In this document: in pieces, positions 1-64,000 of the stretch | How the letters are laid out: each line of letters opens with the position of its first letter | Position numbering within the stretch: position 1 is the first letter of the stretch | The notes under the pieces: generated by a model | The model's input: only the letters and a program-made list of their open reading frames with translations | Told to the model about the DNA's origin: nothing | Database searches by the model: none | IMG/VR virus record: IMGVR_UViG_3300045125_000089 | Coordinates: 5,499 to 69,498 of that record | DNA length: 64,000 nucleotides | Direction: 5' to 3' (one strand) | Origin: a virus | Translations under genes and position numbers: made by a program

Positions 1-316
1 CAAACTGAAGATCCTTTTCGGTAATCTTCATATATACGCTCTTGAGTTGGTCCACAACCGACGATTTGAAATCGGCATTCTCAATCGTATCAACACGAAC
101 TTTGAAAACTTGCATAGTAGGCAAGTCCTTATATTCCGCGTGATATTGAATGATTTCCTTTACAATCCAACGATGTGCCTCATTTTCAAAGGCATCAATC
201 TCTATGATGTCAACAACTCGTTCCAAGAACGATTTGTCCGTAAGGATGCTTGCGATAATCTTGATTTGAAATTCAAGACCATATTTGTGTAGATTGTCTA
301 TGATTACTGGAGCCAT
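1..316 (-). CDS. dnaB: DnaB/T4 gp41-like replicative helicase, N-terminal part (runs off window)
   Basis: Manual translation from ATG at 316: MAPVIIDNLHKYGLEFQIKIIASILTDKSFLERVVDIIEIDAFENEAHRWIVKEIIQYHAEYKDLPT. This resembles the N-terminal domain of large-phage DnaB helicases, and it follows the exonuclease/recA/ssb genes. Confidence 0.75.
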   Translation of the reverse strand, partial: MAPVIIDNLHKYGLEFQIKIIASILTDKSFLERVVDIIEIDAFENEAHRWIVKEIIQYHAEYKDLPTMQVFKVRVDTIENADFKSSVVDQLKSVYMKITEKDLQF

Positions 317-377
317 AAATGATGATGTTTAGAATATTACGACGCATTTGGAGTTTCGTCAATTTGATTTAGAATAT

Positions 378-1445
378 TTATGCGGATTTTGCCATAACGT
401 GCAATGGATAGAAAACTTCCTGCAACCATACATGATAGTTTGATATAGTGGAGTGCATACCGTGTGCAGTAAGTTTCTGAATGAAATGAAACTTGTTATA
501 GTCGTAGATATTCTCTACTGCATCAGATATTTTCATCTGCAAAGAACCTGCAAAGCTTGGGTTCTTTAGTTGCATAAGCATATAGTTTCTATTCAATATC
601 TTAGCGTGTTCAACAATACTTGAATATATCTTCTTTTCGTTGATACAATCCTTGGCACGCAGCAATAGTTCTTCCACTGAAGTTTCCTTGTTTTCTGTAA
701 GCATAGGAAAGCATTTGATTGCCGTCTTTAGTCCTACGCCTTTTACTCCATCAATATTATCAGAAGAGTCACCTTCAAGTATGCGATAATAAATAAAGTT
801 GGTAGGATGCACGCCATATTCATTGATTACATCCTGCACGCCATATATCTTTTTCTTGATAGGACTCCAAATACATACTCTATCATTTACAAGTTGAATA
901 AAATCCTTATCTCCACTCATAATGGTGATTTTAGCGTTTGGATACATCTGTGTAGCAATATAAGCAATGGCATCGTCTGCTTCTATATAATCAATAGAAA
1001 TAACACTAACAGGCAAGCTGCGAAGAAAATCAATCAGTTTTACCATTTGATGCACCATTGCTTCCTGCTCTGTTTGCGGGTCGCTCATTTCTTCATATGC
1101 TCTATTTACACGAACAGATACTTTACGATTGTTCTTGTATTCTGGATATATGTCTCGACGACGTTGGCTACCGCCCTTGCCATCAAACACTACAATTACT
1201 CTGGTGGGATGTAGTAGTTTTATTGCATATCCAAGGCTGGTAAGAAATCCGGTTACACCACCAACGTGATCACCATTTTCACTTAGTGTAGGAACAACGG
1301 TCCAACAGCGAATAAAATTGTTTGTTCCATCCACAACAAGAATATCACTATTCTTTTCTTTCTTTGTATTTACAGGCAAAGATGCGTGCTCAGATTTTAT
1401 CTGAGAAAATATAGATGCAAACTTCTTTTTCGTTTCTTCTTGCAT
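378..1445 (-). CDS. 5'-3' exonuclease / flap endonuclease (PolI N-terminal or T4 RNase H-like)
   Basis: Intact 355-aa ORF with FEN/5'-exonuclease acidic motifs VVDGTNNF, VVFDGKGG, YIEADDAIA, SGDKDFIQL and GDSSDNIDGVKGVG (helix-3-turn-helix). Confidence 0.92.
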   Translation of the reverse strand: MQEETKKKFASIFSQIKSEHASLPVNTKKEKNSDILVVDGTNNFIRCWTVVPTLSENGDHVGGVTGFLTSLGYAIKLLHPTRVIVVFDGKGGSQRRRDIYPEYKNNRKVSVRVNRAYEEMSDPQTEQEAMVHQMVKLIDFLRSLPVSVISIDYIEADDAIAYIATQMYPNAKITIMSGDKDFIQLVNDRVCIWSPIKKKIYGVQDVINEYGVHPTNFIYYRILEGDSSDNIDGVKGVGLKTAIKCFPMLTENKETSVEELLLRAKDCINEKKIYSSIVEHAKILNRNYMLMQLKNPSFAGSLQMKISDAVENIYDYNKFHFIQKLTAHGMHSTISNYHVWLQEVFYPLHVMAKSA

Positions 1446-1492
1446 TTGTGTGAACCATATGAAGATATTTCACTTCATATGGTCATTTTAGT

Positions 1493-2711
1493 TTAGTCGT
1501 CGGACCCTTCAGATGCTTCGTCATACTCCACATCATCGGCAATCTCGGAATTTGGAGCCTTATACTTCATAACAAAATTTTCGCAAAGTTTGTTATATAG
1601 ATAATCTCTGCATTCTGGACGATCTTTTCAGTAACTTGGGCAAGTCCTTCTTTTCAAATACAACTGTTTCGGGTTCTTTACCTTCAACGGGCATAATGAA
1701 TTGCAGGTTCTTTGCCTTTTTGTCTTCTTCTCTTTCTTCTTCCAACTGCTTCTTTGTCTTTTTCTCCCGCAACCTTTACCTTTTTTGCGTTGGTTACAAT
1801 ATCCCATTCAATGAGATGCTCTAACCAGTTGCTGAAGTTGTCGATACCACGGTCGAAGTAGATGTCAAATTCGGCGAGATCGCATAGGCGGACCCATACG
1901 ATTCTTCACCACAGTGCACTTGGTACGAATACCAACCGTCTGCTTGTCTGCATTCTTGATTTGATTCAACTGCTTTAGACGTAGGCGAAGCGAAGCGTGA
2001 AACGCAATGGCTTTGCCGCCGCTGGTTGATCCACGGATCGCCGAGACCAACAAACCCCACCTTCTGACGAAGTTGATTGGTAAAGCACAAGCATACACGC
2101 TGTTTGGCAATAAGTCCGGTAATCTTTCTCATTGCCTTGCTGATTGCAATTGCTTTGCCTGTAGCATAACCATCCGCACCGTGATCGCTTGCCAGTTCCT
2201 TCTTGGTAGAAGCAGCCGCAACAGAGTCAACAAGGATTGTAACCAGACGATTCTTGCTGCTCTTGCGAACAAGAGTGATGATTTCTTCAACTTTATCAAA
2301 TACATCTTCTACTGTATCAACGTTGATGTATAGCATCTTTGGAACGTCTACACCAATCGCTGTTAGAAAATCGGTAGATACGGATGTTTCTGTATCAATA
2401 AACACCGCCAATCCACCCTTTTTCTGTGTTTCAGCAAGCAGATGAGCGCCCATAAGGCTCTTACCAGATGCTTCAAGACCAGTAAGTTCAGTGATTCTAC
2501 CCACAGGCAATCCACCATTGGGGCGGTTTGCAATAGTCAAATCAACCAAACTGTTTCCGGTACTAACCCAGTCAGTAATCTGCGAAGGATCGTCTTCTGC
2601 ATCAAGAAGAAAGCAACTTTACCGTCGCTATTCTTGTTGATGGAGTCGGCCAAAGCCTCCGCCAGTTCATCACGAGAGCCCATCTCGTGTTCAATTGTTT
2701 TTCTTTTTCAT
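1493..2711 (-). CDS. recA: RecA/UvsX-like recombinase (frameshifted in assembly)
   Basis: GGLPVGRITELTGLEASGKS (Walker A), IDTE, ILVDSVAA (Walker B), FTNQLRQK, GGKAIAFHASLRLRL and VVKNRMGPP, spread over ORFs 1821-2549 and 1865-2110. Start and end were stitched manually. Confidence 0.93.
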
Positions 2712-2728
2712 AGTTTATATGTTAGGAC

Positions 2729-2772
2729 GATGAGTGGTGTGCCGGTACTCCATCCGACACACCACCATCATC
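2729..2772. promoter_or_regulatory. Long imperfect hairpin between ssb and recA
   Basis: Minus strand GATGATGGTGGTGTGTCGG-ATGGAGTA-CCGGCACACCACTCATC, about 17 paired positions, with no following U-tract. Confidence 0.5.
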
Positions 2773-2796
2773 ATTTATTCTACTACTCCGTTCAAC

Positions 2797-3621
2797 TTAC
2801 GAGTTGAACAAATCGTTGAATTCGTCGGCAATAGCCTTGGTATTGGCAGGAGCCTTGACCGCAGCCTTAGTTGTAGCACTCTTGGGTGCAACAGGAGCAT
2901 CGGCAGGTTCTGCTTCAGCAGGAGCGGTGGCAGTAACGGTCTCACCATCTTCAGCCGCTTCTTGTGAAGAGTTGAGCCAAGTGTCCATGACCGCAGCAAG
3001 TTCTTCATAGGAGAGTTCAGGAAAAGTTCTGTGACGTTCTTCTGGTTCTTGACTTTTTCCTTGATGGCCGCATCGGCAGGGTCAAACGCAGGCGTCTGGT
3101 TTGGCTTTACACGAATAGTGGTCTCAGGAAAACTCTTGCCGGTTTCTTCGGCGGTCTTAAACTCGACAACAATATCACGTCCTGCTCTCAGGTCAGTAAT
3201 ATCACCATAATCAGCATCGGCAATAATGCTCAAGATTTCCTGATACACCTGCTTGCCCATACCCCAGAACTTTACTCCCTCGTGTTCTGCTCCGCGAACC
3301 AGAACAGGAACATATGTACGCAACTTGGGTTCAAGGGAACGGCCAGTCTTCCATTCTTCCTTGTCTCCGCTCTTCTTGAGTTTGTTGGCAAACTCAACAA
3401 TAGAGATCGGGGCGACCAAACGAAGAAGGAGACAAATATGTCTTGCCGTTCATGTTGTAATGAAAAAGCAGTTCAATGAACGGATTTTCAGGGTTGTGAG
3501 CATAAGGAACGATTCGGATTACGTTCTTGCCCGGTGTTGGCTTCCACACAGCGGTGGTCTTGTTTTGCGTGCTCTTGAGCGAATCAAGACGCGACTTAAT
3601 TTTATTAAGATCTAATGACAT
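2797..3621 (-). CDS. gp32: T4 gp32-like single-stranded DNA-binding protein (frameshifted)
   Basis: MSLDLNKIKSRL..WKPTPGKNVIRIVPY..HY..PIVEF..GVKFWGMGKQVYQEIL..YGDITDL..GRDI, with an acidic/Ala-rich tail ending DEFNDLFNS. Pieced from three ORFs. Confidence 0.85.
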
Positions 3622-3806
3622 AATTATTTATTCGTTAATTGTTAATGTGTTTGACCAATTTGAAATGTACTCAACTCGGTCAATGTTGAATACTATGACT
3701 CAATAAATGGTAATCGTCAATCTATAAGAAGCAGTTAGCTAACTTTTCAATATTTAATTAGTCATTCGTTAAGTTTATATAACTATAAACTATAAAAGAT
3801 TTTTGA

Positions 3807-4205
3807 CTAACTTATACTGTATATCTTCATCAGCCTTGTTGGCGTGACTTTTATTTTGCCTTCTCTAGCGGTAATAAACGAGTTTCTATATTGTTCCCAG
3901 TTTATCTGAAATGTATTTGATACTATACCATTATTCTGTTCTTTGATAAGTTCATTAAGAGCATTGATGCTGTATATAATATTAAACTCTTTTTTGCGAT
4001 GCACAGAAATGGTGTTGGTATAAAACTGACTGCCATTCTTTTCTGCGTTATATGTAAGAAATATTTCATCTTTGTTGGCGGCGTTTTGTAGCACATACAC
4101 TTTCTTTTCAAGAATATTATAGTATTCAGACAATGCGTCTATTTCGTTTTGGAAGGTATTATACTTTGCGAAAGTGCAAAGAAGTTGTGCGTTATTGCCT
4201 GCCAT
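3807..4205 (-). CDS. Conserved hypothetical phage protein
   Basis: MAGNNAQLLCTFAKY..LTYN..TISVHRKK..IYSINALNELIKEQNNGIVSNTFQINWEQYRNS. Likely start ATG at 4205, just after the stop of the upstream gene. Confidence 0.6.
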   Translation of the reverse strand: MAGNNAQLLCTFAKYNTFQNEIDALSEYYNILEKKVYVLQNAANKDEIFLTYNAEKNGSQFYTNTISVHRKKEFNIIYSINALNELIKEQNNGIVSNTFQINWEQYRNSFITAREGKIKVTPTRLMKIYSIS

Positions 4206-4206
4206 A

Positions 4207-5092
4207 CTACACCATACTCTTTTCTGCAAAGATTTTATACTCGTCTCTGTCAACACTCTTGATTGGCACAACTTCACCACTCAATCCAACAACTGCTATT
4301 GTATTGCCTTCAATGTCTCTATATTCACCGTATGGCTCTGCTTTCCATCCTTTTTTATCAGCAAACTTTTTGATATACTTGAATATTGTTCTGGTGGGGT
4401 TGTTACTACCGGCACTTCTACGGCGGGAACTTCTGCTGGTTTTGGTGCTTGCGGTTTTTGCTCGTGGTACTTCCGCTGGAATGACCGACGCTGGTTTGGA
4501 AGAATATCTCGCCTTAGCTGATGCTTTTATTTTTTCTATGTCTTTGTTTGATAAAGGTGTCTCGTCGTCGCTTTCTGGAGGAAGTTCGTCTTTTTGCAGC
4601 AACGGGTTGTTTGGCAGTCGGAACTTGTTGAGCGGGAGCTTTTGCGGACTGTGCAGTAGGAGACGGTGCCGTCTGTGGTTTTTGTGATTGAGGTTGAGGT
4701 TGTGTAGTAATGTTGCCTGTTGCGTTTGACGTTTTTGCTTTCCTTTACGTTTGTAATATAAATTCATTCCACCTTTACCGTGGGTTGGGTCTGATATCGA
4801 GTGTGTACCTTTTTTGATTGCCGCGTCACGGTATTCCTTTGATGGAAATGTAACTAACCATCCATCTTTATTAAATGCCTGTCTATCTGGGTATTTGCCT
4901 TCTTGGGTAATTATTGTTTCCAAAAGCTCTTGGATTCCTTCTTCTTTAGACCTTTTCCTTTTAAAACTTCGTATACTATGTCTATATGTTCTACATTCGT
5001 CAAATCTACAATACCACTCATCGATTCCTTCGTGCAACGACGACTCAAGTAATATGTCGTCTATGAATTTTTGATATGTTTTTCTTATTCAT
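4207..5092 (-). CDS. Hypothetical protein (frameshifted, Pro/Ala-rich linker)
   Basis: ORF 4207-5037 extended to ATG at 5092. Alternate frames give PAQAPAQQVPTAK-like low-complexity stretches. Confidence 0.55.
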
Positions 5093-5102
5093 TATATAAT
5101 CC

Positions 5103-6428
5103 TTATTGTTTCTTAAATTTTATTCCCTTTGAGTATGAATAAAAATACCATCCACTCGATTGACTCAAATCTTCTATATATTCAACCCAAGTTATTTTTG
5201 CGCTCTCTTGTTTACCAACTTTATTAATTATAATAATTCCGGTATAATCAAGTTCTGGTAAAGCTCTTTTCCTACTTGCTCTGGTGTTAAAGTTTCATCA
5301 GAAAACATTTGTAACTTTAGTATTTCTGGTACAATAATTGACTGTTCTCTATTTCCTATTGCCGTGACGTTTATTTCCACGGGCGTTTGTTGTGCCGGTG
5401 GATTTTCTATCGTTTCTTTTGACTTCCTGGTCAGGAATTTCTACAGCCACTTCTACTTCTTTATTTGGTAGTTTAAAATCAGCAACACTTGTTATGGCCT
5501 CTATCTTTCTCTTTGTCCGGCATTTCTTTGAAAAACACTCTGCATTTTATTATGGACTTAAATACATTCACACCAAATGCTTCTTTGTTTGGATTTTCAA
5601 AATACTTTAGTGCATATTCAAACTCTTTTGCATCAAGGGCACTTAGGTATATCGTTTACTTTTCTCAAAAGATTTAATAAAGCTTGTTTATTATCTTTTC
5701 TTCTTTTCACGAAATATTCCAACTCATCCATCGGCTTATGACAATTTTTAAATTATCAAACCCCTTGCCTTCTCCTTTTTTAAAACTATTATCTTCGACT
5801 TTAAATACTCCTCCGACCGATTCTTTATACCGTCAACGGTTCCGCTCGGTAAAACCAAGTCACCGGACTCTCCTCTTCCTGTCTTGCTTGCCGGATATTA
5901 AAAATACAAGAGGATATTCTCCCCGACCAATCGAACTTCTTCCTTTCAGAGGCATCAGAATCTAAAAATCCTATTATATGGTCTTCATTGTATAAGTTTG
6001 GGCGAGAACTGTATAATTGTCCAATATATTCCGCGGCAGCAGAAGGCGTCATTTTATTAAAATTTCGTATAAATTCCAATTCGTCCGAACCCCATTGCTT
6101 TTTACTACTTTTTGAAGTATCCCGCACTTTATGAAACTCAATATTTTTCTATTTTATCTTCTGGTATATTTTTTGCAGTCAACGACGCCTCTGATATATT
6201 GCCTTTAGACCACTTTGTCCTAACACTGTCAGCCGTGTTTTTTTGTTTAGACGGTGTTTTTAATTTTTCCATTACACTTTGGACAACTTCTTGTTCCAAG
6301 CCATATTTTTTAAGTGCGTTTTCAAGCAAATTTATATTATCTTGTACTTCAAATCCATTCATGAATCCATCCTTGGACTCAAGTGCCAATTCACTTAAAA
6401 TTTTTTCTATAATCTTGTTTTTTTCCAT
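5103..6428 (-). CDS. Hypothetical protein (frameshifted)
   Basis: Starts MEKNKIIEKILSELALE at 6428, 4 nt downstream of an ATATTTATA motif. Coding-like fragments continue to a TAA at 5103-5105. Confidence 0.5.
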
Positions 6429-6474
6429 AATATATAAATATTCGTATATATGAGATATACGCATATAATAAATA

Positions 6475-7842
6475 TTATATAAGCACTTGTTTCATATCTC
6501 CATAGTTTTTGCCAACATACACTTTTACAGGAAACTTATCTCGCTCCATTATGCTTTTGATTCTTTTTATAATAGACATTTTGTCTTCTTTATGAGCATC
6601 AAAAAGTATACTATCGTATGTATATAAAATAGGTATGGTTTTTTTGTTGTTTAGATTGTTCATCAGGTCACCCAATACATCAACTGCCATTTCTGTTTCA
6701 AATGCCTGTAGTATATAGTTGAATAGTTTGTTTGGCGTTGGTTCTTGAATATGACAATGTTTGATTTTTCTGCCATATTTTGGCGTCTCTATATATCCAT
6801 TCTCCATAAAGAACTTCCAACGATGGTCAATATACTCTTGTACCTTCTTGAAGTATGGTATATGCAGCCACTTTTATCTATACCACCATATATCTGCTTG
6901 AATGTAAATCCTTTAGCGACGGCAATATCTTCTTCAGTTATATTTGATTTATTGAAATAGTATTTGGAAAGATATGCATATGGGTTCTCGGCGGCGTCCA
7001 TACTAAAGTTGGACAAATGAGCAATCAGACGAGGATGAAAAGCATTATAGTCCATCATTACCAGCATACCATCGTCGCCATATCTACTCACAAAGCAGTT
7101 TCTGCTGCCATCATTCTTGTTTAGAGCAGCATAGTTTACGCCGCCAAATCTATTTGATGGTCTGCCTGGTTGATGTAAGCAGATTATACTGCGAAAATAC
7201 AATGTTGTTTTTGATATGACGATTTTGTTCTTCGCCAAATGCTTCTGTAAAATCATCATTCACACACAATCCATTTGACTCCAACTTGGCAAACAAATCT
7301 GTCATTATGTTGTTGGTAAATGTAAATCCACGTTCATTGGCATCCTGCACAGATATGTTCTTTATCTTGCTCACTGCTTCAACAAACATTCGTGCGTGCT
7401 TGTATATTGGCACACATTTATTGAGATTATACAAGTTCTTGAAGTTATACTCTACAAATCTATGCGAGTTTGTTGACTCAATATCATTTGGCAAGTCGCC
7501 GCTATCAAGAAACCTATATACATTTATATCAATAAAACCATAATCCTCGCCAAGCAACTGAACAATGTTCTTTTTATCAGGCACAATCTTGTTGTGATAT
7601 TTTGCATTACGCAACGCAACCTTGATATTAGTTAGATTGTCCGGCAAGCAGATACATTCGCTATGTTCTATTGGCAAACACCAATAAGTTTCGCTGATAT
7701 AAAAGTAAAAGAAGATAAGCGATATTTTGTTATTGGATACGTGCTTTTGACTATCGGTGCATACAATATCCATATACATATGCTCAGAGTTGAGCATTGA
7801 TATTAGACCATTATAATCGTTGGATGTTTCTACAATATGCAC
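6475..7842 (-). CDS. polA: Short family-A DNA polymerase-like protein (frameshifted)
   Basis: Family-A landmarks in order: TGRPSNRFGGVNYAALNK, MDYNAFHPRLIA (motif A), KGFTFKQIYGG (motif B), NYILQAFETE and YTYDSILFD (motif C), ending GKNYGDM. About 455 aa. Confidence 0.8.
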
Positions 7843-7848
7843 AATTTT

Positions 7849-7876
7849 ATTATGTGCTAGTAGATATGTTTGTCAA
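7849..7876 (-). promoter_or_regulatory. Sigma70-like promoter upstream of the polA-like gene
   Basis: Minus strand TTGACA-16 nt-CATAAT, immediately upstream of the GTG start at 7842. Confidence 0.55.
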
Positions 7877-7882
7877 CTTATT

Positions 7883-8270
7883 TTAACTACCTCGCCAATA
7901 TTCAAGTCGGTTGGCCAGAACAGATGACAAATCCACGCCTTCTTCTTTTCTTATTCTATCTATTTCAAAAGTATTTTGGTCTATTACGCCCGCTTTATCA
8001 AGAACATTGCCTTTGTAAATATTGTTCTTTGGGCCAGTTATTTTCCATCTTACTTGCACAAGTTTATATAAGTTTTATTGATAATCGCTCGGGCTATATA
8101 AGATATTTCGTGTATTACATTTTCATTAACTTTTTTGCAAATACGCGAGTAATAAATCCATTGGTATAATCATCGGCAGATGGCATTGGTTTATATATTG
8201 TAATATTTGTACTACCACCTATCTCTGGAAATATACCATATTGTGAAGATAATGTTTCGTTGTATATCAT
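7883..8270 (-). CDS. Hypothetical baseplate-region protein (frameshifted)
   Basis: MIYNETLSSQYG..YKPMPSADDYTNGFITRVFAKK..VRWKITGP..RLEYWRGS*. Follows the putative hub gene. Confidence 0.5.
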
Positions 8271-10618
8271 AATGTTGTTAATGGTCTCACTTGTGCTACA
8301 ACCGTAGTTGTCCAATTTTTATCTTCTATGTTTTGTTTAACATCTGAAATTTGCCATACTGCATTTTCAAAATTATATGGTTCTGGTGCATGGTCGATTA
8401 AGAACTGAGAAAGATAGTTTATACCGGATATTCCTAATAATTCCAATGTTAGTGTAGTTCCTGGCATTATTGCATTATTTAAATATGGAGATTTTTTTAT
8501 CAGGAAGCTTCAACACATAATTTAAGAAAGTGGTATTTTTTTCATACAAAAAATATCTCAAATTCTTGCCTGGATTATTTTGGTCTTTTTTATAATATAT
8601 AAAAAATGTATCTAAATTTTTGTCGCTGCGTGTTTGTCGTTTTTTGACATTTTCTTCATATCTTCTTCTCAATGTTTCCATTTCTCTGCGTTCACGTTCC
8701 CCAACCGATTGTTCACCTTGCAGTTCTACATTCAAATTTGGATTTTGGTCAGATGCAACGACTGTTTTTATTTCTCCTTTACGATACAATCTATCTCCCG
8801 AAGAATATCTGCTTACGATAGGATTTGCTGCCACATGTTTTTGTTTGTGTAGAACCATCTGGGTCTTGTTCTGGATTTGCACTCTGCATTACCAATTGGT
8901 TCATCATTTCAGAACTCATCTTTACGTCAAAAGATGCTGCCTTAATAAATGCAGAATCTAACGCACCCAACGTAATAACCGACAAATTTCTAGCATCATT
9001 TTTTATTGCTATACCAGGTAAGTTTTCGTCATATACGGAATATGTACTATTACCATACTCGGCGGGTATTAATTTAAGTTGGCAAGTTTGACAAAGTGCT
9101 TGGTTTATTCCTGCAATAGTTCTTCTATTAATTTTAATACCGAGTCGTGTTTCAACACAAGCTTTCTAAAATATTCTTCGTCAATGAACAAATCTCTCAA
9201 AAACCCCCAATATCCAGAATTAAATTTCTGTGCAACATTTCCATCATTGTCAAATATCTGGTCGTCTTCGTATACTGGAAATGATTCTCCGCTTGGATTT
9301 ATAACCTCCTGTAAGTTGTCATATCTTGTAAAATCTAAAGAATATTCTTTCAATGTATTTTCTACGGTTTGTTTAAATAAACGATTATAGGTTTCGTCTT
9401 CTGGTTCATATTCGCGGTTTGCGTCATCCAGTTCTTCATATGCAAATCTTGGTGCATATCTGTTTGGTACAAGTACATCTGTGCTTGCCGACTTCATCAG
9501 AGGATGTCCGCACATTCTTGCGTCCATTATGTCTAACTCACGTATTGTTGCAGTTTGGGTTCCTTCCATCGTTACTCTAAAAATGCATTTATAATATCTT
9601 GTATTAAATCCATTCTTAGCCAAAGTTTTGCTGTTTTATTTTGCGATGGAGTATTTGTTATTCTAAAAACACGTTGGTCAATTATTTCTTTTTCTTCTCC
9701 CAATTGTAATTCTCTTCTGATTTTGACATATTCGTCTTTAGGCGAATCTATATTCATCATGTTTTTTCTGCAAATGAGTAAAAACTTTTCACAGATACAT
9801 AGGTTCCTTCTCGTTTTATTGTAACATCCTTGGTTGCAATCTGCTCTCCTTCTATAAGTTTGTTCGCATTTATTAATGTAGTATGACAATCATAGCCGCC
9901 ATTTTCGTTCATCTTATATCCATAATCTACTATGAATCCAAGACCAGCATCATAGTTTCCCTTGGACTGTTTAATATATTCCAATGTGTAGCCAGGATCA
10001 ACAAACATATTGTTTATCCAGTCCAAATCAGTTAAATCCACTAACGCTGTGCGGTCATAGTTATTCCATCCCCATTCCACCAAGCAAGTTATTCTTGGTG
10101 TTAAAAAATATGGAATCAGATAATTTAATTGTGCCAAAAGAATAACATTTCCAGTTTATTGTAATCTTTCTGCACAAAGTTTGGAAAACTTGAATTTGAG
10201 CCGTTTAGTTCACACGACACCGATTCTACGTTTGGAGGTGGGCGGTGTGGAAAATCTGTTCTTGTTACTTCTCCAGCTCGTCCTACTCGTGGAACAATAT
10301 AATTTTCTTTGTCTATTTGATGCGGGTTTCCTTTGGCGTCTACTCCTATGGTTATTTTTCCATTTTGATTAAACCCCGTAGCTTTCTGCAAATCCGTATG
10401 CTCCGCCAATACAAATCCATCCTTGCCTTCGGCGGCAGATAATTTTGATATTCCGTTTGGAAAAAATCTAGCCCACTGCAGTTCTTGGACCGCTGTATGG
10501 AGACTCTTCCGTTGGATTTGAGGTTTTGTCCATATTCTCTTGCTCGACGTTTCAATTCATCAATTACCCACGGCGATAGTGGATGCAATCCCCACGGTAC
10601 TACAGTTATATTACTCAT
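8267..10618 (-). CDS. Putative baseplate hub protein (gp27/late-control-D-like), frameshifted
   Basis: MSNITVVPWGLHPLSPWVIDEL.., YFLTPRITCLVEWGWNNY..GNYDAGLGFIVDYGYK..GGYDCHTTL, and C-terminal TLTLELLGISGINYLSQFLIDHAPEPY..VWQISDVKQNIEDKNWTTTV. Lies downstream of the LysM/gp53-like and tape measure genes. Confidence 0.6.
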
Positions 10619-10623
10619 AACAA

Positions 10624-10927
10624 TTATATATTATTTTCTCTTCTAAAGCTTAAAATTATGTTGTCTATGTTTTGTGGTATTCTTAATTGCTGTCCCGTTG
10701 GTGCTTTTAGCGTCGCTTTTATACCATTCGCTTGTGCAATAACCCACCACAATGTGCTATCTTTATAAAATTTATATGCCAAGACTGTCAAGATAATCTG
10801 TTTCACTTGCAACGATGTATATATCATTCAACGCCACCGGTATTTTTGGATATCGTGTTGTTCTAAACACTCGCTTGCCATCATAGCGTTTAAAAACATT
10901 AATTTCATTTTGAACATATCTATTCAT
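10624..10927 (-). CDS. Baseplate wedge / LysM-like (gp53-like) protein
   Basis: Stitched: MNRYVQNE..RYPKIPVALNDIY..DYLDSLAYKFYKDSTLWWVIAQANGIKATLKAPTGQQLRIP. This is the typical D.LA..FY....LWW.IA.AN..G..LRIP signature. Confidence 0.75.
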
Positions 10928-10928
10928 A

Positions 10929-12951
10929 TTATAATACACTCCATCCTACTTGTGGACCAAAATGATAATTGCTTGTCAACGATTTGGCTGTCTTTCTATT
11001 ATACTCAACTGGACTGAAACGTCAATAAGTGTTGGAAGCTGTCTTGAATATACGTTATTTTGATTTATGACCTTTTCATTTCCATATACATATGTATACT
11101 TATTATCTCGTAATGTTTCCCATTGAGCATCATCTGGTACAGTAACCCCAACACTTCTTAAAATAGCGGGTTGGTCTACATATAAATCTCCTATTCTAAA
11201 TTCTATCATCGGTGGATATATAAATCCGCTTTCTCTGCCTGTGGTATCTGTTGTTTCATTTACTATAAAAGGCGTCATCTGCACCGTGGCTTGGTCCATT
11301 GTTCCGATTGCCTGAGATTGTATTTGTGGTTGTTGCAATAAACCAGATGTTACAATTGCTCTGTCTGTATATTTACTTGGTCTAGTTAATCCTACTAAAT
11401 AATTTACTCTTTCCCAGTTAGGTACTAATTCATATATACTATTGGCATATACTCCTAAAGTTAAAACTTAATTCTCTGGTAAACCCTTTATAAATAAAAA
11501 GTTTGTCTGCGCGACCCATGTATTTAACATCATCCCAATCAGCAGTATTATTGTCTTGTATGCTACCAAGGGTTGCTCTGAATGGAATATACTTTGTGTT
11601 TATCAAATCATAAAAATAAAAGAATATTAAGTCTTTAGATTGATTTGACCCCTGTTTTAAAAGTATTTCATCTATACTATCCGTGGTTACCAGTAAGTTA
11701 TAATCGTCTGGCGTTCCTGTCTCCCCCGTACCTTTGATGCTTTAGCAAATCCTCTATTGTCTATTCGTAATTCGTTTACTGTTTCTTGACTTCTTAGATA
11801 TTCTATGAATGGACCATCAGTAACCGTTGATTTATCCACAAAATTCAAATTATCCGCGTCAATGCCTTTAGGTATAGAATTATAATCAGTAAGATTGTTT
11901 ATTCCTTTGTCTGGATTATTCGTGTATCCTTCCGCGGATTTTCTGCGTGGCGGCAGTATAGCAACGTATGATTGAACTGCTCGCAACATGCTTGCATATC
12001 TATCTACTATTAATGTTGAAGGACCGGTGTCTCCTGGATTTTTTATTATTGCTTTTGGTGCATAATAATTGCTCGTGTCGTCTTCTCCATAAGGCGTATC
12101 TGTTCTGCTGGCGTATAAACGTGAAAATCTTTTGGATTACGCGGCGAAGAATTATCCGCCGATGCCAAAAATTTGTCATCATTATAAAATGTTGTTGCGT
12201 CTCTGTTTGGTGCAGAGATGATTAGCTTGTTTCTATCTTCTAAATATGAGAAGTATATACCCTCCTGATATGCCGAGTCATATTCTGGTCTATATTTCCA
12301 TGGGTCTATAACATTTGCTCTTCTCGTACTTGGTATAAGTGTTTGCATCCTGTCCATCGAATGGTTCGTGCAACCCACCACTTGTTCCTCCACCTTGTCC
12401 AATTCCCCACAATGTTTTGAATATAGAGTTTGCATTATTTCCAGTTTCAAATCTTAACAGCCCATATGGTGCTCCACCTTTTGCAAATGCGTAGTTTGAA
12501 GTACGTGTACCTCCGCCATTATTATTTCTAAAATTTATATTTATTTCAGAATGTCTGACTGGAAATTGTCTGCGCACCGAGTTTAACAAACTGCGATAGT
12601 TATATATTCTTGTTTCGCTGAACGCATTTGTTTGTTGTAAAAACGCTTGATTTCTGGTGAAGTTGCGGCCAATCCCGCTAGAAGAAAATTGTCTAAATCT
12701 ATCAACGTCCACCGACACCGAAGGTTCTGGATATGTTTGCGAACTATATTTAGTAAAATCTTTTTTATAATTAGAATCAGTAAGTTTGGTGTATATATAA
12801 GGCTGGTCGGGTCCAGAGTCTCCCCCGCTTGATAATATGGACTAAATTTATTATATATTCTGTATTCGTTTCTTAAAAACGAGGCTACCCGCAACGAAGG
12901 CGTATTTCGTCGTATTGGCACTAATGGAGCTAAAAATGTATTGTCTTCCAT
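10929..12951 (-). CDS. Putative baseplate/tail-tube initiator protein (frameshifted)
   Basis: C-terminal half reads IPFRATLGSIQDNNTADW..YMGRAD..GFTRELSFNF..NYLVGLTRP..PPMIEFRIGDLYVDQPAILRSVGVTVPDDAQWE. It sits between the tape measure and LysM-like genes. Confidence 0.6.
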
Positions 12952-12963
12952 AATCTATAAATA

Positions 12964-15900
12964 TCAAGATGACTTGGCCAATGTTCTTGAAACTAATATA
13001 CCATCCATATTAACAGCAATTGCCCCATTCTTCAGCAGCCCAATTAATTCATCTAATTTTTCAATCATAGCGTTTTGATTATTATTTACATTAACAATGG
13101 GCGTTGCGCCTCCAGCAGTTCCACCGAGTTTTGATATTGCGTCGGTAAGCTTGTCAACAGTTTCTTTAAGTTCATCAAGGTTTTTGACTTCAACTGCCAT
13201 AGTAACTTGTTTTTCAACATTGGCTGTACTTCGCTGTTTGTATGTTGTTGCCGCGTCTCCTCCGAGTAGTTTACCTACAAATGGAATACTTTTTATAAAA
13301 TTAAACGCGGTTTTGAATGGAGAAACTAGTATATCAAATATTCCACCCATATTGCGGTTTATGCCTTTGGTTATGGAAGTCTTTCAATGACCCACTTCTA
13401 CCGAACATAGATGATGCAAATTAAACACTCTTTTGAATGGTAGAGTTACTGACCATTAATGATAGTAGAACTAATGGACGTTAAGCCGTCAACCATAGCA
13501 GAACCAATAGACTTTATTCCATTTATTATAGAATCTCCAGCAATCCATCTCCACCGAATAACTTAGAAACAAAATTAAACACTTTTCTGAATGGCCAAGT
13601 AGTACGTCCAATAACATTCCTCCGATGGATTTAATACCATCCACTATACCGAGTCCAAGTTCAGACGGCGATTGACCCAAAAATGTATTTTTCTAACCAT
13701 TCCCATACTTTGACAAATGGCATCATCAACCATTCCAATACCGTTTTTCCTACGCTTTTTATACCTTCAACCATTTCATCTGGAATATCCACACCAAATT
13801 TTCTTAGTACCCACACTCCAATATCTATAAATGGAGATATGATGGCGTCAAAAATTGCACCAGGTACCGCCAATAAAGACTTTATTATCTTATCACCAAT
13901 ACTTAAGTTGTCATCAGTCCATATACTAAACAGGCTTGTTCCCAATTCCCATAATATTTGAATTGCTGTTATGACTTGTCCTATAACAGGTATGGCTTTG
14001 AAAATATTCCAACAAATCTACCAACCAGTCCAAATGTTTTCCAAATACCCCAAATAGGTTTGAAACCGGACCAAGTGCGTTTCCAATTCCACCAACTGCA
14101 CCAAAAAGTTTAGACACTGCAACAATTCCTAAGTTTGTAAATTTAGAAATTTGTGTTATAAGTGGTGGAACCCAACTAAACATACCAGACAATCTTGCTC
14201 CTATACCCGATACTCTGGAAAGTCCTACAAATATATCTTTTATGTACAATCCCATCCCCAAAAAAATTGCACTTACAGCTTGAAATGATTTTAATTCCGT
14301 AAACACTTTTCCAGACATTATTCCTAAAAACATAAACAATCTTACCACCGTGCTTACCGCCTCTCCGAGTTTTTCAGCATAAGGAACAATCTTGTTTACT
14401 CCTTCTCCTATCTTTGTCATTATTTCTTCCAGTTTTAACCCACCTTTCTCTCCAGACCGTAACCCACTAACAAATTTATCAAATGGAGCTAAAAATCCTC
14501 GCACCACTGCTGCTATGATTTTAAACGCAAATCCTAATAATCTTGCAGCTTAATTATTATCGGAGGCATTATTGTGTTTGCTATAGCAAGTAAAGCGTCG
14601 GCTATGTCTGTCCAAATTGCTGCGAATGCATTGGTAAGTTTATTCATTTCACCCTGCATCAATTCTCTTTTTGCCATTTCTTCTGCCTGTTTTTCCAAGT
14701 CCGCGGCGGCAGCTTTTTCGTTCTCTTTAATTTTTTGCTGCATTTCCGTGTATTTTTTATACAGTTCAGGACGAGTTTGCTCCAATTTTGCAAGAAGTTT
14801 TTGTTGATTTTGCTGCTTTATTATTTCTTGCACTGTCATTCCAGCCGCCTTGGCAAGAGCTTCTTGTTGATATACGTTAAGTCTTGTAAAATCTCCAGCT
14901 CTTTGCTATCTGTTTCAACGCAAGCTCTCTAGATTTTACTACGTCTCCTGCATATGCCGCTGCTCTAGCTTCTTGAAAATTCAGTGCTTTTCCTATTAAT
15001 GCAGAAGCTTCAAGCTCGCTTGTAATACGAGTCTTGGTAATTTAAGAAATCCTCTAGCCGATTTTGACAAGGAGTTTACTGTAGTACCAAGTCTTCTTGC
15101 TTCCACGGTTGCTCGCATCAACGCCATAGGACTCTTTTGCAAGAAAGGCCAGAGTGTCTTCAGACGCGTTTGCCATATCATTCAATACCGCTCTTGGTGC
15201 AACTCCTCCCATTTCTGCCAAAGCAGCGGCAGATTTTATCATAGAGTCTCCGGTACTTCCTACAGAATTTGATATAGATTCAAACAATCCTTTAAATTTT
15301 GCAGCATCTTGTACATTCAATCCAAGATTTGCCGCCATCATAGCAGTATTTGCTATTGCTTCTTTGGTAACCAATCCAATTACCTGAAATTCATTTGTTA
15401 ATGCCGTTGCTGCTTCATATGCTTCTTTTATCCCGACACCGAGATTTTGCATTTGAACATTAACTTCTCTCGCAGCTTTATCCAATTCTCTGGTTTGACT
15501 TACTAAAAATCCCGTGTTTTTTCTGAAGTCAAGTGCTGCTTGGTCCAATTCTTTCCATCTTTCGAGTGAGGCTTTCAACATTGCCAACCAAGCACGCATT
15601 CCACCTTTAGCAATAGATATCAATAATTCTTTTGTTTTGCTGTATCCCTCCACACTAGCATTAATAAAACCCTCAATTTCTTGCCCCGTTATAAGCAAAT
15701 TTTTTGTAATTTGTAGTTGTGATTCTAAAGTTCTAAGCGCATCTTTTTCCAATTTTAAGCGGTTAGATGTATAGTAAGCCGCAACCTTTCCTCCATCAAT
15801 TTTTTTGTTAATACAGATTGTATATAATTTTCTATTTTTTCTTCTTTCTGCTTTGCGGCAATCGTGTCTTTAATTGTCTGTATATCTCGCCGTCTGGCCG

Positions 15901-16295
15901 CTGCTGTTCTTTCGGTAATTTTTCCAGAAGCTATTTCTTGTTGAAATTCTCGCTCTTTTCGAGCCAGCAGTACATTTTGATATTTTATTTGGTCTTTTAT
16001 AATCTCACTTTTATATTGAGAGGTTGCCAGTTTACTTTCGTTTTGTGCTATATTTTTTTGTATAGTGCTATACGTAGTTTCTAACTTTGTAATTTTTTGT
16101 TTTTTTCTTCAATTTTTTTAGTTAAATCTAATACTATTTTGTTACCTTCTACTTCTCTTTGCAAGTCTTCTGCTCTTTTTTTGAAACTCCGCGAGTTTTA
16201 TCAACTACCTCTGCTATTTTTTCATATATATCCAATGCCGCTTGTGCGCGATTATACTCTTCCTGCGTCATTGATATATTATTGCTGTCGGCCAT
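12964..16295 (-). CDS. Tail tape measure protein (frameshifted, about 1,110 aa)
   Basis: Long helical/coiled-coil N-terminal part (LARATVEARRLGTTV..), Gly/Ala/aromatic periodic middle (IFDAIISPFIDIG..WEWLEKYIFG), and C-terminal KLDELIGLLKNGAIAVNMDGILVS. Located directly after the tail assembly chaperone. Confidence 0.8.
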
Positions 16296-16340
16296 TTATA
16301 TAATAGTTTATCCTATATAAATATATAATAACCACCCTTT

Positions 16341-17389
16341 TTACCTGCGTATTCCTGGTCTATCTACCTTTGGACCACTTGATTTTGGTCCTTTTGCGGC
16401 AGATTCGTGCTGTTCTGCTTCTTGTTTCTTTGTATCTACAAGCTTTCGTATATAAAATCTACGCAAATGCACAGGTAATGCATATGCTTCGGTGTGACTA
16501 AATGCCCCATTGCTATAATAGCATAGGGTGAATATTTCTTCGTGCAGGTTTACTTTATACTCAGGTGCTAGGCCAAAGAAGTCAACACCCAGTGGCATTG
16601 CCATCCTTTCATTATGCCCGCAAGCACTGCAAGTAAAATCAAATGTCATATCCAAATCAGGTGTATTTTCGCGAATATGCTTTCTTAATGCCATACTATC
16701 CTTGGCAAGCATGTTATCTACAAACTTCTTGACGCCTCCTCTATCACTATTTCCATCAATAGAAACAATGCTATACTTTATTCTGGTTGTCATTTCTGGT
16801 GTATTCGTTTTGGAAATTTTTGCAAGACCTTTTAGTTCTGCATCAATGTCTCCTTCATCTTTGTGCGTTAATAATCTATAAACTATAGTCTTTTTTGATA
16901 TAGGAAGTTCAAAAGAAAATGCGTTTTCTCCTTGGTATGTTTACTAAAGTCAAATGCTTTGGCTTTTAGGTCAGCCAAGTTTATTTTGACTTCATTTTCT
17001 TCGCCGCATTTTGGGCAAGTAATCTTGGCAGGATATTCATCGCCGTATGCAAGTCTTCTAGCAGCAACAAATATGGCATTTTTATCTCCAATCAAGATGT
17101 CTTCAAGTTTTACACCTGGTGATACAATCAACGCCTTCAACAATTCATCCAATACCACGCCCTTCTTGATAAGATTTTGATTAGTAAGAATATCTTCTTC
17201 GCGAGCAGTCATATACTTTAGTTGAATGCGACCACTGCTTAATGGAGAAGATAGTGGATAAAAATGGCCCTCCGAAGGCAAGTCTATATATTCTGTAGGA
17301 AAATCAAGCTTTTGCTCTACTGGTGCTGCTTGTGCAACTACTGGCTGAACCTGTGCATTTTGCTTTGTAACTGGTATTGTATTATCCAT
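16341..17389 (-). CDS. T4 gp26-like hub assembly / tail assembly chaperone, read in frame with a small gp51/T-like downstream domain
   Basis: FPTEYIDLPSEGHFYP..IQLKYMTAREEDILTNQNLIKKG..DKNAIFVAARRLAYG..CPKC..DMTFDFTCSACG..MPLGVDFF, then LHEEIFTLCYYSNGAFSHTEAYALPVHLRRFYIRKL. Confidence 0.75.
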
Positions 17390-17454
17390 ATTTAATATAA
17401 CTTTTGTTTATTCATATATATGAACTAAAAGTAGTTTTTTGTATATATAAAAAG

Positions 17455-17478
17455 TTCTGCCGCTAAAAAGCGGCAGAA
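17455..17478 (-). terminator. Intrinsic terminator
   Basis: TTCTGCCGC-TAAAAA-GCGGCAGAA perfect 9-bp stem, followed on the minus strand by CTTTTT. Lies after ORF 17505-18488. Confidence 0.75.
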
Positions 17479-17504
17479 GCAGTGACAATATGTTTATTTA
17501 GTTG

Positions 17505-18488
17505 TTATTGTTTTAATCCTTTTTTCTTCATCAAGTATGCACGCAGTCTGTTCATTTTTGCTTGTTTAGCGGCTTTTTCAGATGCAGCAAGATTTGATAT
17601 ATCAGGTTCTGCGGTATCTGCATCTACTCCAGTATCCGTCTTTGCTTTTTGCATTGCATTTTGAATAACAGATGCGTCCATGCTTAATGGAGTTTCTTCA
17701 CTATTCTTTTCTGCGATTGCGTCCACAACTTCTTGTTCGGTTGCGTTTGGATTATACTTCATGAATTCTTCAACGGCATCTTCTGTTCTAGCAATTTCGG
17801 CTTTTGTACCAGTTCCTGTTGATGCGGCGGGCGATGTTGTTGGACGACCTAGGTTTGGATTCTTTCCTTGCTTAACATATGGTCCTTTTGGAGCTTCTGT
17901 TGGTGTGCCATCTGGAATGGTCTTGTGTCCTTTAACAACCCAACCGGTTGGAGAATTTGGGTCTTGTACTTTGAACTTGCTGCCAACGGCACCTTTTACA
18001 CGAGCCATTTCATCAATTTCTTCACGAATCATTTGAAGAATATCTTCTTTTAGATTTCCAACCTTTTGTGGATTGGCTGGCTTCTTTACAACAGGAAGCT
18101 TCTTGCCTTCTTCTTTTTCCTTTGGTTCAGATGTTGGAGTTAATGACTTTGAATCAGCGACTTTTTCAGTGTGTTCGGTTGATTCTTTGGACTTTTGAAA
18201 TCCAGACAATCCTTTAGATTCTGACAATTGTTGTTTTGCAGCAACAACTTCTTCGGTGATTATTTTCAATAATGATTTTAATTCTGATTTTTTCATAGTG
18301 GTTTCTTTAAGGTTAATTCTTCTGGCATAATCTTCCGCCGCTTTGGTTGATGTATCTATTATGTTTTTGATATATTGTTCTCTCTTTTTTGGGTCACGCT
18401 CTTTTAAGAATATATCATCATATGCAATGTCTTTTAAACTAGCTTCTAGTTGACCTATTTTGAAGAGATATTTAGGAGAGTTGTCCAT
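17505..18488 (-). CDS. Hypothetical protein, putative internal head protein
   Basis: Intact 327-aa charged ORF with internal MKKSELKSLLKIITEE and LKEDILQMIREEIDE motifs. Confidence 0.7.
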   Translation of the reverse strand: MDNSPKYLFKIGQLEASLKDIAYDDIFLKERDPKKREQYIKNIIDTSTKAAEDYARRINLKETTMKKSELKSLLKIITEEVVAAKQQLSESKGLSGFQKSKESTEHTEKVADSKSLTPTSEPKEKEEGKKLPVVKKPANPQKVGNLKEDILQMIREEIDEMARVKGAVGSKFKVQDPNSPTGWVVKGHKTIPDGTPTEAPKGPYVKQGKNPNLGRPTTSPAASTGTGTKAEIARTEDAVEEFMKYNPNATEQEVVDAIAEKNSEETPLSMDASVIQNAMQKAKTDTGVDADTAEPDISNLAASEKAAKQAKMNRLRAYLMKKKGLKQ

Positions 18489-18491
18489 ATA

Positions 18492-19851
18492 TCACCATTT
18501 ACGACACGACCAATAACGGGCTTTTGTTCTTGGTCCAGGATTAGCACAGTTATGGCGAGCGCGAAAGCTTTTGCGACGCTTTGGATTACTCTTTTTGATT
18601 CTCATCTTCTTGTCGCCAAAGTTTACTTTTTTCACTTTTCCAGTTTTAGGATTCCTAACAAAAACTTTGAACTTTTTTGAATCGCCTCTCATTGGCTTGC
18701 CAAGTGGAACTTTACGACCACGATATTCTGCTTCTTCCAAGTTTTCCTTAGCATCAGCATTGATGTCTCCATATATTTCATAGAACTCATCACCTTCACA
18801 AGTATGTTCTTCACCTTCTGGAACCATATCCCAGTTGGTTTTCTTGTAGCATTCTTCCCACGCTTCATCCATTCCACCTTCTTGCATAGCGGCTTCATAA
18901 CATTCCCAGCATTCACCCACGCCGCCTTTAGCAGAAGATTGAGATTTTTTCCATTCAGCGGAAACCCGTTGGGCAACTTCAAATCTTTCTTGATCTGTGA
19001 GTTTGCGATTTTCTCTTTCCCAGTCTTTCAATGCTTGGGCTTCATTGCCTACAAGATCTCCTGGCTTGCAATACTGCTTGTACCGCATCATCGAGGTCAT
19101 TGTTAACGAATGATTCATTCCATACTTCTTCTACCATTTCACGTATCAATTTTCTTAGTTGTTCTTCTTTCATAAGTGTTTCCTCGTTCTTTTTTCTGCC
19201 TTGGCAGTGTGCTTTTTGACTAAATCCTTTTGGATGGCTGCAATCAATACTACGCTTGTATTTTTTACTCCATTTTTCATCAAGCTCTTCGACGCCTTCT
19301 GATTTTGTACCCCAATTCTTTGCTCCTTTTTTACGGCATTTTACCAATGCACCTGACGCATATGCACTCGGCCATACTTTATAACGAGATTTGACCTTAT
19401 AATAGCAGGCGTCTTTCTTTTCATTCATGAGCATTTCTGATACAAGTTCTCCACCGCAAATTGGGCATATATGATTTTCCATAATAGATTCTTCTGTTTT
19501 CTTTTTTACAACTGAAAGGAGCACCTGCCGGTACGCCCTTTACTCTCGTATAACCTTTCCAACATTTTAGTTCGTCCATCTGATTAACTTCCGTTTTGAC
19601 ATTCTTTGCTTTGCCACTGCGTTCTGGATTTGGGTCTTCTCTACGTTTTCTACGCGCTGCTTTTGCTCTGGCTTTTTTACCCATCGCCTGTGCAGATTTT
19701 AATGGACGACATTTTGGCTTACCTTCACTTGATTTTCTCTGGCACATTGTCCACGAATTTTACCGTCTGGACCAAAACGTACCCATTTCTCTTTGAACCA
19801 TTTATGCAGGTTTTCTTCAAGTTCAATAAGTTGTTGTTCTATATTATCCAT
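18492..19851 (-). CDS. Modular basic protein, putative internal head polyprotein (frameshifted)
   Basis: Stitched from ORFs 19421-19747, 19042-19524 and 18492-19118 with ATG at 19851. Successive short modules: HKWFKEKW, KCWKGY, DACYYKVKSRYKVWPSAYASG, KWSKKYKRSIDC and AEYRGRKVPLGKP..KARYWSCRKW. Confidence 0.65.
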
Positions 19852-20162
19852 TATGCCCTATCTTGTATAGCTTGTTGCTTACGAATTACATCAGATTGCT
19901 GCTTTTGCAGTTTTGCCTTAGTGCGTTCTGCTCGCTGTATTTTTGGCTGAATAGTTTGCTGTAGCTTGGCCATATCACCTTCTACTTTTTTAATATTTGT
20001 AGTTAGCTTATCGCTCTGAGCTTTTAGGTTTGCTAAATCTTTTTTATCTGCATCGGACAATCCGGTTTCTCCAGTGGAGCTATCAACTACTGCAAGGTCT
20101 TGTTCGCTTAATTTTCTGCGAACAACTTCTTGAATTATAGTTTTTAGTTGCGAACGTGTCAT
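19851..20162 (-). CDS. Hypothetical coiled-coil protein
   Basis: Intact 103-aa ORF starting MTRSQLKTIIQEVVRRKLSE. Confidence 0.7.
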   Translation of the reverse strand: MTRSQLKTIIQEVVRRKLSEQDLAVVDSSTGETGLSDADKKDLANLKAQSDKLTTNIKKVEGDMAKLQQTIQPKIQRAERTKAKLQKQQSDVIRKQQAIQDRA

Positions 20163-20534
20163 TTGCCGTGCATTTTAAGAATTTCTTCGGCAGCTTCTTT
20201 TGCTTTTTAGCAAGTTCAACTTCACGCTTTTCTTCTGGATTGTTCTATGTCAGTTTCATCGTGGTCTTTACCTTCAAACACAGCCCACATTTCATCAATC
20301 TTTTTATTGCCGTTCTTTTTGGCATAAAAAATCTTCCACATTGTAGCATATGCTTTACCTTCATCATCTTTATATTGCTTCAACAATTTATCGTGAAGTT
20401 TCTTTGGAAAATTTGGTGGAGACTTTTCTTGCAGTTCTTGCTTTTCTTCTGCCACACCAAGTGGAGCAAAATCATCTTTCATGAGTTTCTTCTACGACTT
20501 CACGTATAATTTGTTTTAGTTCTGATTTCTTCAT
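20159..20534 (-). CDS. Hypothetical protein (frameshifted)
   Basis: ATG at 20534 gives MKKSELKQIIREVVEE, which joins ORF 20222-20482 (KLLKQYKDDEGKAYATMWKIF). Confidence 0.6.
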
Positions 20535-20624
20535 AGTTTCTTTTTGTTTTTAGGTATATATAAATATAAACTATACTATAAAAAAGTATTATATAGTTGT
20601 GTTTCACACAGGTCATACCCGTGG

Positions 20625-20653
20625 GTTATAGGGGGTAGACAGATTATTGTCAA
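20625..20653 (-). promoter_or_regulatory. Near-consensus sigma70 promoter
   Basis: Minus strand TTGACA-ataatctgtctaccccc (17 nt)-TATAAC. Confidence 0.7.
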
Positions 20654-20660
20654 GATAAAA

Positions 20661-20692
20661 TAAAAAACCCCCACGTCTTATGATGGGGGTTT
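20661..20692 (-). terminator. Intrinsic terminator after the tail tube gene
   Basis: AAACCCCCA..TGGGGGTTT stem, followed by TTTTTTATTTT on the minus strand. Confidence 0.75.
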
Positions 20693-20716
20693 GATATAAG
20701 AACTACTATAATAATA

Positions 20717-21206
20717 TTAAAATTGCAAGATGCAATAATCCATAGACAATGTTAGATTGATTGTCATGGCTTCGGCATTTGCCCAGTCCATACCAGTAAA
20801 GTCAACGCTCGATGGAAATGCTCCTTTTAAGTCCCACTTTTCAACGATGTCTCCAACAGGTCCAAGAACTTGAATTTGAATATCTTTCTTGTACATATCA
20901 GCATATCCGTTACGACCAGTAACAGACTCGTGAGCAAGACGCACCCATTCCATTACAGCTTGTGCACCAGATGGAACGATTGGGTCATACAATGTAATAG
21001 ACAAATCTTGCCATTCACTCTTACCTTTGAGTTTACGTTTCAGATTGATATGGTCTAATGTAATAACACCAAGATTGATGTTAGGACGGGCAACAGCTTT
21101 GATTAGGTATGCAGGAATGCCGTCGATGTTCATGATAAAACGGTTTTGAACTTTTGGTTCAAATGCCGTGAAAAAATATTTGATTTTGGTCTAGTAGTTC
21201 TGCCAT
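20717..21206 (-). CDS. gp19: Tail tube protein (T4 gp19-like)
   Basis: MAELLDQNQIFFTAFEPKVQNRFIMNIDGIPAYLIK..RP..LDHIN..KGKSEWQDLSITLYDPIVPSGAQAVMEWVRL..GPVGDIVEKWDLKGAFP..LTLSMDYCILQF. Confidence 0.9.
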
Positions 21207-21319
21207 AGTATTTTTATTTGGTTAAGATTATTGTCTCTGAATATAAATAAAAACCATTATTAAAATATGTTGACGTTTTTTATATGTTATATACTATTTA
21301 TCAGCATACGAACCTAAAT

Positions 21320-22893
21320 ATGGCTAGACCCAAGCAAAATCCTGATTTAGTTACTCTAAAATGCCATACTTGTGGTAAAGATTATGACGTAAAATATCAA
21401 AAAAGAAACAAACAGCGTTTTTGTTCTCGCATTTGTTCAGTGAATAATCCAGAGGTAAAACAGAAAAACAGAGAAGGTGTAAAGACAACATTTGATGAAA
21501 AATATGGCGGTCATCCAATGGCAACAAATAAAGAAACATTGGAAAATTATAAATCATCTATGCGTCAAAAATACGGAGTAGAATATGCTCCGCAAATGAA
21601 AGATTTTGTTGAAAAAGTAAAATCTGATTAAATTGCAGAGATATGGAGATGCGAACTACAACAACATTGATGGTATGAAGTCTACAATGATTGAGAAGTA
21701 TGGCGTGGATAATTTTCGCAAGACAGAAGAATACAAGGAAAAATATCTAAATACTTGTATTACAAAATATGGAATAGAGCACGCTTCAAAATCAAAGCAA
21801 TATAAAGATTCGCACAAAAAATTGATGTTTGAAAAGTTTGCAGCGTCAGAAAGATTCAAGAACTTTGAACTGCAATTTACATTTGATGATTATAACGGTG
21901 TTACAAAAAAATATAACAAAAAATATCCTTTTAAATGTAAACGTTGTAACAATATAGAAAATCACGACTTGTGTAACGGTAAGGCTGTAAAATGTTCAAA
22001 TTGCGATAAAAGCATGTCTGACTTTCAACACGAAGTCGTTGAATATATACGTGCTATTTTGCCAACAGAACCTATAGTAACAAATAATCGAGCCATACTC
22101 TCACCGCTTGAATTGGACATATATCTTCCAAACAAAAATTTCGCCATCGAGACAGATGGATTATATTGGCACAGCGAAGTTGGTGGTGGTAAAAATAAAA
22201 ATTATCATATAAACAAAACCAAACTTGCTTCTACAAAAGGAATAAGACTTATACACGTATTTGAGAACGAATGGATGAACAAAAAAGAAATCACAAAGTC
22301 AGTTCTTGCTTCTGTATTAACTAAGAAAAACGCTGTAATTTACGCAAGAAAATGCAAAATTAAAGAAATAAAGCCGTCGGAAAAAACAAAAATTCTTAGA
22401 CGATAATCATTTACAAGGAACAGACCACGCCACAATCAAGTTGGGACTATATTACAACGACGAACTAGTGTCTGCCTATGACTTTCGTTAGGTCGCGTTT
22501 TGATAAAAGTGTAGAATGGGAAATGAGCAGATTTTGTAATAAATTAGGAACATCAGTAACTGGTGGCAGTTCTAGACTTTTTACGTATTTCGTAAAAACA
22601 TATAATCAAAAAGTATAGTGTCATATAGTGACCGCAGATATTTCAGCGGAGAAACATATCTTAAACTTGGATTTAATTTTGTTTCAAACACGCCGCCAAA
22701 TTATCATTATACAATAGACGGATATCATACCCTACAAAACAGAATCAACTGGCAAAAGGCCAAACTGAATAAAAAACTTTTGTCTTTTGACGCATCAATA
22801 TCAGAATGGGAAAATATGAAAATGAATGGGTTTGATAGAATATGGGACTGCGGACATAGCAAATGGGTTTGGCAATCTAAAGTTTCTCAATAA
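21320..22893 (+). mobile_element. Freestanding Hef-like homing endonuclease gene (frameshifted)
   Basis: N-terminal CxxC..CSxxC zinc finger and KYGV/KYGI repeats, then LELDIYLP..FAIETDGLYWHSE..YHINKTK..GIRLIHVFENEW and IYARKC..NHLQG..SYSDRRY..GF..RIWDCG. Antisense to the structural operon. Confidence 0.75.
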
Positions 22894-22914
22894 ACAGCTA
22901 ATTAATAAAACAAT

Positions 22915-23208
22915 ATGAAAACTCCAATCGCAAAATATGATTTAGTGACCGGTCAAGTAACTATCGAAGATTATACCAAGGTAGTATGGGCAACTATAGT
23001 AGATAATAGATACAAATGCGAGGTTGAAAGATTACAGCCTTATGAAGGAACGTTGACTATATTTGACGGACAAAATAGTGACGTGTTTGTGGGAGAAACT
23101 TCCGTAGTTATAGCCAGTGATGCACAAGCGGGACCAGAAATTATAGATGTATTAAATTGGAATAACTTAATCTACCAGATTATTGGAGGCGTTATCGGTC
23201 AAAATTAA
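22915..23208 (+). CDS. Hypothetical protein
   Basis: Intact 97-aa ORF directly after the Hef-like gene. Confidence 0.6.
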   Translation: MKTPIAKYDLVTGQVTIEDYTKVVWATIVDNRYKCEVERLQPYEGTLTIFDGQNSDVFVGETSVVIASDAQAGPEIIDVLNWNNLIYQIIGGVIGQN

Positions 23209-23862
23209 TACAATCGTACATCTTACTAGTATCAAAATTGTCGTGTAATATATCACCACATCGTTTTAGATACAAATCTGTAAACAAATTTGTTCTAGAT
23301 TCAAACAGATGATATATACTATCTGCATATAATGTTCCCATTCCATAATGACCATAATTTCCCATTCGCCACGGTACTCCATAAACTGGTATGGCATCAA
23401 ATTTTGTTGGATAATACGCCTTGTATTTGATGCCCATTTCTTCCGCAATATAACTTATTTCTTCTGACGTGTCCGACCTATGCGTTGGTGCGAATGATGG
23501 TCTTCCCATTTTATTGTAACAATCCTTTGTTATCATATAAAATGTTACTCCTGCATAAACGTGTCTAGCCGGTGGGATATGATTGGCTAAATGAGCATTG
23601 CCAATAAAAGTATTATGTTTTATAACATAATCCAGTGTTTGGTCATATATGCTTCGGCAAATAGGAACGCAATCTATATCAATAAAAAAATATATATCGG
23701 CATCTATACTATTGACTGCTTGGTCTATAAATTCTCCGTGTACCATATCCGCCTTGACATATGTCATTGGAATATCAAATTTTTTAATACTTTAGAAGAC
23801 GCCTCTATCATTCGGGGGTCTATGTTGGAACCATACAAAGAAATTGATGCTATTTTTGTCAT
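23192..23862 (-). CDS. Glycosyltransferase-like protein (DxD motif), frameshifted
   Basis: MTKIASISLYGSNIDPRM..HGEFIDQAV..DIYFFIDIDCVP..FIGNA..HVYAG..FYMI..SFAPTHRSDTSEE. This is a GT-A-like hydrophobic strand followed by DxD. Confidence 0.5.
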
Positions 23863-24535
23863 AACTTCTCAATAAATACTTCCAAATGGTCTTTACCGAC
23901 TCCGTTATACGGATTTTTGTTTGACATAGGCAATCCTTTATTGGAACTATATTCTGACTGCAACTTACGTGCAAGATGCATATCTTTTTCAAGTGCTTTT
24001 TTATATTCTATAAACGGCGACTTAATCCAACCGCCCTTACGCTTCATTATTCCGTGAGCAGATATTGTGTGGTCAAGATGATGCCAGATATCGCCATCAT
24101 ATTCAAAAGATTCTTGGTGATGGTCTTTGTGTTAGAGCAAACTGGGCAAAATTGCCATCGCGGAACAATTCATCATATTTCTTCTGATACTCAGCATTGT
24201 TCTCGTCATACAAATATTTGTTCTCGTCAAAAAACTTGGAATATTCTGGTGTAGATGCAGACGAATATTTGTCAGAAAATTTTTCAAAATCTGGATGCTT
24301 GTTGTCAATGATTTTTCCATTCTTGTCTCGCACATTAACTATACTTGGAACCAATCGTCTTAGGATCGTTGGTGCAACTCGCACTCAACAAAAAATACTC
24401 ATAGTATGGCCAAACAAAAGCATAAAATCCACGGGTGGACGGCGGTCCGTGATATGAGTCGAAGTTGGCGTCATAGCCTCGTTGATTGACGGAACTCAAT
24501 CCGCCAAAACGAGCAAACTTGATTTTCTTGAGCAT
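23859..24535 (-). CDS. Hypothetical protein (frameshifted)
   Basis: MLKKIKFARFGGLSSVNQRGY..HGPPSTRGFYAFVWPYYEYFLL..PRIFEYDGDIWHHL..KDHLEVFIEKL, stitched from four ORFs. Confidence 0.6.
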
Positions 24536-24541
24536 ACGAAT

Positions 24542-24569
24542 ATATTATCATTACGATATATTATGTCAA
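24542..24569 (-). promoter_or_regulatory. Sigma70-like promoter with extended -10
   Basis: Minus strand TTGACA-16 nt-TAATAT, with TG two bases before the -10. Lies just upstream of the ORF start at 24535. Confidence 0.5.
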
Positions 24570-24677
24570 TAGAATATTGTAATGCTATTGTAAAAATATC
24601 TTGCCTACGTTTAAAAATTATATATGTATATTAGATATCAACCAATTATGGTTGGTATAAAAATAAAGGAAGCATAT

Positions 24678-24913
24678 ATGAAGAAATATATCGCTTTAGC
24701 ATTGATGACTTGCGGTCGCAGTAGTTGCCGCAGATGGTGGAGAAAAAGAAGAAGAGACCACAATTGACAGACCGAACAAAGGCTGTCATTGCCAAGTATG
24801 ACGCAAACAAGGATGGTAAACTTGACAAGGAAGAACGTGCCAAGATGACTCCAGAGGACAAGGCCAAGCTCGCCACCTCCTCCAGACGCTAAAAAAGAAA
24901 GCCTAAACAATAA
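24678..24913 (+). CDS. Small secreted EF-hand protein (frameshifted)
   Basis: Reconstructed MKKYIALALMT(x)AVAVVAADGGEKKKRPQLTDEQKAVIAKYDANKDGKLDKEERAKMTPEDKAKL. It has a signal peptide and the canonical EF-hand loop DANKDGKLDKEE, which is read without any frame correction. Confidence 0.7.
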
Positions 24914-25651
24914 ATCCCCGCAAGTCGCGGGGGTTTTTTATTTTCGAAGCCATTTCATCCACACTCATCTTATCATCATAAATGGCGGCTATAGTGTCTT
25001 TTAGTTTATCTAACTTACCCTTGGCTCGTAGCATCTTGAATACAATATTTTCTTCACTAAGTTCGCCGCCTTTGTCCAATCCTGCTTGACGAAACTTGTA
25101 TATTTTTTCAAGTAAATCTTTTAGTGGTTTTTCGCTGCTTTCATCCATCAACCCATCTATCTTCTTTGAATATTCCTTGTACTTTTTCTTGATAAGTTCT
25201 TTGTTGAAGTTTGGACTTTGTTTCTTTGGTTCTTTTATCCATTCATTTCTCAACACGCTATACTTTGAAGCAGATACTTGTTCTGCGCCAATATCTTCAA
25301 CATATAACTCAACATCAAACTTTTTCATCACAATGTCGTGCTTATTATTCCAACCAGCTTTAATCGCATCAAACATAGCCTGTACTTGTTCTTGCGTCAT
25401 ATCAAGTTTGGAAAAATCAGTCGATATATGTAAATCAATGTCTGAATATGGCGTCCAGTTATAGTTGGTTATAGAACCTATAAGCAATATATCTTCTATC
25501 TTGATGTTTATATCTTGATTCTTTTTCAAATCCTGAACAAAATCCATTGCAATCTTGATGAGTGATTTTCTTACTTCATCATCTAATCTTGACCATCTTC
25601 ATTCATGTTCCAGATTGGCGCAAGTGTGTCATTGTATAATGGATAGTTCAT
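24903..25651 (-). CDS. Nucleotidyltransferase (Pol-beta superfamily)
   Basis: IEDILLIGSITNYNWTPYSDIDLHI (hG[GS]..DxD) plus FDVELYVED. ATG at 25651 overlaps the upstream TGA. The 3' end is uncertain because the ORF runs into the terminator. Confidence 0.8.
24913..24944. terminator. Intrinsic terminator between convergent genes
   Basis: CCCCGC-AAGTC-GCGGGG followed by GTTTTTTATTTT on the plus strand. Confidence 0.7.
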
Positions 25652-25895
25652 CTGCCCGCCCTTCTGTTTGATACATCCATCCATTTGATTACTTCGTTTC
25701 GTACCACTTCTGCAATATCTTCTGAATATTGACTTATAGGAGTATCTGCGGCAGTTAGATCTTTATGATGATGTGCTACTATTTTATCTTTTATAAGTGT
25801 ATCCGCAAAAGCCTTGCACGCTTTTTCAAGCATGTTCATATCAGAAATATGAAACTGCTCTTTTAGCAGCAATGATTTTAATGATACATAGACTC
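25648..25895 (-). CDS. Small hypothetical protein
   Basis: In-frame SLKSLLLKEQFHISDMNMLEKACKAFADTL..NRRAGR*. The start is approximate. Confidence 0.55.
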
Positions 25896-26469
25896 ATACA
25901 GATACTATCTGCTTGATTTTGTTGATGTGCTACTTGCGGCATCTTTATGCAGTATAGCAATTCTATTATCTCCCGAATTTCTCCACGCAGTAATATTCTT
26001 ATCTGTATCATCAAGTAGTATATGCGTAGTTCTAGCATTGCTTCCGTCTATTATATAAGTTGGCTTTGATACGCCAGACGACGCAATGATTACTTTTACA
26101 GATGGGTCAATATGTTTGCGTATCCAACTGCAGTCTTTGTGTTCTTTTATTGTATTACCCTGCCCCGCACTCAATACTACAGCCGGTGGATTTTTAAATG
26201 TGTCGTGGATATAATCCCACGCCAACACTTTAGCGTCTGGCAATGGTTCTAAATCAAGCCAAAATGTAGGGTTTTTATTAACAACATTCCAAAAACTATT
26301 TTTGCCATTTTTTGCTTCATATTCTTTTGGCAATAAGCCACCAGAAATTGCCTTAAAATCCTTTTGTCCATATCCACAAGCACTCCATCCATAATCGCAA
26401 TAGAATTGATATTTTAATGGCGACTCCTTCTTGTACTTCTTTTAACAAGGACTTTAATAATATATGCAT
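25890..26469 (-). CDS. HAD-family 5'(3')-deoxyribonucleotidase-like phosphatase (frameshifted)
   Basis: Reconstructed YCDMDGVLVDMDKGF (motif I), FWLDLEPLPDAKVLWDYI, VLSA, WIRKHI and ILLDDTDKNITAW (motif IV). Confidence 0.8.
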
Positions 26470-26505
26470 ATTTTATAAATATATCGCATACCTATCAAAT
26501 AGCAA

Positions 26506-26538
26506 TAAAAAAACGCCCACCTTTCGGTGGGCTTTTTG
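26506..26538. terminator. Intrinsic terminator after the sheath gene (likely bidirectional)
   Basis: GCCCACC-TTTC-GGTGGGC (GAAA tetraloop on the minus strand), flanked by A and T runs. Confidence 0.8.
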
Positions 26539-26556
26539 ATTTTGACTTTTTATATA

Positions 26557-29500
26557 TTAGACGCCCAGGAAATGTAGCACCCGTTGGTAGTACATTGAAG
26601 TCCAAGTACAATCATTTCAGCGGTACGTGTTGGCTGGATATAGATCTGACCATACAATATACCACGATCAACTAGATCAGGTGTATTGTTGCTGTCATCC
26701 ATAACAACACGGAAGGCGTATACGCCGGAGCGTTGCTGAACACTTTCCAGATATGGATTGACGATGTTCAGGAAGCGCTGACGGGTGGTTGCTACATTCT
26801 GTTCGAAGACTAGGAATCGCGACTTGAAGAAGCGATGAACTTCTTCAACAGCGATCAATAGACGGCGAACATTGACGCGATCCAATGCGCTTGGATTGCG
26901 TCGTAGTCTTCTGACCCCATGCAGACCACGCCCTGGCCAGGAAACGCGGCTATTGGGTTGACGTGGCCTTCGTATAGGGTGTCACGTTCGGTGTGTGTCA
27001 ATCTGTCAGCAACAGATACTGCCGATTTGGAATACCACCACGGTTTAGACCGGCTGGTGCAAACCATTCTGCGGACTACTTTATCGTTGGCTGAATATAC
27101 ACTCATCATTACTACGGATGGAGGAACAGGCATTATCTTGTTACTGTTTGTTTCAGTAATTTTGACCCAAGGATAATAAGTTGCTGCATAGTTTGTATCA
27201 AATTCACCAGCTTTATCAACAACGTTTTGATTGCTGCTGCACCGGCTGTTTGATTTGGAGCAATATCCATGATATAGAATGCATCACCACGACGTTCGCA
27301 CATATCAACAATTGAAGTTGGCTACATATGCGATGGTCTTCATAAGTTGATACCTGGTACAGTGATAAGATTGAAATCAAACTCATCAGAATTGCTCAAA
27401 GCGGCAATTGCTTGTCTGTATGCATATGTACCACGACTTGTTGATGTAGAGCAATCTAGACCCTGTTGATTTGTTGGCAATATGTCATTACCAATCAACA
27501 CAGGAACTGATGGGCTCATACCATCAAAGCCACCTTGGAAGCCTAGAACAAAACGACGCTTCTTACGTTCGTGGATTCCTGATGAAGCAACATACAGTGG
27601 AGATACTCCCGCAGTATGTTTGCTAGATCAAACGCGACGTTTGCACCTAGCAGCGGCACCTTGTGGTACTGGAGCAAATATTGCTTATTATCTAGTTCTG
27701 GTCCAACGCTCGTGCCGTTTGGATATAGAGCAGACCAAGTGCTGCGTCAGCTTGTGCTGGTGCTGGCTGGAATACATACACCGGACGCATATCTGCCTGG
27801 GTTGTAGGGTACAAGTATGCTGAAGCAGCTGGCAGTATTGCATTGCAGGTAATCTTACCCAACCGAGCATAGTCTCCGCCAACTGGTGAAGCATATGGAC
27901 CGAAGCCATATGGTATTGCGTCTACTGGCCATGGGCCGGACTGACATTTCAACGCGAATATACTTGCTCTTCTGTGGAAAGTCTCCAAATTCTAGGATCT
28001 TTCCGTTGAAGTCGATGTAGTTGTATGTATCACCGATTCTACGAGCAATATAATTTGCGCTATTGACATCCAAGTTTAGATTGTCAAAACGTTCACAGAT
28101 ATACAGGTTTTGACATCTGTATCTACTATAGCTACGAAGCGCTAAAGTGAATGAACCATATGACGTACCTGGTACTGAGCCAGGTGACTTGACATTTGAT
28201 GATTTCAACCTTGTACGCAGTATTTGCCGATGTTCCGTCTGTCAGCGTATGAACCTTGAACAGGTCATATGCGGCACTCGAAGATACTCCACTACCAGTG
28301 ATATGCAGAAATTAACTGCGAACGAATGAATGGTGTATATGCATTTGTTAGAGTCAAACGTGGACGTGCCATCGGCTGGTTCTATTCCATCTTCGAAGTC
28401 CATTGCATCGCTGAGTCAGAAATTGTGATCTTCCAACTTTACCGGAAGCGAGCATCTCGTTTACGATTGTCCTTGGTGCTGATGCTTGAAGTTCTTATAT
28501 GTATAAGCTGCTTCAATCTTTTGACCAGCGGCAACAGGATACATAACCAGCTTTTGGATCTGTACCAAATACATTTGTGATATATTTGTTTGATTCTTCA
28601 TCCAATGAGAACTGATATGTTCCATATGATGAACTTGCTGTATTTCCTGGTATTATCGGTATAGATGGTGTTCAATGCCAGCAAAGTCGGCGGTAACTGA
28701 TGCTGCCGATGAAGTTGTCAACAGAGAACCACTGAATCCATACAAGAGCTCTGATTACGATCATATGCTAGTATTTGCCAATACGGCAAGCACAACACTG
28801 TCACTGCCAGACGCACGCGAAGCACTTCACATCCATCTTCAGTTCAATCCTACACTCCGTTGACGAACGCAGTTTGGATTGAATGCACCATATGAACCAG
28901 TTAATACGCCTTCTATTTCAAGTTCAAAATCACAAGCACCGGTATGCGACGGATTGTCAATGAAGATAAACGTGCATTATTCCAAGGAGCATTTCCTGAA
29001 ATCAGGAAGTTGGTATTTGCTGCAGACGCTGTTGCATAAAACACGTCCAAGCATCCATCAGAAGCAGTAACTGCTCCATATAGATTTGTTGAAGAACTTT
29101 GCGAACGTAGCAACTTGCAATGTACCAATTTCCACTGTTTCGCCTTCATAAAATCCACTGTCAAATGTTACACTCACGCTGCCAGTGATTTTAAATACGC
29201 TGTTAGCGGCAGAATTTGGATATAATGTTGCATCAAGCATGCGACCCCGGATACGGTTGCGTTTTCTTGAAAACGACCGATATTAGTTGGTGTTGCGGTC
29301 GCAAACAGTGCTTTCTTTTTGGTTGTATCCGCAAGACCGCCGACGCGGATTCAACGGTCACTTAGAAGCCTTGTTGAGCGCAGATATTGCTGGGCGGTGA
29401 TTGGTCCGTACAGTGTACCGTCCGCGTGCACCGAAGATGGCGCTCGAGATCGCCTTCGCTGGTAACCACGGTTGGTGAAAAAGCCCCGGTCGCTTTAGGG

Positions 29501-29639
29501 AACGGGGCGACCTACACACCGCCGATTGCTGCTCTACGCCCTGTGCAAGAAACGTCTGGTCAATTTCTCTGGTGAATACACTTGGGCGAAAACGGTTCGT
29601 TCTGAAGGGCTATAATGTTCCATTTTGTTCGATTGCCAT
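26557..29639 (-). CDS. gp18: Tail sheath protein (T4 gp18-like), heavily frameshifted
   Basis: N-terminal SPGVFTREIDQTFLAQGVAAIGG..FPKGPGFSPT and C-terminal DRVNVRRLLI..SRFLVFEQNVATTRQRFLNIVNPYLESVQQRSGVYAFRVVMDDSNNTPDLVDRGILYGQIYIQPTRTAE. About 1,025 aa. Confidence 0.92.
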
Positions 29640-29703
29640 AGTTTTTAGCTCTCCTATATAAAAAGTTGTAAATATAAATATGCTCAAAAAATCCAAACAA
29701 TAA

Positions 29704-29729
29704 AAAATCCTCCAATGATGGAGGATTTT
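29704..29729 (-). terminator. Intrinsic terminator upstream of the sheath promoter
   Basis: Perfect inverted repeat AAAATCCTCCA-ATGA-TGGAGGATTTT, followed by a T-run on the minus strand. Confidence 0.75.
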
Positions 29730-29762
29730 GATCTTTGTATTATTTCTCAATAATATATCAAT

Positions 29763-30053
29763 TTACTTTTTGGGCGTAAATACGCCCGTATTAATATCAA
29801 AGTACCTTCGCCATAACCCAGCTACAATCTTATCCAAAAACACCTTTTCTTAGGCCTCTATACAAGCGAGCTTCTAGTTTACACGCTTTTCGGTTTTGCA
29901 ACCTCACGCCGTTGCATTTCCAATTGACCAAGCGAAACGGTAATTTGCTCGTATGCTTCTCTGATAACAGTCAATTCAGGTATTTCGGCTGCATCAAATA
30001 TTTTTGGTCCATTTGATGGTGAAGTTGTATATTTGAATTGTATTTAGTTCCAT
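29763..30053 (-). CDS. Conserved small coiled-coil phage protein (frameshifted)
   Basis: ..EIPELTVIREAYEQITVSLGQLEMQRREV..FLDKIVAGYGEGTFDINTGVFTPKK*. Confidence 0.55.
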
Positions 30054-30107
30054 AATGTTTTATAACGGTTTATATATGTATATATACAATTTTATAAAAA
30101 TCAGTAT

Positions 30108-30514
30108 TTATGGTATGCTGCCAGAAAGATTACTACCTGATGGCACAAATATCCTGCAACATTGAAATTCACTAAATGCCCAAGAACCTGTTTCTGGATT
30201 TATTGGATTTGGCATTGGTGGTATAAAAGCATCGCGATTATAATCGTATAGAAATTGCGGTCTGCATAGTTTTTCTTAACGGAGTGCACGCCAGTATGAG
30301 CTCCTTTAGCGAGTATTATAACTTGTTTGTATCCATATGTTGCCACCAAGTCCGAGCGTTGAGCTTAAAAATTCTGCACCATCGTTTTCGTGTTCATTTG
30401 ATACAACCAAAGTTCTAGATACATAGCAACAGATATTGGTGTAGATAATGGTACGTTTGAACCAGTTATTTCTGATATGAAAATACTACCTGATAATTCT
30501 GAATAATGTGCCAT
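30108..30514 (-). CDS. Conserved tail-associated protein (frameshifted)
   Basis: MAHYSEL..GTWIQTSYN..PLRKNYA..YDYNRDAFIPP. This MAH(F/Y)AE..TSYN..RKNYA..DAFIPP pattern is commonly seen next to Gly-rich fibre genes. Confidence 0.6.
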
Positions 30515-30519
30515 AACAA

Positions 30520-31371
30520 TTACGATTCTTGATATTGATATTTAATAAATGCTATACCGCTGCCGCCACTTCCACCAGCAGCACCATTATATCCAGCACC
30601 ACTATACGACGCGGCACCGCCGCCACCTCCACCACCACCGTCTCCGCTATTCACATTCCGTTATTTCCAGCAGTGGCGTCGTTTGTATCTGCGTTTCCTC
30701 CCATACCGCCGTCACCAGAAGTTCCGGCGGTTATAGGTTGTCTGCCTCCTTGGCCACCGTTATTTCCTCCGCGCACCTCCACCGCCTCCTCCTCCACAAT
30801 AATGTGCGTATATGGACCAAGTCCCAAATCTATGGATGGGCTTGTTATTACTGCCGTAGTACCATTAGCTCCTGGCGCTCCCTCTGGGTCTGGAGTGAAG
30901 TGGATCTTGCAAATGTTCTCCTTGCCCGCCACTTCCACTTGGGACCAGTTCCCGCATTTTGTCCGATGTATGCTACCAAAGTACCCGACTTGTACGCAAT
31001 CGTAGAATCGGATCAGCCTCCACCAATTGTCACCGCATAGTTTGCATTATTATTAAAATAAGTATTAACACTGCACCGCCTAATATATAACTCCAATATG
31101 CGGTACCACCATTACCTCCATTTCCTCCCTCACGACCACTAGTTGTTGCACCGCTTGCACCACTAGCTCCACCGGCAACCAAGAAATAATCAAAAGAAAG
31201 ATTTGCGGATGATGTATATATAATTCTAAAAGTATCCGTTGAAGTAAATACATGAACTTTATAACTTCCCGAAGTATACACTTGACCACCAAATGCTGAC
31301 ATTAAAACCCTTTTAGGAGCAGCGCGCATTCTTTTTTGACTAATTCTCTTGTCAATCAATCTAGTCGGCAT
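30520..31371 (-). CDS. Glycine-rich domain tail protein (frameshifted)
   Basis: YKVHVFTSTDTF..DYFLVAGGASG..GGNGGNGG..VTIGGGG..GGNNGGQGG..GDGGMGGNADT..GGGGG..GGSGSGIAFIKY. Confidence 0.7.
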
Positions 31372-31382
31372 AACAAAAAATA

Positions 31383-31727
31383 TTATGTTATTTCTGTACC
31401 AAATGCACTAAATCCTACATCACGGTGAAGTTGTTCCACTTCCACTAGCATATACTCTTAATGCGTTACTGGTCCAAGTGTTATTCCCATACTTAATACA
31501 ACAGAATCATTTGCAACTACTATAGTATCAAACGCCAAAGAACCGGAAGTTGATGGAGTTTTCCAGAAGCTTCTACAACGGCGATACTAAATTTTCTATC
31601 CATCTTCCGGTATTACATACTCGATACTAAGTAACACTCGACGTTGCTGGAGAAGCTCTGGCACATACAAGTCGGTCCAAGAATTACTGGCAGCTTTTTG
31701 TCCTAATAGTCTATATGTTGTTGGCAT
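31383..31727 (-). CDS. Small tail/virion protein (frameshifted)
   Basis: MPTTYRLLGQKAASNSWTDLYVP..LAFDTIVVANDSVVLSMGITLG..LRVYASG..GFSAFGTEIT*. Confidence 0.6.
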
Positions 31728-31753
31728 AACTTATATATATGTGGTTAAAAAAT

Positions 31754-32197
31754 TTAAAAGAAAGTTATAAATAAAAATGGATGTAATACATTATTTGCAA
31801 CAACATTTGGTACATTTAAATCGCCGGTCATATTTAACGAACCCGTAATAAATACACTACCACTTATATCCAACGCCGCATTATGTAATGGAGATTTTCT
31901 TACACCAACACTACTGCCTGTAACAACCAACGCATTAGTATTAAATCTTCCCATTACAACTCTGTCGTCGCTAAATACTTCTAATATAGGCAATCCAGAA
32001 ATATCACTAACTGCCATCAAACTGCCAGAAAGATTATCTGATATGCTAAACAAACTGCCAGAATTGCCAAGAAATGCTATACTACCAGAAGTTAATACTT
32101 CTAATCTTATAGTATTAGCCTGACTGCCGCTGAATTGTATAACAGGTGCGGCTGAAGTAGAACTTCTGTTTGGTATTATAAGAATGTCCGATGGCAT
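31754..32197 (-). CDS. Stand-alone copy of a tail-fibre repeat module
   Basis: Intact 147-aa ORF containing FSGSQANTIRLEVLTSGSIAFLGNSGSLFSISDNLSGSLMAVSDISGLPILEVFSDDRVVMG, a module that also recurs within 60.9-63.8 kb. Confidence 0.7.
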   Translation of the reverse strand: MPSDILIIPNRSSTSAAPVIQFSGSQANTIRLEVLTSGSIAFLGNSGSLFSISDNLSGSLMAVSDISGLPILEVFSDDRVVMGRFNTNALVVTGSSVGVRKSPLHNAALDISGSVFITGSLNMTGDLNVPNVVANNVLHPFLFITFF

Positions 32198-32240
32198 AAT
32201 TTATTATATATAAATATAACTATATAAAATATTGATGTTA

Positions 32241-33037
32241 TTATAATCCAAAGCGTGACTTTGATGAGTTATAGTTTTGAGTATTTCGTTGGGGGACAGT
32301 CGCCTATTCCGCGTTTGAACAACACTTACCTTTATAAGGAGCCCAATTACCGTCGCTATATCGTTGGCAAATAACTCAGCGTTGAACATATTCTTAGATT
32401 GACATCTCCACCAGTATTTATGCGCGTTTCCTAAATTATCGTCGAAGTATTTCTACTTAATGTTTGTTTTTCTACGCCATTTATATACAATGAAGCTGAC
32501 CATCGGCGATTACAGTTACATTGTGCCATATGAACCATTTAAATGTGTAATTGAGTTGCTGCATTATGTGTCATACGATACAGTTATAGATTATGAATAA
32601 TCGAGGCCGTAACACCTGCGGTATTGCTATCAACCTGATCGTAGTACTACACATAATACGACAACCGATAGCTTTCTGATAATTTCCTCTGGATGTATAA
32701 TAGAACTATCCTCGGCTGCTTGTTGCCAGAACCCGATAATCTATTCCAAATATTAGATGGTGGCTATGGCCGGACTCAATAGTAGTAGAGTTGATTACGT
32801 CGTAGCAAAATTATACAGGATGTAACAGAAATATAATCATCCGTTCCATCAAACACAAATTCTGCACAATTTGAAGTACTAAAATGTAACTCCGCCGTTT
32901 AGTGTACCGATATATCCATTTCTACTTAAATCTATACCAAGCAATTTCCACTACCACGGATAACTCTTATTATTTGCTGCATCCAAATGCAATACTAAAC
33001 CATTTGATGTTGTCTTGATTGGACCTTCTATGCTCAT
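32241..33037 (-). CDS. LamG-like paralog 14 (frameshifted)
   Basis: MSIEGPIKTTSNGLVLHLDAANNKSY..FVFDGTDDYISV ... RRLSPNEIL..RFGL*. Confidence 0.68.
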
Positions 33038-33704
33038 AATCCAAATCTTGTTTTTGTTGCGTTATAGTTTTGAAGTACTTCGTTAGGAGACAATGCTCTA
33101 TTGTATACTTTGCACATTGCCAAACTTCCATTATAGTAAAATCCTCTACTTCCATTAAACCCTCCGTAAACTCCTATAGAAGAACCATTTGTATTTGTAG
33201 AAATAGTTCCTGTTTGTAGTTCGAGTTTACTAAAACGCCATTTATATACAATCTACGTGTTCCGCTAACATACGTACCAACAACTTGTGCCCAATTTGAA
33301 GTACTATATATGTCGCCGTTGTAGTTGAAAGTGTTGTAGTGCTGCCGCCAATATTTTGTCTCCAAAATATAGCAGTTCCTTCTTGAAATAGACTATATTG
33401 TGTATTAACTTGTCCTTTTCCAAACCGAAACCCATTCTGATTAAGATTGTTTGTTTTACCCAAACTTCCACGGATGGTGTTTGTGTATTCAATGCAGAAT
33501 TTTCTGGGGAAATTATTGTACTGGTAGAGCCATTAAAACTAAAATTTCCTCCGCGTTGTATGTTATATTTGATAATGTGAAAGTATTACTACCAACTAAA
33601 TCATTTAATATCGTATTTGAAGCCGGACAACTTTTTGAGTTTTTTATGTCAACAAAAAACACCAATCCATCCGTAACTATAGTTGGTCCGTTATAATAGC
33701 TCAT
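33034..33704 (-). CDS. LamG-like paralog 13 (frameshifted)
   Basis: MSYYNGPTIVTDGLVFFVD..SVEVWVK..WAQVVGTY..RLYINGVL ... YNRALSPNEVLQNYNATKTRFGL*. Confidence 0.75.
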
Positions 33705-34377
33705 AATCCAAATCTCGATTTTAATGCACCATAATTTTGTAGATGCTCTTGATCTGTCAGTTGGCGATTATACATTGCTACATATGCTAATCTACCTTGA
33801 AAGCCTCTGCTTGAATATCCACTGGTTCCTAAATAGTATCTAAACGAAGACGCAAAATTACTTTGATTTGTTCTATATCCCCGAGTATATTCCCAACCAC
33901 AGAAACCAGCGTAGTTGCTCCTCCTGTTCCATTTAAATAATATTCTTGTAGCAGTTGTTTGTGTCCAATCGTTTGCGTCCGTACCCGTTGTGCCAACATT
34001 ACGTATTACCCACGGTCCAGTTCCATTTGCATGATTGAAATCTTAAACTATCGTCTGCCCCAACGGCGGGTGTGCTAGACGCAATAAGACCGGCTAAACC
34101 TGCCATGCTCACTCTGGAAAAATCAGGCTGAAATACAATCGTCATATCCAAATATGCCTGACTTATATTGTCCGACTCTATGTAATTAGAATCATTTGCA
34201 GTAGCAAAATTGAAATAACTTTGAGGTCCGGCAGACACAAACGAAATAGTGCCAGCAATAGTACCATTTGCTCTACCAGTTATATCAGTCCAAGTAGTAC
34301 CACTGCCCGCATAACTTTTTGGATTGCTTAGCGCTCCAAACAAAGTATCAATCCATTACTAACTATCCTTGGCCCAT
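33701..34377 (-). CDS. LamG-like paralog 12 (frameshifted)
   Basis: ..NPKSYAGSGTTWTDITGRANGTIAG..YFNF ... NRQLTDQEHLQNY..RFGL*. Confidence 0.65.
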
Positions 34378-34398
34378 AATCAAGGCATATAATAAACT

Positions 34399-34665
34399 TT
34401 ATGGCATACTGCCAGTCATTGGACTACACCATTCACTTGTGCTTAATATTTCAAGTATTTCAGTATGTGTATATGGACCTTCGCTGCCAATAATAGTTGC
34501 TACAAATGCTGGTGCATCGCCATTCCATTTTACCAATGTCTTTGTTTCATCAACAGACTTTCTTACTGTATCTGCGGATGTTTCTAATACTTGACTAAAG
34601 TCAACTTTATTTAGTTCGCTGACTGGGAATATAAGATATTCTCTATTTTCGTATATATCGCTCAT
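34399..34665 (-). CDS. Small conserved phage protein
   Basis: Intact 88-aa ORF: MSDIYENREYLIFPVSELNKVDFSQVLETSADTVRKSVDETKTLVKW..YTHTEILEILSTSEW. Confidence 0.7.
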   Translation of the reverse strand: MSDIYENREYLIFPVSELNKVDFSQVLETSADTVRKSVDETKTLVKWNGDAPAFVATIIGSEGPYTHTEILEILSTSEWCSPMTGSMP

Positions 34666-34711
34666 ATGTTATTATTATAGTTTAAGGTTGTATATATAAA
34701 TATAATGATGG

Positions 34712-35459
34712 TCATAAACCATAGCGGCCTTTTGTGGCGTGATAATTTTGGCGGACTTCTTTTGCGGATAATGCTCGGTTGTATATATTCAATATTGTAT
34801 ACTATCCATGTAGCCGTGTATAAGTACCAGCTCTGTGCGTGATACAGATGGCGAGCTATTCATCATTTGCAGCAGTATTACCTATTAAGTTACTAAATAA
34901 ATGTTGCAGTAATTAGCCGTTGCTTTGCAAACTGAGCAAATGAATTGCCGTTGTAAGCTATAATCGAATATACTCGCAGTTCTATGAGTAGAAGAATATA
35001 TTTGCATTGTTTACCGAAGCAACTGGTCCGGTATATTGTTCCGAAGCTATATAATAGCTTGGTTCGATCGACACATGTATCAAGTGGCATAAGGGTAGCC
35101 GTTTAGCATCTGACCTATTATCTCAAAATAACATTATCTGACATGAGTACTATTTTCTGCTGCATACTATTATACCAAAGATTCGATGAGAATAGTACAT
35201 GCTGATGCTCCATATTGTAAAATCTGTAACTGTTATATCACAAACTACTGCAGCAATCACTCTAGCTACCATCAAAAATCAATCACTCCACCATTCACTA
35301 TTGATATACGCAGGTCCATTTATCAACGAACCTGTATTTCCATTTCTACTCAAATCAAAACCAAGTAGTTGCTGCCGCTTATGATGCTTCAATGTGCCTG
35401 CATCCAGATATAATACCAAACCATCTGTATACAATATCTGGCCCGCCTTCTACGCTCAT
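34712..35459 (-). CDS. LamG-like paralog 11 (frameshifted)
   Basis: MSVEGGPDIV..GLVLYLDAG ... YNRALSAKEVRQNY.ATKGRYGL*. Confidence 0.65.
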
Positions 35460-36174
35460 AATCCAAACCTTCCTTATTTGCGTTGTAGTTTTAAAGAGTT
35501 TCTTGCCGCTGATAATGCTCAGTTGTAGACTTCTAACGCCACCAATTCCGCCAGAATCATTGTCCATAATCTCCGTAACCTACATCGAGTATAATCTACA
35601 TTACAGTAGTTCGTGGACTTAACCAATCCAGTTCTTTAAAGTTACCCATTGAAATATAATGCTGGGTTGTTTATTGTTGTATACAGCAACACGTGAAATG
35701 ATATGCTGGATATAGATGCGGTATATACCAAAATTCGAGCTAATAATGAGTTTCCGTGATATTATGACTACCACAGAATTGTTCCCACCGACATACCAGC
35801 ACCAGAATTAGTAGAATCATTTGCGGGAGCAATTATATTTCTTTGAGAAGCAACTCAGCTAGGCCAGTACCAGTACTTGCTTCAGTCACTGCTAAATTGA
35901 TAGAAGTTGGTCTACACCACCTTCATATGTAAAATGTTAGTTGGCATTCAGACTGGCACGTACATATAGCATTGGTCGTTTGTATTATCAAACACATATG
36001 TTACCAATATTGCTACTATTAAAGTTGGTCCAATACAAAGAACCTGTGTTGATTATTTCCACTTAAATCAAACCGGGTAGTTCCAGACTGCCGGGATAAC
36101 TCTTTCTGATTTCCCGCATCAAGGCACATTACTAAACCATTCGTTACCATTTTTGGTCCATTGCTATAACTCAT
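35456..36174 (-). CDS. LamG-like paralog 10 (frameshifted)
   Basis: MSYSNGPKMVTNGLVMCLDAGN ... LSAQETL.NYNANK.RFGL*. Confidence 0.65.
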
Positions 36175-36857
36175 AATCCAAACCTTCCTTTATTTGCGTT
36201 GTAGTTTTGAAGAACTTCAGTGGCAGATATGTGTCGATTGCACATCAATACCTGTGCTATATTTCCGCTCAATATTCGCTGCCACCTGTTTGTCTTCCAA
36301 TTTGTGCGTTAGTTAACAACAGTGTTCCAAGACCGAGCCGTAGGCCCAGAAACCAATTGACCGTTTATATACATAGATGCGTTAGTTCACATTATATACT
36401 CCAACCAAATTAAACCCAAACTCCCGTTTTGCAGCCCCTGAAAGTAATATCGCTGTTATATCCACCCAAAATAATATGTTTGAACCTAATCTACCAATAA
36501 ATCTTGATTGATTATTTTGCTGCTGTGCCATATGAAATAAATCCAAGCAGTACTTTGCAACAACAAGAATTTAGCGGATTGCCCAACAGCAGAGATTGTT
36601 CCCGCAGAAGGCTCCAAATGGAAAACTGGCAGTTCCTATTGGTTTGCACCAATCCTTGCCCCACCATCAAACAAAATAACTCCACCATTTGCAGCACTGA
36701 ATGTAGGTCCATTTGTTAATGAACCACTATTATTGTTATTTATACTCAAATCCAAACCAAGTATTGCTGCCACTATTATAACTATTTCTATTTGCCTGCA
36801 TCAAGGCACAATATTAAACCATCCCTTTATGATATCTGGACCTCCATCTACACTCAT
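36171..36857 (-). CDS. LamG-like paralog 9 (frameshifted)
   Basis: MSVDGGPDIIKDGLILCLDAGNRNSY..NGPTFSAANGG ... EVLQNYNANKGRFGL*. Confidence 0.68.
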
Positions 36858-37674
36858 AATCCAAACCTTCCTTTTGTGGCATTATAATTTTGGCGGATCT
36901 CTGCATGCGGACAGTGCTCTGTTGTTATACCTTAAATATAGAAGCATTTTAGGTACTATTGCCAGGACGGGTATAGTTAAAGCATCCAGCACAATTCTGA
37001 TGTAACGGTAGTCGCATTCGTACTGTATGCAGTCTGTACGACGGTTGATGTATTAGATATTGTTTGCGCTGTCCTGAATACAGTATTTTTATGTCACTCA
37101 TCGCCACACCGAAGTAGACCATGTACTAAGCCACCGTTACTTTAAACAGCGATTTGTGTGGACTAATGTTGCGGGACCAAAGCGTTGTGGATCTATTTGT
37201 ATCTGCCATCACACCAAGCCTTTCCGTAGTCTCATTTCTAGCCAATATCAGATAATCAGTATAATCGCTAGTTTGCTCCTGTGTTGAAGCCGTATCTGAA
37301 CGGGTCCTCTGTTGCCCCAGCATTTCCTTTACCAAATCATTGGGTCCAACGCCCCCGCCAAGTCGTACTTGAAGTGTGTTCTCATCCAAAGTTCGAATAT
37401 GCTCCAATTCAGACATGCACTAGTCTATAGAATCTGCACTGTGTGCATACGTCTAACATAATTCATTTGCTCCCGAAAATGATAATTCTCCGCCATAATT
37501 GGCAGAACCTGTTGAAGGAGAAGTTACACACGGCTTTAATATCTCCGTTGTTTCCTCGCTTGTTAAATCCGCCCAAAACCGTGCCACTACCCAGGATAAC
37601 TTCTGCTATTACCAGCATCAAGATGCAGCACTAATCCATCTGTTACAATTTTTGGTGAATAAAAAGTTGCCCAT
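36854..37674 (-). CDS. LamG-like paralog 8 (heavily frameshifted)
   Basis: PKIVTDGLVLHLDAGNSRSYPGSGT ... YNRALSA..QNYNATK.RFGL*. Confidence 0.62.
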
Positions 37675-37680
37675 ATTTTT

Positions 37681-38430
37681 GCAACCCAAACCTTCCTTTT
37701 GTTTGCGTTGATAGTTTTGTACGATATTTCTGCTGCGGATAATGCTCTAGTTATATATTCTTACGTCGAGCTGTATCTCGACCATTAAAAATAGCTCTAC
37801 GACTCCCCAGTGCAGGACCTCTGTGCCAGTGGAACTGGAAGACATTCCGGCACCAGTGTTATACCGGCACCAGAAAGATTTCGAGTTTCGTCCAATATAC
37901 CGTTTACGTAAGAACTTGCGCCCAGACCGCGGTGTTAGTTGTAGCAGACATCATACCATTGATTTGTACTTAACGCAGAGTTTCCGTCAATCGTCGTACG
38001 TTGCAAGGGTTGAGCTATTATTACTAAATCTGCATTTCCGGATGCTAATTTTGGGCTGCTAGTGCATAACACCACACCCCGTCATGACATTGCTTCTCTA
38101 CCTCTAATGCCGCCCAATTACCATATGCCAGAGTATTCCCAGAGCCCACGCCATATCACAAATGTAATTGTAGTAGTAAGTTTGGCGGTATGGGCAGACT
38201 GGTTGCTGATCTCCGCAAGTACGTAATCATCCGTACCATCAAACACTATACTACCTCCATTTTGCACTTACGATGCGTTGGTCCATGTAGTTAACGAGTC
38301 CCGTTATTTCCACTTCCTGCTCAAATCACTCCACAGTTGTTCCGCTACCAGGATAGCTTCTATTATTACCTGCGTCCAGATATAATACCAATCCATCTGT
38401 TACTAATTTTAGGCCGTTGTTATAACTCAT
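37681..38430 (-). CDS. LamG-like paralog 7 (frameshifted)
   Basis: MSYNNGLKLVTDGLVLYLDAGNNRSYPGSG..GGSIVFDGTDDYV ... YNRALSAAEI..RFGL. Confidence 0.7.
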
Positions 38431-38443
38431 ACATTATTATATA

Positions 38444-39833
38444 TTAGGCCAATGATGGAAATCTTGCTGTTGTCCAATCAATAACAACATTATCAAAGTT
38501 ATAACTGCCAGATGGACCATAATTGTTTCTAGGATTTGACCATCCTGCTCTAAAATATGATATAGTAGTTGTTGCACTGGCCGCAAAAGAGCTTCCAACA
38601 AAACTGCCTGTAACATCATACAATTCTCTATAATATCCTACTCCGCCAACAAATAATATATCTAGTCTATAGTATGTATTTGGTAATGCTTGTATGCCCA
38701 TCAAATATTGCTCAAAGTTTGATGGTCTATTCATCGCTATTGAATCGGTTCCAAAATCGCCATATACTACAAAATTAAATCCACCAGTACTTGCAAATCG
38801 TGTATACATACTAATTGATACTCTGCTTGATGCTGGAAAATTATATTGAAACCACGTATTTATGCCACCGCCATATGCAGGATTTAATGTAATACTTCTG
38901 CTACCTCTTGTAGTTCTATTATTTACTTTATTTATTCTATTTTGAGCAAAGTTAGAACCGCTGAATATATACGCAAATCCGTTGCCAACAAGGGACCAGT
39001 CAGAGCCAGTTCTATTATCTGTGGCATCCAAAATTGTTGTATTTACAACATTGTCTGGTATTTCAAATGTAAGTACGCATCTGCATATACACTTGGCTCG
39101 CTCAAATATCTATCTCTGCCAAAATTGTATAAACTTTGTATTTGTGATGCATTTAGAGCAGTATTATATAAACTAGATATTCCGATATCTCCTTTGAAGT
39201 ATCTATTTGAACTTAATTTTTCTGCACCAATTTGTATTCTATCCGCGTTAAATTGATATGCACTACCAGACCTCGAACCCGTTCTTACTAATGTGCCGTC
39301 AAGATATAATGATAATCTATTATTTGATATATGCTTCAACGCCAGTCACCATATACCATTTATCATAAAAAATGATGATGAAATTGTATATTGTGTTGAC
39401 AGTCCATTGTAAAATGTATCTAGATTATAAACGGCAAATCAGTCATTGACCCAGATACTGTTGATGATGTTGTATTTGTTCGTATGCTAAATTGGTCTGC
39501 TGATGCACTCATTATGCAAAATAAACCAGCGTTCTGGTCCGATGCAAGTGTTTCTTTCAGCCTGTCTAAACCACAAATTTATTGTCTTAGATGATACACT
39601 TGATGATGGATTGGTATATGTTGTAGAAGATATATAATCGTCGATGGCGTCGAATGTAAAATAGCTTTACTTGATGTGGAATAACTTACTCCGATTTACT
39701 CAAGAAGCACTATGATTAAAAGGTGCAATAGGACTAAATATAGTAGTACTGCAGTTATATAAGACTTTGGTCCACTGGATCACAGTTTATATCAAACTGT
39801 CATTGATTACTTTTGAACATATAATGTTGCCAT
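38444..39833 (-). CDS. LamG-like paralog 6, apparently fused to an extra C-terminal beta-rich domain (frameshifted)
   Basis: ..SYFTFDAIDDYI..LSLYLDGTL..FKGDIGISSLYNTALNASQIQSLYNFGRDRYL, which probably continues into ORF 38444-39031. Confidence 0.6.
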
Positions 39834-39861
39834 ATATATAACTATTGTATATATACACTTT

Positions 39862-40642
39862 TTATGTTAGACCAAATCTCTTCTTTTCTACGTTATAGTT
39901 TTGAAGAACTTCATGTTGGAAGACTAATGCTCTATTATACATTCGCACAGAAGCAACATTGCAATCTGCGTTAAGCGTATATGTGGAACCAATATTGCTG
40001 CCTATTGCTATTCGTAAATTATGGTTACTTGTGTATTTACACTAGGTGCAGAAAACGAGACTTGTTCCCAAAGATACGCCATTTATATATGTAGTTAAAG
40101 TATTTCCACTTCGCACAACGATGCATAAAACCAAGAATCAATAACAATATTTGTATTTGATAATCCTATTGAAGCAGTCAGGGCTGCGACGCATTCATAA
40201 TCGCCATTCCATATTTCATATCTTAGACTTGAAGTGACATACATAAAACATCGAGTGATATCCTCTATATACAAGTAATGCACTGGCAACTTCTGTAGCA
40301 TCGTGGGCTGTTGGGCTTGAGTTATTTATTTTGCCCAAATTTCTGTTGTATGATTTCCGTATAAATAAGTTTCCAGCACCAAAGCTCCAGCAACAGTAAT
40401 ATCTGCATATCCACCATTTTCTGCGGTGGGTGCAACAGTTCTTGAAAATTTTATAGATTTACTAGAGTTTCGTAAGAATAATATGTTGGATTAGACAAAG
40501 TAAAATTTCTTGCATTGCCACTTAAATCTATCCAAGTGGCACCACTGCCAGGATAACTCTTGGTATTTCTTGCATCCAAATACAATTGCAATCCACTTTG
40601 CACTACTCTGCCAAGACCTGCTGCTACTCCATATGCACTCAT
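39862..40642 (-). CDS. LamG-like paralog 5 (frameshifted)
   Basis: MSAYGVAAGLGRVVQSGLQLYLDARNTKSYPGSGATWIDLSGN ... EVLQNYNVEKKRFGLT*. Confidence 0.72.
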
Positions 40643-41355
40643 AATCCAAACCTTTTCTTTGTTATGTTATAATTGTTTAGTATTTCTATTGAAGATAATG
40701 TTCTGTTATAAACTGTAATTTGAGGTATATAACCTTGAAATGGAATATTGCCCACAGTGTTTGCCCAATGTCTACCAACTTGATAGTTGTTGGTTTTAGC
40801 AAAATTTCCACTGTTCCAAGTTATTGTACCAGAGTTTTGAAGCAAAGTTCCGTCCTTATAACAATAAATATTCAAGTGCTGCCCCGATTTTGATATTACA
40901 ATATATAGCCATTTATTTATATGCGTGCCAATGTCAAATATTCCACTTTCTAATACTCCGACTTGATTTACACCAGTAAAATTATACGGCGCAGCAACAG
41001 ACCCATTTCCAAATGTCATTGAATATGCATAATTTGTGGCAGGAGAAGGAGTTATTAAAAATTCCTTGCCATATTTGATTTGCGTTTAATTTGTATGCCC
41101 AAGCCGTTTGTGTAAAACTTCCCGTGAAAATATCTCCATTAATACTACCACTTACCACATCGTCAGTCCCGTCAAAGCTAATTGCTCCTTGATTTGTGCC
41201 GTTAAAAGTTGGACCATTAGTTAATGACCCGCTACGACTATTCCCGCTCAAATCTCTCCAAACACTACTACCACTAACAAAACTTTTCTATTACCCGCAT
41301 CGAGGTATAATACCAAACCATCCGTAACTAATCTGCCTCCTGAATTATAACTCAT
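40639..41355 (-). CDS. LamG-like paralog 4 (frameshifted)
   Basis: MSYNSGGRLVTDGLVLYLDAGNRKSF..NGPTFNGTNQGAISFDGTDD ... YNRTLSSIEILNNYNITKKRFGL*. Confidence 0.75.
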
Positions 41356-41619
41356 ATGAACTTGTCTCCGGTGCGGCCAATCCCCAAATAACACATTGTT
41401 TTATATAGTTGATACTGTTTCGTTGCAATTTTCTTCATCACTCAAACCATCTGGAATATCAATGTATATACCATCATCAAATTGTTCCATAGTAAGAGTT
41501 CCATTATAAAACAATCCAATATTGTCTGACACAGTTGTTGCAAACGATGCAACTTCTGCATAACTAGAATTGGTTAGTTTTCTAGCAAAGTGTAAATACT
41601 TTGGTTCATCGTATATCAT
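41352..41619 (-). CDS. Small hypothetical protein
   Basis: MIYDEPKYLHFARKLTN.. with ATGA overlaps on both sides. The 3' end is uncertain (41401 as called, 41352 if frameshifted). Confidence 0.5.
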
Positions 41620-42409
41620 CTTATATAAATCTCCACTCTTGCTGCTCTATTAATGCCGGTAGTATCTTGACAACAACTGATTCTATCACCGGCAGAATAA
41701 CCTTGCCACGTTCCCGGCATCATACCTATTCCGCCACTAACATCGTCACTATCCATGTTTCCGTTGGGATATAATCCACCACCATTTTCATTCCATCCAA
41801 ATCCCCATCTAGTTCGTGCCGTACCTGGATTATTTCTATAGTTATATCCATAAAATCTAACATCTACTTGACTTGAAAATATACCACTTGCCCAACCAGA
41901 ATATGTTTTGGCGTCTCGTATAAAATATCTATCTACTGTATTAAAGAACGTAGTAGGCACAATTCTTGCGCCGCCATAAAAATCATTTTGCAACCAAGTC
42001 CATTGACCAGTGCCAGGTATACTACCACCTGTTCCCGGTTGTGATATCCGGCCAAATAGCAAGCATATCTTTTGCTCTATAATAATTCATAACATCAAAC
42101 TTTAGCGTCGCCGTTATTTCTATTTGTTGCAGAAAGAACTGAATGTATTTGATGCTGTCCAATAACTGGCAGTATATCCAAAAGTAAGTAGAACTTGTTG
42201 ATGCTTTAAGTGCAAGCATCCATCCGCCGCCATCATATGAGCCAGTCATTAAACAATATGTTTGTGTAGGTCCAACACCCTGGTAAATTTATCCAATATA
42301 CACCATTTGTTGAATTTGGATAATTATATAAAATTGATACGGCACTGAGTGCAGCCTTGTCTGCTGAACTGCCATCATTTCTATTTATTAGACCAAACCG
42401 GATTGACAT
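41616..42409 (-). CDS. Fibrinogen C-terminal/intelectin-like domain protein (frameshifted)
   Basis: NGVYWINLPG.GPTQTYCLMTGSYDGGGWMLALK (YC.....GGGW signature), with C-terminal RWGFGWNENG..DDVSGGIG..AGDRISCCQDTTGINRAARVEIYIR. Confidence 0.7.
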
Positions 42410-42460
42410 AAACTTGTTATAATTTAGTTGTATATAACTATTGTATATATACACTTTATG

Positions 42461-43169
42461 TTAGGCCAAACTTCTTCTTTTCTAAGTTATAGTTTTGTAA
42501 TACTTCGGATGCGGATAGTGCTCGGTTGTATCTCAAAACATTAGCTATTCTTCCATTTAAATGGGCCGAATATACTGGGTATAATGGAGCACCGCCCATA
42601 TATAAAGTGCCCGCGCCGAAACTATTTGAAACATTTCCAGTAACAATTAAATTTCCATTTTGATATATTTTTGGGAAGAAACTCCATCTCGCACCAATAC
42701 AATATTATGATAGCGATTAACGGCATATTTATTCCAGACAACGCACAAGAACCGGTGGTATTTCCTCCGTATCTTCCAAACCAAATGAGATAAGGAGGAC
42801 CAGCGGCGTTGCCAGATGTGATAACAACAAATTCAATTGTATCAGGATTATTCCAAGAAAAAATTACCCTTCGCTCTATACAAATCAAGATTTCCAGATA
42901 TATTTCCATTAAAATAAATCCAACAACTTAGTGTAAAAAGCTCAGTACCAGATGGTGCAGCTTGTGCGGTCATATAGTCATTACTGCCGTCAAACACAAT
43001 ACTGCCCCATTATCACTATTATATGTCGGTCCATTTATCAAAGACCATATTGTTATTTCTACTAATATCAATCCGTGTACTGCCACTACTTCAACTCTTA
43101 AAGTTGCTGGCGTCTAAATATAATACTAATCCATCTTGTATTATTTTTACCTGGTGCTGCTGTGCTCAT
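42461..43169 (-). CDS. LamG-like paralog 3 (frameshifted)
   Basis: MSTAAPGKIIQDGLVLYLDASN ... YNRALSASEVLQNYN. ATGA overlap with paralog 2. Confidence 0.7.
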
Positions 43170-43885
43170 AATCCAAACCTTTTCTTTGTTTGCGTTATAG
43201 TTTTGAAGAATTTCAGCATCACTTAGACTTCTAAAATAAACTTGAGCCATTGCTATTCTACCTGTGTGAAAAAGAAGGAACGGTGTAATCCATGAGGGAA
43301 CGCTACCTAGCCTGAATAGTAAATTGGATTGAAAATCTAAACCATTCCATTGAGATATTGTTGCTGTACCTGTCGTGGATATCTGTGTTCCATTTAAATA
43401 CATTTTTATACTAGAACTCCTGGTAGCCACATTGTAGTAACCATATGCCACGTATTTAACGGCATAGTATTAGCACTCAATACAACTACATCTGCTCCTC
43501 CGTTGCCTTGGACAAATGTTTCTAATTTTGTTCCGATGTATAACTTAAACTGTATCTGTAATTTTGTGCGCCCGCTCTAGATTTACTAATCAGTGTTTGA
43601 GGTGATGCTGGCGCTGCTGTTTTATATGACCACACATTTTATTGTTAAATCATTTGTTCCTAAATCGAGAACGTCTCCGAGCAAAACATTGTCATCACTC
43701 CATCAAAAACAATACTTCCGCCATTAACACTGCTATGTTGGACCATTAGTTAATGTACCTGTTCTTTTGTTTTCAGTTAAATCCGTCCAAGTACTACTAC
43801 CACTAACATAACTTTTGTAATTGCTAGCATCCAAATATAATACCAATCCATTGCTTACTACTTTTGCTCCTGTATTATAACTCAT
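43166..43885 (-). CDS. LamG-like paralog 2 (frameshifted)
   Basis: MSYNTGAKVVSNGLVLYLDASNYKSY ... RSLSDAEILQNYNANK..FGL*. ATGA overlap with paralog 1. Confidence 0.7.
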
Positions 43886-44642
43886 AATCCGACCTTTTCT
43901 TTGTTGCGTTATAGTTTTGTAATACTTCTGCTGCTGATAATGCTCGGTTGTACCAACAAACTTGATGCGATGTTTCCATTACCAGCCCTCGGATATGTGG
44001 ATGTGTCTTGATTTCCAGCCCGACTGCTAAAATCATTAGCCGTATTTGCGATGCTTGCGGGGCTAAGATCGTTACCTGTTTTGCATAGCGAAAGGACGCC
44101 ATTTGATAAAATATATTCAAGCTATCCAACGGTTTGGGAACAGGTGACACTTGTATTATACCGGAGCACCGTCAGATGCGTAAAGCCACCCTGCCGACTG
44201 GTCGCATCTGGAAAGTATCTTGGTATGTGAGTGCCACCGTCAGACCTAGATGCAAAATACCTTAACGTTCCACTATCGACTCTGAACAGAGATGAATATG
44301 ATTGGACCGCTCCGATCCGCCTTTATAAACCCCATAATGTGTTGAACGATCCCTAAACTACTTGCCTTTGCACCAGATGCATATGGTCCAAGGCACTTGG
44401 GTTACTTGCGTTTATTAAAGTGCAGGAGTTCCCAATGTTACATAATCATTTGTTCCATCAAAACTAAGCACACCACCATTAGCACTACTAAAGTCGGACC
44501 ATTGGTTAATGTTCCATTATTTCCATTCCTACTAACATCAGCCCAAGTACTGCTGCCGCTAACATAACTTTTATAATTACCAGCATCAAGGTATAATACC
44601 AATCCATTACTTACTATTTTTGGACTATAATTGTGTAGACAT
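43882..44642 (-). CDS. LamG-like paralog 1 (frameshifted)
   Basis: SPKIVSNGLVLYLDAGNYKSYVSGS..NGPTFSSANGG..FDGTND ... RALSAAEVLQNYNATK.R.GL*. Confidence 0.7.
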
Positions 44643-44647
44643 ATATT

Positions 44648-47600
44648 TTATATTTCTACTATTAGTTTTGGTATATCTTTACGTTCCGCCTGTACTAGAT
44701 AATAACAATATATATTACCATCATCGTTATTGTTGCTGATATAGATATATTCTGAGCTTGTGCTTGTTACAAACAAGTTTTGATAACTACCTATTGGTGT
44801 CAACTGAACTGTAATAGTATTTTCATCAACTAGATTTTTCCAATAATCTGGTAATGCTATTAGTGAACTATTGGATATACCACGTACAAATACACCGTGT
44901 TCTGGACCTTCAAGCACACCATATTGTAGTTTCCTATTTTCCAACGTTGGATGGTCAATAAGGAATGACTTGGCGGTTGCGGTTAACAATCCATTTATGG
45001 CAACTGCGCCGGTAATAAATGTAGAACCAGTAATAAATGCAGAACCAGTGACATTAAATGAACCAGATATTATAGTATTTCCAAGTATATCAAATGGTCC
45101 ATTAGCTGTAGTTTGTTTACTCCGATGCTTGTACCAGATTGATACATCACACTGTTCTCTAATCCAGTGCCTGCTCCATTTACTTTTGGTATATAATGCG
45201 GAGATGCACCGGCAACAGATGCGCCGCTGGTTCCACTAGAACCGCTCGTTCCGCTTATTCCATTTGTACCAGTGCTTCCACTTTGTCCGCTGGAACCTTG
45301 TGTGCCACTTGTACCAGATGTTCCACTACTACCAGATGAACCAGACGTTCCACTAGTACCAGATGTTCCTCTGCTACCAGATGAACCACTTGTTCCACTT
45401 GTACCGGAAGAACCCGATGAACCACCAGACCCTCCGATTCCGCTTATACCAGAAGAGCCACTACTACCAGATGAACCGCTGGTTCCGCTTGTACCAGATG
45501 AACCAGATGTTCCGCTTGTACCTGAAGTTCCACTGCTGCCGGATGTACCACTGGTTCCGCTTGTACCAGATGAACCTGATGAACCAGTTGCTCCACTTAT
45601 TCCAGAAGAGCCACTACTACCAGACGTGCCACTGGTTCCACTTGTACCAGACGAACCAGATGTTCCGCTTGTACCTGAAGTTCCACTGCTGCCGGATGTA
45701 CCACTGGTTCCGCTTGTACCAGATGAACCTGATGAACCACCAGACCCTCCGATTCCGCTTATACCAGAAGAGCCACTACTACCAGATGTGCCACTGGTTC
45801 CACTTGTACCAGACGAACCAGATGTTCCGCTTGTACCTGAAGTTCCACTGCTACCGGATGTACCACTGGTTCCGCTTGTACCAGATGAACCTGATGAACC
45901 AGTTGCTCCACTTATTCCAGAAGAGCCACTACTACCAGACGTGCCACTGGTTCCACTTGTACCAGATGAACCGGATGCGCCACTAGTACCAGATGTTCCT
46001 CTGCTACCAGATGAACCACTTGTTCCACTTGTACCGGAAGAACCCGATGAACCACCAGACCCTCCGATTCCGCTTATACCAGAAGAGCCACTACTACCAG
46101 ACGTACCACTGGTTCCACTTGTACCAGATGAACCGGATGTTCCGCTTGTACCTGAAGTTCCACTGCTGCCGGATGTACCACTTGTTCCACTTGTACCAGA
46201 AGAACCCGATGAACCACCAGACCCTCCGATTCCGCTTATACCAGAAGAGCCACTACTACCAGATGTGCCACTGGTTCCACTTGTACCAGACGAACCAGAT
46301 GTTCCGCTTGTACCTGAAGTTCCACTGCTACCGGATGTACCACTTGTTCCACTTGTACCAGAAGAACCCGATGAACCACCAGACCCTCCGATTCCGCTTA
46401 TGCCAGAAGAACCACTACTACCAGACGTACCACTGGTTCCACTTGTACCAGAAGAACCAGATGTTCCGCTTGTACCTGAAGTTCCACTGCTGCCAGATGT
46501 ACCACTAGTTCCACTTGTACCAGAAGAACCCGATGAACCAGTTGCTCCGCTTATGCCAGAAGAACCACTACTACCAGACGTACCACTGGTTCCACTTGTA
46601 CCAGAAGAACCAGATGTTCCGCTTGTACCTGAAGTTCCACTGCTGCCGGATGTACCACTGGTTCCGCTTGTACCAGATGAACCTGATGAACCAGTTGCTC
46701 CACTTATTCCAGAAGAGCCACTACTACCAGACGTGCCACTGGTTCCACTTGTACCAGATGAACCGGATGCGCCACTAGTACCAGATGTTCCTCTGCTACC
46801 AGATGAACCACTTGTTCCACTTGTACCGGAAGAACCCGATGAACCACCAGACCCTCCGATTCCGCTTATACCAGAAGAGCCACTACTACCAGATGTGCCA
46901 CTGGTTCCACTTGTACCGGATGAACCAGATGTTCCGCTTGTACCTGAAGTTCCACTGCTGCCAGATGTACCACTTGTTCCACTTGTACCAGAAGAACCCG
47001 ATGAACCACCAGACCCTCCGATTCCGCTTATGCCAGAAGAACCACTACTACCAGACGTACCACTAGTTCCACTTGTACCAGAAGAACCCGATGAACCAGT
47101 TGCTCCGCTTATGCCAGAAGAACCACTACTACCAGACGTACCACTGGTTCCACTTGTACCAGAAGAACCAGATGTTCCGCTTGTACCTGAAGTTCCACTG
47201 CTGCCGGATGTACCACTGGTTCCGCTTGTACCAGATGAACCTGATGAACCACCAGACCCTCCGATTCCGCTTATACCAGAAGAGCCACTACTACCAGATG
47301 TGCCACTGGTTCCACTTGTACCAGACGAACCAGATGTTCCGCTTGTACCTGAAGTTCCACTGCTACCGGATGTACCACTGGTTCCGCTTGTACCAGATGA
47401 ACCTGATGAACCAGTTGCTCCACTTATTCCAGAAGAGCCACTACTACCAGACGTGCCACTGGTTCCACTTGTACCAGATGAACCGGATGCGCCACTAGTA
47501 CCAGATGTTCCTCTGCTACCAGATGAACCACTTGTTCCACTTGTACCGGAAGAACCCGATGAACCACCAGACCCTCCGATTCCGCTTATACCAGAAGAGC

Positions 47601-50600
47601 CACCACTACCAGATGTGCCACTGGTTCCACTTGTACCAGATGAACCAGATGTTCCGCTTGTACCTGAAGTTCCACTGCTGCCGGATGTACCACCGGTTCC
47701 GCTTGTACCAGAAGAACCCGATGAACCACCAGACCCTCCGATTCCGCTTATACCAGAAGAGCCACTACTACCAGACGTACCACTGGTTCCACTTGTACCA
47801 GAAGAACCAGATGTTCCGCTTGTACCTGAAGTTCCACTGCTGCCAGATGTACCACTAGTTCCACTTGTACCAGAAGAACCCGATGAACCAGTTGCTCCGC
47901 TTATGCCAGAAGAACCACTACTACCAGACGTACCACTGGTTCCACTTGTACCAGAAGAACCAGATGTTCCGCTTGTACCTGAAGTTCCACTGCTGCCGGA
48001 TGTACCACTGGTTCCGCTTGTACCAGATGAACCTGATGACACCAGTTGCTCCACTTATTCCAGAAGAGCCACTACTACCAGACGTGCCACTGGTTCCACT
48101 TGTACCAGATGAACCGGATGCGCCACTAGTACCAGATGTTCCTCTGCTACCAGATGAACCACTTGTTCCACTTGTACCGGAAGAACCCGATGAACCACCA
48201 GACCCTCCGATTCCGCTTATACCAGAAGAGCCACTACTACCAGATGTGCCACTGGTTCCACTTGTACCGGATGAACCAGATGTTCCGCTTGTACCTGAAG
48301 TTCCACTGCTGCCAGATGTACCACTTGTTCCACTTGTACCAGAAGAACCCGATGAACCACCAGACCCTCCGATTCCGCTTATGCCAGAAGAACCACTACT
48401 ACCAGACGTACCACTAGTTCCACTTGTACCAGAAGAACCCGATGAACCAGTTGCTCCGCTTATGCCAGAAGAACCACTACTACCAGACGTACCACTGGTT
48501 CCACTTGTACCAGAAGAACCAGATGTTCCGCTTGTACCTGAAGTTCCACTGCTGCCGGATGTACCACTGGTTCCGCTTGTACCAGATGAACCTGATGAAC
48601 CACCAGACCCTCCGATTCCGCTTATACCAGAAGAGCCACTACTACCAGATGTGCCACTGGTTCCACTTGTACCAGACGAACCAGATGTTCCGCTTGTACC
48701 TGAAGTTCCACTGCTACCGGATGTACCACTGGTTCCGCTTGTACCAGATGAACCTGATGAACCAGTTGCTCCACTTATTCCAGAAGAGCCACTACTACCA
48801 GACGTGCCACTGGTTCCACTTGTACCAGATGAACCGGATGCGCCACTAGTACCAGATGTTCCTCTGCTACCAGATGAACCACTTGTTCCACTTGTACCGG
48901 AAGAACCCGATGAACCACCAGACCCTCCGATTCCGCTTATACCAGAAGAGCCACCACTACCAGATGTGCCACTGGTTCCACTTGTACCAGATGAACCAGA
49001 TGTTCCGCTTGTACCTGAAGTTCCACTGCTGCCGGATGTACCACCGGTTCCGCTTGTACCAGAAGAACCCGATGAACCACCAGACCCTCCGATTCCGCTT
49101 ATACCAGAAGAGCCACTACTACCAGACGTACCACTGGTTCCACTTGTACCAGATGAACCAGATGTTCCGCTTGTACCTGAAGTTCCACTGCTGCCGGATG
49201 TACCACTTGTTCCACTTGTACCAGATGAACCTGATGAACCACCAGACCCTCCGATTCCGCTTATACCAGAAGAGCCACTACTACCAGATGTGCCACTGGT
49301 TCCACTTGTACCAGATGAACCAGATGTTCCGCTTGTACCTGAAGTTCCACTGCTGCCGGATGTACCACCGGTTCCGCTTGTACCAGATGAACCTGATGAA
49401 CCACCAGACCCTCCGATTCCGCTTATACCAGAAGAGCCACTACTACCAGATGTGCCACTGGTTCCACTTGTACCAGACGAACCAGATGTTCCGCTTGTAC
49501 CTGAAGTTCCACTGCTACCGGATGTACCACTGGTTCCACTTGTACCAGATGAACCGGATGCGCCACTAGTACCAGATGTTCCTCTGCTACCAGATGAACC
49601 ACTTGTTCCACTTGTACCGGAAGAACCCGATGAACCACCAGACCCTCCGATTCCGCTTATACCAGAAGAGCCACTACTACCAGACGTACCACTGGTTCCA
49701 CTTGTACCAGATGAACCAGATGTTCCGCTTGTACCTGAAATTCCACTGCTGCCGGATGTACCACTGGTTCCGCTTGTACCAGATGAACCTGATGAACCAG
49801 TTGCTCCACTTATTCCAGAAGAGCCACTACTACCAGACGTGCCACTGGTTCCACTTGTACCAGATGAACCAGATGAACCACCAGACCCTCCGATTCCGCT
49901 TATTCCTGACATTCCAGATGAACCAGAGGAACCACTTGTTCCACTAGAACCCCCAGACCCTCCTATTCCACTGATTCCACTTACTCCGGACGAACCAGAA
50001 GAGCCACTACTTCCGGATGCTCCACTTGTACCAGATGTTCCACTGCTACCAGATGTACCGCTGGTACCGCTGGTTCCGCTGGAACCTGATGAACCGCCTA
50101 TACCACTTACTCCAGAAGAACCAGAAGAACCACTGCTGCCACTTGTGCCAGATGAACCGGATGCACCGCTAGTACCAGATGTTCCACTGCTACCAGATGT
50201 ACCGCTGGTTCCGCTGGAACCTGATGAACCGCCTATACCACTTACTCCAGAAGAACCAGAAGAACCACTGCTGCCACTTGTGCCAGATGAACCGGATGCA
50301 CCGCTAGTACCAGATGTTCCACTGCTACCAGATGTACCGCTGGTTCCGCTGGAACCTGATGAACCGCCTATACCACTTACTCCAGAAGAACCAGAAGAAC
50401 CACTGCTGCCACTTGTGCCAGATGAACCGGATGCACCGCTAGTACCAGATGTTCCACTGCTGCCAGATGTACCGCTGGTTCCGCTGGAACCGTTGAACCT
50501 GATGAACCGCCTATACCACTTACTCCAGAAGAACCAGAAGAACCACTGCTGCCACTTGTGCCAGATGAACCGGATGCACCGCTAGTACCAGATGTTCCAC

Positions 50601-52436
50601 TGCTACCAGATGTACCGCTGGTTCCACTGGAACCGTTGGAACCTGATGAACCGCCTATACCACTTACTCCAGAAGAACCAGAAGAACCACTGCTGCCACT
50701 TGTGCCAGATGAACCGGATGCACCGCTAGTACCAGATGTTCCACTGCTGCCAGATGTACCGCTGGTTCCACTGGAACCGTTGGAACCTGATGAACCGCCT
50801 ATACCACTTACTCCAGAAGAACCAGAAGAACCACTGCTGCCACTTGTGCCAGATGAACCGGATGCACCGCTAGTACCAGATGTTCCACTGCTACCAGATG
50901 TACCGCTGGTTCCACTGGAACCGTTGGAACCTGATGAACCGCCTATACCACTTACTCCAGAAGAACCAGAAGAACCACTGCTGCCACTTGTGCCAGATGA
51001 ACCGGATGCACCGCTAGTACCAGATGTTCCACTGCTACCAGATGTACCGCTGGTTCCACTGGAACCGTTGGAACCTGATGAACCGCCTATACCACTTACT
51101 CCAGAAGAACCAGAAGAACCACTGCTGCCACTTGTGCCAGATGAACCGGATGCACCGCTAGTACCAGATGTTCCACTGCTACCAGATGTACCGCTGGTTC
51201 CACTGGAACCGTTGGAACCTGATGAACCGCCTATACCACTTACTCCAGAAGAACCAGAAGAACCACTGCTGCCACTTGTGCCAGATGAACCGGATGCACC
51301 GCTAGTACCAGATGTTCCACTGCTGCCAGATGTACCGCTGGTTCCACTGGAACCGTTGGAACCTGATGAACCGCCTATACCACTTACTCCAGAAGAACCA
51401 GAAGAACCACTGCTGCCACTTGTGCCAGATGAACCGCTTTCTCCAGACGTGCCGCTGCTGCCGGACGTGCCACTGGTTCCGCTTGAACCGTTGGAACCTG
51501 ATGAACCGCCTATACCACTTACTCCAGAAGAACCAGAAGAACCACTGCTGCCACTTGTGCCAGATGAACCGCTTTCTCCAGACGTGCCGCTGCTGCCGGA
51601 CGTGCCACTGGTTCCGCTTGAACCGTTGGTTCCACTAGAACCTGCTATTCCGCTTTCGCCAGAAGAACCAGAAGAACCACTGCTGCCACTTGTGCCAGAT
51701 GAACCGCTTTCTCCAGACGTGCCGCTGCTGCCGGACGTGCCACTGGTTCCGCTTGAACCGTTGGAACCTGATGAACCGCCTATACCACTTACTCCAGAAG
51801 AACCAGAAGAACCACTGCTGCCACTTGTGCCAGATGAACCGCTTTCTCCAGACGTGCCGCTGCTGCCGGACGTGCCACTGGTTCCGCTTGAACCGTTGGT
51901 TCCACTAGAACCTGCTATTCCGCTTTCGCCAGAAGAACCAGAAGAACCACTGCTGCCACTGTGCCAGATGAACCGCTTTCTCCAGACGTGCCGCTGCTGC
52001 CGGACGTGCCACTGGTTCCGCTTGAACCGTTGGTTCCACTAGAACCTGCTATTCCGCTTTCGCCAGAAGAACCAGAAGAACCACTGCTGCCACTTGTGCC
52101 AGATGAACCGCTTTCTCCAGACGTGCCGCTGCTGCCGGACGTGCCACTGGTTCCGCTTGAACCAGACGAACCACTCGAACCAGATGCACCAGACGAACCA
52201 CTCGCACCTTCCGCAAATAAAGCATACGAAGCAGTCAATGCCTGCAAAGAATATGAAGCTGTATATGCCCAGCTTGCGGTTGCGGCAAATGCTCCGCTTG
52301 GCAAACTTGAAGTTATTGCACCATATAAATCAGTTGTTGTCCACCAGCCAGAGCTGCTGTTGTATATAGGCACATAGTTATTTAACTTATCAGTTAATTT
52401 TACTTCTATGGATTCTCTGCCTATTAGTCTGGCCAT
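44648..52436 (-). CDS. Giant Ser-Gly-X repeat (collagen-like) fibre protein, about 2,600 aa
   Basis: N-terminus MARLIGRESIEVK..TASWAYTASYSLQALTASYA, then about 7 kb of SG[T/S/I/A] triplets, then C-terminal TATAKSFLIDHPT..LQYGVLEGPEHGVFVRG..LPDYW..VQLTPIG..AERKD, a typical fibre C-terminal domain. Only about 4 indels (near 45115, 48039, 50495 and 51960). Confidence 0.85.
45230..52230 (-). repeat. Hierarchical intragenic tandem repeat (9-nt base period; 135-nt, 144-nt and 1,351-nt higher-order units)
   Basis: gttccactgg recurs at 50621, 50765, 50909, 51053, 51197 and 51341 (144 nt). 135-nt units start at 50073, 50208, 50343 and 50478. Off-frame ORFs 46785/48136 and 47073/48424 have identical translations offset by 1,351 nt. 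Confidence 0.9.
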
Positions 52437-52455
52437 TGTATATAAAAGTTATTTT

Positions 52456-52812
52456 TTAGTTATTTGCGTTTTCTAATACAGATAATACAACTTGTAATGA
52501 ACCAGATTCTGCTGAAGTAACCACAAAACCATCATATCTTTCTAATACAATTTTTCCAGAAATAGGATTTAATGACTCATTTGGCGGCACAAGTGCTTCT
52601 CGTACAAGTGTTATAGCATCATTATTGCTAATAGAACCACTTTTTAATATTTTTACACTAGTAGCCTGCATGCTACTTGTAACGTTTGTAATTTGAGCAG
52701 AAAGCACAATAGAAGCAACATCAAGGTTTTCTCTATATATTATAGTACTTCCGCTGTCTAATGTAGTAGCAATAAGGCGGAACTTGTTTAGTGGTAATGT
52801 AGTTGTAGCCAT
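52456..52812 (-). CDS. Small virion/tail-fibre-associated protein
   Basis: Intact 118-aa ORF: MATTTLPLNKFRLIATTL..IVLSAQITN..LVPPNESLNPISGKIVLERYD..VVLSVLENAN. Confidence 0.65.
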   Translation of the reverse strand: MATTTLPLNKFRLIATTLDSGSTIIYRENLDVASIVLSAQITNVTSSMQATSVKILKSGSISNNDAITLVREALVPPNESLNPISGKIVLERYDGFVVTSAESGSLQVVLSVLENANN

Positions 52813-52832
52813 GGTTTATATAAATATATAGA

Positions 52833-54767
52833 CTATACCGATTCTAGTGCCAAATTTAACGGCACAACACGGGCAGCTATAGCTTTATTAAACGTTCTAC
52901 CTTCAATAGTTCCTGTTGCTTGTTTTATTACAAAATCTGCACCTGCAAAAAAATCACCAGTTTCATCGCCAGATGTATGATATACTCTACCACCAGCCTC
53001 TTCATATATACGTATATCAAAGTTTGTTTCGCCTATTCCGCCTTGATTAACAGGCAATCCAAGAAAATTGACCCCAGAGCCCGCATATGATAAATCGTGC
53101 GATGTAGATGTGATTAATGAGCCAAACTCTTGAAGATATTTTGGTTCAACATCTATTGCTACACTTCTTATAACATCTACTGCCAAATCAAGCATCTGAC
53201 CTATCTTATTTTTAGCATCAGTAGTCATTGAACCAAAAAGTGTATCTGGGTCATTTATAATATAATCTTTGATATATTTGTATGACGACGTATAATCTTG
53301 TGCCATATGTTTACTATCATTTACTCTAAATGCAGCTATGGCACCTTTTCTAAAATCAACAGATGCTGTAGGCAATGTATATCTTTTGTCATTTGATACA
53401 TCTTGTCCTTTAAACTGACCTTGTAAAAATGTACTTGTTCTGGCGGCTTTTGGTACAAGCAAGTCGGCGGCAAGTGCTTGAATAAGTAATCCACTATCTT
53501 TGATTGTGGATAAGTATGCAGAAGATGTTGATATAAGATATGATGAACTATACCAACCATATGTTTGCAATTCTGTCATCATATAGTTTTGTATAGATGC
53601 ACTGTTTGCCAAAAGCAAAGAAGATGCAGTAGAGTCTATAGAAGAACTAATGTTTGTAATATCAGGCACAATAAGTATTCTTGATCCAGAAGCACGCAAA
53701 CCATAATCACCAAATGTTGTATTTGAGTTAAGCAGTGAAGCGTGTCCACCGTCCATTGCAAATATGCCTACTCTGCTAAAGTTGGTAAAGAATGAAACTT
53801 GTTGTGCATATCCTCTACCACGCACACACAATCCAATACCATTGAATGCAACTTGTGTATATGCGTCTACAATCATGGAACGCAATGGACTATATCCATC
53901 AAGTACACTATCATCTACAATCATACCGCCTGGTCCATTTCCAACAAGATAATTTGGTGGACTTGAGTTTGGACTTAATGGCACATAAAACTTGCTGAAC
54001 GGTGTATTGATGCAAGAACAATTTTGTATGTATGGCGAAGTTGTAATAAATGCACCGGGTTGAAATGCAAAGAAAAATCCTTTGCGTGGATTTTCTAAAT
54101 CATCAATTTCTGCACCTTCAAGACGAAGATTATATGCATAACATCCGTTATTTACTAAAAATATGTTTTCGCCTTTGGTTCCTGATGTAGGACGAATAAC
54201 TGTAGTTCTTAAATCATTTCCAACAATAGAAGTCCAAGCAGGTAGAATAATTGGAGCTTCTTCTATATAATACCCACTATGTACACGTATTGTACTTCTC
54301 CACGGACTTGAACCTGTGCTATAAAGAGAAACTGAAGCAGATACTGCCAAAGATGCTTGTTTTATTGTTCTAAATGGAGTGTTTGGTGTTCTACCGTCAT
54401 TAGTATCACTGCCATTTTCTGCAACATAAAATGTTTTGTCTATTTCACCGACTCGCAATAATCCACTACCATCACCAGTAAAAGAACCGCTAAATGAGCC
54501 AGTTCTATAACTGGTTGAATTTATTATTGTCTTCCAATTGTTTGGATTATTCCAATCTGCACTGCTGCTAGTAGAACCATAATATGCATAATATTCTTGT
54601 GAGCCTGTAGCAAATACAATTGCACCAACATCTCTTTTATTTGTTGGAACAGAACCAGTATCAGATAGTTGTCCAATTGGAAATGCTACACCACGCAAAC
54701 TGGTTTGTGCCATCAACGGATTGTTTGGATTATTGTGCTGTAGAATGTCTGGAAAATTTAGTGGCAT
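52833..54767 (-). CDS. Tail fibre / structural protein with a beta-helix-like domain
   Basis: Intact 644-aa ORF: FYVAENGSDTNDGRTPNTPFRTIKQA..TIRVHSGYYIEEAPI..SIVGNDLRTTVIRP..TSPYIQNCS..RSMIVDAYTQ..GYAQQVSFFT..NSNTTFGDYGL. The C-terminal GGRVYHTSGDETGDF..ATGTI resembles T4-like cyanophage structural proteins. Confidence 0.75.
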   Translation of the reverse strand: MPLNFPDILQHNNPNNPLMAQTSLRGVAFPIGQLSDTGSVPTNKRDVGAIVFATGSQEYYAYYGSTSSSADWNNPNNWKTIINSTSYRTGSFSGSFTGDGSGLLRVGEIDKTFYVAENGSDTNDGRTPNTPFRTIKQASLAVSASVSLYSTGSSPWRSTIRVHSGYYIEEAPIILPAWTSIVGNDLRTTVIRPTSGTKGENIFLVNNGCYAYNLRLEGAEIDDLENPRKGFFFAFQPGAFITTSPYIQNCSCINTPFSKFYVPLSPNSSPPNYLVGNGPGGMIVDDSVLDGYSPLRSMIVDAYTQVAFNGIGLCVRGRGYAQQVSFFTNFSRVGIFAMDGGHASLLNSNTTFGDYGLRASGSRILIVPDITNISSSIDSTASSLLLANSASIQNYMMTELQTYGWYSSSYLISTSSAYLSTIKDSGLLIQALAADLLVPKAARTSTFLQGQFKGQDVSNDKRYTLPTASVDFRKGAIAAFRVNDSKHMAQDYTSSYKYIKDYIINDPDTLFGSMTTDAKNKIGQMLDLAVDVIRSVAIDVEPKYLQEFGSLITSTSHDLSYAGSGVNFLGLPVNQGGIGETNFDIRIYEEAGGRVYHTSGDETGDFFAGADFVIKQATGTIEGRTFNKAIAARVVPLNLALESV

Positions 54768-54771
54768 AAAC

Positions 54772-56468
54772 TTATGATATTGCTAATGTTGTTCCGCTTG
54801 AAAAAGCTTTATCTGAATTTGATTTATAAACACGAACAGACACAGATGCTCCGTATGAATTGTTTATGGTATAATCTCCAAGTTTTGTGAATGCAGTCAA
54901 TACAGGCAATGCTCCATTTTGTATGATTGTACTTAAATCACCATATGACGCAGGATATAGTATGTATGTATAATTTCCAAGTACGTCGTTTGCCGCACTA
55001 CAAGTTGCAGTCCATACTCTATTATCATCAAGCAATGAATCAACAACATCAGAATTTATTACAGATTGTGCTGTGGCGTTTGATGTTATATCTGTAGAAC
55101 TTGCTGCCAAATAATTTCTGAACCTAAATGAGACAGAAGTAGATGTTCCGGTAATAAACGTTCCTATATCTGAACGTTTTCCATTTACTGCAAACGTTAC
55201 TGTTCCACCAGAAGTTGCTCTGTTGATAGTATATGTGCTGCCAACAGAAAGAGTATTTGTTCCGGCAGGTAAACCGGCATCTCCAAAATAATAATTCAAT
55301 GTACCAACATCAGCTCCAGTTGAAGACCAGCTTGAACTTATTGGTCCAATTCCACCTAGGACTATCAACACCTACGCTAAATGATGCGGTATTTACTTGG
55401 AATGAATTATTAACATCTCTTGTTGCCGCTAGAAATTGTGGAACCAAACAAGCGCATGCTCAATGAAGACAATGTAGGCGGAGTGTATGCAATAAGCATT
55501 GTTCGTAAAATATCTTCAATTGTAGAACCAGAATCTATTGTTATTCCAGAAATAATTCCACCAACATTTTGATTTGGTGTAATTGATTGTTGTAATATTG
55601 TGGCAGAAGATGTGGATATAGACCCAGTTATATGGTCTAAGTACAGTAAGAGACCCAGTTATTACAGCACTGCCACTTACTGATATAGTAAGACCATTAT
55701 CGTATACAATACTTTGTACTAAAGATGTACCACCAGCCGATGCTTTTACTAAATAATTTTCACTTGCACCAATTGTCGGACTAGTGCCACTTGTACCACT
55801 TACACCGCTAGTTCCGCTGCTTCCGCTAGTTCCGCTACTTCCGCTGGTTCCACTCGTACCACTAGTGCCACTGGTACCCGAACTACCTCTTGCTCCACTG
55901 CTTCCGCTTGAACCACTATTTCCACTTGTTCCGCTACTGCCACTGGTTCCTCCAGTCCCACTCGTTCCAGAAGTACCACTAGTACCAGAACTTCCTTGCG
56001 TTCCACTGGTTCCACTACTTCCTGCCTGCCCACTTTGACCCGCTGGTTCCACTTGTTCCACTCGTACCACTAGTTCCAGAACTTCCTCGTGTTCCACTCG
56101 TACCACTAGTCCCAGATTGTCCGCTTGTACCACTCTGTCCACTTGTTCCACTGGTGCCACTCAGTACCGGAACTTCCACGAGTGCCACTGGTTCCACTTG
56201 TTCCCACTAGTTCCGGAACTACCATTGCTACCGGATGAACCATTGAACCCACTGCCTCCACCGCCAGAACCGTTTAATGCATACGACGCGGTTAATGCAT
56301 ATGATGCACTTATAACCGAAACACTGGGTGGCAAGATAGTAGACCCCGTAACTGTACCGTCGGAGCAGTTTGTAATATAAGATTGCTACCACTTACATAT
56401 ACTTCTTCAAAGTCAGACCCCGCAGCGTTGCGTTGCGTAAAATAAATAGCTTTTGGGTCAAGACTCAT
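54772..56468 (-). CDS. Tail fibre protein with a short SGX repeat (frameshifted)
   Basis: ATG at 56468 gives MSLDPKAIYFTQRNAAGSDFEEVYVSGS..ASYALTASYA, then an SGT repeat at about 55790-56250, then the C-terminal domain ending at 54772. Confidence 0.65.
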
Positions 56469-56522
56469 ACATTTTTATATAAATATCAAAATATTGCCAT
56501 TTTGTATGGAGTCTTATATATG

Positions 56523-57202
56523 TTAAGTCTTGACCGTTTCCAATGTATTAGCATCAACTTTTATATAAAAAAAGATCTTATCATATGTTTGGTCACCGGC
56601 AACTAGTAGCACCTTGTATCTGTTGGGGCATATTCCCAGTCCTGCTCTTGGTAGGTCCACAAAAGGTAAATTAGAAGTTAAATTCAGGTCATCTGGTGGC
56701 AATGGTCCATCTACAAACGTCCATGTTGTTACTGGCGTTCTATACCATTTTCCACCAATTTTAGCATAAAAATAGTTTGTATCATAGCTACGATTACCAT
56801 CCACACTCTTACTGTATCGTATGATGAAACTGGTGGAGGAAATAGCCAATTAAGTTTTCTATAAACGTTGCAATAGCAAACGCATCTTTATATGCATATA
56901 TTTGCCAACCAGTCTTTGGCATCAATTGTTCTAAATCATTATAAAATCCATCTGTTGTTTTTAGCCATATTTCGTGCGGTCTTTTTATATTCTATCAAGT
57001 TTTGTAAGCGGAGGAGGTGGTATGATTACTGTACGATATTCTAGCTTTTCCCAAAAACCACTTTCCAAATTTCCTTCGTGATTTACATAAAATTCTTTGC
57101 CTCTGCGATAAAAAAATGCACCTTTTTTGGCAGCTATAATGCCTTCTGGGTTTGTGTCCGTATAAACAAACTTTTATTAAAGTCGTCTAATCTGGCGGGC
57201 AT
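56523..57202 (-). CDS. Hypothetical protein (frameshifted)
   Basis: MPARLDDFNKKFVYTDTNPEGIIAAKKGAFFYRRGK.., joined to ORF 56523-56849. Confidence 0.5.
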
Positions 57203-57211
57203 ATGAAACTA

Positions 57212-59210
57212 TCAATATCCAACACTGCCCGTTAAATTATCGGTTCCCAAATTGGATAATGAAATTGTTAATGCATCGCTGGCAACATTTCCATATACTT
57301 TGTTATATATAGAGCTTGATTCCAACTAACACTTGAGTGCTACCTCCGCGGAATATATTTCCAGTGATGATATTAGCGGAGCCACTATATCCTCCAATAT
57401 AAATAGAAGGAGCACTACCGGCATTAAATATTGTATTTCCAATAAATGTACCTTCGTGTGCATTTGCGCCACGAATAACAGAGCCAGTATTATCGCTAAT
57501 CAAAAAGTTGTTACTGATATAATGACCTTGAACGTTTTCTAACCACAGCGCACTACCAGAATTTCGTGAATCAATGTGACTATTATTAAAGAGTCAGTAA
57601 TACGATTCTTCCTGCAATTGGACGATTTGCCCAATCGTATGAATTGAATGGCGCAGCAAGAATGATTTATTTCCTTTGGCATATACACCATATACAACCG
57701 GAACCATATATATTTGATTTAACAACAATCCTTCAGTGTTTTGTCCGGTGGAGGTATAGTCAACAGAGTTTATAGATATACCTGTTTTCCAGAAATTAAA
57801 CTGCGATTGATTGATGGTTCCGTTTATACACAATCTTCTTAACTCTAGACCTGTTCCTTGATAAAATGAACCAAGCGGTCTACCAACAATCATACAATTT
57901 GTAATTCTGAAATTCCACGCTGATTCTAATATAATTCCGTTTGACCAATAATTTGAATTGTCGGAAAGAATATGAACATCATTTAAATCCACAGAAACAT
58001 TTTCGTGAGCAGATTGACTTGATGTACCATATGTTATGTATATAGAAGAAGATGATGCGCCGGATGTAGTAAGGCCCAATCCTCGTATAGATACTTGATA
58101 AATCTGGTCATCAAGTCCTCCATTGTCCATATTAAATTCTATACCATTTACGTTGGCGGTTTGTTTTATAATTGAAACGTTGGAACCATTTCCTACCAAT
58201 GCAATATCGCATTGTGGATTTGATACAAGAGTCAAAGAGCCGGTAATTACATACGTTCCGTCAGGAAAATATACTGTACCTCTTCCAGATGCTTGTGAGG
58301 CTGAGATTGCAAGCAAAATTGCATTTGTATCATTTGTTGAACCATTTCCAATTGCACCATAATCTTTTACGTTATATGCAAAATTTGTATTTGCGCGCGC
58401 CGCATAAGAACTTGTGGTTGAACTCAAAGCATATGAACTTGTAGTTGAATTTAGTGCATAAGATGCAGTAACGGCGTTGGTAGCACTACCACTCAAAGAG
58501 CCCGTAGCTAAAAATCCATTAGTAGATAATCTTGCTATTAAATTTCCACCAGCAGAAAATCCAAGGTCATTATTTCCTATTTTATATATTCCTGTATCGC
58601 CGTCCCCCAACCAACCAAATGCAACATCTGATGCAGTTCCATTATTTCCATATAACAAAACGTTTTTAGACTGTAATAATTTGAACCAACCTGTTGAAGT
58701 AGATGCTTCAACGGTAGAACCACAATCGAGACGCTGCCAGTTATGCTATGTAAATTTCCAACAACAGAACCAAGTTTTGTATTTTCTGTTTCTACAAACG
58801 ATGCCGTTACTTTTCCAAGCATTAATTCTTCCAAAAGTGACATTATTTGAAATACTAAATGCTTCTCCTCCTCCGTCCGACAGTTGAGCACTGCTAGAAA
58901 TTGTTCCACCTCCACCGCCACCAGCTCAGACCACTACCAAGCATCTGTACCCACATACTACCCGATTTTATCAATAATTTCCATCATTTCCATATGATTC
59001 TGCGCCATCTGCTCCACGAGAATCCGTCGATGAAGTTACTGGCGGATTTATTATCCAGCGTTTTCTAGACAATTCATAGCCAGCCGCAGAACTTGAAATT
59101 TTTATATTAGCGAGACCGCTGCCATATATATCCAAACCTATAATATAACTGGCGGTTGATAGAGAAGTTATATTCTCGAATTGGGACATTTTGGTCGGTA
59201 TGTATGACAT
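57212..59210 (-). CDS. Tailspike / putative polysaccharide depolymerase (pectate lyase 3-type beta-helix), frameshifted
   Basis: AYNVKDYGAIGNGSTNDTNAILLAI..GRGTVYFPDGTYVITGSLTL, followed by right-handed beta-helix-like repeats (NIITGNIF, FIGNTIF). Confidence 0.8.
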
Positions 59211-59269
59211 AATATTTTATTATATAAATATTAGCCAACCAAACTAAATAATGTACCCTATTTAGGTTT

Positions 59270-59663
59270 TTATATATACGGGTCTTTTTCCAGAATGGTA
59301 TTTGGATCTAATCCAATCTGCTGACACATACTTATAATTGTTTGGTTATTTGACCAAAACCACGAAAAATTATTCCAAAGAAACTTTTGGTCTGTTGGTA
59401 AAGAGTCAATCAATAATATTAAATCGTTGAGTTTGTTTGCTTGTAGAATTCTGGATGTTATTGTGTCTTTTGAAACTCTGTGTGGTTGTATTGGCGGCAA
59501 AGGATTTACTACCCATTGACAATTTTTCCAAACAGGCGGTTGTTCTGTTTGCTCGTTGTAAGGATGGCGGCATTGTGATTTGCCATCCTTTGCGTATAAG
59601 ATTATCAACAATCTCTTGATTGGTTTCTGAACGTAATTGACAATTGTATGTTAGATAATTCAT
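59270..59663 (-). CDS. Putative tail fibre assembly/chaperone protein (frameshifted)
   Basis: MNYLTYN..LIRKGWQITMPPSYNEQTEQPPVWKNCQWVV..LIDSLPTDQKFLWNN..IGLDPNTIL. Confidence 0.5.
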
Positions 59664-59668
59664 AAATT

Positions 59669-60420
59669 TTATGAGCAGGCGATTTTAAAGGAGTAGGCCC
59701 ACGAACTTTGAAGACGCTTGCGAGCCGAAGCACTCCTAAAAACGCGACCGAATAGCCGCATATGTCGCTATCACGCCCGTTATTCCCAACGACGCCGCAT
59801 TATTGCGAGCTCCGATGTTAACGCCTAGCGTGTAATTTGAGGAAGCCTGGATTATTGCTATTTGTTGCAGTCATTGATTGCGCCTCGCCATCAATGAAAA
59901 ACTGATGAGTTGCGTGAGTGCCATTAATCTGGTGCGACACAAGTCTCCAGTGCTGCCTAAGCCCCAGTTCAGTAGCTCGATTTAACGTGCTTAGAGCAGT
60001 ACTCATTAAATAAAGATGCGTCGACTAGTTGTTGTGTAAATGTACGAGTCGCCTGCGACATTCGAAAGCACAGTCCTAACTCATAACACCACAGCCAGTT
60101 GTGCAGACGCCGTCTGACACAATCGCACGAAAGCGTGCATGCGCGCTCGCAGATGCCTGGGAAATGACGCCGTGGTTAAACAGTTCCTCCGCCATCAAAC
60201 GATAGGCTGGCATTTCCGTTGATGCTCGCACGGTTTTGTAGGTTGGCTTTTTGGTTGCGGTCGCCTGCGGTGGCGTTACGCCCGTTTGACGTGCGATCCG
60301 TCCACGTATCAACCGCATCATTGTTGCATCGTCAGCAAGTCCGCAGATAAAACTGCCGAATCAAACGCGCAGGCCATTCCAAGCATGGACTGGATTAAGA
60401 TGCCTTTGCCGCGCTCTCAT
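59669..60420 (-). CDS. GC-rich LamG/lectin-like tail protein (frameshifted)
   Basis: MRARQRHLNP..NATQATATKKPTYKT..FDG..THQFFIDG..IGARNNAAS. Visibly higher GC than neighbouring genes. Confidence 0.5.
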
Positions 60421-60421
60421 A

Positions 60422-63400
60422 TTACTGATTAAAATTTATTTTTACTCCAAGCAACTGAGCATCTACAGCAAGTGTGTCTGATCCATCAGTTGCATTTCTA
60501 CTGATTTCATACACTACAGCATTTGTAGTGGAATTTGAGCCAGTAATTGTTACAGCAGGAGTGTTTGAAGAAATATGCATATCATTGGCTGCAAGCAATG
60601 TGTCTGTTACTGATTGTGCTGTACCAATTACCGTCGGTCCAATACGAGCCATCGTCTCGCAAAAGATCTTTGCACCTATTCTCCAAACTACCGCACCAGA
60701 AGAACCAGTTGCTGTCCAATAAAAATTTGCAGAGATTGTTCCAGAATTCCAATTTGACGGCATAATAGTCATTGCTTGAGCATACTCAATTGCACCCGCA
60801 TCAAAATCCAATGTATCATAATTGATTTTTGTTTGTTGTAGTTTCTAATGAATTTATTCCAGAACCACTTGTAGTTCTTGGTATCCACGCAGATGCAGGT
60901 ATCCATATTGTATTTGGAGTTAAAGCATAACTTGCACGATGCCAATATACTACCTGTTCCAATAAATGAACTACCAGATACAACAAGTGCATTAGAACCA
61001 AATTTGCCCATTACAATTCTGTCATCGCTAAATACTTCAAATATAGGCAATCCAGTAATGTCACTTACATTCATCAAACTGCCACTAAGGCTGTCTGTTA
61101 TACCAAACAATGTACCTGCACTTCCGATAAATGACACACTACCATCCTGCAATACTTCTAATCTTATAGAAGATGTTGCACTACCAGAGAAATACAAGTG
61201 TGGAATTTGCGGTAGAACAGAGACTTGAGCATCATATAGATGATGATGTTACCGTTCAAAAGTAACATTACTTGCTGTTGTAAATGTAAATCCCTGCCCG
61301 TTTGTAAATTGAGCACTGCTGGATATAGGGAGCCTCCAAGTGCCTATAAGATGCAGTAACCGCCCAGCTAGAAGTTCCTCTTAGTAGTGCGGACGAAGTC
61401 ATCAAAGATAGATGCCAGTTATTGCCATATCTCCGCTAACATCAAATACGAATGAAGTATTTAATTACTTTTCCTAATACCAACACTACCGCCAGTAATA
61501 ACAAACGCATTAGTATTATATAATACCTGCTACTATTTTATCATCACTGAAAACTTCAAATATTGGAAGGACCAAATATCATTAACACTCAATAAACTTC
61601 AGACGCAATGTCTGATATATCAAACAATGCTCCGTTGCTTCCCATGAACGATAATCCACCATTCTGTAATACTTCTAGAGATATACTTGAAGTTAAGCTG
61701 CCAGAAATACTATAGCTGCATTGCTACTAGTATTTGGAGAACGAAGCATCATATAAGAAGAAGTAACAGCGTCTGTAACACGAATTGAGCCAGAAACAGC
61801 TACAGAACCCGTCAATTGTAATGAGCCAGTAACTTAGTAGTGAGCCAGATACTTGTTGTCCTGTACTATCCATTGTTACTACCACGAACCCACTTGAGAA
61901 CAAATACAAGTTTTGCATTTGTTCCCACTCACCAACATTTTGAGCCCAGATAGCAGCGGCTTCATCGCCAATAGCACCTCCATTGTCGGCATACCATACA
62001 AGTCTTCCTAGATTATCATCCGCCTGAACGGCACCTCTACCTCCGACAGTTGTTGCTCTTGATTTAAAGAACCCGAATCGTGCACCATTTGCATTATTTG
62101 AATATCTTCCAATATATCCAAACGTCGCCGAAGTACTTAAAATTTGGAATATATCTCCCGCCGAAGTAAGAACGGTGTCTGGCGTATTTGTGCCCATTAC
62201 AAACTTTCCGTTTGAAGTAATAGAAACTGAACCTGTTACTCCTAACGACCCCGTAATAAACGTCGTTCCGTTTACATCCAACGTTGTAGTTGGAGAAGTA
62301 GTTCCGATACCAACCAAATTACTAGAATTGAATATGGAAGACTCCTGTTAATACTGAACCGCTATTGAACCTAGGTACATAATTTAATGACCCGGATGCT
62401 GCATTTGAATTTCCACTTGTTCCACTAGAACCGCTGCTACCACTTGTTCCGCTTGACCCACTTGTTCCCGCTTGAACCACTTGAACCACTTGTACCAGAT
62501 GTTCCGCTCGAGCCACTTCCACCACCACCTCCAGCAGCATTTAATGCATACGAAGTCAGTTAATGCCATTATGGCATAACTTGCTGTGCCTAATAAAGAA
62601 CCCGTGATACCAGACGATACATTTAATGTGAGCCAGTTACAGCTACACTTCCACTAACGTCTAATATAAATGCAAGATTTGGATTTGCTTTACCTATACC
62701 AATGTCACTACCAGTCACAACAAGAACGTTTTGATTGTATCCACCCATTACCACACGCTCGTCGCTAAATACTTCAAATATTGGCATACCAGACACATCG
62801 TTGACACTCATCAAACTTCCGCTCAATGAATCTGATATACCAAACAATGTTCCTGATGAACCAATAAATGATATTCCACCATCCTGTAATACTTCCAACC
62901 TAATACTTGAAGTCAAGCTACCAGAAAACACGATTGCAGAATTGCTACTTGTATTTGGAGATTTTAGCATCATATAAGATGCTGTTACAGAATCTGTGAT
63001 ACTTATTGAACCAGTAACAAAAAATGAACCAGTAATATCCAACGTGGTCGATGGATTTGTTTTTCCTATGCCAACAAAACTTCCAGAATTAAAGATAGAA
63101 GATTCTGTTAATACTGAACCACTGTTAAATCTTGCAACATAATTTAAAGAACCGGAAGCGGCCAATGAGTTCCCACTGGTTCCAGCAGAACCGCTTGAAC
63201 CGGATGAACCGCTGGTTCCACTGCTGCCCGAAGTTCCACTTGTTCCGCTTGAGCCGGATGTACCATTTGCACCACTTGTGCCGCTAGACCCAGAAGTACC
63301 AGATGTTCCGGAAGAACCACTTGTTCCAGTAGTTCCACTTGGACCCGATGTACCACTCGTACCACTACTTCCAGAAGTTCCACTTGTACCGCTTGAACCA

Positions 63401-64000
63401 GAAGTACCGTTTGCTCCACTTGTACCGCTAGAACCACTACCTCCGGCAGCATTCAATGCATAAGAAGCCAGTTAATGCATACGAAGAACTTAAAGCTGTA
63501 TTAGCATAACTTGCAGTGCCTAATATACTACCCGTACCAATAAATGTGCTACCAGAAACAGAAATGGCATATGCATTATACTCTCCAATGAACACTTGGT
63601 CATCACTAAATACTTCAAATATTGGAAATCCTGATATGTCATTTACCGCAAACAAACTTCCGCTTAAAGAATCTGCTACACCAAGCAATACACCATTTGA
63701 ACCAATGAATGCAACTGTACCATCCTGTAATACTTCAAGACGTATAGAAGATGTTGCACTACCAGAAAATACTATTGTTGCATTGCTGCTTGTATCTAGG
63801 AGACTTCAACATTATATACGATGAAGTAATAGAATCCGTTACACGCAGTGAACCGGTAATAAACATTGAACCAGTAATGTCACAACGTCGTTGTTGGTGT
63901 AGCTTGTTCCTATACCAACAAAACTACCGAGGTTGAATACAGAAGATTCTGTAAGCACATGAGCCGCTATTGAACCTTGCTACATAGTTTAGCTGAACCA
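60422..64000 (-). CDS. Long modular tail fibre protein(s), 5' end beyond window (frameshifted)
   Basis: Alternating SGX linkers, (T/N)AS(Y/F)A repeats, GIG(T/K)..P..TLD(V/I).G repeats and RLEVL..EVFSD(D/E) modules. The C-terminal domain is WIPASAWIPRTTSG..LDFDAG..EYAQ..LLGVKINF. Confidence 0.7.

Follow-up and report, generated by a model that had tools for sequence, protein, structure and literature searches.

Fourteen divergent LamG_3 genes behind a collagen-like phage fibre gene: a genuine array probably interrupted by assembly errors

Can a run of interrupted, lectin-like reading frames beside a phage fibre gene be a genuine gene set, and do the constant ends of its otherwise divergent products serve as docking parts or belong to the fold itself? 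We examined this in a 64,000-nucleotide stretch of a freshwater phage (the window, whose numbering is used throughout). The tandem array proposed by a sequence-only reading of this DNA was confirmed as 14 co-directional, single-domain Laminin_G_3 (ConA-like) genes running on the minus strand from 44642 to 32241. Across this interval the family profile matched 30 pieces, all on the minus strand, and we counted 14 C-terminal motifs of the QNYN..K.RFGL type and 13-14 N-terminal GLVLYLDA motifs. The features, in the direction of transcription, are as follows.

44648..52436, minus strand: giant Gly-X-Y (collagen-like) fibre gene, ~2,500 residues, directly upstream of the LamG array
43882..44642, minus strand: LamG copy 1, at least 9 frameshifts; only 63% identity to its guide; begins just after the fibre stop at 44648
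43166..43885, minus strand: LamG copy 2, 8 frameshifts; 73% identity to the intact 240-aa P0081
42456..43169, minus strand: LamG copy 3, at least 6 frameshifts; terminus ..FGLT-stop, then a spacer with a 27-nt repeat
41616..42409, minus strand: non-LamG gene, about 265 aa; phrog_1325 (function unknown), no Pfam match for its product; intact orthologue L012:337-1131
41350..41680 (approximate ends), minus strand: small non-LamG gene, about 110 aa; orthologue L012:1074-1403
40639..41355, minus strand: LamG copy 4, 2 frameshifts, each at a short homopolymer; 88% identity to the intact 239-aa P0038
39862..40642, minus strand: LamG copy 5, 6 frameshifts; 80% identity to the intact L012:2112-2888
38444..39833, minus strand: LamG copy 6 with a 221-aa C-terminal domain, 11 frameshifts; 87% identity to the intact 478-aa L012:2878-4311
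37680..38430 (3' end approximate), minus strand: LamG copy 7, at least 6 frameshifts
36854..37676 (start approximate), minus strand: LamG copy 8, broken; reconstruction covers the N-terminal part only
36171..36857, minus strand: LamG copy 9, 8 frameshifts
35456..36174, minus strand: LamG copy 10, at least 2 frameshifts; the DNA at its start matches L012:5699-6005 at 84% identity
34712..35459, minus strand: LamG copy 11, at least 3 frameshifts
34399..34665, minus strand: intact non-LamG gene, 88 aa, function unknown; similar small gene within the L021 and L040 arrays
33701..34390 (start approximate), minus strand: LamG copy 12, at least 2 frameshifts
33034..33704, minus strand: LamG copy 13, 4 frameshifts
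32241..33037, minus strand: LamG copy 14, at least 4 frameshifts

For copies 1, 3, 7-11 and 14, the guides used in reconstruction were distant. The stand-alone proteins comprise about 225-260 residues, each a single Laminin_G_3 beta-sandwich, with copy 6 and its extra domain as the exception; three non-LamG genes are interspersed, and a solitary fifteenth LamG copy lies beyond the window at 66529-67237 in the same numbering. The exact junction GGATTATGAG is found at 8 copy boundaries, where the stop TGA overlaps the next ATG, and such ATGA overlaps probably chain the LamG genes into a co-translated array. Its proposed adjacency to a giant fibre also held: the array sits in a tail-fibre module, flanked by and co-oriented with fibre genes, as it does in at least 13 related loci, and it is the fibre gene's conserved C-terminal domain (phrog_17490/28536) that recurs beside LamG arrays in these loci. 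A TATTTATA motif is present upstream of the fibre gene.

None of the 14 copies is open as sequenced, whether read with table 11 or with TAG, TGA or TAA reassigned, and each carries at least 2 to 11 single-base frameshifts. For comparison we used the related locus L012, which is 82% identical over 4.07 kb of the array and in which all ORFs are intact. Every one of the 26 non-multiple-of-three indels between the two is exactly 1 nt long (14 missing, 12 extra), and after indel correction dN/dS against L012 is 0.10-0.18. No bona fide nonsense substitution was found in the array copies, either in the reconstructions or in the L012 comparison; stops left in well-guided reconstructions, one of them in copy 6, adjoin inferred frameshift sites. 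Contigs of two other runs match L012 at positions 38334, 39073, 40021 and 40059. The low dN/dS, together with the lack of true nonsense changes, argues for assembly errors and against decay or recoding. These comparisons thus point to single-base assembly errors in genes that would in reality be intact and under purifying selection.

That the array might instead be a graveyard of decaying pseudogenes, with real frameshifts in genes dispensable to the phage, has in its favour that all copies are broken and that the array has, for its length, about six times as many indels (26 in 4.07 kb) as the fibre genes beside it (4 in 3.5 kb, 55950-52470); our guess is that low read support over a strain-variable stretch may cause this density. 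Given a very low background omega, the measured dN/dS could also mask, by our estimate, about 4% of recent neutral divergence. We nevertheless regard decay as very improbable, since the frame-breaking indels are uniformly 1 nt with gains and losses balanced, coding constraint persists free of nonsense changes, and the arrays of relatives are intact, while the core gene UvsX, outside the array, is likewise split across three frames and open frames are short throughout the contig. The relaxed constraint of a pseudogene array (dN/dS near 1, nonsense changes, indels of mixed length) was not what we observed. An alternative genetic code or programmed frameshifting would be more remote still, to the point of being negligible: reading TAG as Gln does give a 2,525-codon frame across the neighbouring repeat gene, but this comes from reading the Gly-X-Y repeat out of frame, the LamG copies stay closed under every stop reassignment, and the frame changes are scattered, fall at non-conserved sites and are absent from relatives. 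On the assembly-error account, the array appears broken in this contig because of residual single-base errors only, and automatic gene calling on contigs with such errors will miss the entire LamG family.

With the reading frames restored, we compared the paralogs along their length, using the window's reconstructed copies and three intact related arrays. As the sequence-only reading had noted, the ends are conserved and the core is variable: mean paralog identity is 0.40-0.60 over positions 1-63, 0.17-0.20 over 64-205 and 0.51-0.55 over 206-239, and an alignment of 33 intact homologues displays the same pattern. Synonymous sites are saturated alike in the ends (pS 0.57-0.78) and in the core, whilst the ends have half the core's pN, and the longest exact repeat in the array, of 27 nt, is intergenic. 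This substitution pattern suggests that the ends are held constant by protein-level selection and not by gene conversion, and the notion that copies recombine through their constant ends was not upheld.

The proposed LamG/ConA fold is supported by profile scores, by an AF2 model and by VIA-align matches. Against PF13385, the window fragment 40639-41019 scores 28.7 bits (gathering cut-off 27.6) and intact orthologues score 38-129 bits. The model (pLDDT 86) is a single jelly-roll sandwich with a strand at residues 14-19, the last strand at 210-219 and a helix at 225-239, residues 1-13 being flexible; it aligns over residues 11-236 with domain 4 of AbnA, a ConA-like carbohydrate-binding domain (Z 21.5, rmsd 2.6, 195 residues), and at about Z 18 to 19 with neurotoxin HcN and trans-sialidase lectin domains, the matches together spanning model residues 10-236. 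In long forms of the protein, a domain of ~170 aa is nested after strand 1. As single 206-residue ConA-like domains still align across a 399-aa long form (model residues 13-392, 185 residues, Z 20), the nested domain does not take strand 1 out of the sandwich. The non-phage LamG_3 structure 4qvs aligns to profile positions 28-219 (E 4e-17), covering most of both motifs and leaving about 27 N-terminal and 12 C-terminal residues as family-specific. The constant ends are better read as elements of the jelly roll, namely strands 1-5, its final strand and the helix that closes it, than as separate modules for the docking that the sequence-only reading had envisaged; the family-specific terminal residues may be regarded as a candidate added attachment element. 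Fold likeness by itself does not establish function.

The claim that copy content varies was borne out among related phages, in which both the number and the identity of LamG genes differ. L012 is without copies 1-3 and carries two different genes at the place of copies 7-9; L021 has 8 LamG copies within the same flanks, and L043 has 12. Arrays of 5-12 copies beside fibre genes are common in aquatic (freshwater and marine) phage contigs, and 5,636 database proteins fall within the LamG family at E <= 1e-5, nearly all of them labelled 'hypothetical'; our literature searches found no paper on tandem LamG arrays of this kind. On a contig that is about 47% complete, neither a reverse transcriptase nor a resolvase-type invertase was found, which agrees with the expectation that neither a DGR nor an invertase drives diversification. 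For a DGR, there was no RVT_1 match on this partial contig and no near-identical repeat pair in the array. For invertible-segment switching, there was no match on the contig in a search limited to the resolvase type of invertase, and every LamG copy lies in one orientation.

Taken together, this analysis suggests, as a probable if not firm conclusion, a genuine array of 14 old LamG_3 paralogs behind a collagen-like fibre gene, in which errors explain the breaks and the ends are parts of the fold. The paralogs form a co-directional and probably co-translated set within the fibre module of this aquatic phage, a tailed one. The jelly roll would be built and closed by their constant ends, which supply its first strand, the generic LamG_3 strands 2-5, the final strand and the C-terminal helix, and the variable middle would supply the rest of the sandwich and the loops, where copies can differ in binding. 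The proteins may then be adhesin modules that bind glycans and let the virion recognise host surfaces, and their repertoire of specificities may be turned over by whole-gene gain, loss and replacement between related phages. A link to the virion is indirectly suggested by isolates: a LamG domain ends S-PM2 p176, whose annotation is virion structural protein (phrog_8510), and another ends a protein of 489 aa encoded in the baseplate/fibre module of S-SKS1. A 60-64% identical domain is borne by a bacterial prepilin-type protein.

How such proteins would be used admits other readings. Interchangeable lectins could plug into a single scaffold, for instance the neighbouring collagen-like fibre, by way of a docking surface that their conserved termini make up in common. 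This is conceivable, and we hold it at roughly a minority view: arrays recur beside fibre genes with a common C-terminal domain in at least 13 loci, the LamG and fibre genes appear co-expressed (same strand, ATGA overlaps, TATTTATA upstream of the fibre gene), the outermost residues (~27 at the N-terminus, ~12 at the C-terminus) extend beyond the non-phage structure match, residues 1-13 are flexible in the model, and protein-level selection on the ends is strong. Yet most of the constant sequence is fold core common to unrelated LamG_3 proteins, strand 1 stays in the sandwich even in long forms, and the same ends are present in multi-domain proteins and in the fusion to a bacterial pilin, neither of which needs such docking. 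A more speculative and rather unlikely version is a phage 'bouquet', in which a dozen or more monomeric LamG lectins are borne on a very long collagen-like fibre, with the C-terminal helix and the family's own N-terminal strand or tail as points of attachment. A single virion would in that case recognise many different glycans on surfaces, turnover of whole genes would re-tune host range, and receptor recognition would be organised otherwise than in trimeric tailspike clusters or in switching by a DGR or an invertase.

It is decidedly unlikely, in our judgement, that the LamG proteins stay out of the virion altogether, as soluble or intracellular lectins, fibre-assembly helpers or proteins directed at the host envelope in the course of infection. 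In the stand-alone proteins no anchor domain was recognised, the PHROG families of this form are of unknown function, and genes just downstream of fibre genes often encode assembly chaperones, as do lambda Tfa and T4 gp38/gp57. Such roles are harder to reconcile with the homologous domains at the C-terminus of tail- or virion-module proteins in isolates, with the fold match to a chain in a cyanophage tailspike entry, and with the N-termini, in which by-eye inspection found no signal-peptide-like hydrophobic stretch; one fibre with fourteen divergent chaperones would also be hard to explain. If the favoured reading as virion lectins is correct, host range in abundant aquatic phages would depend to a major and so far unrecognised extent on these arrays, which would also be a natural library of small glycan binders.

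Among known systems, PF13385 Laminin_G_3, of the concanavalin A-like lectin/glucanase superfamily, has the same jelly roll, with HMM scores above the cut-off, and shares with the array the '..D.SGNGN.GTL..' / 'FDG.DDY' and 'YNRALS..E' motifs; PDB 4qvs, an S-layer-domain protein, is the nearest solved sequence relative. By comparison, an array protein consists of this one domain entirely, with a family-specific N-terminal strand (GLVLYLDA..KSY) and C-terminal helix (QNYN..K.RFGL), and the family is encoded in phage tandem arrays. Klebsiella phage PhiK64-1 reportedly carries 11 depolymerases in one cluster, and the receptor-binding proteins TSP1-4 of CBA120 are likewise said to be clustered. In both, as in the array, divergent receptor-binding genes are adjacent in a fibre module and their content varies among relatives; however, the proteins of those two phages are large tailspike trimers, each with a defined anchor domain at the N-terminus and an enzymatic beta-helix, whereas the array encodes small lectin-fold monomers with no recognised anchor and a putative attachment to the virion.

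A small ConA-like jelly roll of similar size is seen in chain p (269 residues) of PDB 9vyh, listed as the tailspike entry of cyanopodophage Pan3 (Hou et al., Structure 2026; ref. 68 in PMC13730344); at Z 19.2 over 222 residues (rmsd 3.6) it is only 14% identical, and we therefore read the match as fold likeness rather than as a sign of family membership. In the Streptomyces umbrella toxin particles, diversified lectin domains reportedly dock on common spokes (bioRxiv 10.1101/2025.04.24.650519), so that, as conceived for the array, a diversified lectin set specifies the particle's targets; these toxins are an unrelated system and dock by a separate conserved domain, none of which was seen in the array proteins. 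Display of a LamG-type module on a filament for adhesion is found in the modular type IV pilin PilC of S. sanguinis (PDB 7oa8), and the metagenomic prepilin-LamG protein P0055 (L019) is 64% identical to a phage copy, but these are bacterial, covalent pilin fusions in single copy. The same domain family, at 34-41% identity over the C-terminal part, occurs in S-PM2 p176 (1,058 aa) and S-SKS1 SWZG_00008 (489 aa), two proteins of isolated cyanophages that are encoded within virion or tail-fibre modules; each of them carries it once, fused to the end of a long chain, whereas in the array it stands alone, 14 times over.

The array lies on a 96.7-kb linear IMG/VR virus contig, rated ~47% complete. 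Besides several genes of tail-fibre type, the contig encodes a UvsX-like recombinase and an exonuclease, and nearly all of its genes are on the minus strand. Motif searches of six-frame translations placed 14 C-terminal QNYN..K.RFGL-type motifs and 13-14 N-terminal GLVLYLDA-type motifs on the minus strand from 44642 to 32241, and a profile built from intact homologues matched 30 family pieces in this span, on the minus strand only. Stops or frame changes also interrupt a solitary member found 22 kb upstream of the array.

Genes within and around the LamG array (window numbering)
44648-52436, minus strand: giant Gly-X-Y collagen-like gene, ~2,500 codons, GSSGTSG-type, proline-poor, with a few frame changes
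42409-41616, minus strand: non-LamG gene in the array, ~265 aa, phrog_1325, function unknown
about 41680-41350, minus strand: non-LamG gene in the array, ~110 aa
34665-34399, minus strand: non-LamG gene in the array, 88 aa
66529-67237 (genome 72027-72735), outside the window: fifteenth, solitary LamG-family member, profile match

Behind the giant fibre gene the LamG genes are linked in a chain by ATGA overlaps; the exact ten-mer GGATTATGAG occurs at 8 gene boundaries, where the stop TGA overlaps the following ATG. The motif TATAAATA/TATTTATA matches the window 18 times, compared with 6.9 expected. There are 16 sites on the plus strand, 52819, 34695 and 32209 among them, which correspond to TATTTATA on the gene strand. 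Since TATTTATA is enriched and stands directly upstream of the fibre gene, the 88-aa gene and the first gene after the array, it is probably a promoter motif. Copy 6 carries an additional C-terminal domain of 221 residues. The 265-aa gene, whose counterpart in the related contig L012 lies at 337-1131, gave no Pfam match, and contains a 'DGGGWMLA' stretch reminiscent of intelectin or fibrinogen-related lectins, a tentative lead only. The 88-aa gene has no Pfam or PHROG match; small genes of this type also sit mid-array in distant relatives (L021, about 5592-5920; L040, 9607-9996). Elsewhere in the window, a homing-endonuclease gene (21633-22406, plus strand; phrog_3339, E 1e-52) lies on the strand opposite to almost all genes.

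Neither table 11 nor the reassignment of any single stop codon gives an open frame for any copy. An alternative code was rejected, as TAG as Gln, table 4 and TAA as Gln all leave the copies closed; the 2,525-codon frame that appears with TAG as Gln comes from reading the neighbouring Gly-X-Y repeat gene out of frame. Frames were placed by homologue-guided frameshift-aware alignment, which required 2 to 11 frame changes per copy and reconstructed copies 8, 10, 11 and 14 in their N-terminal parts only; a codon-usage tracker (three-frame Viterbi) was too weak for frame placement in the variable cores. A related freshwater metagenome contig of 6 kb, L012, shares 82% identity with window 42336-38320 and has only intact genes. 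The alignment of the two spans 4,075 bases and shows 26 single-base indels in the window (14 missing, 12 extra) together with five in-frame indels; none has length 2, 4 or 5. Following indel correction, dN/dS is 0.10-0.18 in the 5 orthologous genes. The reconstructions that are well guided have no stop in copies 2, 4 and 5 and a single one in copy 6, two residues from an inferred frameshift site. Copy 4 has two frameshifts (A5-to-A4 and T-to-TT), and its protein is 88% identical to the intact homologue P0038. Contigs from two further public runs side with L012, not the window, at 38334, 39073, 40021 and 40059. Far from the array, the UvsX-like recombinase (e.g. 1609-2594) is split over three frames, and short open frames run along the entire contig, single-base indel errors extending well beyond the array. 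Because L012 is intact, the indels are of one nucleotide, dN/dS is low, other runs disagree with the window and UvsX is itself split, we conclude that the frameshifts in the array are residual assembly errors. Per kilobase, the array has about six times as many single-base indels (26 in 4.07 kb, 38300-42430) as the adjacent fibre genes at 52470-55950 (4 in 3.5 kb); our guess is lower read support over a strain-variable stretch. The run listing named no sequencing run for the array stretch and, for the neighbouring 644-aa gene, only minor shares in runs from freshwater and lakes.

In 33 aligned intact homologues, ~65 residues at the N-terminal end and 30 at the C-terminal end are conserved, but the middle is not. 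Paralogs of the same array have a mean pairwise identity of 0.40-0.60 over N-terminal residues 1-63, 0.17-0.20 over the core (64-205) and 0.51-0.55 over C-terminal residues 206-239. These values are similar in the reconstructed copies of the window and in the intact arrays of the related loci L012, L021 and L038; the constant ends and variable cores described in the sequence-only reading are therefore borne out, as a property of the whole family. Gene content turns over between relatives. In L012 the fibre-gene end is joined directly to the 265-aa gene, so copies 1-3 are absent, as they are in a contig from another run, and two different LamG genes replace copies 7-9. L021 has the same flanks with 7.1 kb between them, compared with 12.4 kb in the window; eight genes of the family lie there, with the same small gene mid-array. 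The 81 related loci include L043 with 12 tandem copies, L046 with nine and 11 others with five or six. Copy content is thus not invariant among related phages. A scan of species-representative genomes returned only relatives of 22-31% identity (MAGs from many phyla) and two short segments of 39-45%, with no prophage or host clue, and megablast against isolated phages gave only one 41-nt match.

The same reading had proposed that the constant ends dock interchangeable lectins onto a common scaffold, perhaps the adjacent giant fibre. The predicted fold points elsewhere. By profile score the family exceeds the cut-off of Pfam Laminin_G_3, whose model spans residues 63-228 of a 241-residue member. 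The AF2 model (pLDDT 86) is one beta-sandwich in which the GLVLYLDA motif forms the first strand (14-19), the W.DLSGN, GTL.NG and FDG motifs form the successive strands, the ..YNRAL motif forms the last strand (210-219) and a helix closes the fold (225-239). Solved ConA-like domains align to this model over residues 10-236 or further: AbnA domain 4 (Z 21.5), GH54 (Z 19.8), chain p of the cyanopodophage Pan3 tailspike entry 9vyh (Z 19.2, 222/269 residues), and the neurotoxin HcN and trans-sialidase lectin domains (about Z 18 to 19). By sequence, the non-phage LamG_3 protein 4qvs matches profile positions 28-219 (E 4e-17), covering most of both motifs. Long forms of about 400 residues carry a ~170-residue insertion directly after the first strand; in a model of one such form (pLDDT 69), single 206-residue ConA-like domains align from residue 13 to 392 (185 residues, Z 20), so the first strand belongs to the same sandwich and the insertion is a nested domain. 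Rather than separate docking modules, the constant ends are, in these models, integral fold elements: sandwich strands and a closing helix. The part specific to the phage family comprises only ~27 N-terminal and 12 C-terminal residues, where an extra role could reside. On the fibre side, the C-terminal domain of ~150 residues (SFLIDHP..L.YG.LEGPE; phrog_17490/28536) has no Pfam match, and in at least 13 related loci it is found on fibre genes adjoining LamG arrays. A complex prediction of three such domains with one LamG protein scored 0.01 and gives no verdict. Four other minus-strand genes (31757-32200, 61003-61233, 62761-62961 and 63602-63799) have a common ~80-residue N-terminal module (…IIPN.S…P.I.F.G…), which also heads a 554-aa fibre-like protein in the related locus L009; with its variable distal parts, this looks more like an attachment module than the LamG ends do.

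Recombination had also been proposed as a source of diversity, but the constant ends lend it no support. In five intact arrays, paralogs differ at synonymous sites of the ends (pS 0.57-0.78) to the same saturated degree as in the cores, and non-synonymous differences are about half those of the cores. The paralogs are old, and selection at the protein level, not gene conversion, holds their ends constant. The DNA of the ends is 60-85% identical between copies, over at most 130 nt, and the longest exact repeat in the array is the intergenic 27-mer AAAGTGTATATATACAATAGTTATATA (gene strand; 39835-39861 and 42431-42457). The ends are a poor substrate for homologous recombination. The 27-nt repeat sits in two spacers without gene overlap, after copy 3 and after copy 5, and may be an internal promoter or processing signal. 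Metagenome contigs show many joints between conserved paralog ends; these were not taken as recombination evidence, because at 80% likeness other phages can be their source. The end of the L012/window alignment, within the conserved N-terminal motif, was likewise rejected as a breakpoint, because conserved ends align even between non-orthologous genes. The proposal that neither a DGR nor an invertase is at work is supported: searches of the ~47% complete contig found no reverse transcriptase or resolvase-type invertase, and every LamG copy has the same orientation.

In S-PM2 the domain forms the C-terminal part of p176, whose annotation is virion structural protein, and in S-SKS1 that of a 489-aa protein in the baseplate/fibre module; these two phages have it in fused form only. 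The cyanophage tailspike entry 9vyh includes a chain of similar size and fold. At the related locus L019 (9497-10702 of contig Ga0315900_10000045, 203.7 kb), a cellular protein with a prepilin-type N-terminus, P0055, has a LamG domain 60-64% identical to the phage copies, a fusion that implies display on a filament; the likeness suggests that these phages recently exchanged the module with a bacterium showing it on a pilus-like filament. The likeliest reading of the LamG array is a repertoire of small putative glycan-binding adhesins that would serve the virion and be turned over by gain and loss of whole genes.

Our literature searches found no paper describing LamG or ConA-like arrays in cyanophages or other phages. 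The array proteins belong to Laminin_G_3. In PhiK64-1 and CBA120, several receptor-binding proteins form clusters, and by analogy the array would resemble these in function, as its proteins would resemble lectin modules on pilins. Compared with all of these, however, the array proteins are small, apparently monomeric, stand-alone and very numerous.

Follow-up and report, generated by a model that had tools for sequence, protein, structure and literature searches.

A gene for a putative giant collagen-like fibre with 777 uninterrupted Gly-X-Y triplets in an uncultured large phage

The window analysed here is a 64,000-nt stretch of a contig from an uncultured large phage. A single gene occupies its minus strand at 52436..44648 and, read through with an X at each break of the frame, encodes 2,596 residues. 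The reading joins five stop-free minus-strand pieces (52448-51918, 52038-50380, 50581-47924, 48054-45073 and 45235-44651), and the product has the layout of a fibre protein: a 76-residue N-terminal part (52209..52436, minus strand, from translation, with the ATG at 52436), 777 consecutive Gly-X-Y triplets amounting to 2,331 residues (45217..52208, minus strand, from translation, Gly phase and PF01391), and a C-terminal part of about 190 residues that ends at a TAA stop codon (44648-44650). The start codon lies 19 nt past the stop of an upstream 118-aa gene, and the gene is located within a tail-fibre/baseplate module. An upstream 644-aa protein matches phrog_17885, phrog_5342, phrog_9851 and phrog_13163 (tail fibre, baseplate wedge), a tailspike-like pectate lyase was identified at 57594-58658 by Pfam/PHROG match, and at least two further short collagen-like genes nearby have the neck motif in common with the giant fibre. 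Fourteen lectin-fold proteins are encoded directly downstream of the giant fibre gene.

The initial annotation, made from the sequence alone, had described a Pro-free, nearly uncharged repeat of about 2,300 residues with Gly at every third position inside a fibre-type protein with its own C-terminal domain, and both statements were borne out. The array is devoid of Pro, Lys and Asp and contains 9 Glu and 7 Arg. Position X is occupied by Ser (331), Thr (324), Ile (68), Ala (30), Val (13) and Glu (9), position Y by Ser (683), Gly (57), Asn (12), Thr (12), Arg (7) and a single Gln, so that Thr is found mainly in X rather than in Y; GTS (315) and GSS (292) are the commonest triplets, and the Gly content is 35.8%. 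All four Gly codons are in use (GGT 447, GGA 228, GGC 136, GGG 21), as are both codon families of Ser. Although X, Y and silent sites are variable, replacements are absent from the Gly codons, and Gly is kept at every third residue in 777 of 777 triplets. Given the synonymous changes and the replacements in X and Y, this register is far beyond chance and looks selected; in part, it could also be a by-product of the amplification of units in multiples of 9 nt. In related phages with different unit sequences, the strict register continues in frame over at least 460, 290 and 225 residues, in each case to the contig end. Defining collagen-like sequences as contiguous (Gly-X-Y)n of at least six triplets above the Pfam cut-off, we class the 777-triplet array as collagen-like, with scores of its two end pieces for the Collagen family (PF01391) of 56.6 and 39.1 bits against a cut-off of 27.2 and 67 matches to this family over the whole contig. 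The long plus-strand ORFs across the array DNA are mirror images of the repeat, and only on the minus strand do the flanking N- and C-terminal domains, for which homologues exist, fall in phase with it.

The reading frame of the gene is broken at four sites. Within the repeat, the Gly phase (modulo 9 nt) runs from 6 to 5, 4 and back to 5, which equals a shift of exactly one base at three sites. These are the three single-base indels noted initially; a fourth, in the C-terminal domain, had gone uncounted. At the first site (J1, 51959..51960, minus strand), one A is missing (ACA-GT versus ACAAGT in sister units); sister units show the intact form 14 times, and the closest of them agree at 80 of 80 bases on one side of the site and at 68-72 on the opposite side. 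At the second (J2, 50492..50494, minus strand), an A-run is one base short (TCAAC, where the Ser-Asn reading needs TCAAAC); the corrected form has no verbatim counterpart among the sister units, so that only the reading frame marks this site as an error. The third (J3, 48040..48040, minus strand) has one extra G (GGT-G-TCA), as judged from sister units and from a duplication copy described below; the form without this G occurs six times, and the sister at gene nt 5739 is identical over 80 of 80 bases on both flanks. The fourth (J4, 45112..45114, minus strand) is an A-run one base short in the knob of the C-terminal domain, and the same site is uninterrupted (...SIGVNKTTANAPFDILGN...) in an 86%-identical relative, P0001, present on five contigs from at least four metagenomes. 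A short A-run or an AA doublet is found at three of the four breaks (J1, J2 and J4), and further genes of the contig are also broken. Homopolymers of at least four bases number 0.14 per kb in the repeat and about 13 per kb in its flanks; this roughly 90-fold scarcity fits the small number of breaks within the repeat. We conclude that the four indels most likely stem from faulty sequencing; the contig is error-prone, and its indel pattern throughout points to an origin in long reads.

The frame breaks could also be real frameshifts in a decaying pseudogene, or the array could have been inflated by mis-assembly of near-identical units. Its proximal third consists of 135/144-nt units that are about 95% alike, its distal two thirds of 162/315-nt units in higher-order repeats, and a Gly-rich motif of the GISGIGGSGG type recurs once per about 15-18 triplets. 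Exact matches furthermore delimit a tandem duplication of a 1,350-nt (450-residue) block at 46412..49153 (minus strand), the two copies of which (49153-47762 and 47802-46412) differ by the J3 base alone; the identity is exact over 1,113 nt at an offset of 1,351 and over 278 nt at an offset of 1,350. The block was either duplicated very recently or doubled artificially during assembly. The array length as assembled thus comes from one error-prone contig with a perfect 1,350-nt duplication, in a gene in which 19% of the 31-mers and 47% of the 151-mers are unique. Five related contigs have the same N-terminal part before the repeat and the same gene order, but the related phage contigs with this gene all break inside the repeat, and none of them spans the array.

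An artefact or a dead gene is nevertheless improbable in our view. Removal of one duplication copy still leaves 1,881 residues, and mis-assembly of tandem repeats from short reads usually collapses the repeat or breaks the contig, as in all the relatives, whereas the indels in this contig suggest long reads. Past each break, the correct frame is open and in register for thousands of bases, and the J4 site is intact in relatives. An independent relative (L037) has an ORF of 2,814 residues, of which about 2,520 keep a single three-residue register, and carries the same knob. All 101-mers of its DNA are unique (100%), so that short reads suffice to assemble it. Given this robustly assembled version, the length of the array described here is plausible.

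The C-terminal domain of about 188 residues (44651..45216, minus strand; delimited by PHROG, AF2 and alignment) comprises a neck (ASPHYIPKVNG...), a beta-helix-like stretch with short G-x-x-I/V-x-G repeats, and a beta-sandwich knob with the invariant motifs KSFLIDHP and LEGPEH. It matches phrog_17490 (E 2e-39) and phrog_28536 (E 5e-35). The knob is a widespread putative phage fibre tip: the domain was found in 5,988 representative clusters (E <= 0.001) and lies at the C-terminal end in all of the best 150 of these 5,988, and the alignment of 91 sequences contains 16 invariant columns. A knob homologue is part of a Flavobacterium phage immuto protein annotated as 'putative tail fiber-like protein', and the best BFVD matches of the tip are phage 'Collagen triple helix repeat' proteins of 969-1,089 aa. 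The C-terminal 195-residue piece had no Pfam match at E <= 0.01, and the Peptidase_S74 chaperone end (PF13884), which is present in several other long Ser/Thr Gly-X-Y proteins, was accordingly rejected as a candidate for this C-terminus.

AF2 predicted the C-terminal domain as a confident fold (pLDDT 88.9). Its best VIA-align match was the C-terminal domain of the cyanophage Pam1 tailspike (Z 8.8, rmsd 1.9, 67 residues), a Z near 8 being a common level for this tool, followed at Z 6.7-6.0 by K64-1 depolymerase, AP22 gp53, discoidin I and the R2 pyocin fibre. Among its structural neighbours are tips of tailspikes, fibres and H-type lectins; a Foldseek search of the tip against the PDB returned nothing at E <= 0.001. 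Structure prediction of trimers had been suggested in the initial annotation. A three-copy model of the intact 86%-identical relative (P0151 from L004) reached 0.89 against 0.00 for the best control, a mark that is attained by 21 of 30 solved one-chain pairs and by none of 23 single chains. The runs had a contact agreement of at least 70% and a partner pLDDT of at least 66, and the modelled interface covers residues 108-299, including the invariant LEGPEH loop. No confident contacts were predicted within the Gly-X-Y part, so that the prediction yielded a trimer for the tip and not for the stalk. According to this model, the C-terminal part would trimerise and bring the chains into register.

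At the other end, the N-terminal part did not match any Pfam family. It terminates in an Ala/Ser-periodic stretch (motif ...TASYALFAE) that abuts the repeat, and a like motif also precedes the Gly-X-Y run of a second collagen-like gene. By analogy with the PfN-PCoil part of EPclA (PMC3368898), these 76 residues presumably attach the protein to the virion and might form a short trimer clamp.

With this architecture, the giant fibre is an extreme form of the known phage "collagen" fibres. 'Bacteriophage collagen' tail-fibre proteins are attributed to Smith et al. 1998 in PMC1079782, and orf028 of Prochlorococcus phage P-SSM2 contains Gly-X-Y repeats that frequently carry Pro, Ser or Thr at the two variable positions (PMC1079782). 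The prophage protein EPclA of E. coli O157:H7 is an experimentally established trimer with a triple helix (Tm 42 °C), in which the end domains act as trimerisation modules (PMC3368898). EPclA resembles the giant fibre in its attachment part, Ala/Ser-periodic stretch, Gly-X-Y domain and C-terminal trimerising domain, and in its position among tail-fibre genes. However, its Gly-X-Y domain is short, with Pro at 48% of the X positions and Lys/Arg at about 31% of the Y positions, as compared to 777 triplets without Pro, Lys or Asp, and its end domains belong to unrelated families, as no PF08400 or PF06820 match was obtained here. Synechococcus phage RN05-S, a T4-like cyanophage, encodes a 280-aa 'collagen triple helix repeat protein' with a homologue of the same knob, adjoining baseplate gp5. 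Gly-X-Y fibre candidates of cyanomyoviruses range from about 280 to about 1,200 residues and have a short Gly-X-Y part.

A comparable design is found in BclA of the Bacillus exosporium, in which a hydroxyl-rich Gly-X-Y stalk (GPT) lies under a very stable C-terminal trimer. The Thr residues of the BclA stalk carry O-linked sugars, and the stalk gives rise to a hair-like nap. In contrast to the phage array, it has Pro in every triplet and Thr in Y, and is far shorter than 777 triplets. BclA is a bacterial spore protein and not part of a virion, and its C-terminal trimer, stable up to 95 °C (PMC8968730), is formed by a C1q/TNF-type domain instead of the small beta-sandwich of phage-tip type present here.

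The initial annotation had also considered polyglycine-II (PGII) bundles, as in the snow-flea antifreeze protein and phage S16 gp38, which would create a flat, hydroxyl-rich surface for binding of ice or glycans. In this reading, the repeat would fold back on itself into helix bundles or sheets. These proteins have in common with the array a three-residue periodicity built of Gly and small polar residues, and gp38 is likewise a phage fibre tip. The GIGGSGG-type motifs per 15-18 triplets could in principle be turns, but a turn spacing of 45-54 residues is several times the known length of a PGII helix. Moreover, Ile, Val and Thr occur at X throughout, side chains are present at both X and Y, and the succession of N-terminal anchor, repeat and trimeric knob is that of a fibre. 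A study on PGII domains (10.1101/2023.11.25.568672) documents Gly-X-X periodicity with small polar side chains for such bundles, and depicts the domains as small, with short helices that are about half to entirely Gly and are linked by tight turns. In the same study, two-layer bundles contain about two-thirds Gly, their buried helices consisting of Gly only, whereas the 35.8% Gly found over 2,331 residues here is close to the one-third of collagen. The PGII proposal did not hold up against this composition, and we regard such a fold as very improbable.

A more serious alternative concerns the stalk, which could lack a regular triple helix even if the fibre and its trimeric tip are as described. 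The chains would then be flexible and largely disordered Gly/Ser/Thr polymers, probably heavily O-glycosylated in a mucin- or brush-like manner, that, instead of forming a stiff rod, serve as an entropic tether or as a sticky coat rich in sugars. Gly/Ser-rich sequences are typical flexible linkers, and the array has no Pro and hardly any charge. A 301-residue piece of the repeat, folded alone as a monomer, gave a pLDDT of 26 and no secondary structure, although such a poor single-sequence model carries no proof. The array also does not conform to the known stabilisers of non-animal triple helices (Pro in X, Lys-Gly-Asp/Glu pairs, Thr/Gln in Y), as compiled from PMC11923368, PMC3368898 and PMC8968730. 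Viral collagen-like domains are reportedly rich in KGD/KGE triplets that serve as clamps, and Gly in Y, present at 57 positions here, is counted as a local interruption (PMC11923368). As cited in PMC11923368, (Gly-Pro-Thr)10 is a random coil unless its Thr residues are galactosylated. On the other hand, a linker does not need a strict Gly at every third residue, and none of 777 is replaced; the register is retained in diverged relatives; and the repeat is bracketed by trimerising parts like the proven phage collagens (PMC3368898). We therefore consider a disordered stalk possible but not probable.

Glycosylation is considered for either form of the stalk. In the 96.7 kb of this contig, no glycosyltransferase match was found. 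The closest complete relative (G001, 297 kb) is collinear with it and encodes, just past the point at which our contig ends, a TIGR04414 (hepto_Aah_TibC) match of 355 bits against a curated cut-off of 200. A second copy scores 212 bits, one of the two matches lies about 15 kb from the fibre module, and five GT2 and four GT1 matches over the cut-off were found in addition. The glycosyltransferases of this genome include Ser-directed BAHT types, which would likewise suit a disordered, sugar-rich stalk. TibC/Aah heptosyltransferases are cytoplasmic and add heptose to many Ser residues of a repetitive adhesin. Their known acceptors are beta-helical autotransporter passengers, whereas the candidate acceptor here is a Gly-X-Y repeat, and the link between enzyme and fibre is our proposal. 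With protein O-glycosyltransferases of the TibC/Aah type encoded in the relative, sugars may plausibly coat the stalk.

On balance, we favour the reading that the locus is one intact gene for a giant homotrimeric collagen-like receptor-binding fibre of a large tailed phage, the frame breaks being sequencing errors. Such a long receptor-binding filament, as suggested at the outset, is consistent with the gene neighbourhood, the trimer model of the tip and its tailspike/fibre-tip-like fold; for the stalk itself, a triple helix is a proposal. We infer the attachment point, stalk structure and function as follows. The N-terminal residues, about 76, would anchor the fibre to the virion within the tail-fibre/baseplate set, and the C-terminal residues, about 190 (neck, short beta-helix and beta-sandwich knob), would trimerise as the point of registration and nucleation, the knob forming a distal tip that probably binds glycans. 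Between them, 777 unbroken Gly-(Ser/Thr/Ile)-Ser triplets would build a thin collagen-type stalk of three chains. As Pro and salt-bridge pairs are absent, the stability of this stalk probably derives from the clamps at both ends, from its length and from a network of hydroxyl groups and water, and most likely also from the O-glycosylation of its approximately 1,350 Ser/Thr residues by phage-encoded TibC/Aah-type enzymes. The resulting long and flexible capture line may enlarge the encounter radius of the phage and carry the knob to a sugar on the host surface. More speculatively, the Gly-rich motifs every 15-18 triplets could be hinges or docking sites for the downstream lectin-fold proteins.

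The span of about 650 nm calculated initially for a triple helix agrees with our arithmetic (667 nm at 0.286 nm per residue), and the stalk would measure about 0.54-0.67 µm if fully triple-helical. As to the tail of about 165 nm with which this span had been compared initially, fragments at the expected location of the tape measure gave no PHROG family match. We put forward only tentatively that the three chains of this stalk form one unbroken collagen-type triple helix over 1,900-2,300 residues each, held together by dense TibC/Aah O-glycosylation without Pro or salt bridges. To our knowledge, it would be the longest uninterrupted triple helix from a virus or prokaryote. If true, the salt-bridge 'folding code' proposed for collagens could be tested against this natural case, and the phage would possess a capture line several times the length of its virion.

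The minus strand of the window between positions 52436 and 44648 is covered by five stop-free pieces overlapping end to end, and reading across the breaks, with an X at each, yields a product of 2,596 residues that consists of an N-terminal part of 76 residues, a Gly-X-Y array (45217-52208, minus strand) and a C-terminal part of about 188 residues. The initial annotation had described a proline-free repeat of about 2,300 residues with Gly at every third position; this was confirmed, as 777 of 777 consecutive triplets (2,331 residues) are in register, which is not a matter of chance. Position X of the array is occupied by Ser (331), Thr (324), Ile (68), Ala (30), Val (13) and Glu (9) and position Y by Ser (683), Gly (57), Asn (12), Thr (12) and Arg (7), while Pro, Lys and Asp do not occur at all. 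No Gly codon of the array carries a replacement, although all four Gly codons and both Ser codon families are in use, and the codons used explain the raised GC content of the repeat (51-54% versus approximately 37-39% around it). Long open reading frames on the plus strand over the array DNA are mirror products of the repeat.

When the Gly register was traced through GG dinucleotides, by their phase modulo 9 nt, it proved continuous over approximately 7 kb, with shifts of exactly one base at three sites (6 to 5 to 4 to 5). The three single-base indels noted earlier in the repeat were thus reproduced, but a fourth, located in the C-terminal domain, had been left out of the count. The first break (J1, 51960/51959, minus strand) lacks one A that is present in sister units 14 times, the second (J2, 50492-50494, minus strand) is an A-run one base short, and the third (J3, 48040, minus strand) has one extra G, the G-less form occurring 6 times and in one of these agreeing at 80 of 80 bases on each flank. 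The fourth (J4, 45112-45114, minus strand) is again an A-run one base short, and the site is intact in an 86%-identical relative found on five contigs, of which the four listed come from four metagenomes. All four frame breaks are most likely errors. Their low number in the repeat is explained by the scarcity of homopolymers of at least four bases, which are about 90 times rarer there than in the flanks (0.14 versus approximately 13 per kb). Alternative genetic codes were rejected, since recoding of TAG, TGA or TAA leaves the contig broken by frameshifts that are not stops; long open reading frames are scarce throughout the window whichever code is applied. Programmed frameshifting was rejected as well, given that the break sites have no slippery motif in common, that J4 is intact in relatives, and that J1 and J3 each deviate by one base from sister units whose flanks otherwise agree completely or almost completely.

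The proximal third of the array is built from 135/144-nt units that are about 92-95% alike, and the distal two thirds from 162/315-nt units that are about 78-80% alike and arranged in higher-order blocks. An exact-match script revealed that gene nucleotides 3284-4675 and 4635-6025 (window 49153-47762 and 47802-46412) are identical save for the J3 base. This tandem duplication of 1,350 nt, perfect apart from that base, may be a very recent event or an assembly artefact, and a repeat of 1,881 residues remains when one copy is removed. As only 19% of the 31-mers and 47% of the 151-mers in the gene are unique, the array can be spanned by long reads only, and a long-read origin of the source contig, a linear IMG/VR virus contig of 96.7 kb rated 47% complete by CheckV, fits its indel errors. 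Assembly may have altered the exact length of the array, but it is quite improbable that the feature is largely an artefact or that the gene is a pseudogene, as this would leave unexplained both the conserved gene in related phages and a protein of 2,814 residues on an unrelated contig.

Relatives of the tail-fibre gene upstream were found on five IMG/VR contigs with 76-83% identity, one of them being 297 kb long and rated complete. In four of the five, the tail fibre is followed by a 118-aa gene, the conserved N-terminal part and then proline-free Gly-X-Y up to the contig end, in one case (L007) with a run of about 460 residues, in frame and uninterrupted; the fifth contig stops 58 nt past the fibre gene. 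Four further contigs start within the repeat and continue in frame to the C-terminal domain. Contigs thus reach the array in frame from both sides, which shows that this is a real gene family, that it is conserved, and that assembly from short reads fails at the array. Nine of ten related contigs (L002-L010 and L013) end inside it from one side or the other, so that metagenomic protein catalogues systematically lack such genes or list them in truncated form. When the opposite end of the 297-kb relative was searched for the missing C-terminal half, nothing beyond weak neck-like matches, located in other fibre genes, was obtained. No GenBank phage matched the flanking DNA (megablast) or the N-terminal 78 residues (tblastn).

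The unrelated 33.6-kb viral contig (L037) carries its 2,814-residue open reading frame at positions 1934-10375, with approximately 2,520 proline-free residues in a single three-residue register and a homologous knob at its end. The first register position is held by Gly (685), Ala (107) and Lys or Arg (34). Every 10-16 triplets or so, two triplets in a row have Ala in place of Gly (ALS-ATS), and the register is kept. Since the DNA of this contig is 100% unique at 101-mers, its assembly is reliable, which shows, without recourse to the present contig, that the fibre family includes stalks of about 2,500 residues. Database proteins of 1,741-4,970 residues that have words in common with the repeat frequently contain proline-free Ser/Thr Gly-X-Y runs, often with a Peptidase_S74 end, and their longest uninterrupted run amounts to 594 residues, a figure biased downward by assembly breaks.

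With a presumed attachment part, a Gly-X-Y domain and a probably trimerising tip, the giant fibre has the same layout as proven phage collagens such as EPclA, the collagen-like protein of an E. coli O157:H7 prophage. A three-chain, collagen-type stalk is favoured by this analogy and by the presence of Gly at absolutely every third residue, which is a requirement of a triple helix but not of a disordered linker. A flexible, glycosylated and non-helical tether would suit the composition of the repeat, yet not its strict Gly register, so that we regard it as possible but rather doubtful. The polyglycine-II bundle raised in the initial annotation is unlikely, given that Gly makes up one third of the array versus about two thirds in such bundles (10.1101/2023.11.25.568672) and that bulky Ile, Val and Thr occupy X. 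An AlphaFold2 model of a single chain of 301 repeat residues gave no structure (pLDDT 26), a result that carries little weight and is uninformative on any fold. A triple helix with a rise of 0.286 nm per residue would give the stalk a length of 667 nm, or of 538 nm if the duplicated block is left out. Ten ORF fragments at 11-16.8 kb, where the tape measure would be expected, matched no PHROG family and thus lend no support to the tail of about 165 nm that the initial annotation had implied.

The weak point of the triple-helix reading, as far as composition tells, is stability. Bacterial and viral collagen-like domains use Pro in X, charged pairs, or Thr or Gln in Y as stabilisers (PMC8968730, PMC3368898), the viral ones are reportedly very rich in KGD/KGE clamps, and (Gly-Pro-Thr)10 is unfolded unless galactosylated (PMC11923368). 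In contrast, none of these stabilisers is found in the giant array, in which 57 Y positions are moreover occupied by Gly. We hypothesize here that the C-terminal trimer would nucleate a three-chain stalk and hold its chains in register, in line with the general zipping of collagens from the C-terminal end (PMC11923368), that the knob would serve as a distal binding tip, and that sugar from phage-encoded protein O-glycosyltransferases would stand in for the known helix stabilisers.

Candidate enzymes are encoded by the complete 297-kb relative (G001), which has two matches to TIGR04414, the TibC/Aah-type heptosyltransferases, over the curated cut-off (355 bits at 268,265-269,377 and 212 bits at 179,758-180,573), together with five GT2 and four GT1 matches over cut-off. 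Its glycosyltransferase regions lie at 260672-269377, 118674-133530 and 179758-180573, one cluster being situated about 15 kb from the fibre module. The present contig is collinear with this relative from the fibre module to position 269,624 of the latter and ends 1.5 kb later. GT2, GT1 and TIGR04414 gave no match in its 96.7 kb, an absence that carries no weight, as the contig stops at the border of the region in which the relative has these enzymes. The last gene before the contig end, outside the window, encodes a GNAT acetyltransferase (L066:12110-12604, minus strand, corresponding to G000:C1:96110-96604). It is weakly PseH-like (E 1e-10, below cut-off), is located where the collinearity stops, and may border a sugar-modification island. 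From the related phage we infer that the stalk could plausibly be glycosylated.

The C-terminal 154 residues match phrog_17490 and phrog_28536, two families without assigned function; no Pfam family was matched by the C-terminal piece, and comparison of the knob sequence with PDB chains gave nothing below E 0.08. An exhaustive profile-free search retrieved knob homologues in 5,988 representative clusters. In all of the best 150 of these, the domain is at the C-terminal end of proteins of 157 to 3,418 residues, and as only five of the 150 have Gly-X-Y runs, the knob is a mobile module. It is present in a 'putative tail fiber-like protein' of the cultured Flavobacterium phage immuto and in many T4-like cyanophages, among them Synechococcus phage RN05-S, where it belongs to a 280-aa protein that is adjacent to gp5 and named 'collagen triple helix repeat protein'. 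The AlphaFold2 model of the knob (pLDDT 88.9, 91-sequence alignment) had no PDB match with E <= 0.001 by Foldseek. An exhaustive structural aligner matched its residues 73-142 with the C-terminal domain of the cyanophage Pam1 tailspike (Z 8.8, rmsd 1.9, 67 aligned), the Klebsiella phage K64-1 depolymerase (Z 6.7), the Acinetobacter phage AP22 fibre gp53 (Z 6.6), discoidin I (Z 6.5) and the R2 pyocin fibre (Z 6.0), values that are suggestive of a structural kinship and no proof of it. The best BFVD matches are phage proteins of 969-1,089 residues named 'Collagen triple helix repeat'.

To model the tip as a trimer, three copies of an intact, 86%-identical relative (P0151) were used, each with 110 repeat residues and the C-terminal part. 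The model scored 0.89 (best control 0.00), a level that 21 of 30 solved one-chain pairs attained and none of 23 solved single chains did; runs shared at least 70% of contacts, with a partner pLDDT of at least 66. Confident contacts cover residues 108-299, including the invariant LEGPEH loop, and the model supports a trimeric tip, short of demonstrating it. In the Gly-X-Y part (residues 1-107) there were no confident contacts, so that the model is silent on the stalk. On another contig (L013:3-3089), the same neck after the repeat is followed by approximately 750 residues of repeated INKTTANAKLDV-GS-type beta-helix modules and then by the same knob, an arrangement showing a modular insertion between stalk and tip. 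At the opposite end of the protein, the N-terminal 76 residues matched no family. Their last stretch is Ala/Ser-periodic, has a counterpart ahead of the Gly-X-Y run in a second collagen-like gene and recalls, by analogy, the trimerising PCoil region of EPclA (PMC3368898).

Upstream of the giant gene are the genes of the 118-aa protein (phrog_1276) and of a 644-aa protein with tail-fibre and baseplate-wedge PHROG matches; downstream, an array of lectin-fold genes starts. Two further collagen-like genes and a pectate-lyase-type tailspike gene are likewise situated upstream. The second collagen-like gene (window approximately 55400-56385, minus strand) is short, encodes about 150 residues of proline-free Gly-X-Y and is split over three frames by indels; its repeat, like that of the giant gene, is preceded by a SASYALTASYAL-type motif and followed by the neck motif. 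A third collagen-like ORF (62623-63456, minus strand) comprises approximately 90 Gly-X-Y residues with one Pro, then the neck and beta-helix modules like those of L013. The neck is therefore common to three genes with stalks of about 90, about 150 and 2,331 residues. Including further Pfam Collagen matches just outside the window (G000:C1:69510-71371), the phage is predicted to have at least four or five collagen-like fibre genes, whose stalks differ widely in length. The tailspike-like protein, which has a pectate-lyase fold (PF12708; 57594-58658, minus strand), suggests that it also bears a spike that degrades or binds polysaccharides.

The collagen-like stalks of phages studied so far are short and rich in proline or charge. 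Such fibre stalks have been known since 1998 (as cited in PMC1079782), Ser/Thr-bearing Gly-X-Y fibres were noted in cyanophages in 2005 (PMC1079782), and the literature mentions collagen-like polypeptides of prokaryotes that reach up to 2,000 triplets but contain interruptions (PMC11923368). Going by the predicted protein, what is new here is the degree, with 777 triplets and a Gly register that is never interrupted, the absence of both proline and clamp residues from the stalk, its pairing with a widespread, uncharacterised tip domain and, perhaps, a stalk three or more times longer than the particle. This raises the physical question of whether approximately 2,000 residues of Gly-Ser/Thr-Ser per chain can adopt and maintain a triple helix without proline or Lys-Asp/Glu clamps. 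If so, sugar is the obvious candidate for a stabiliser, given the O-glycosyltransferases encoded by related phages beside the fibre module; virion glycosylation would then also apply to a large group of aquatic jumbo phages. The stalk would also be a source of a recombinant, hydroxyproline-free and highly hydrophilic collagen scaffold. For the phage itself, a filament of half a micrometre would greatly widen its target size for rare hosts in lake water.
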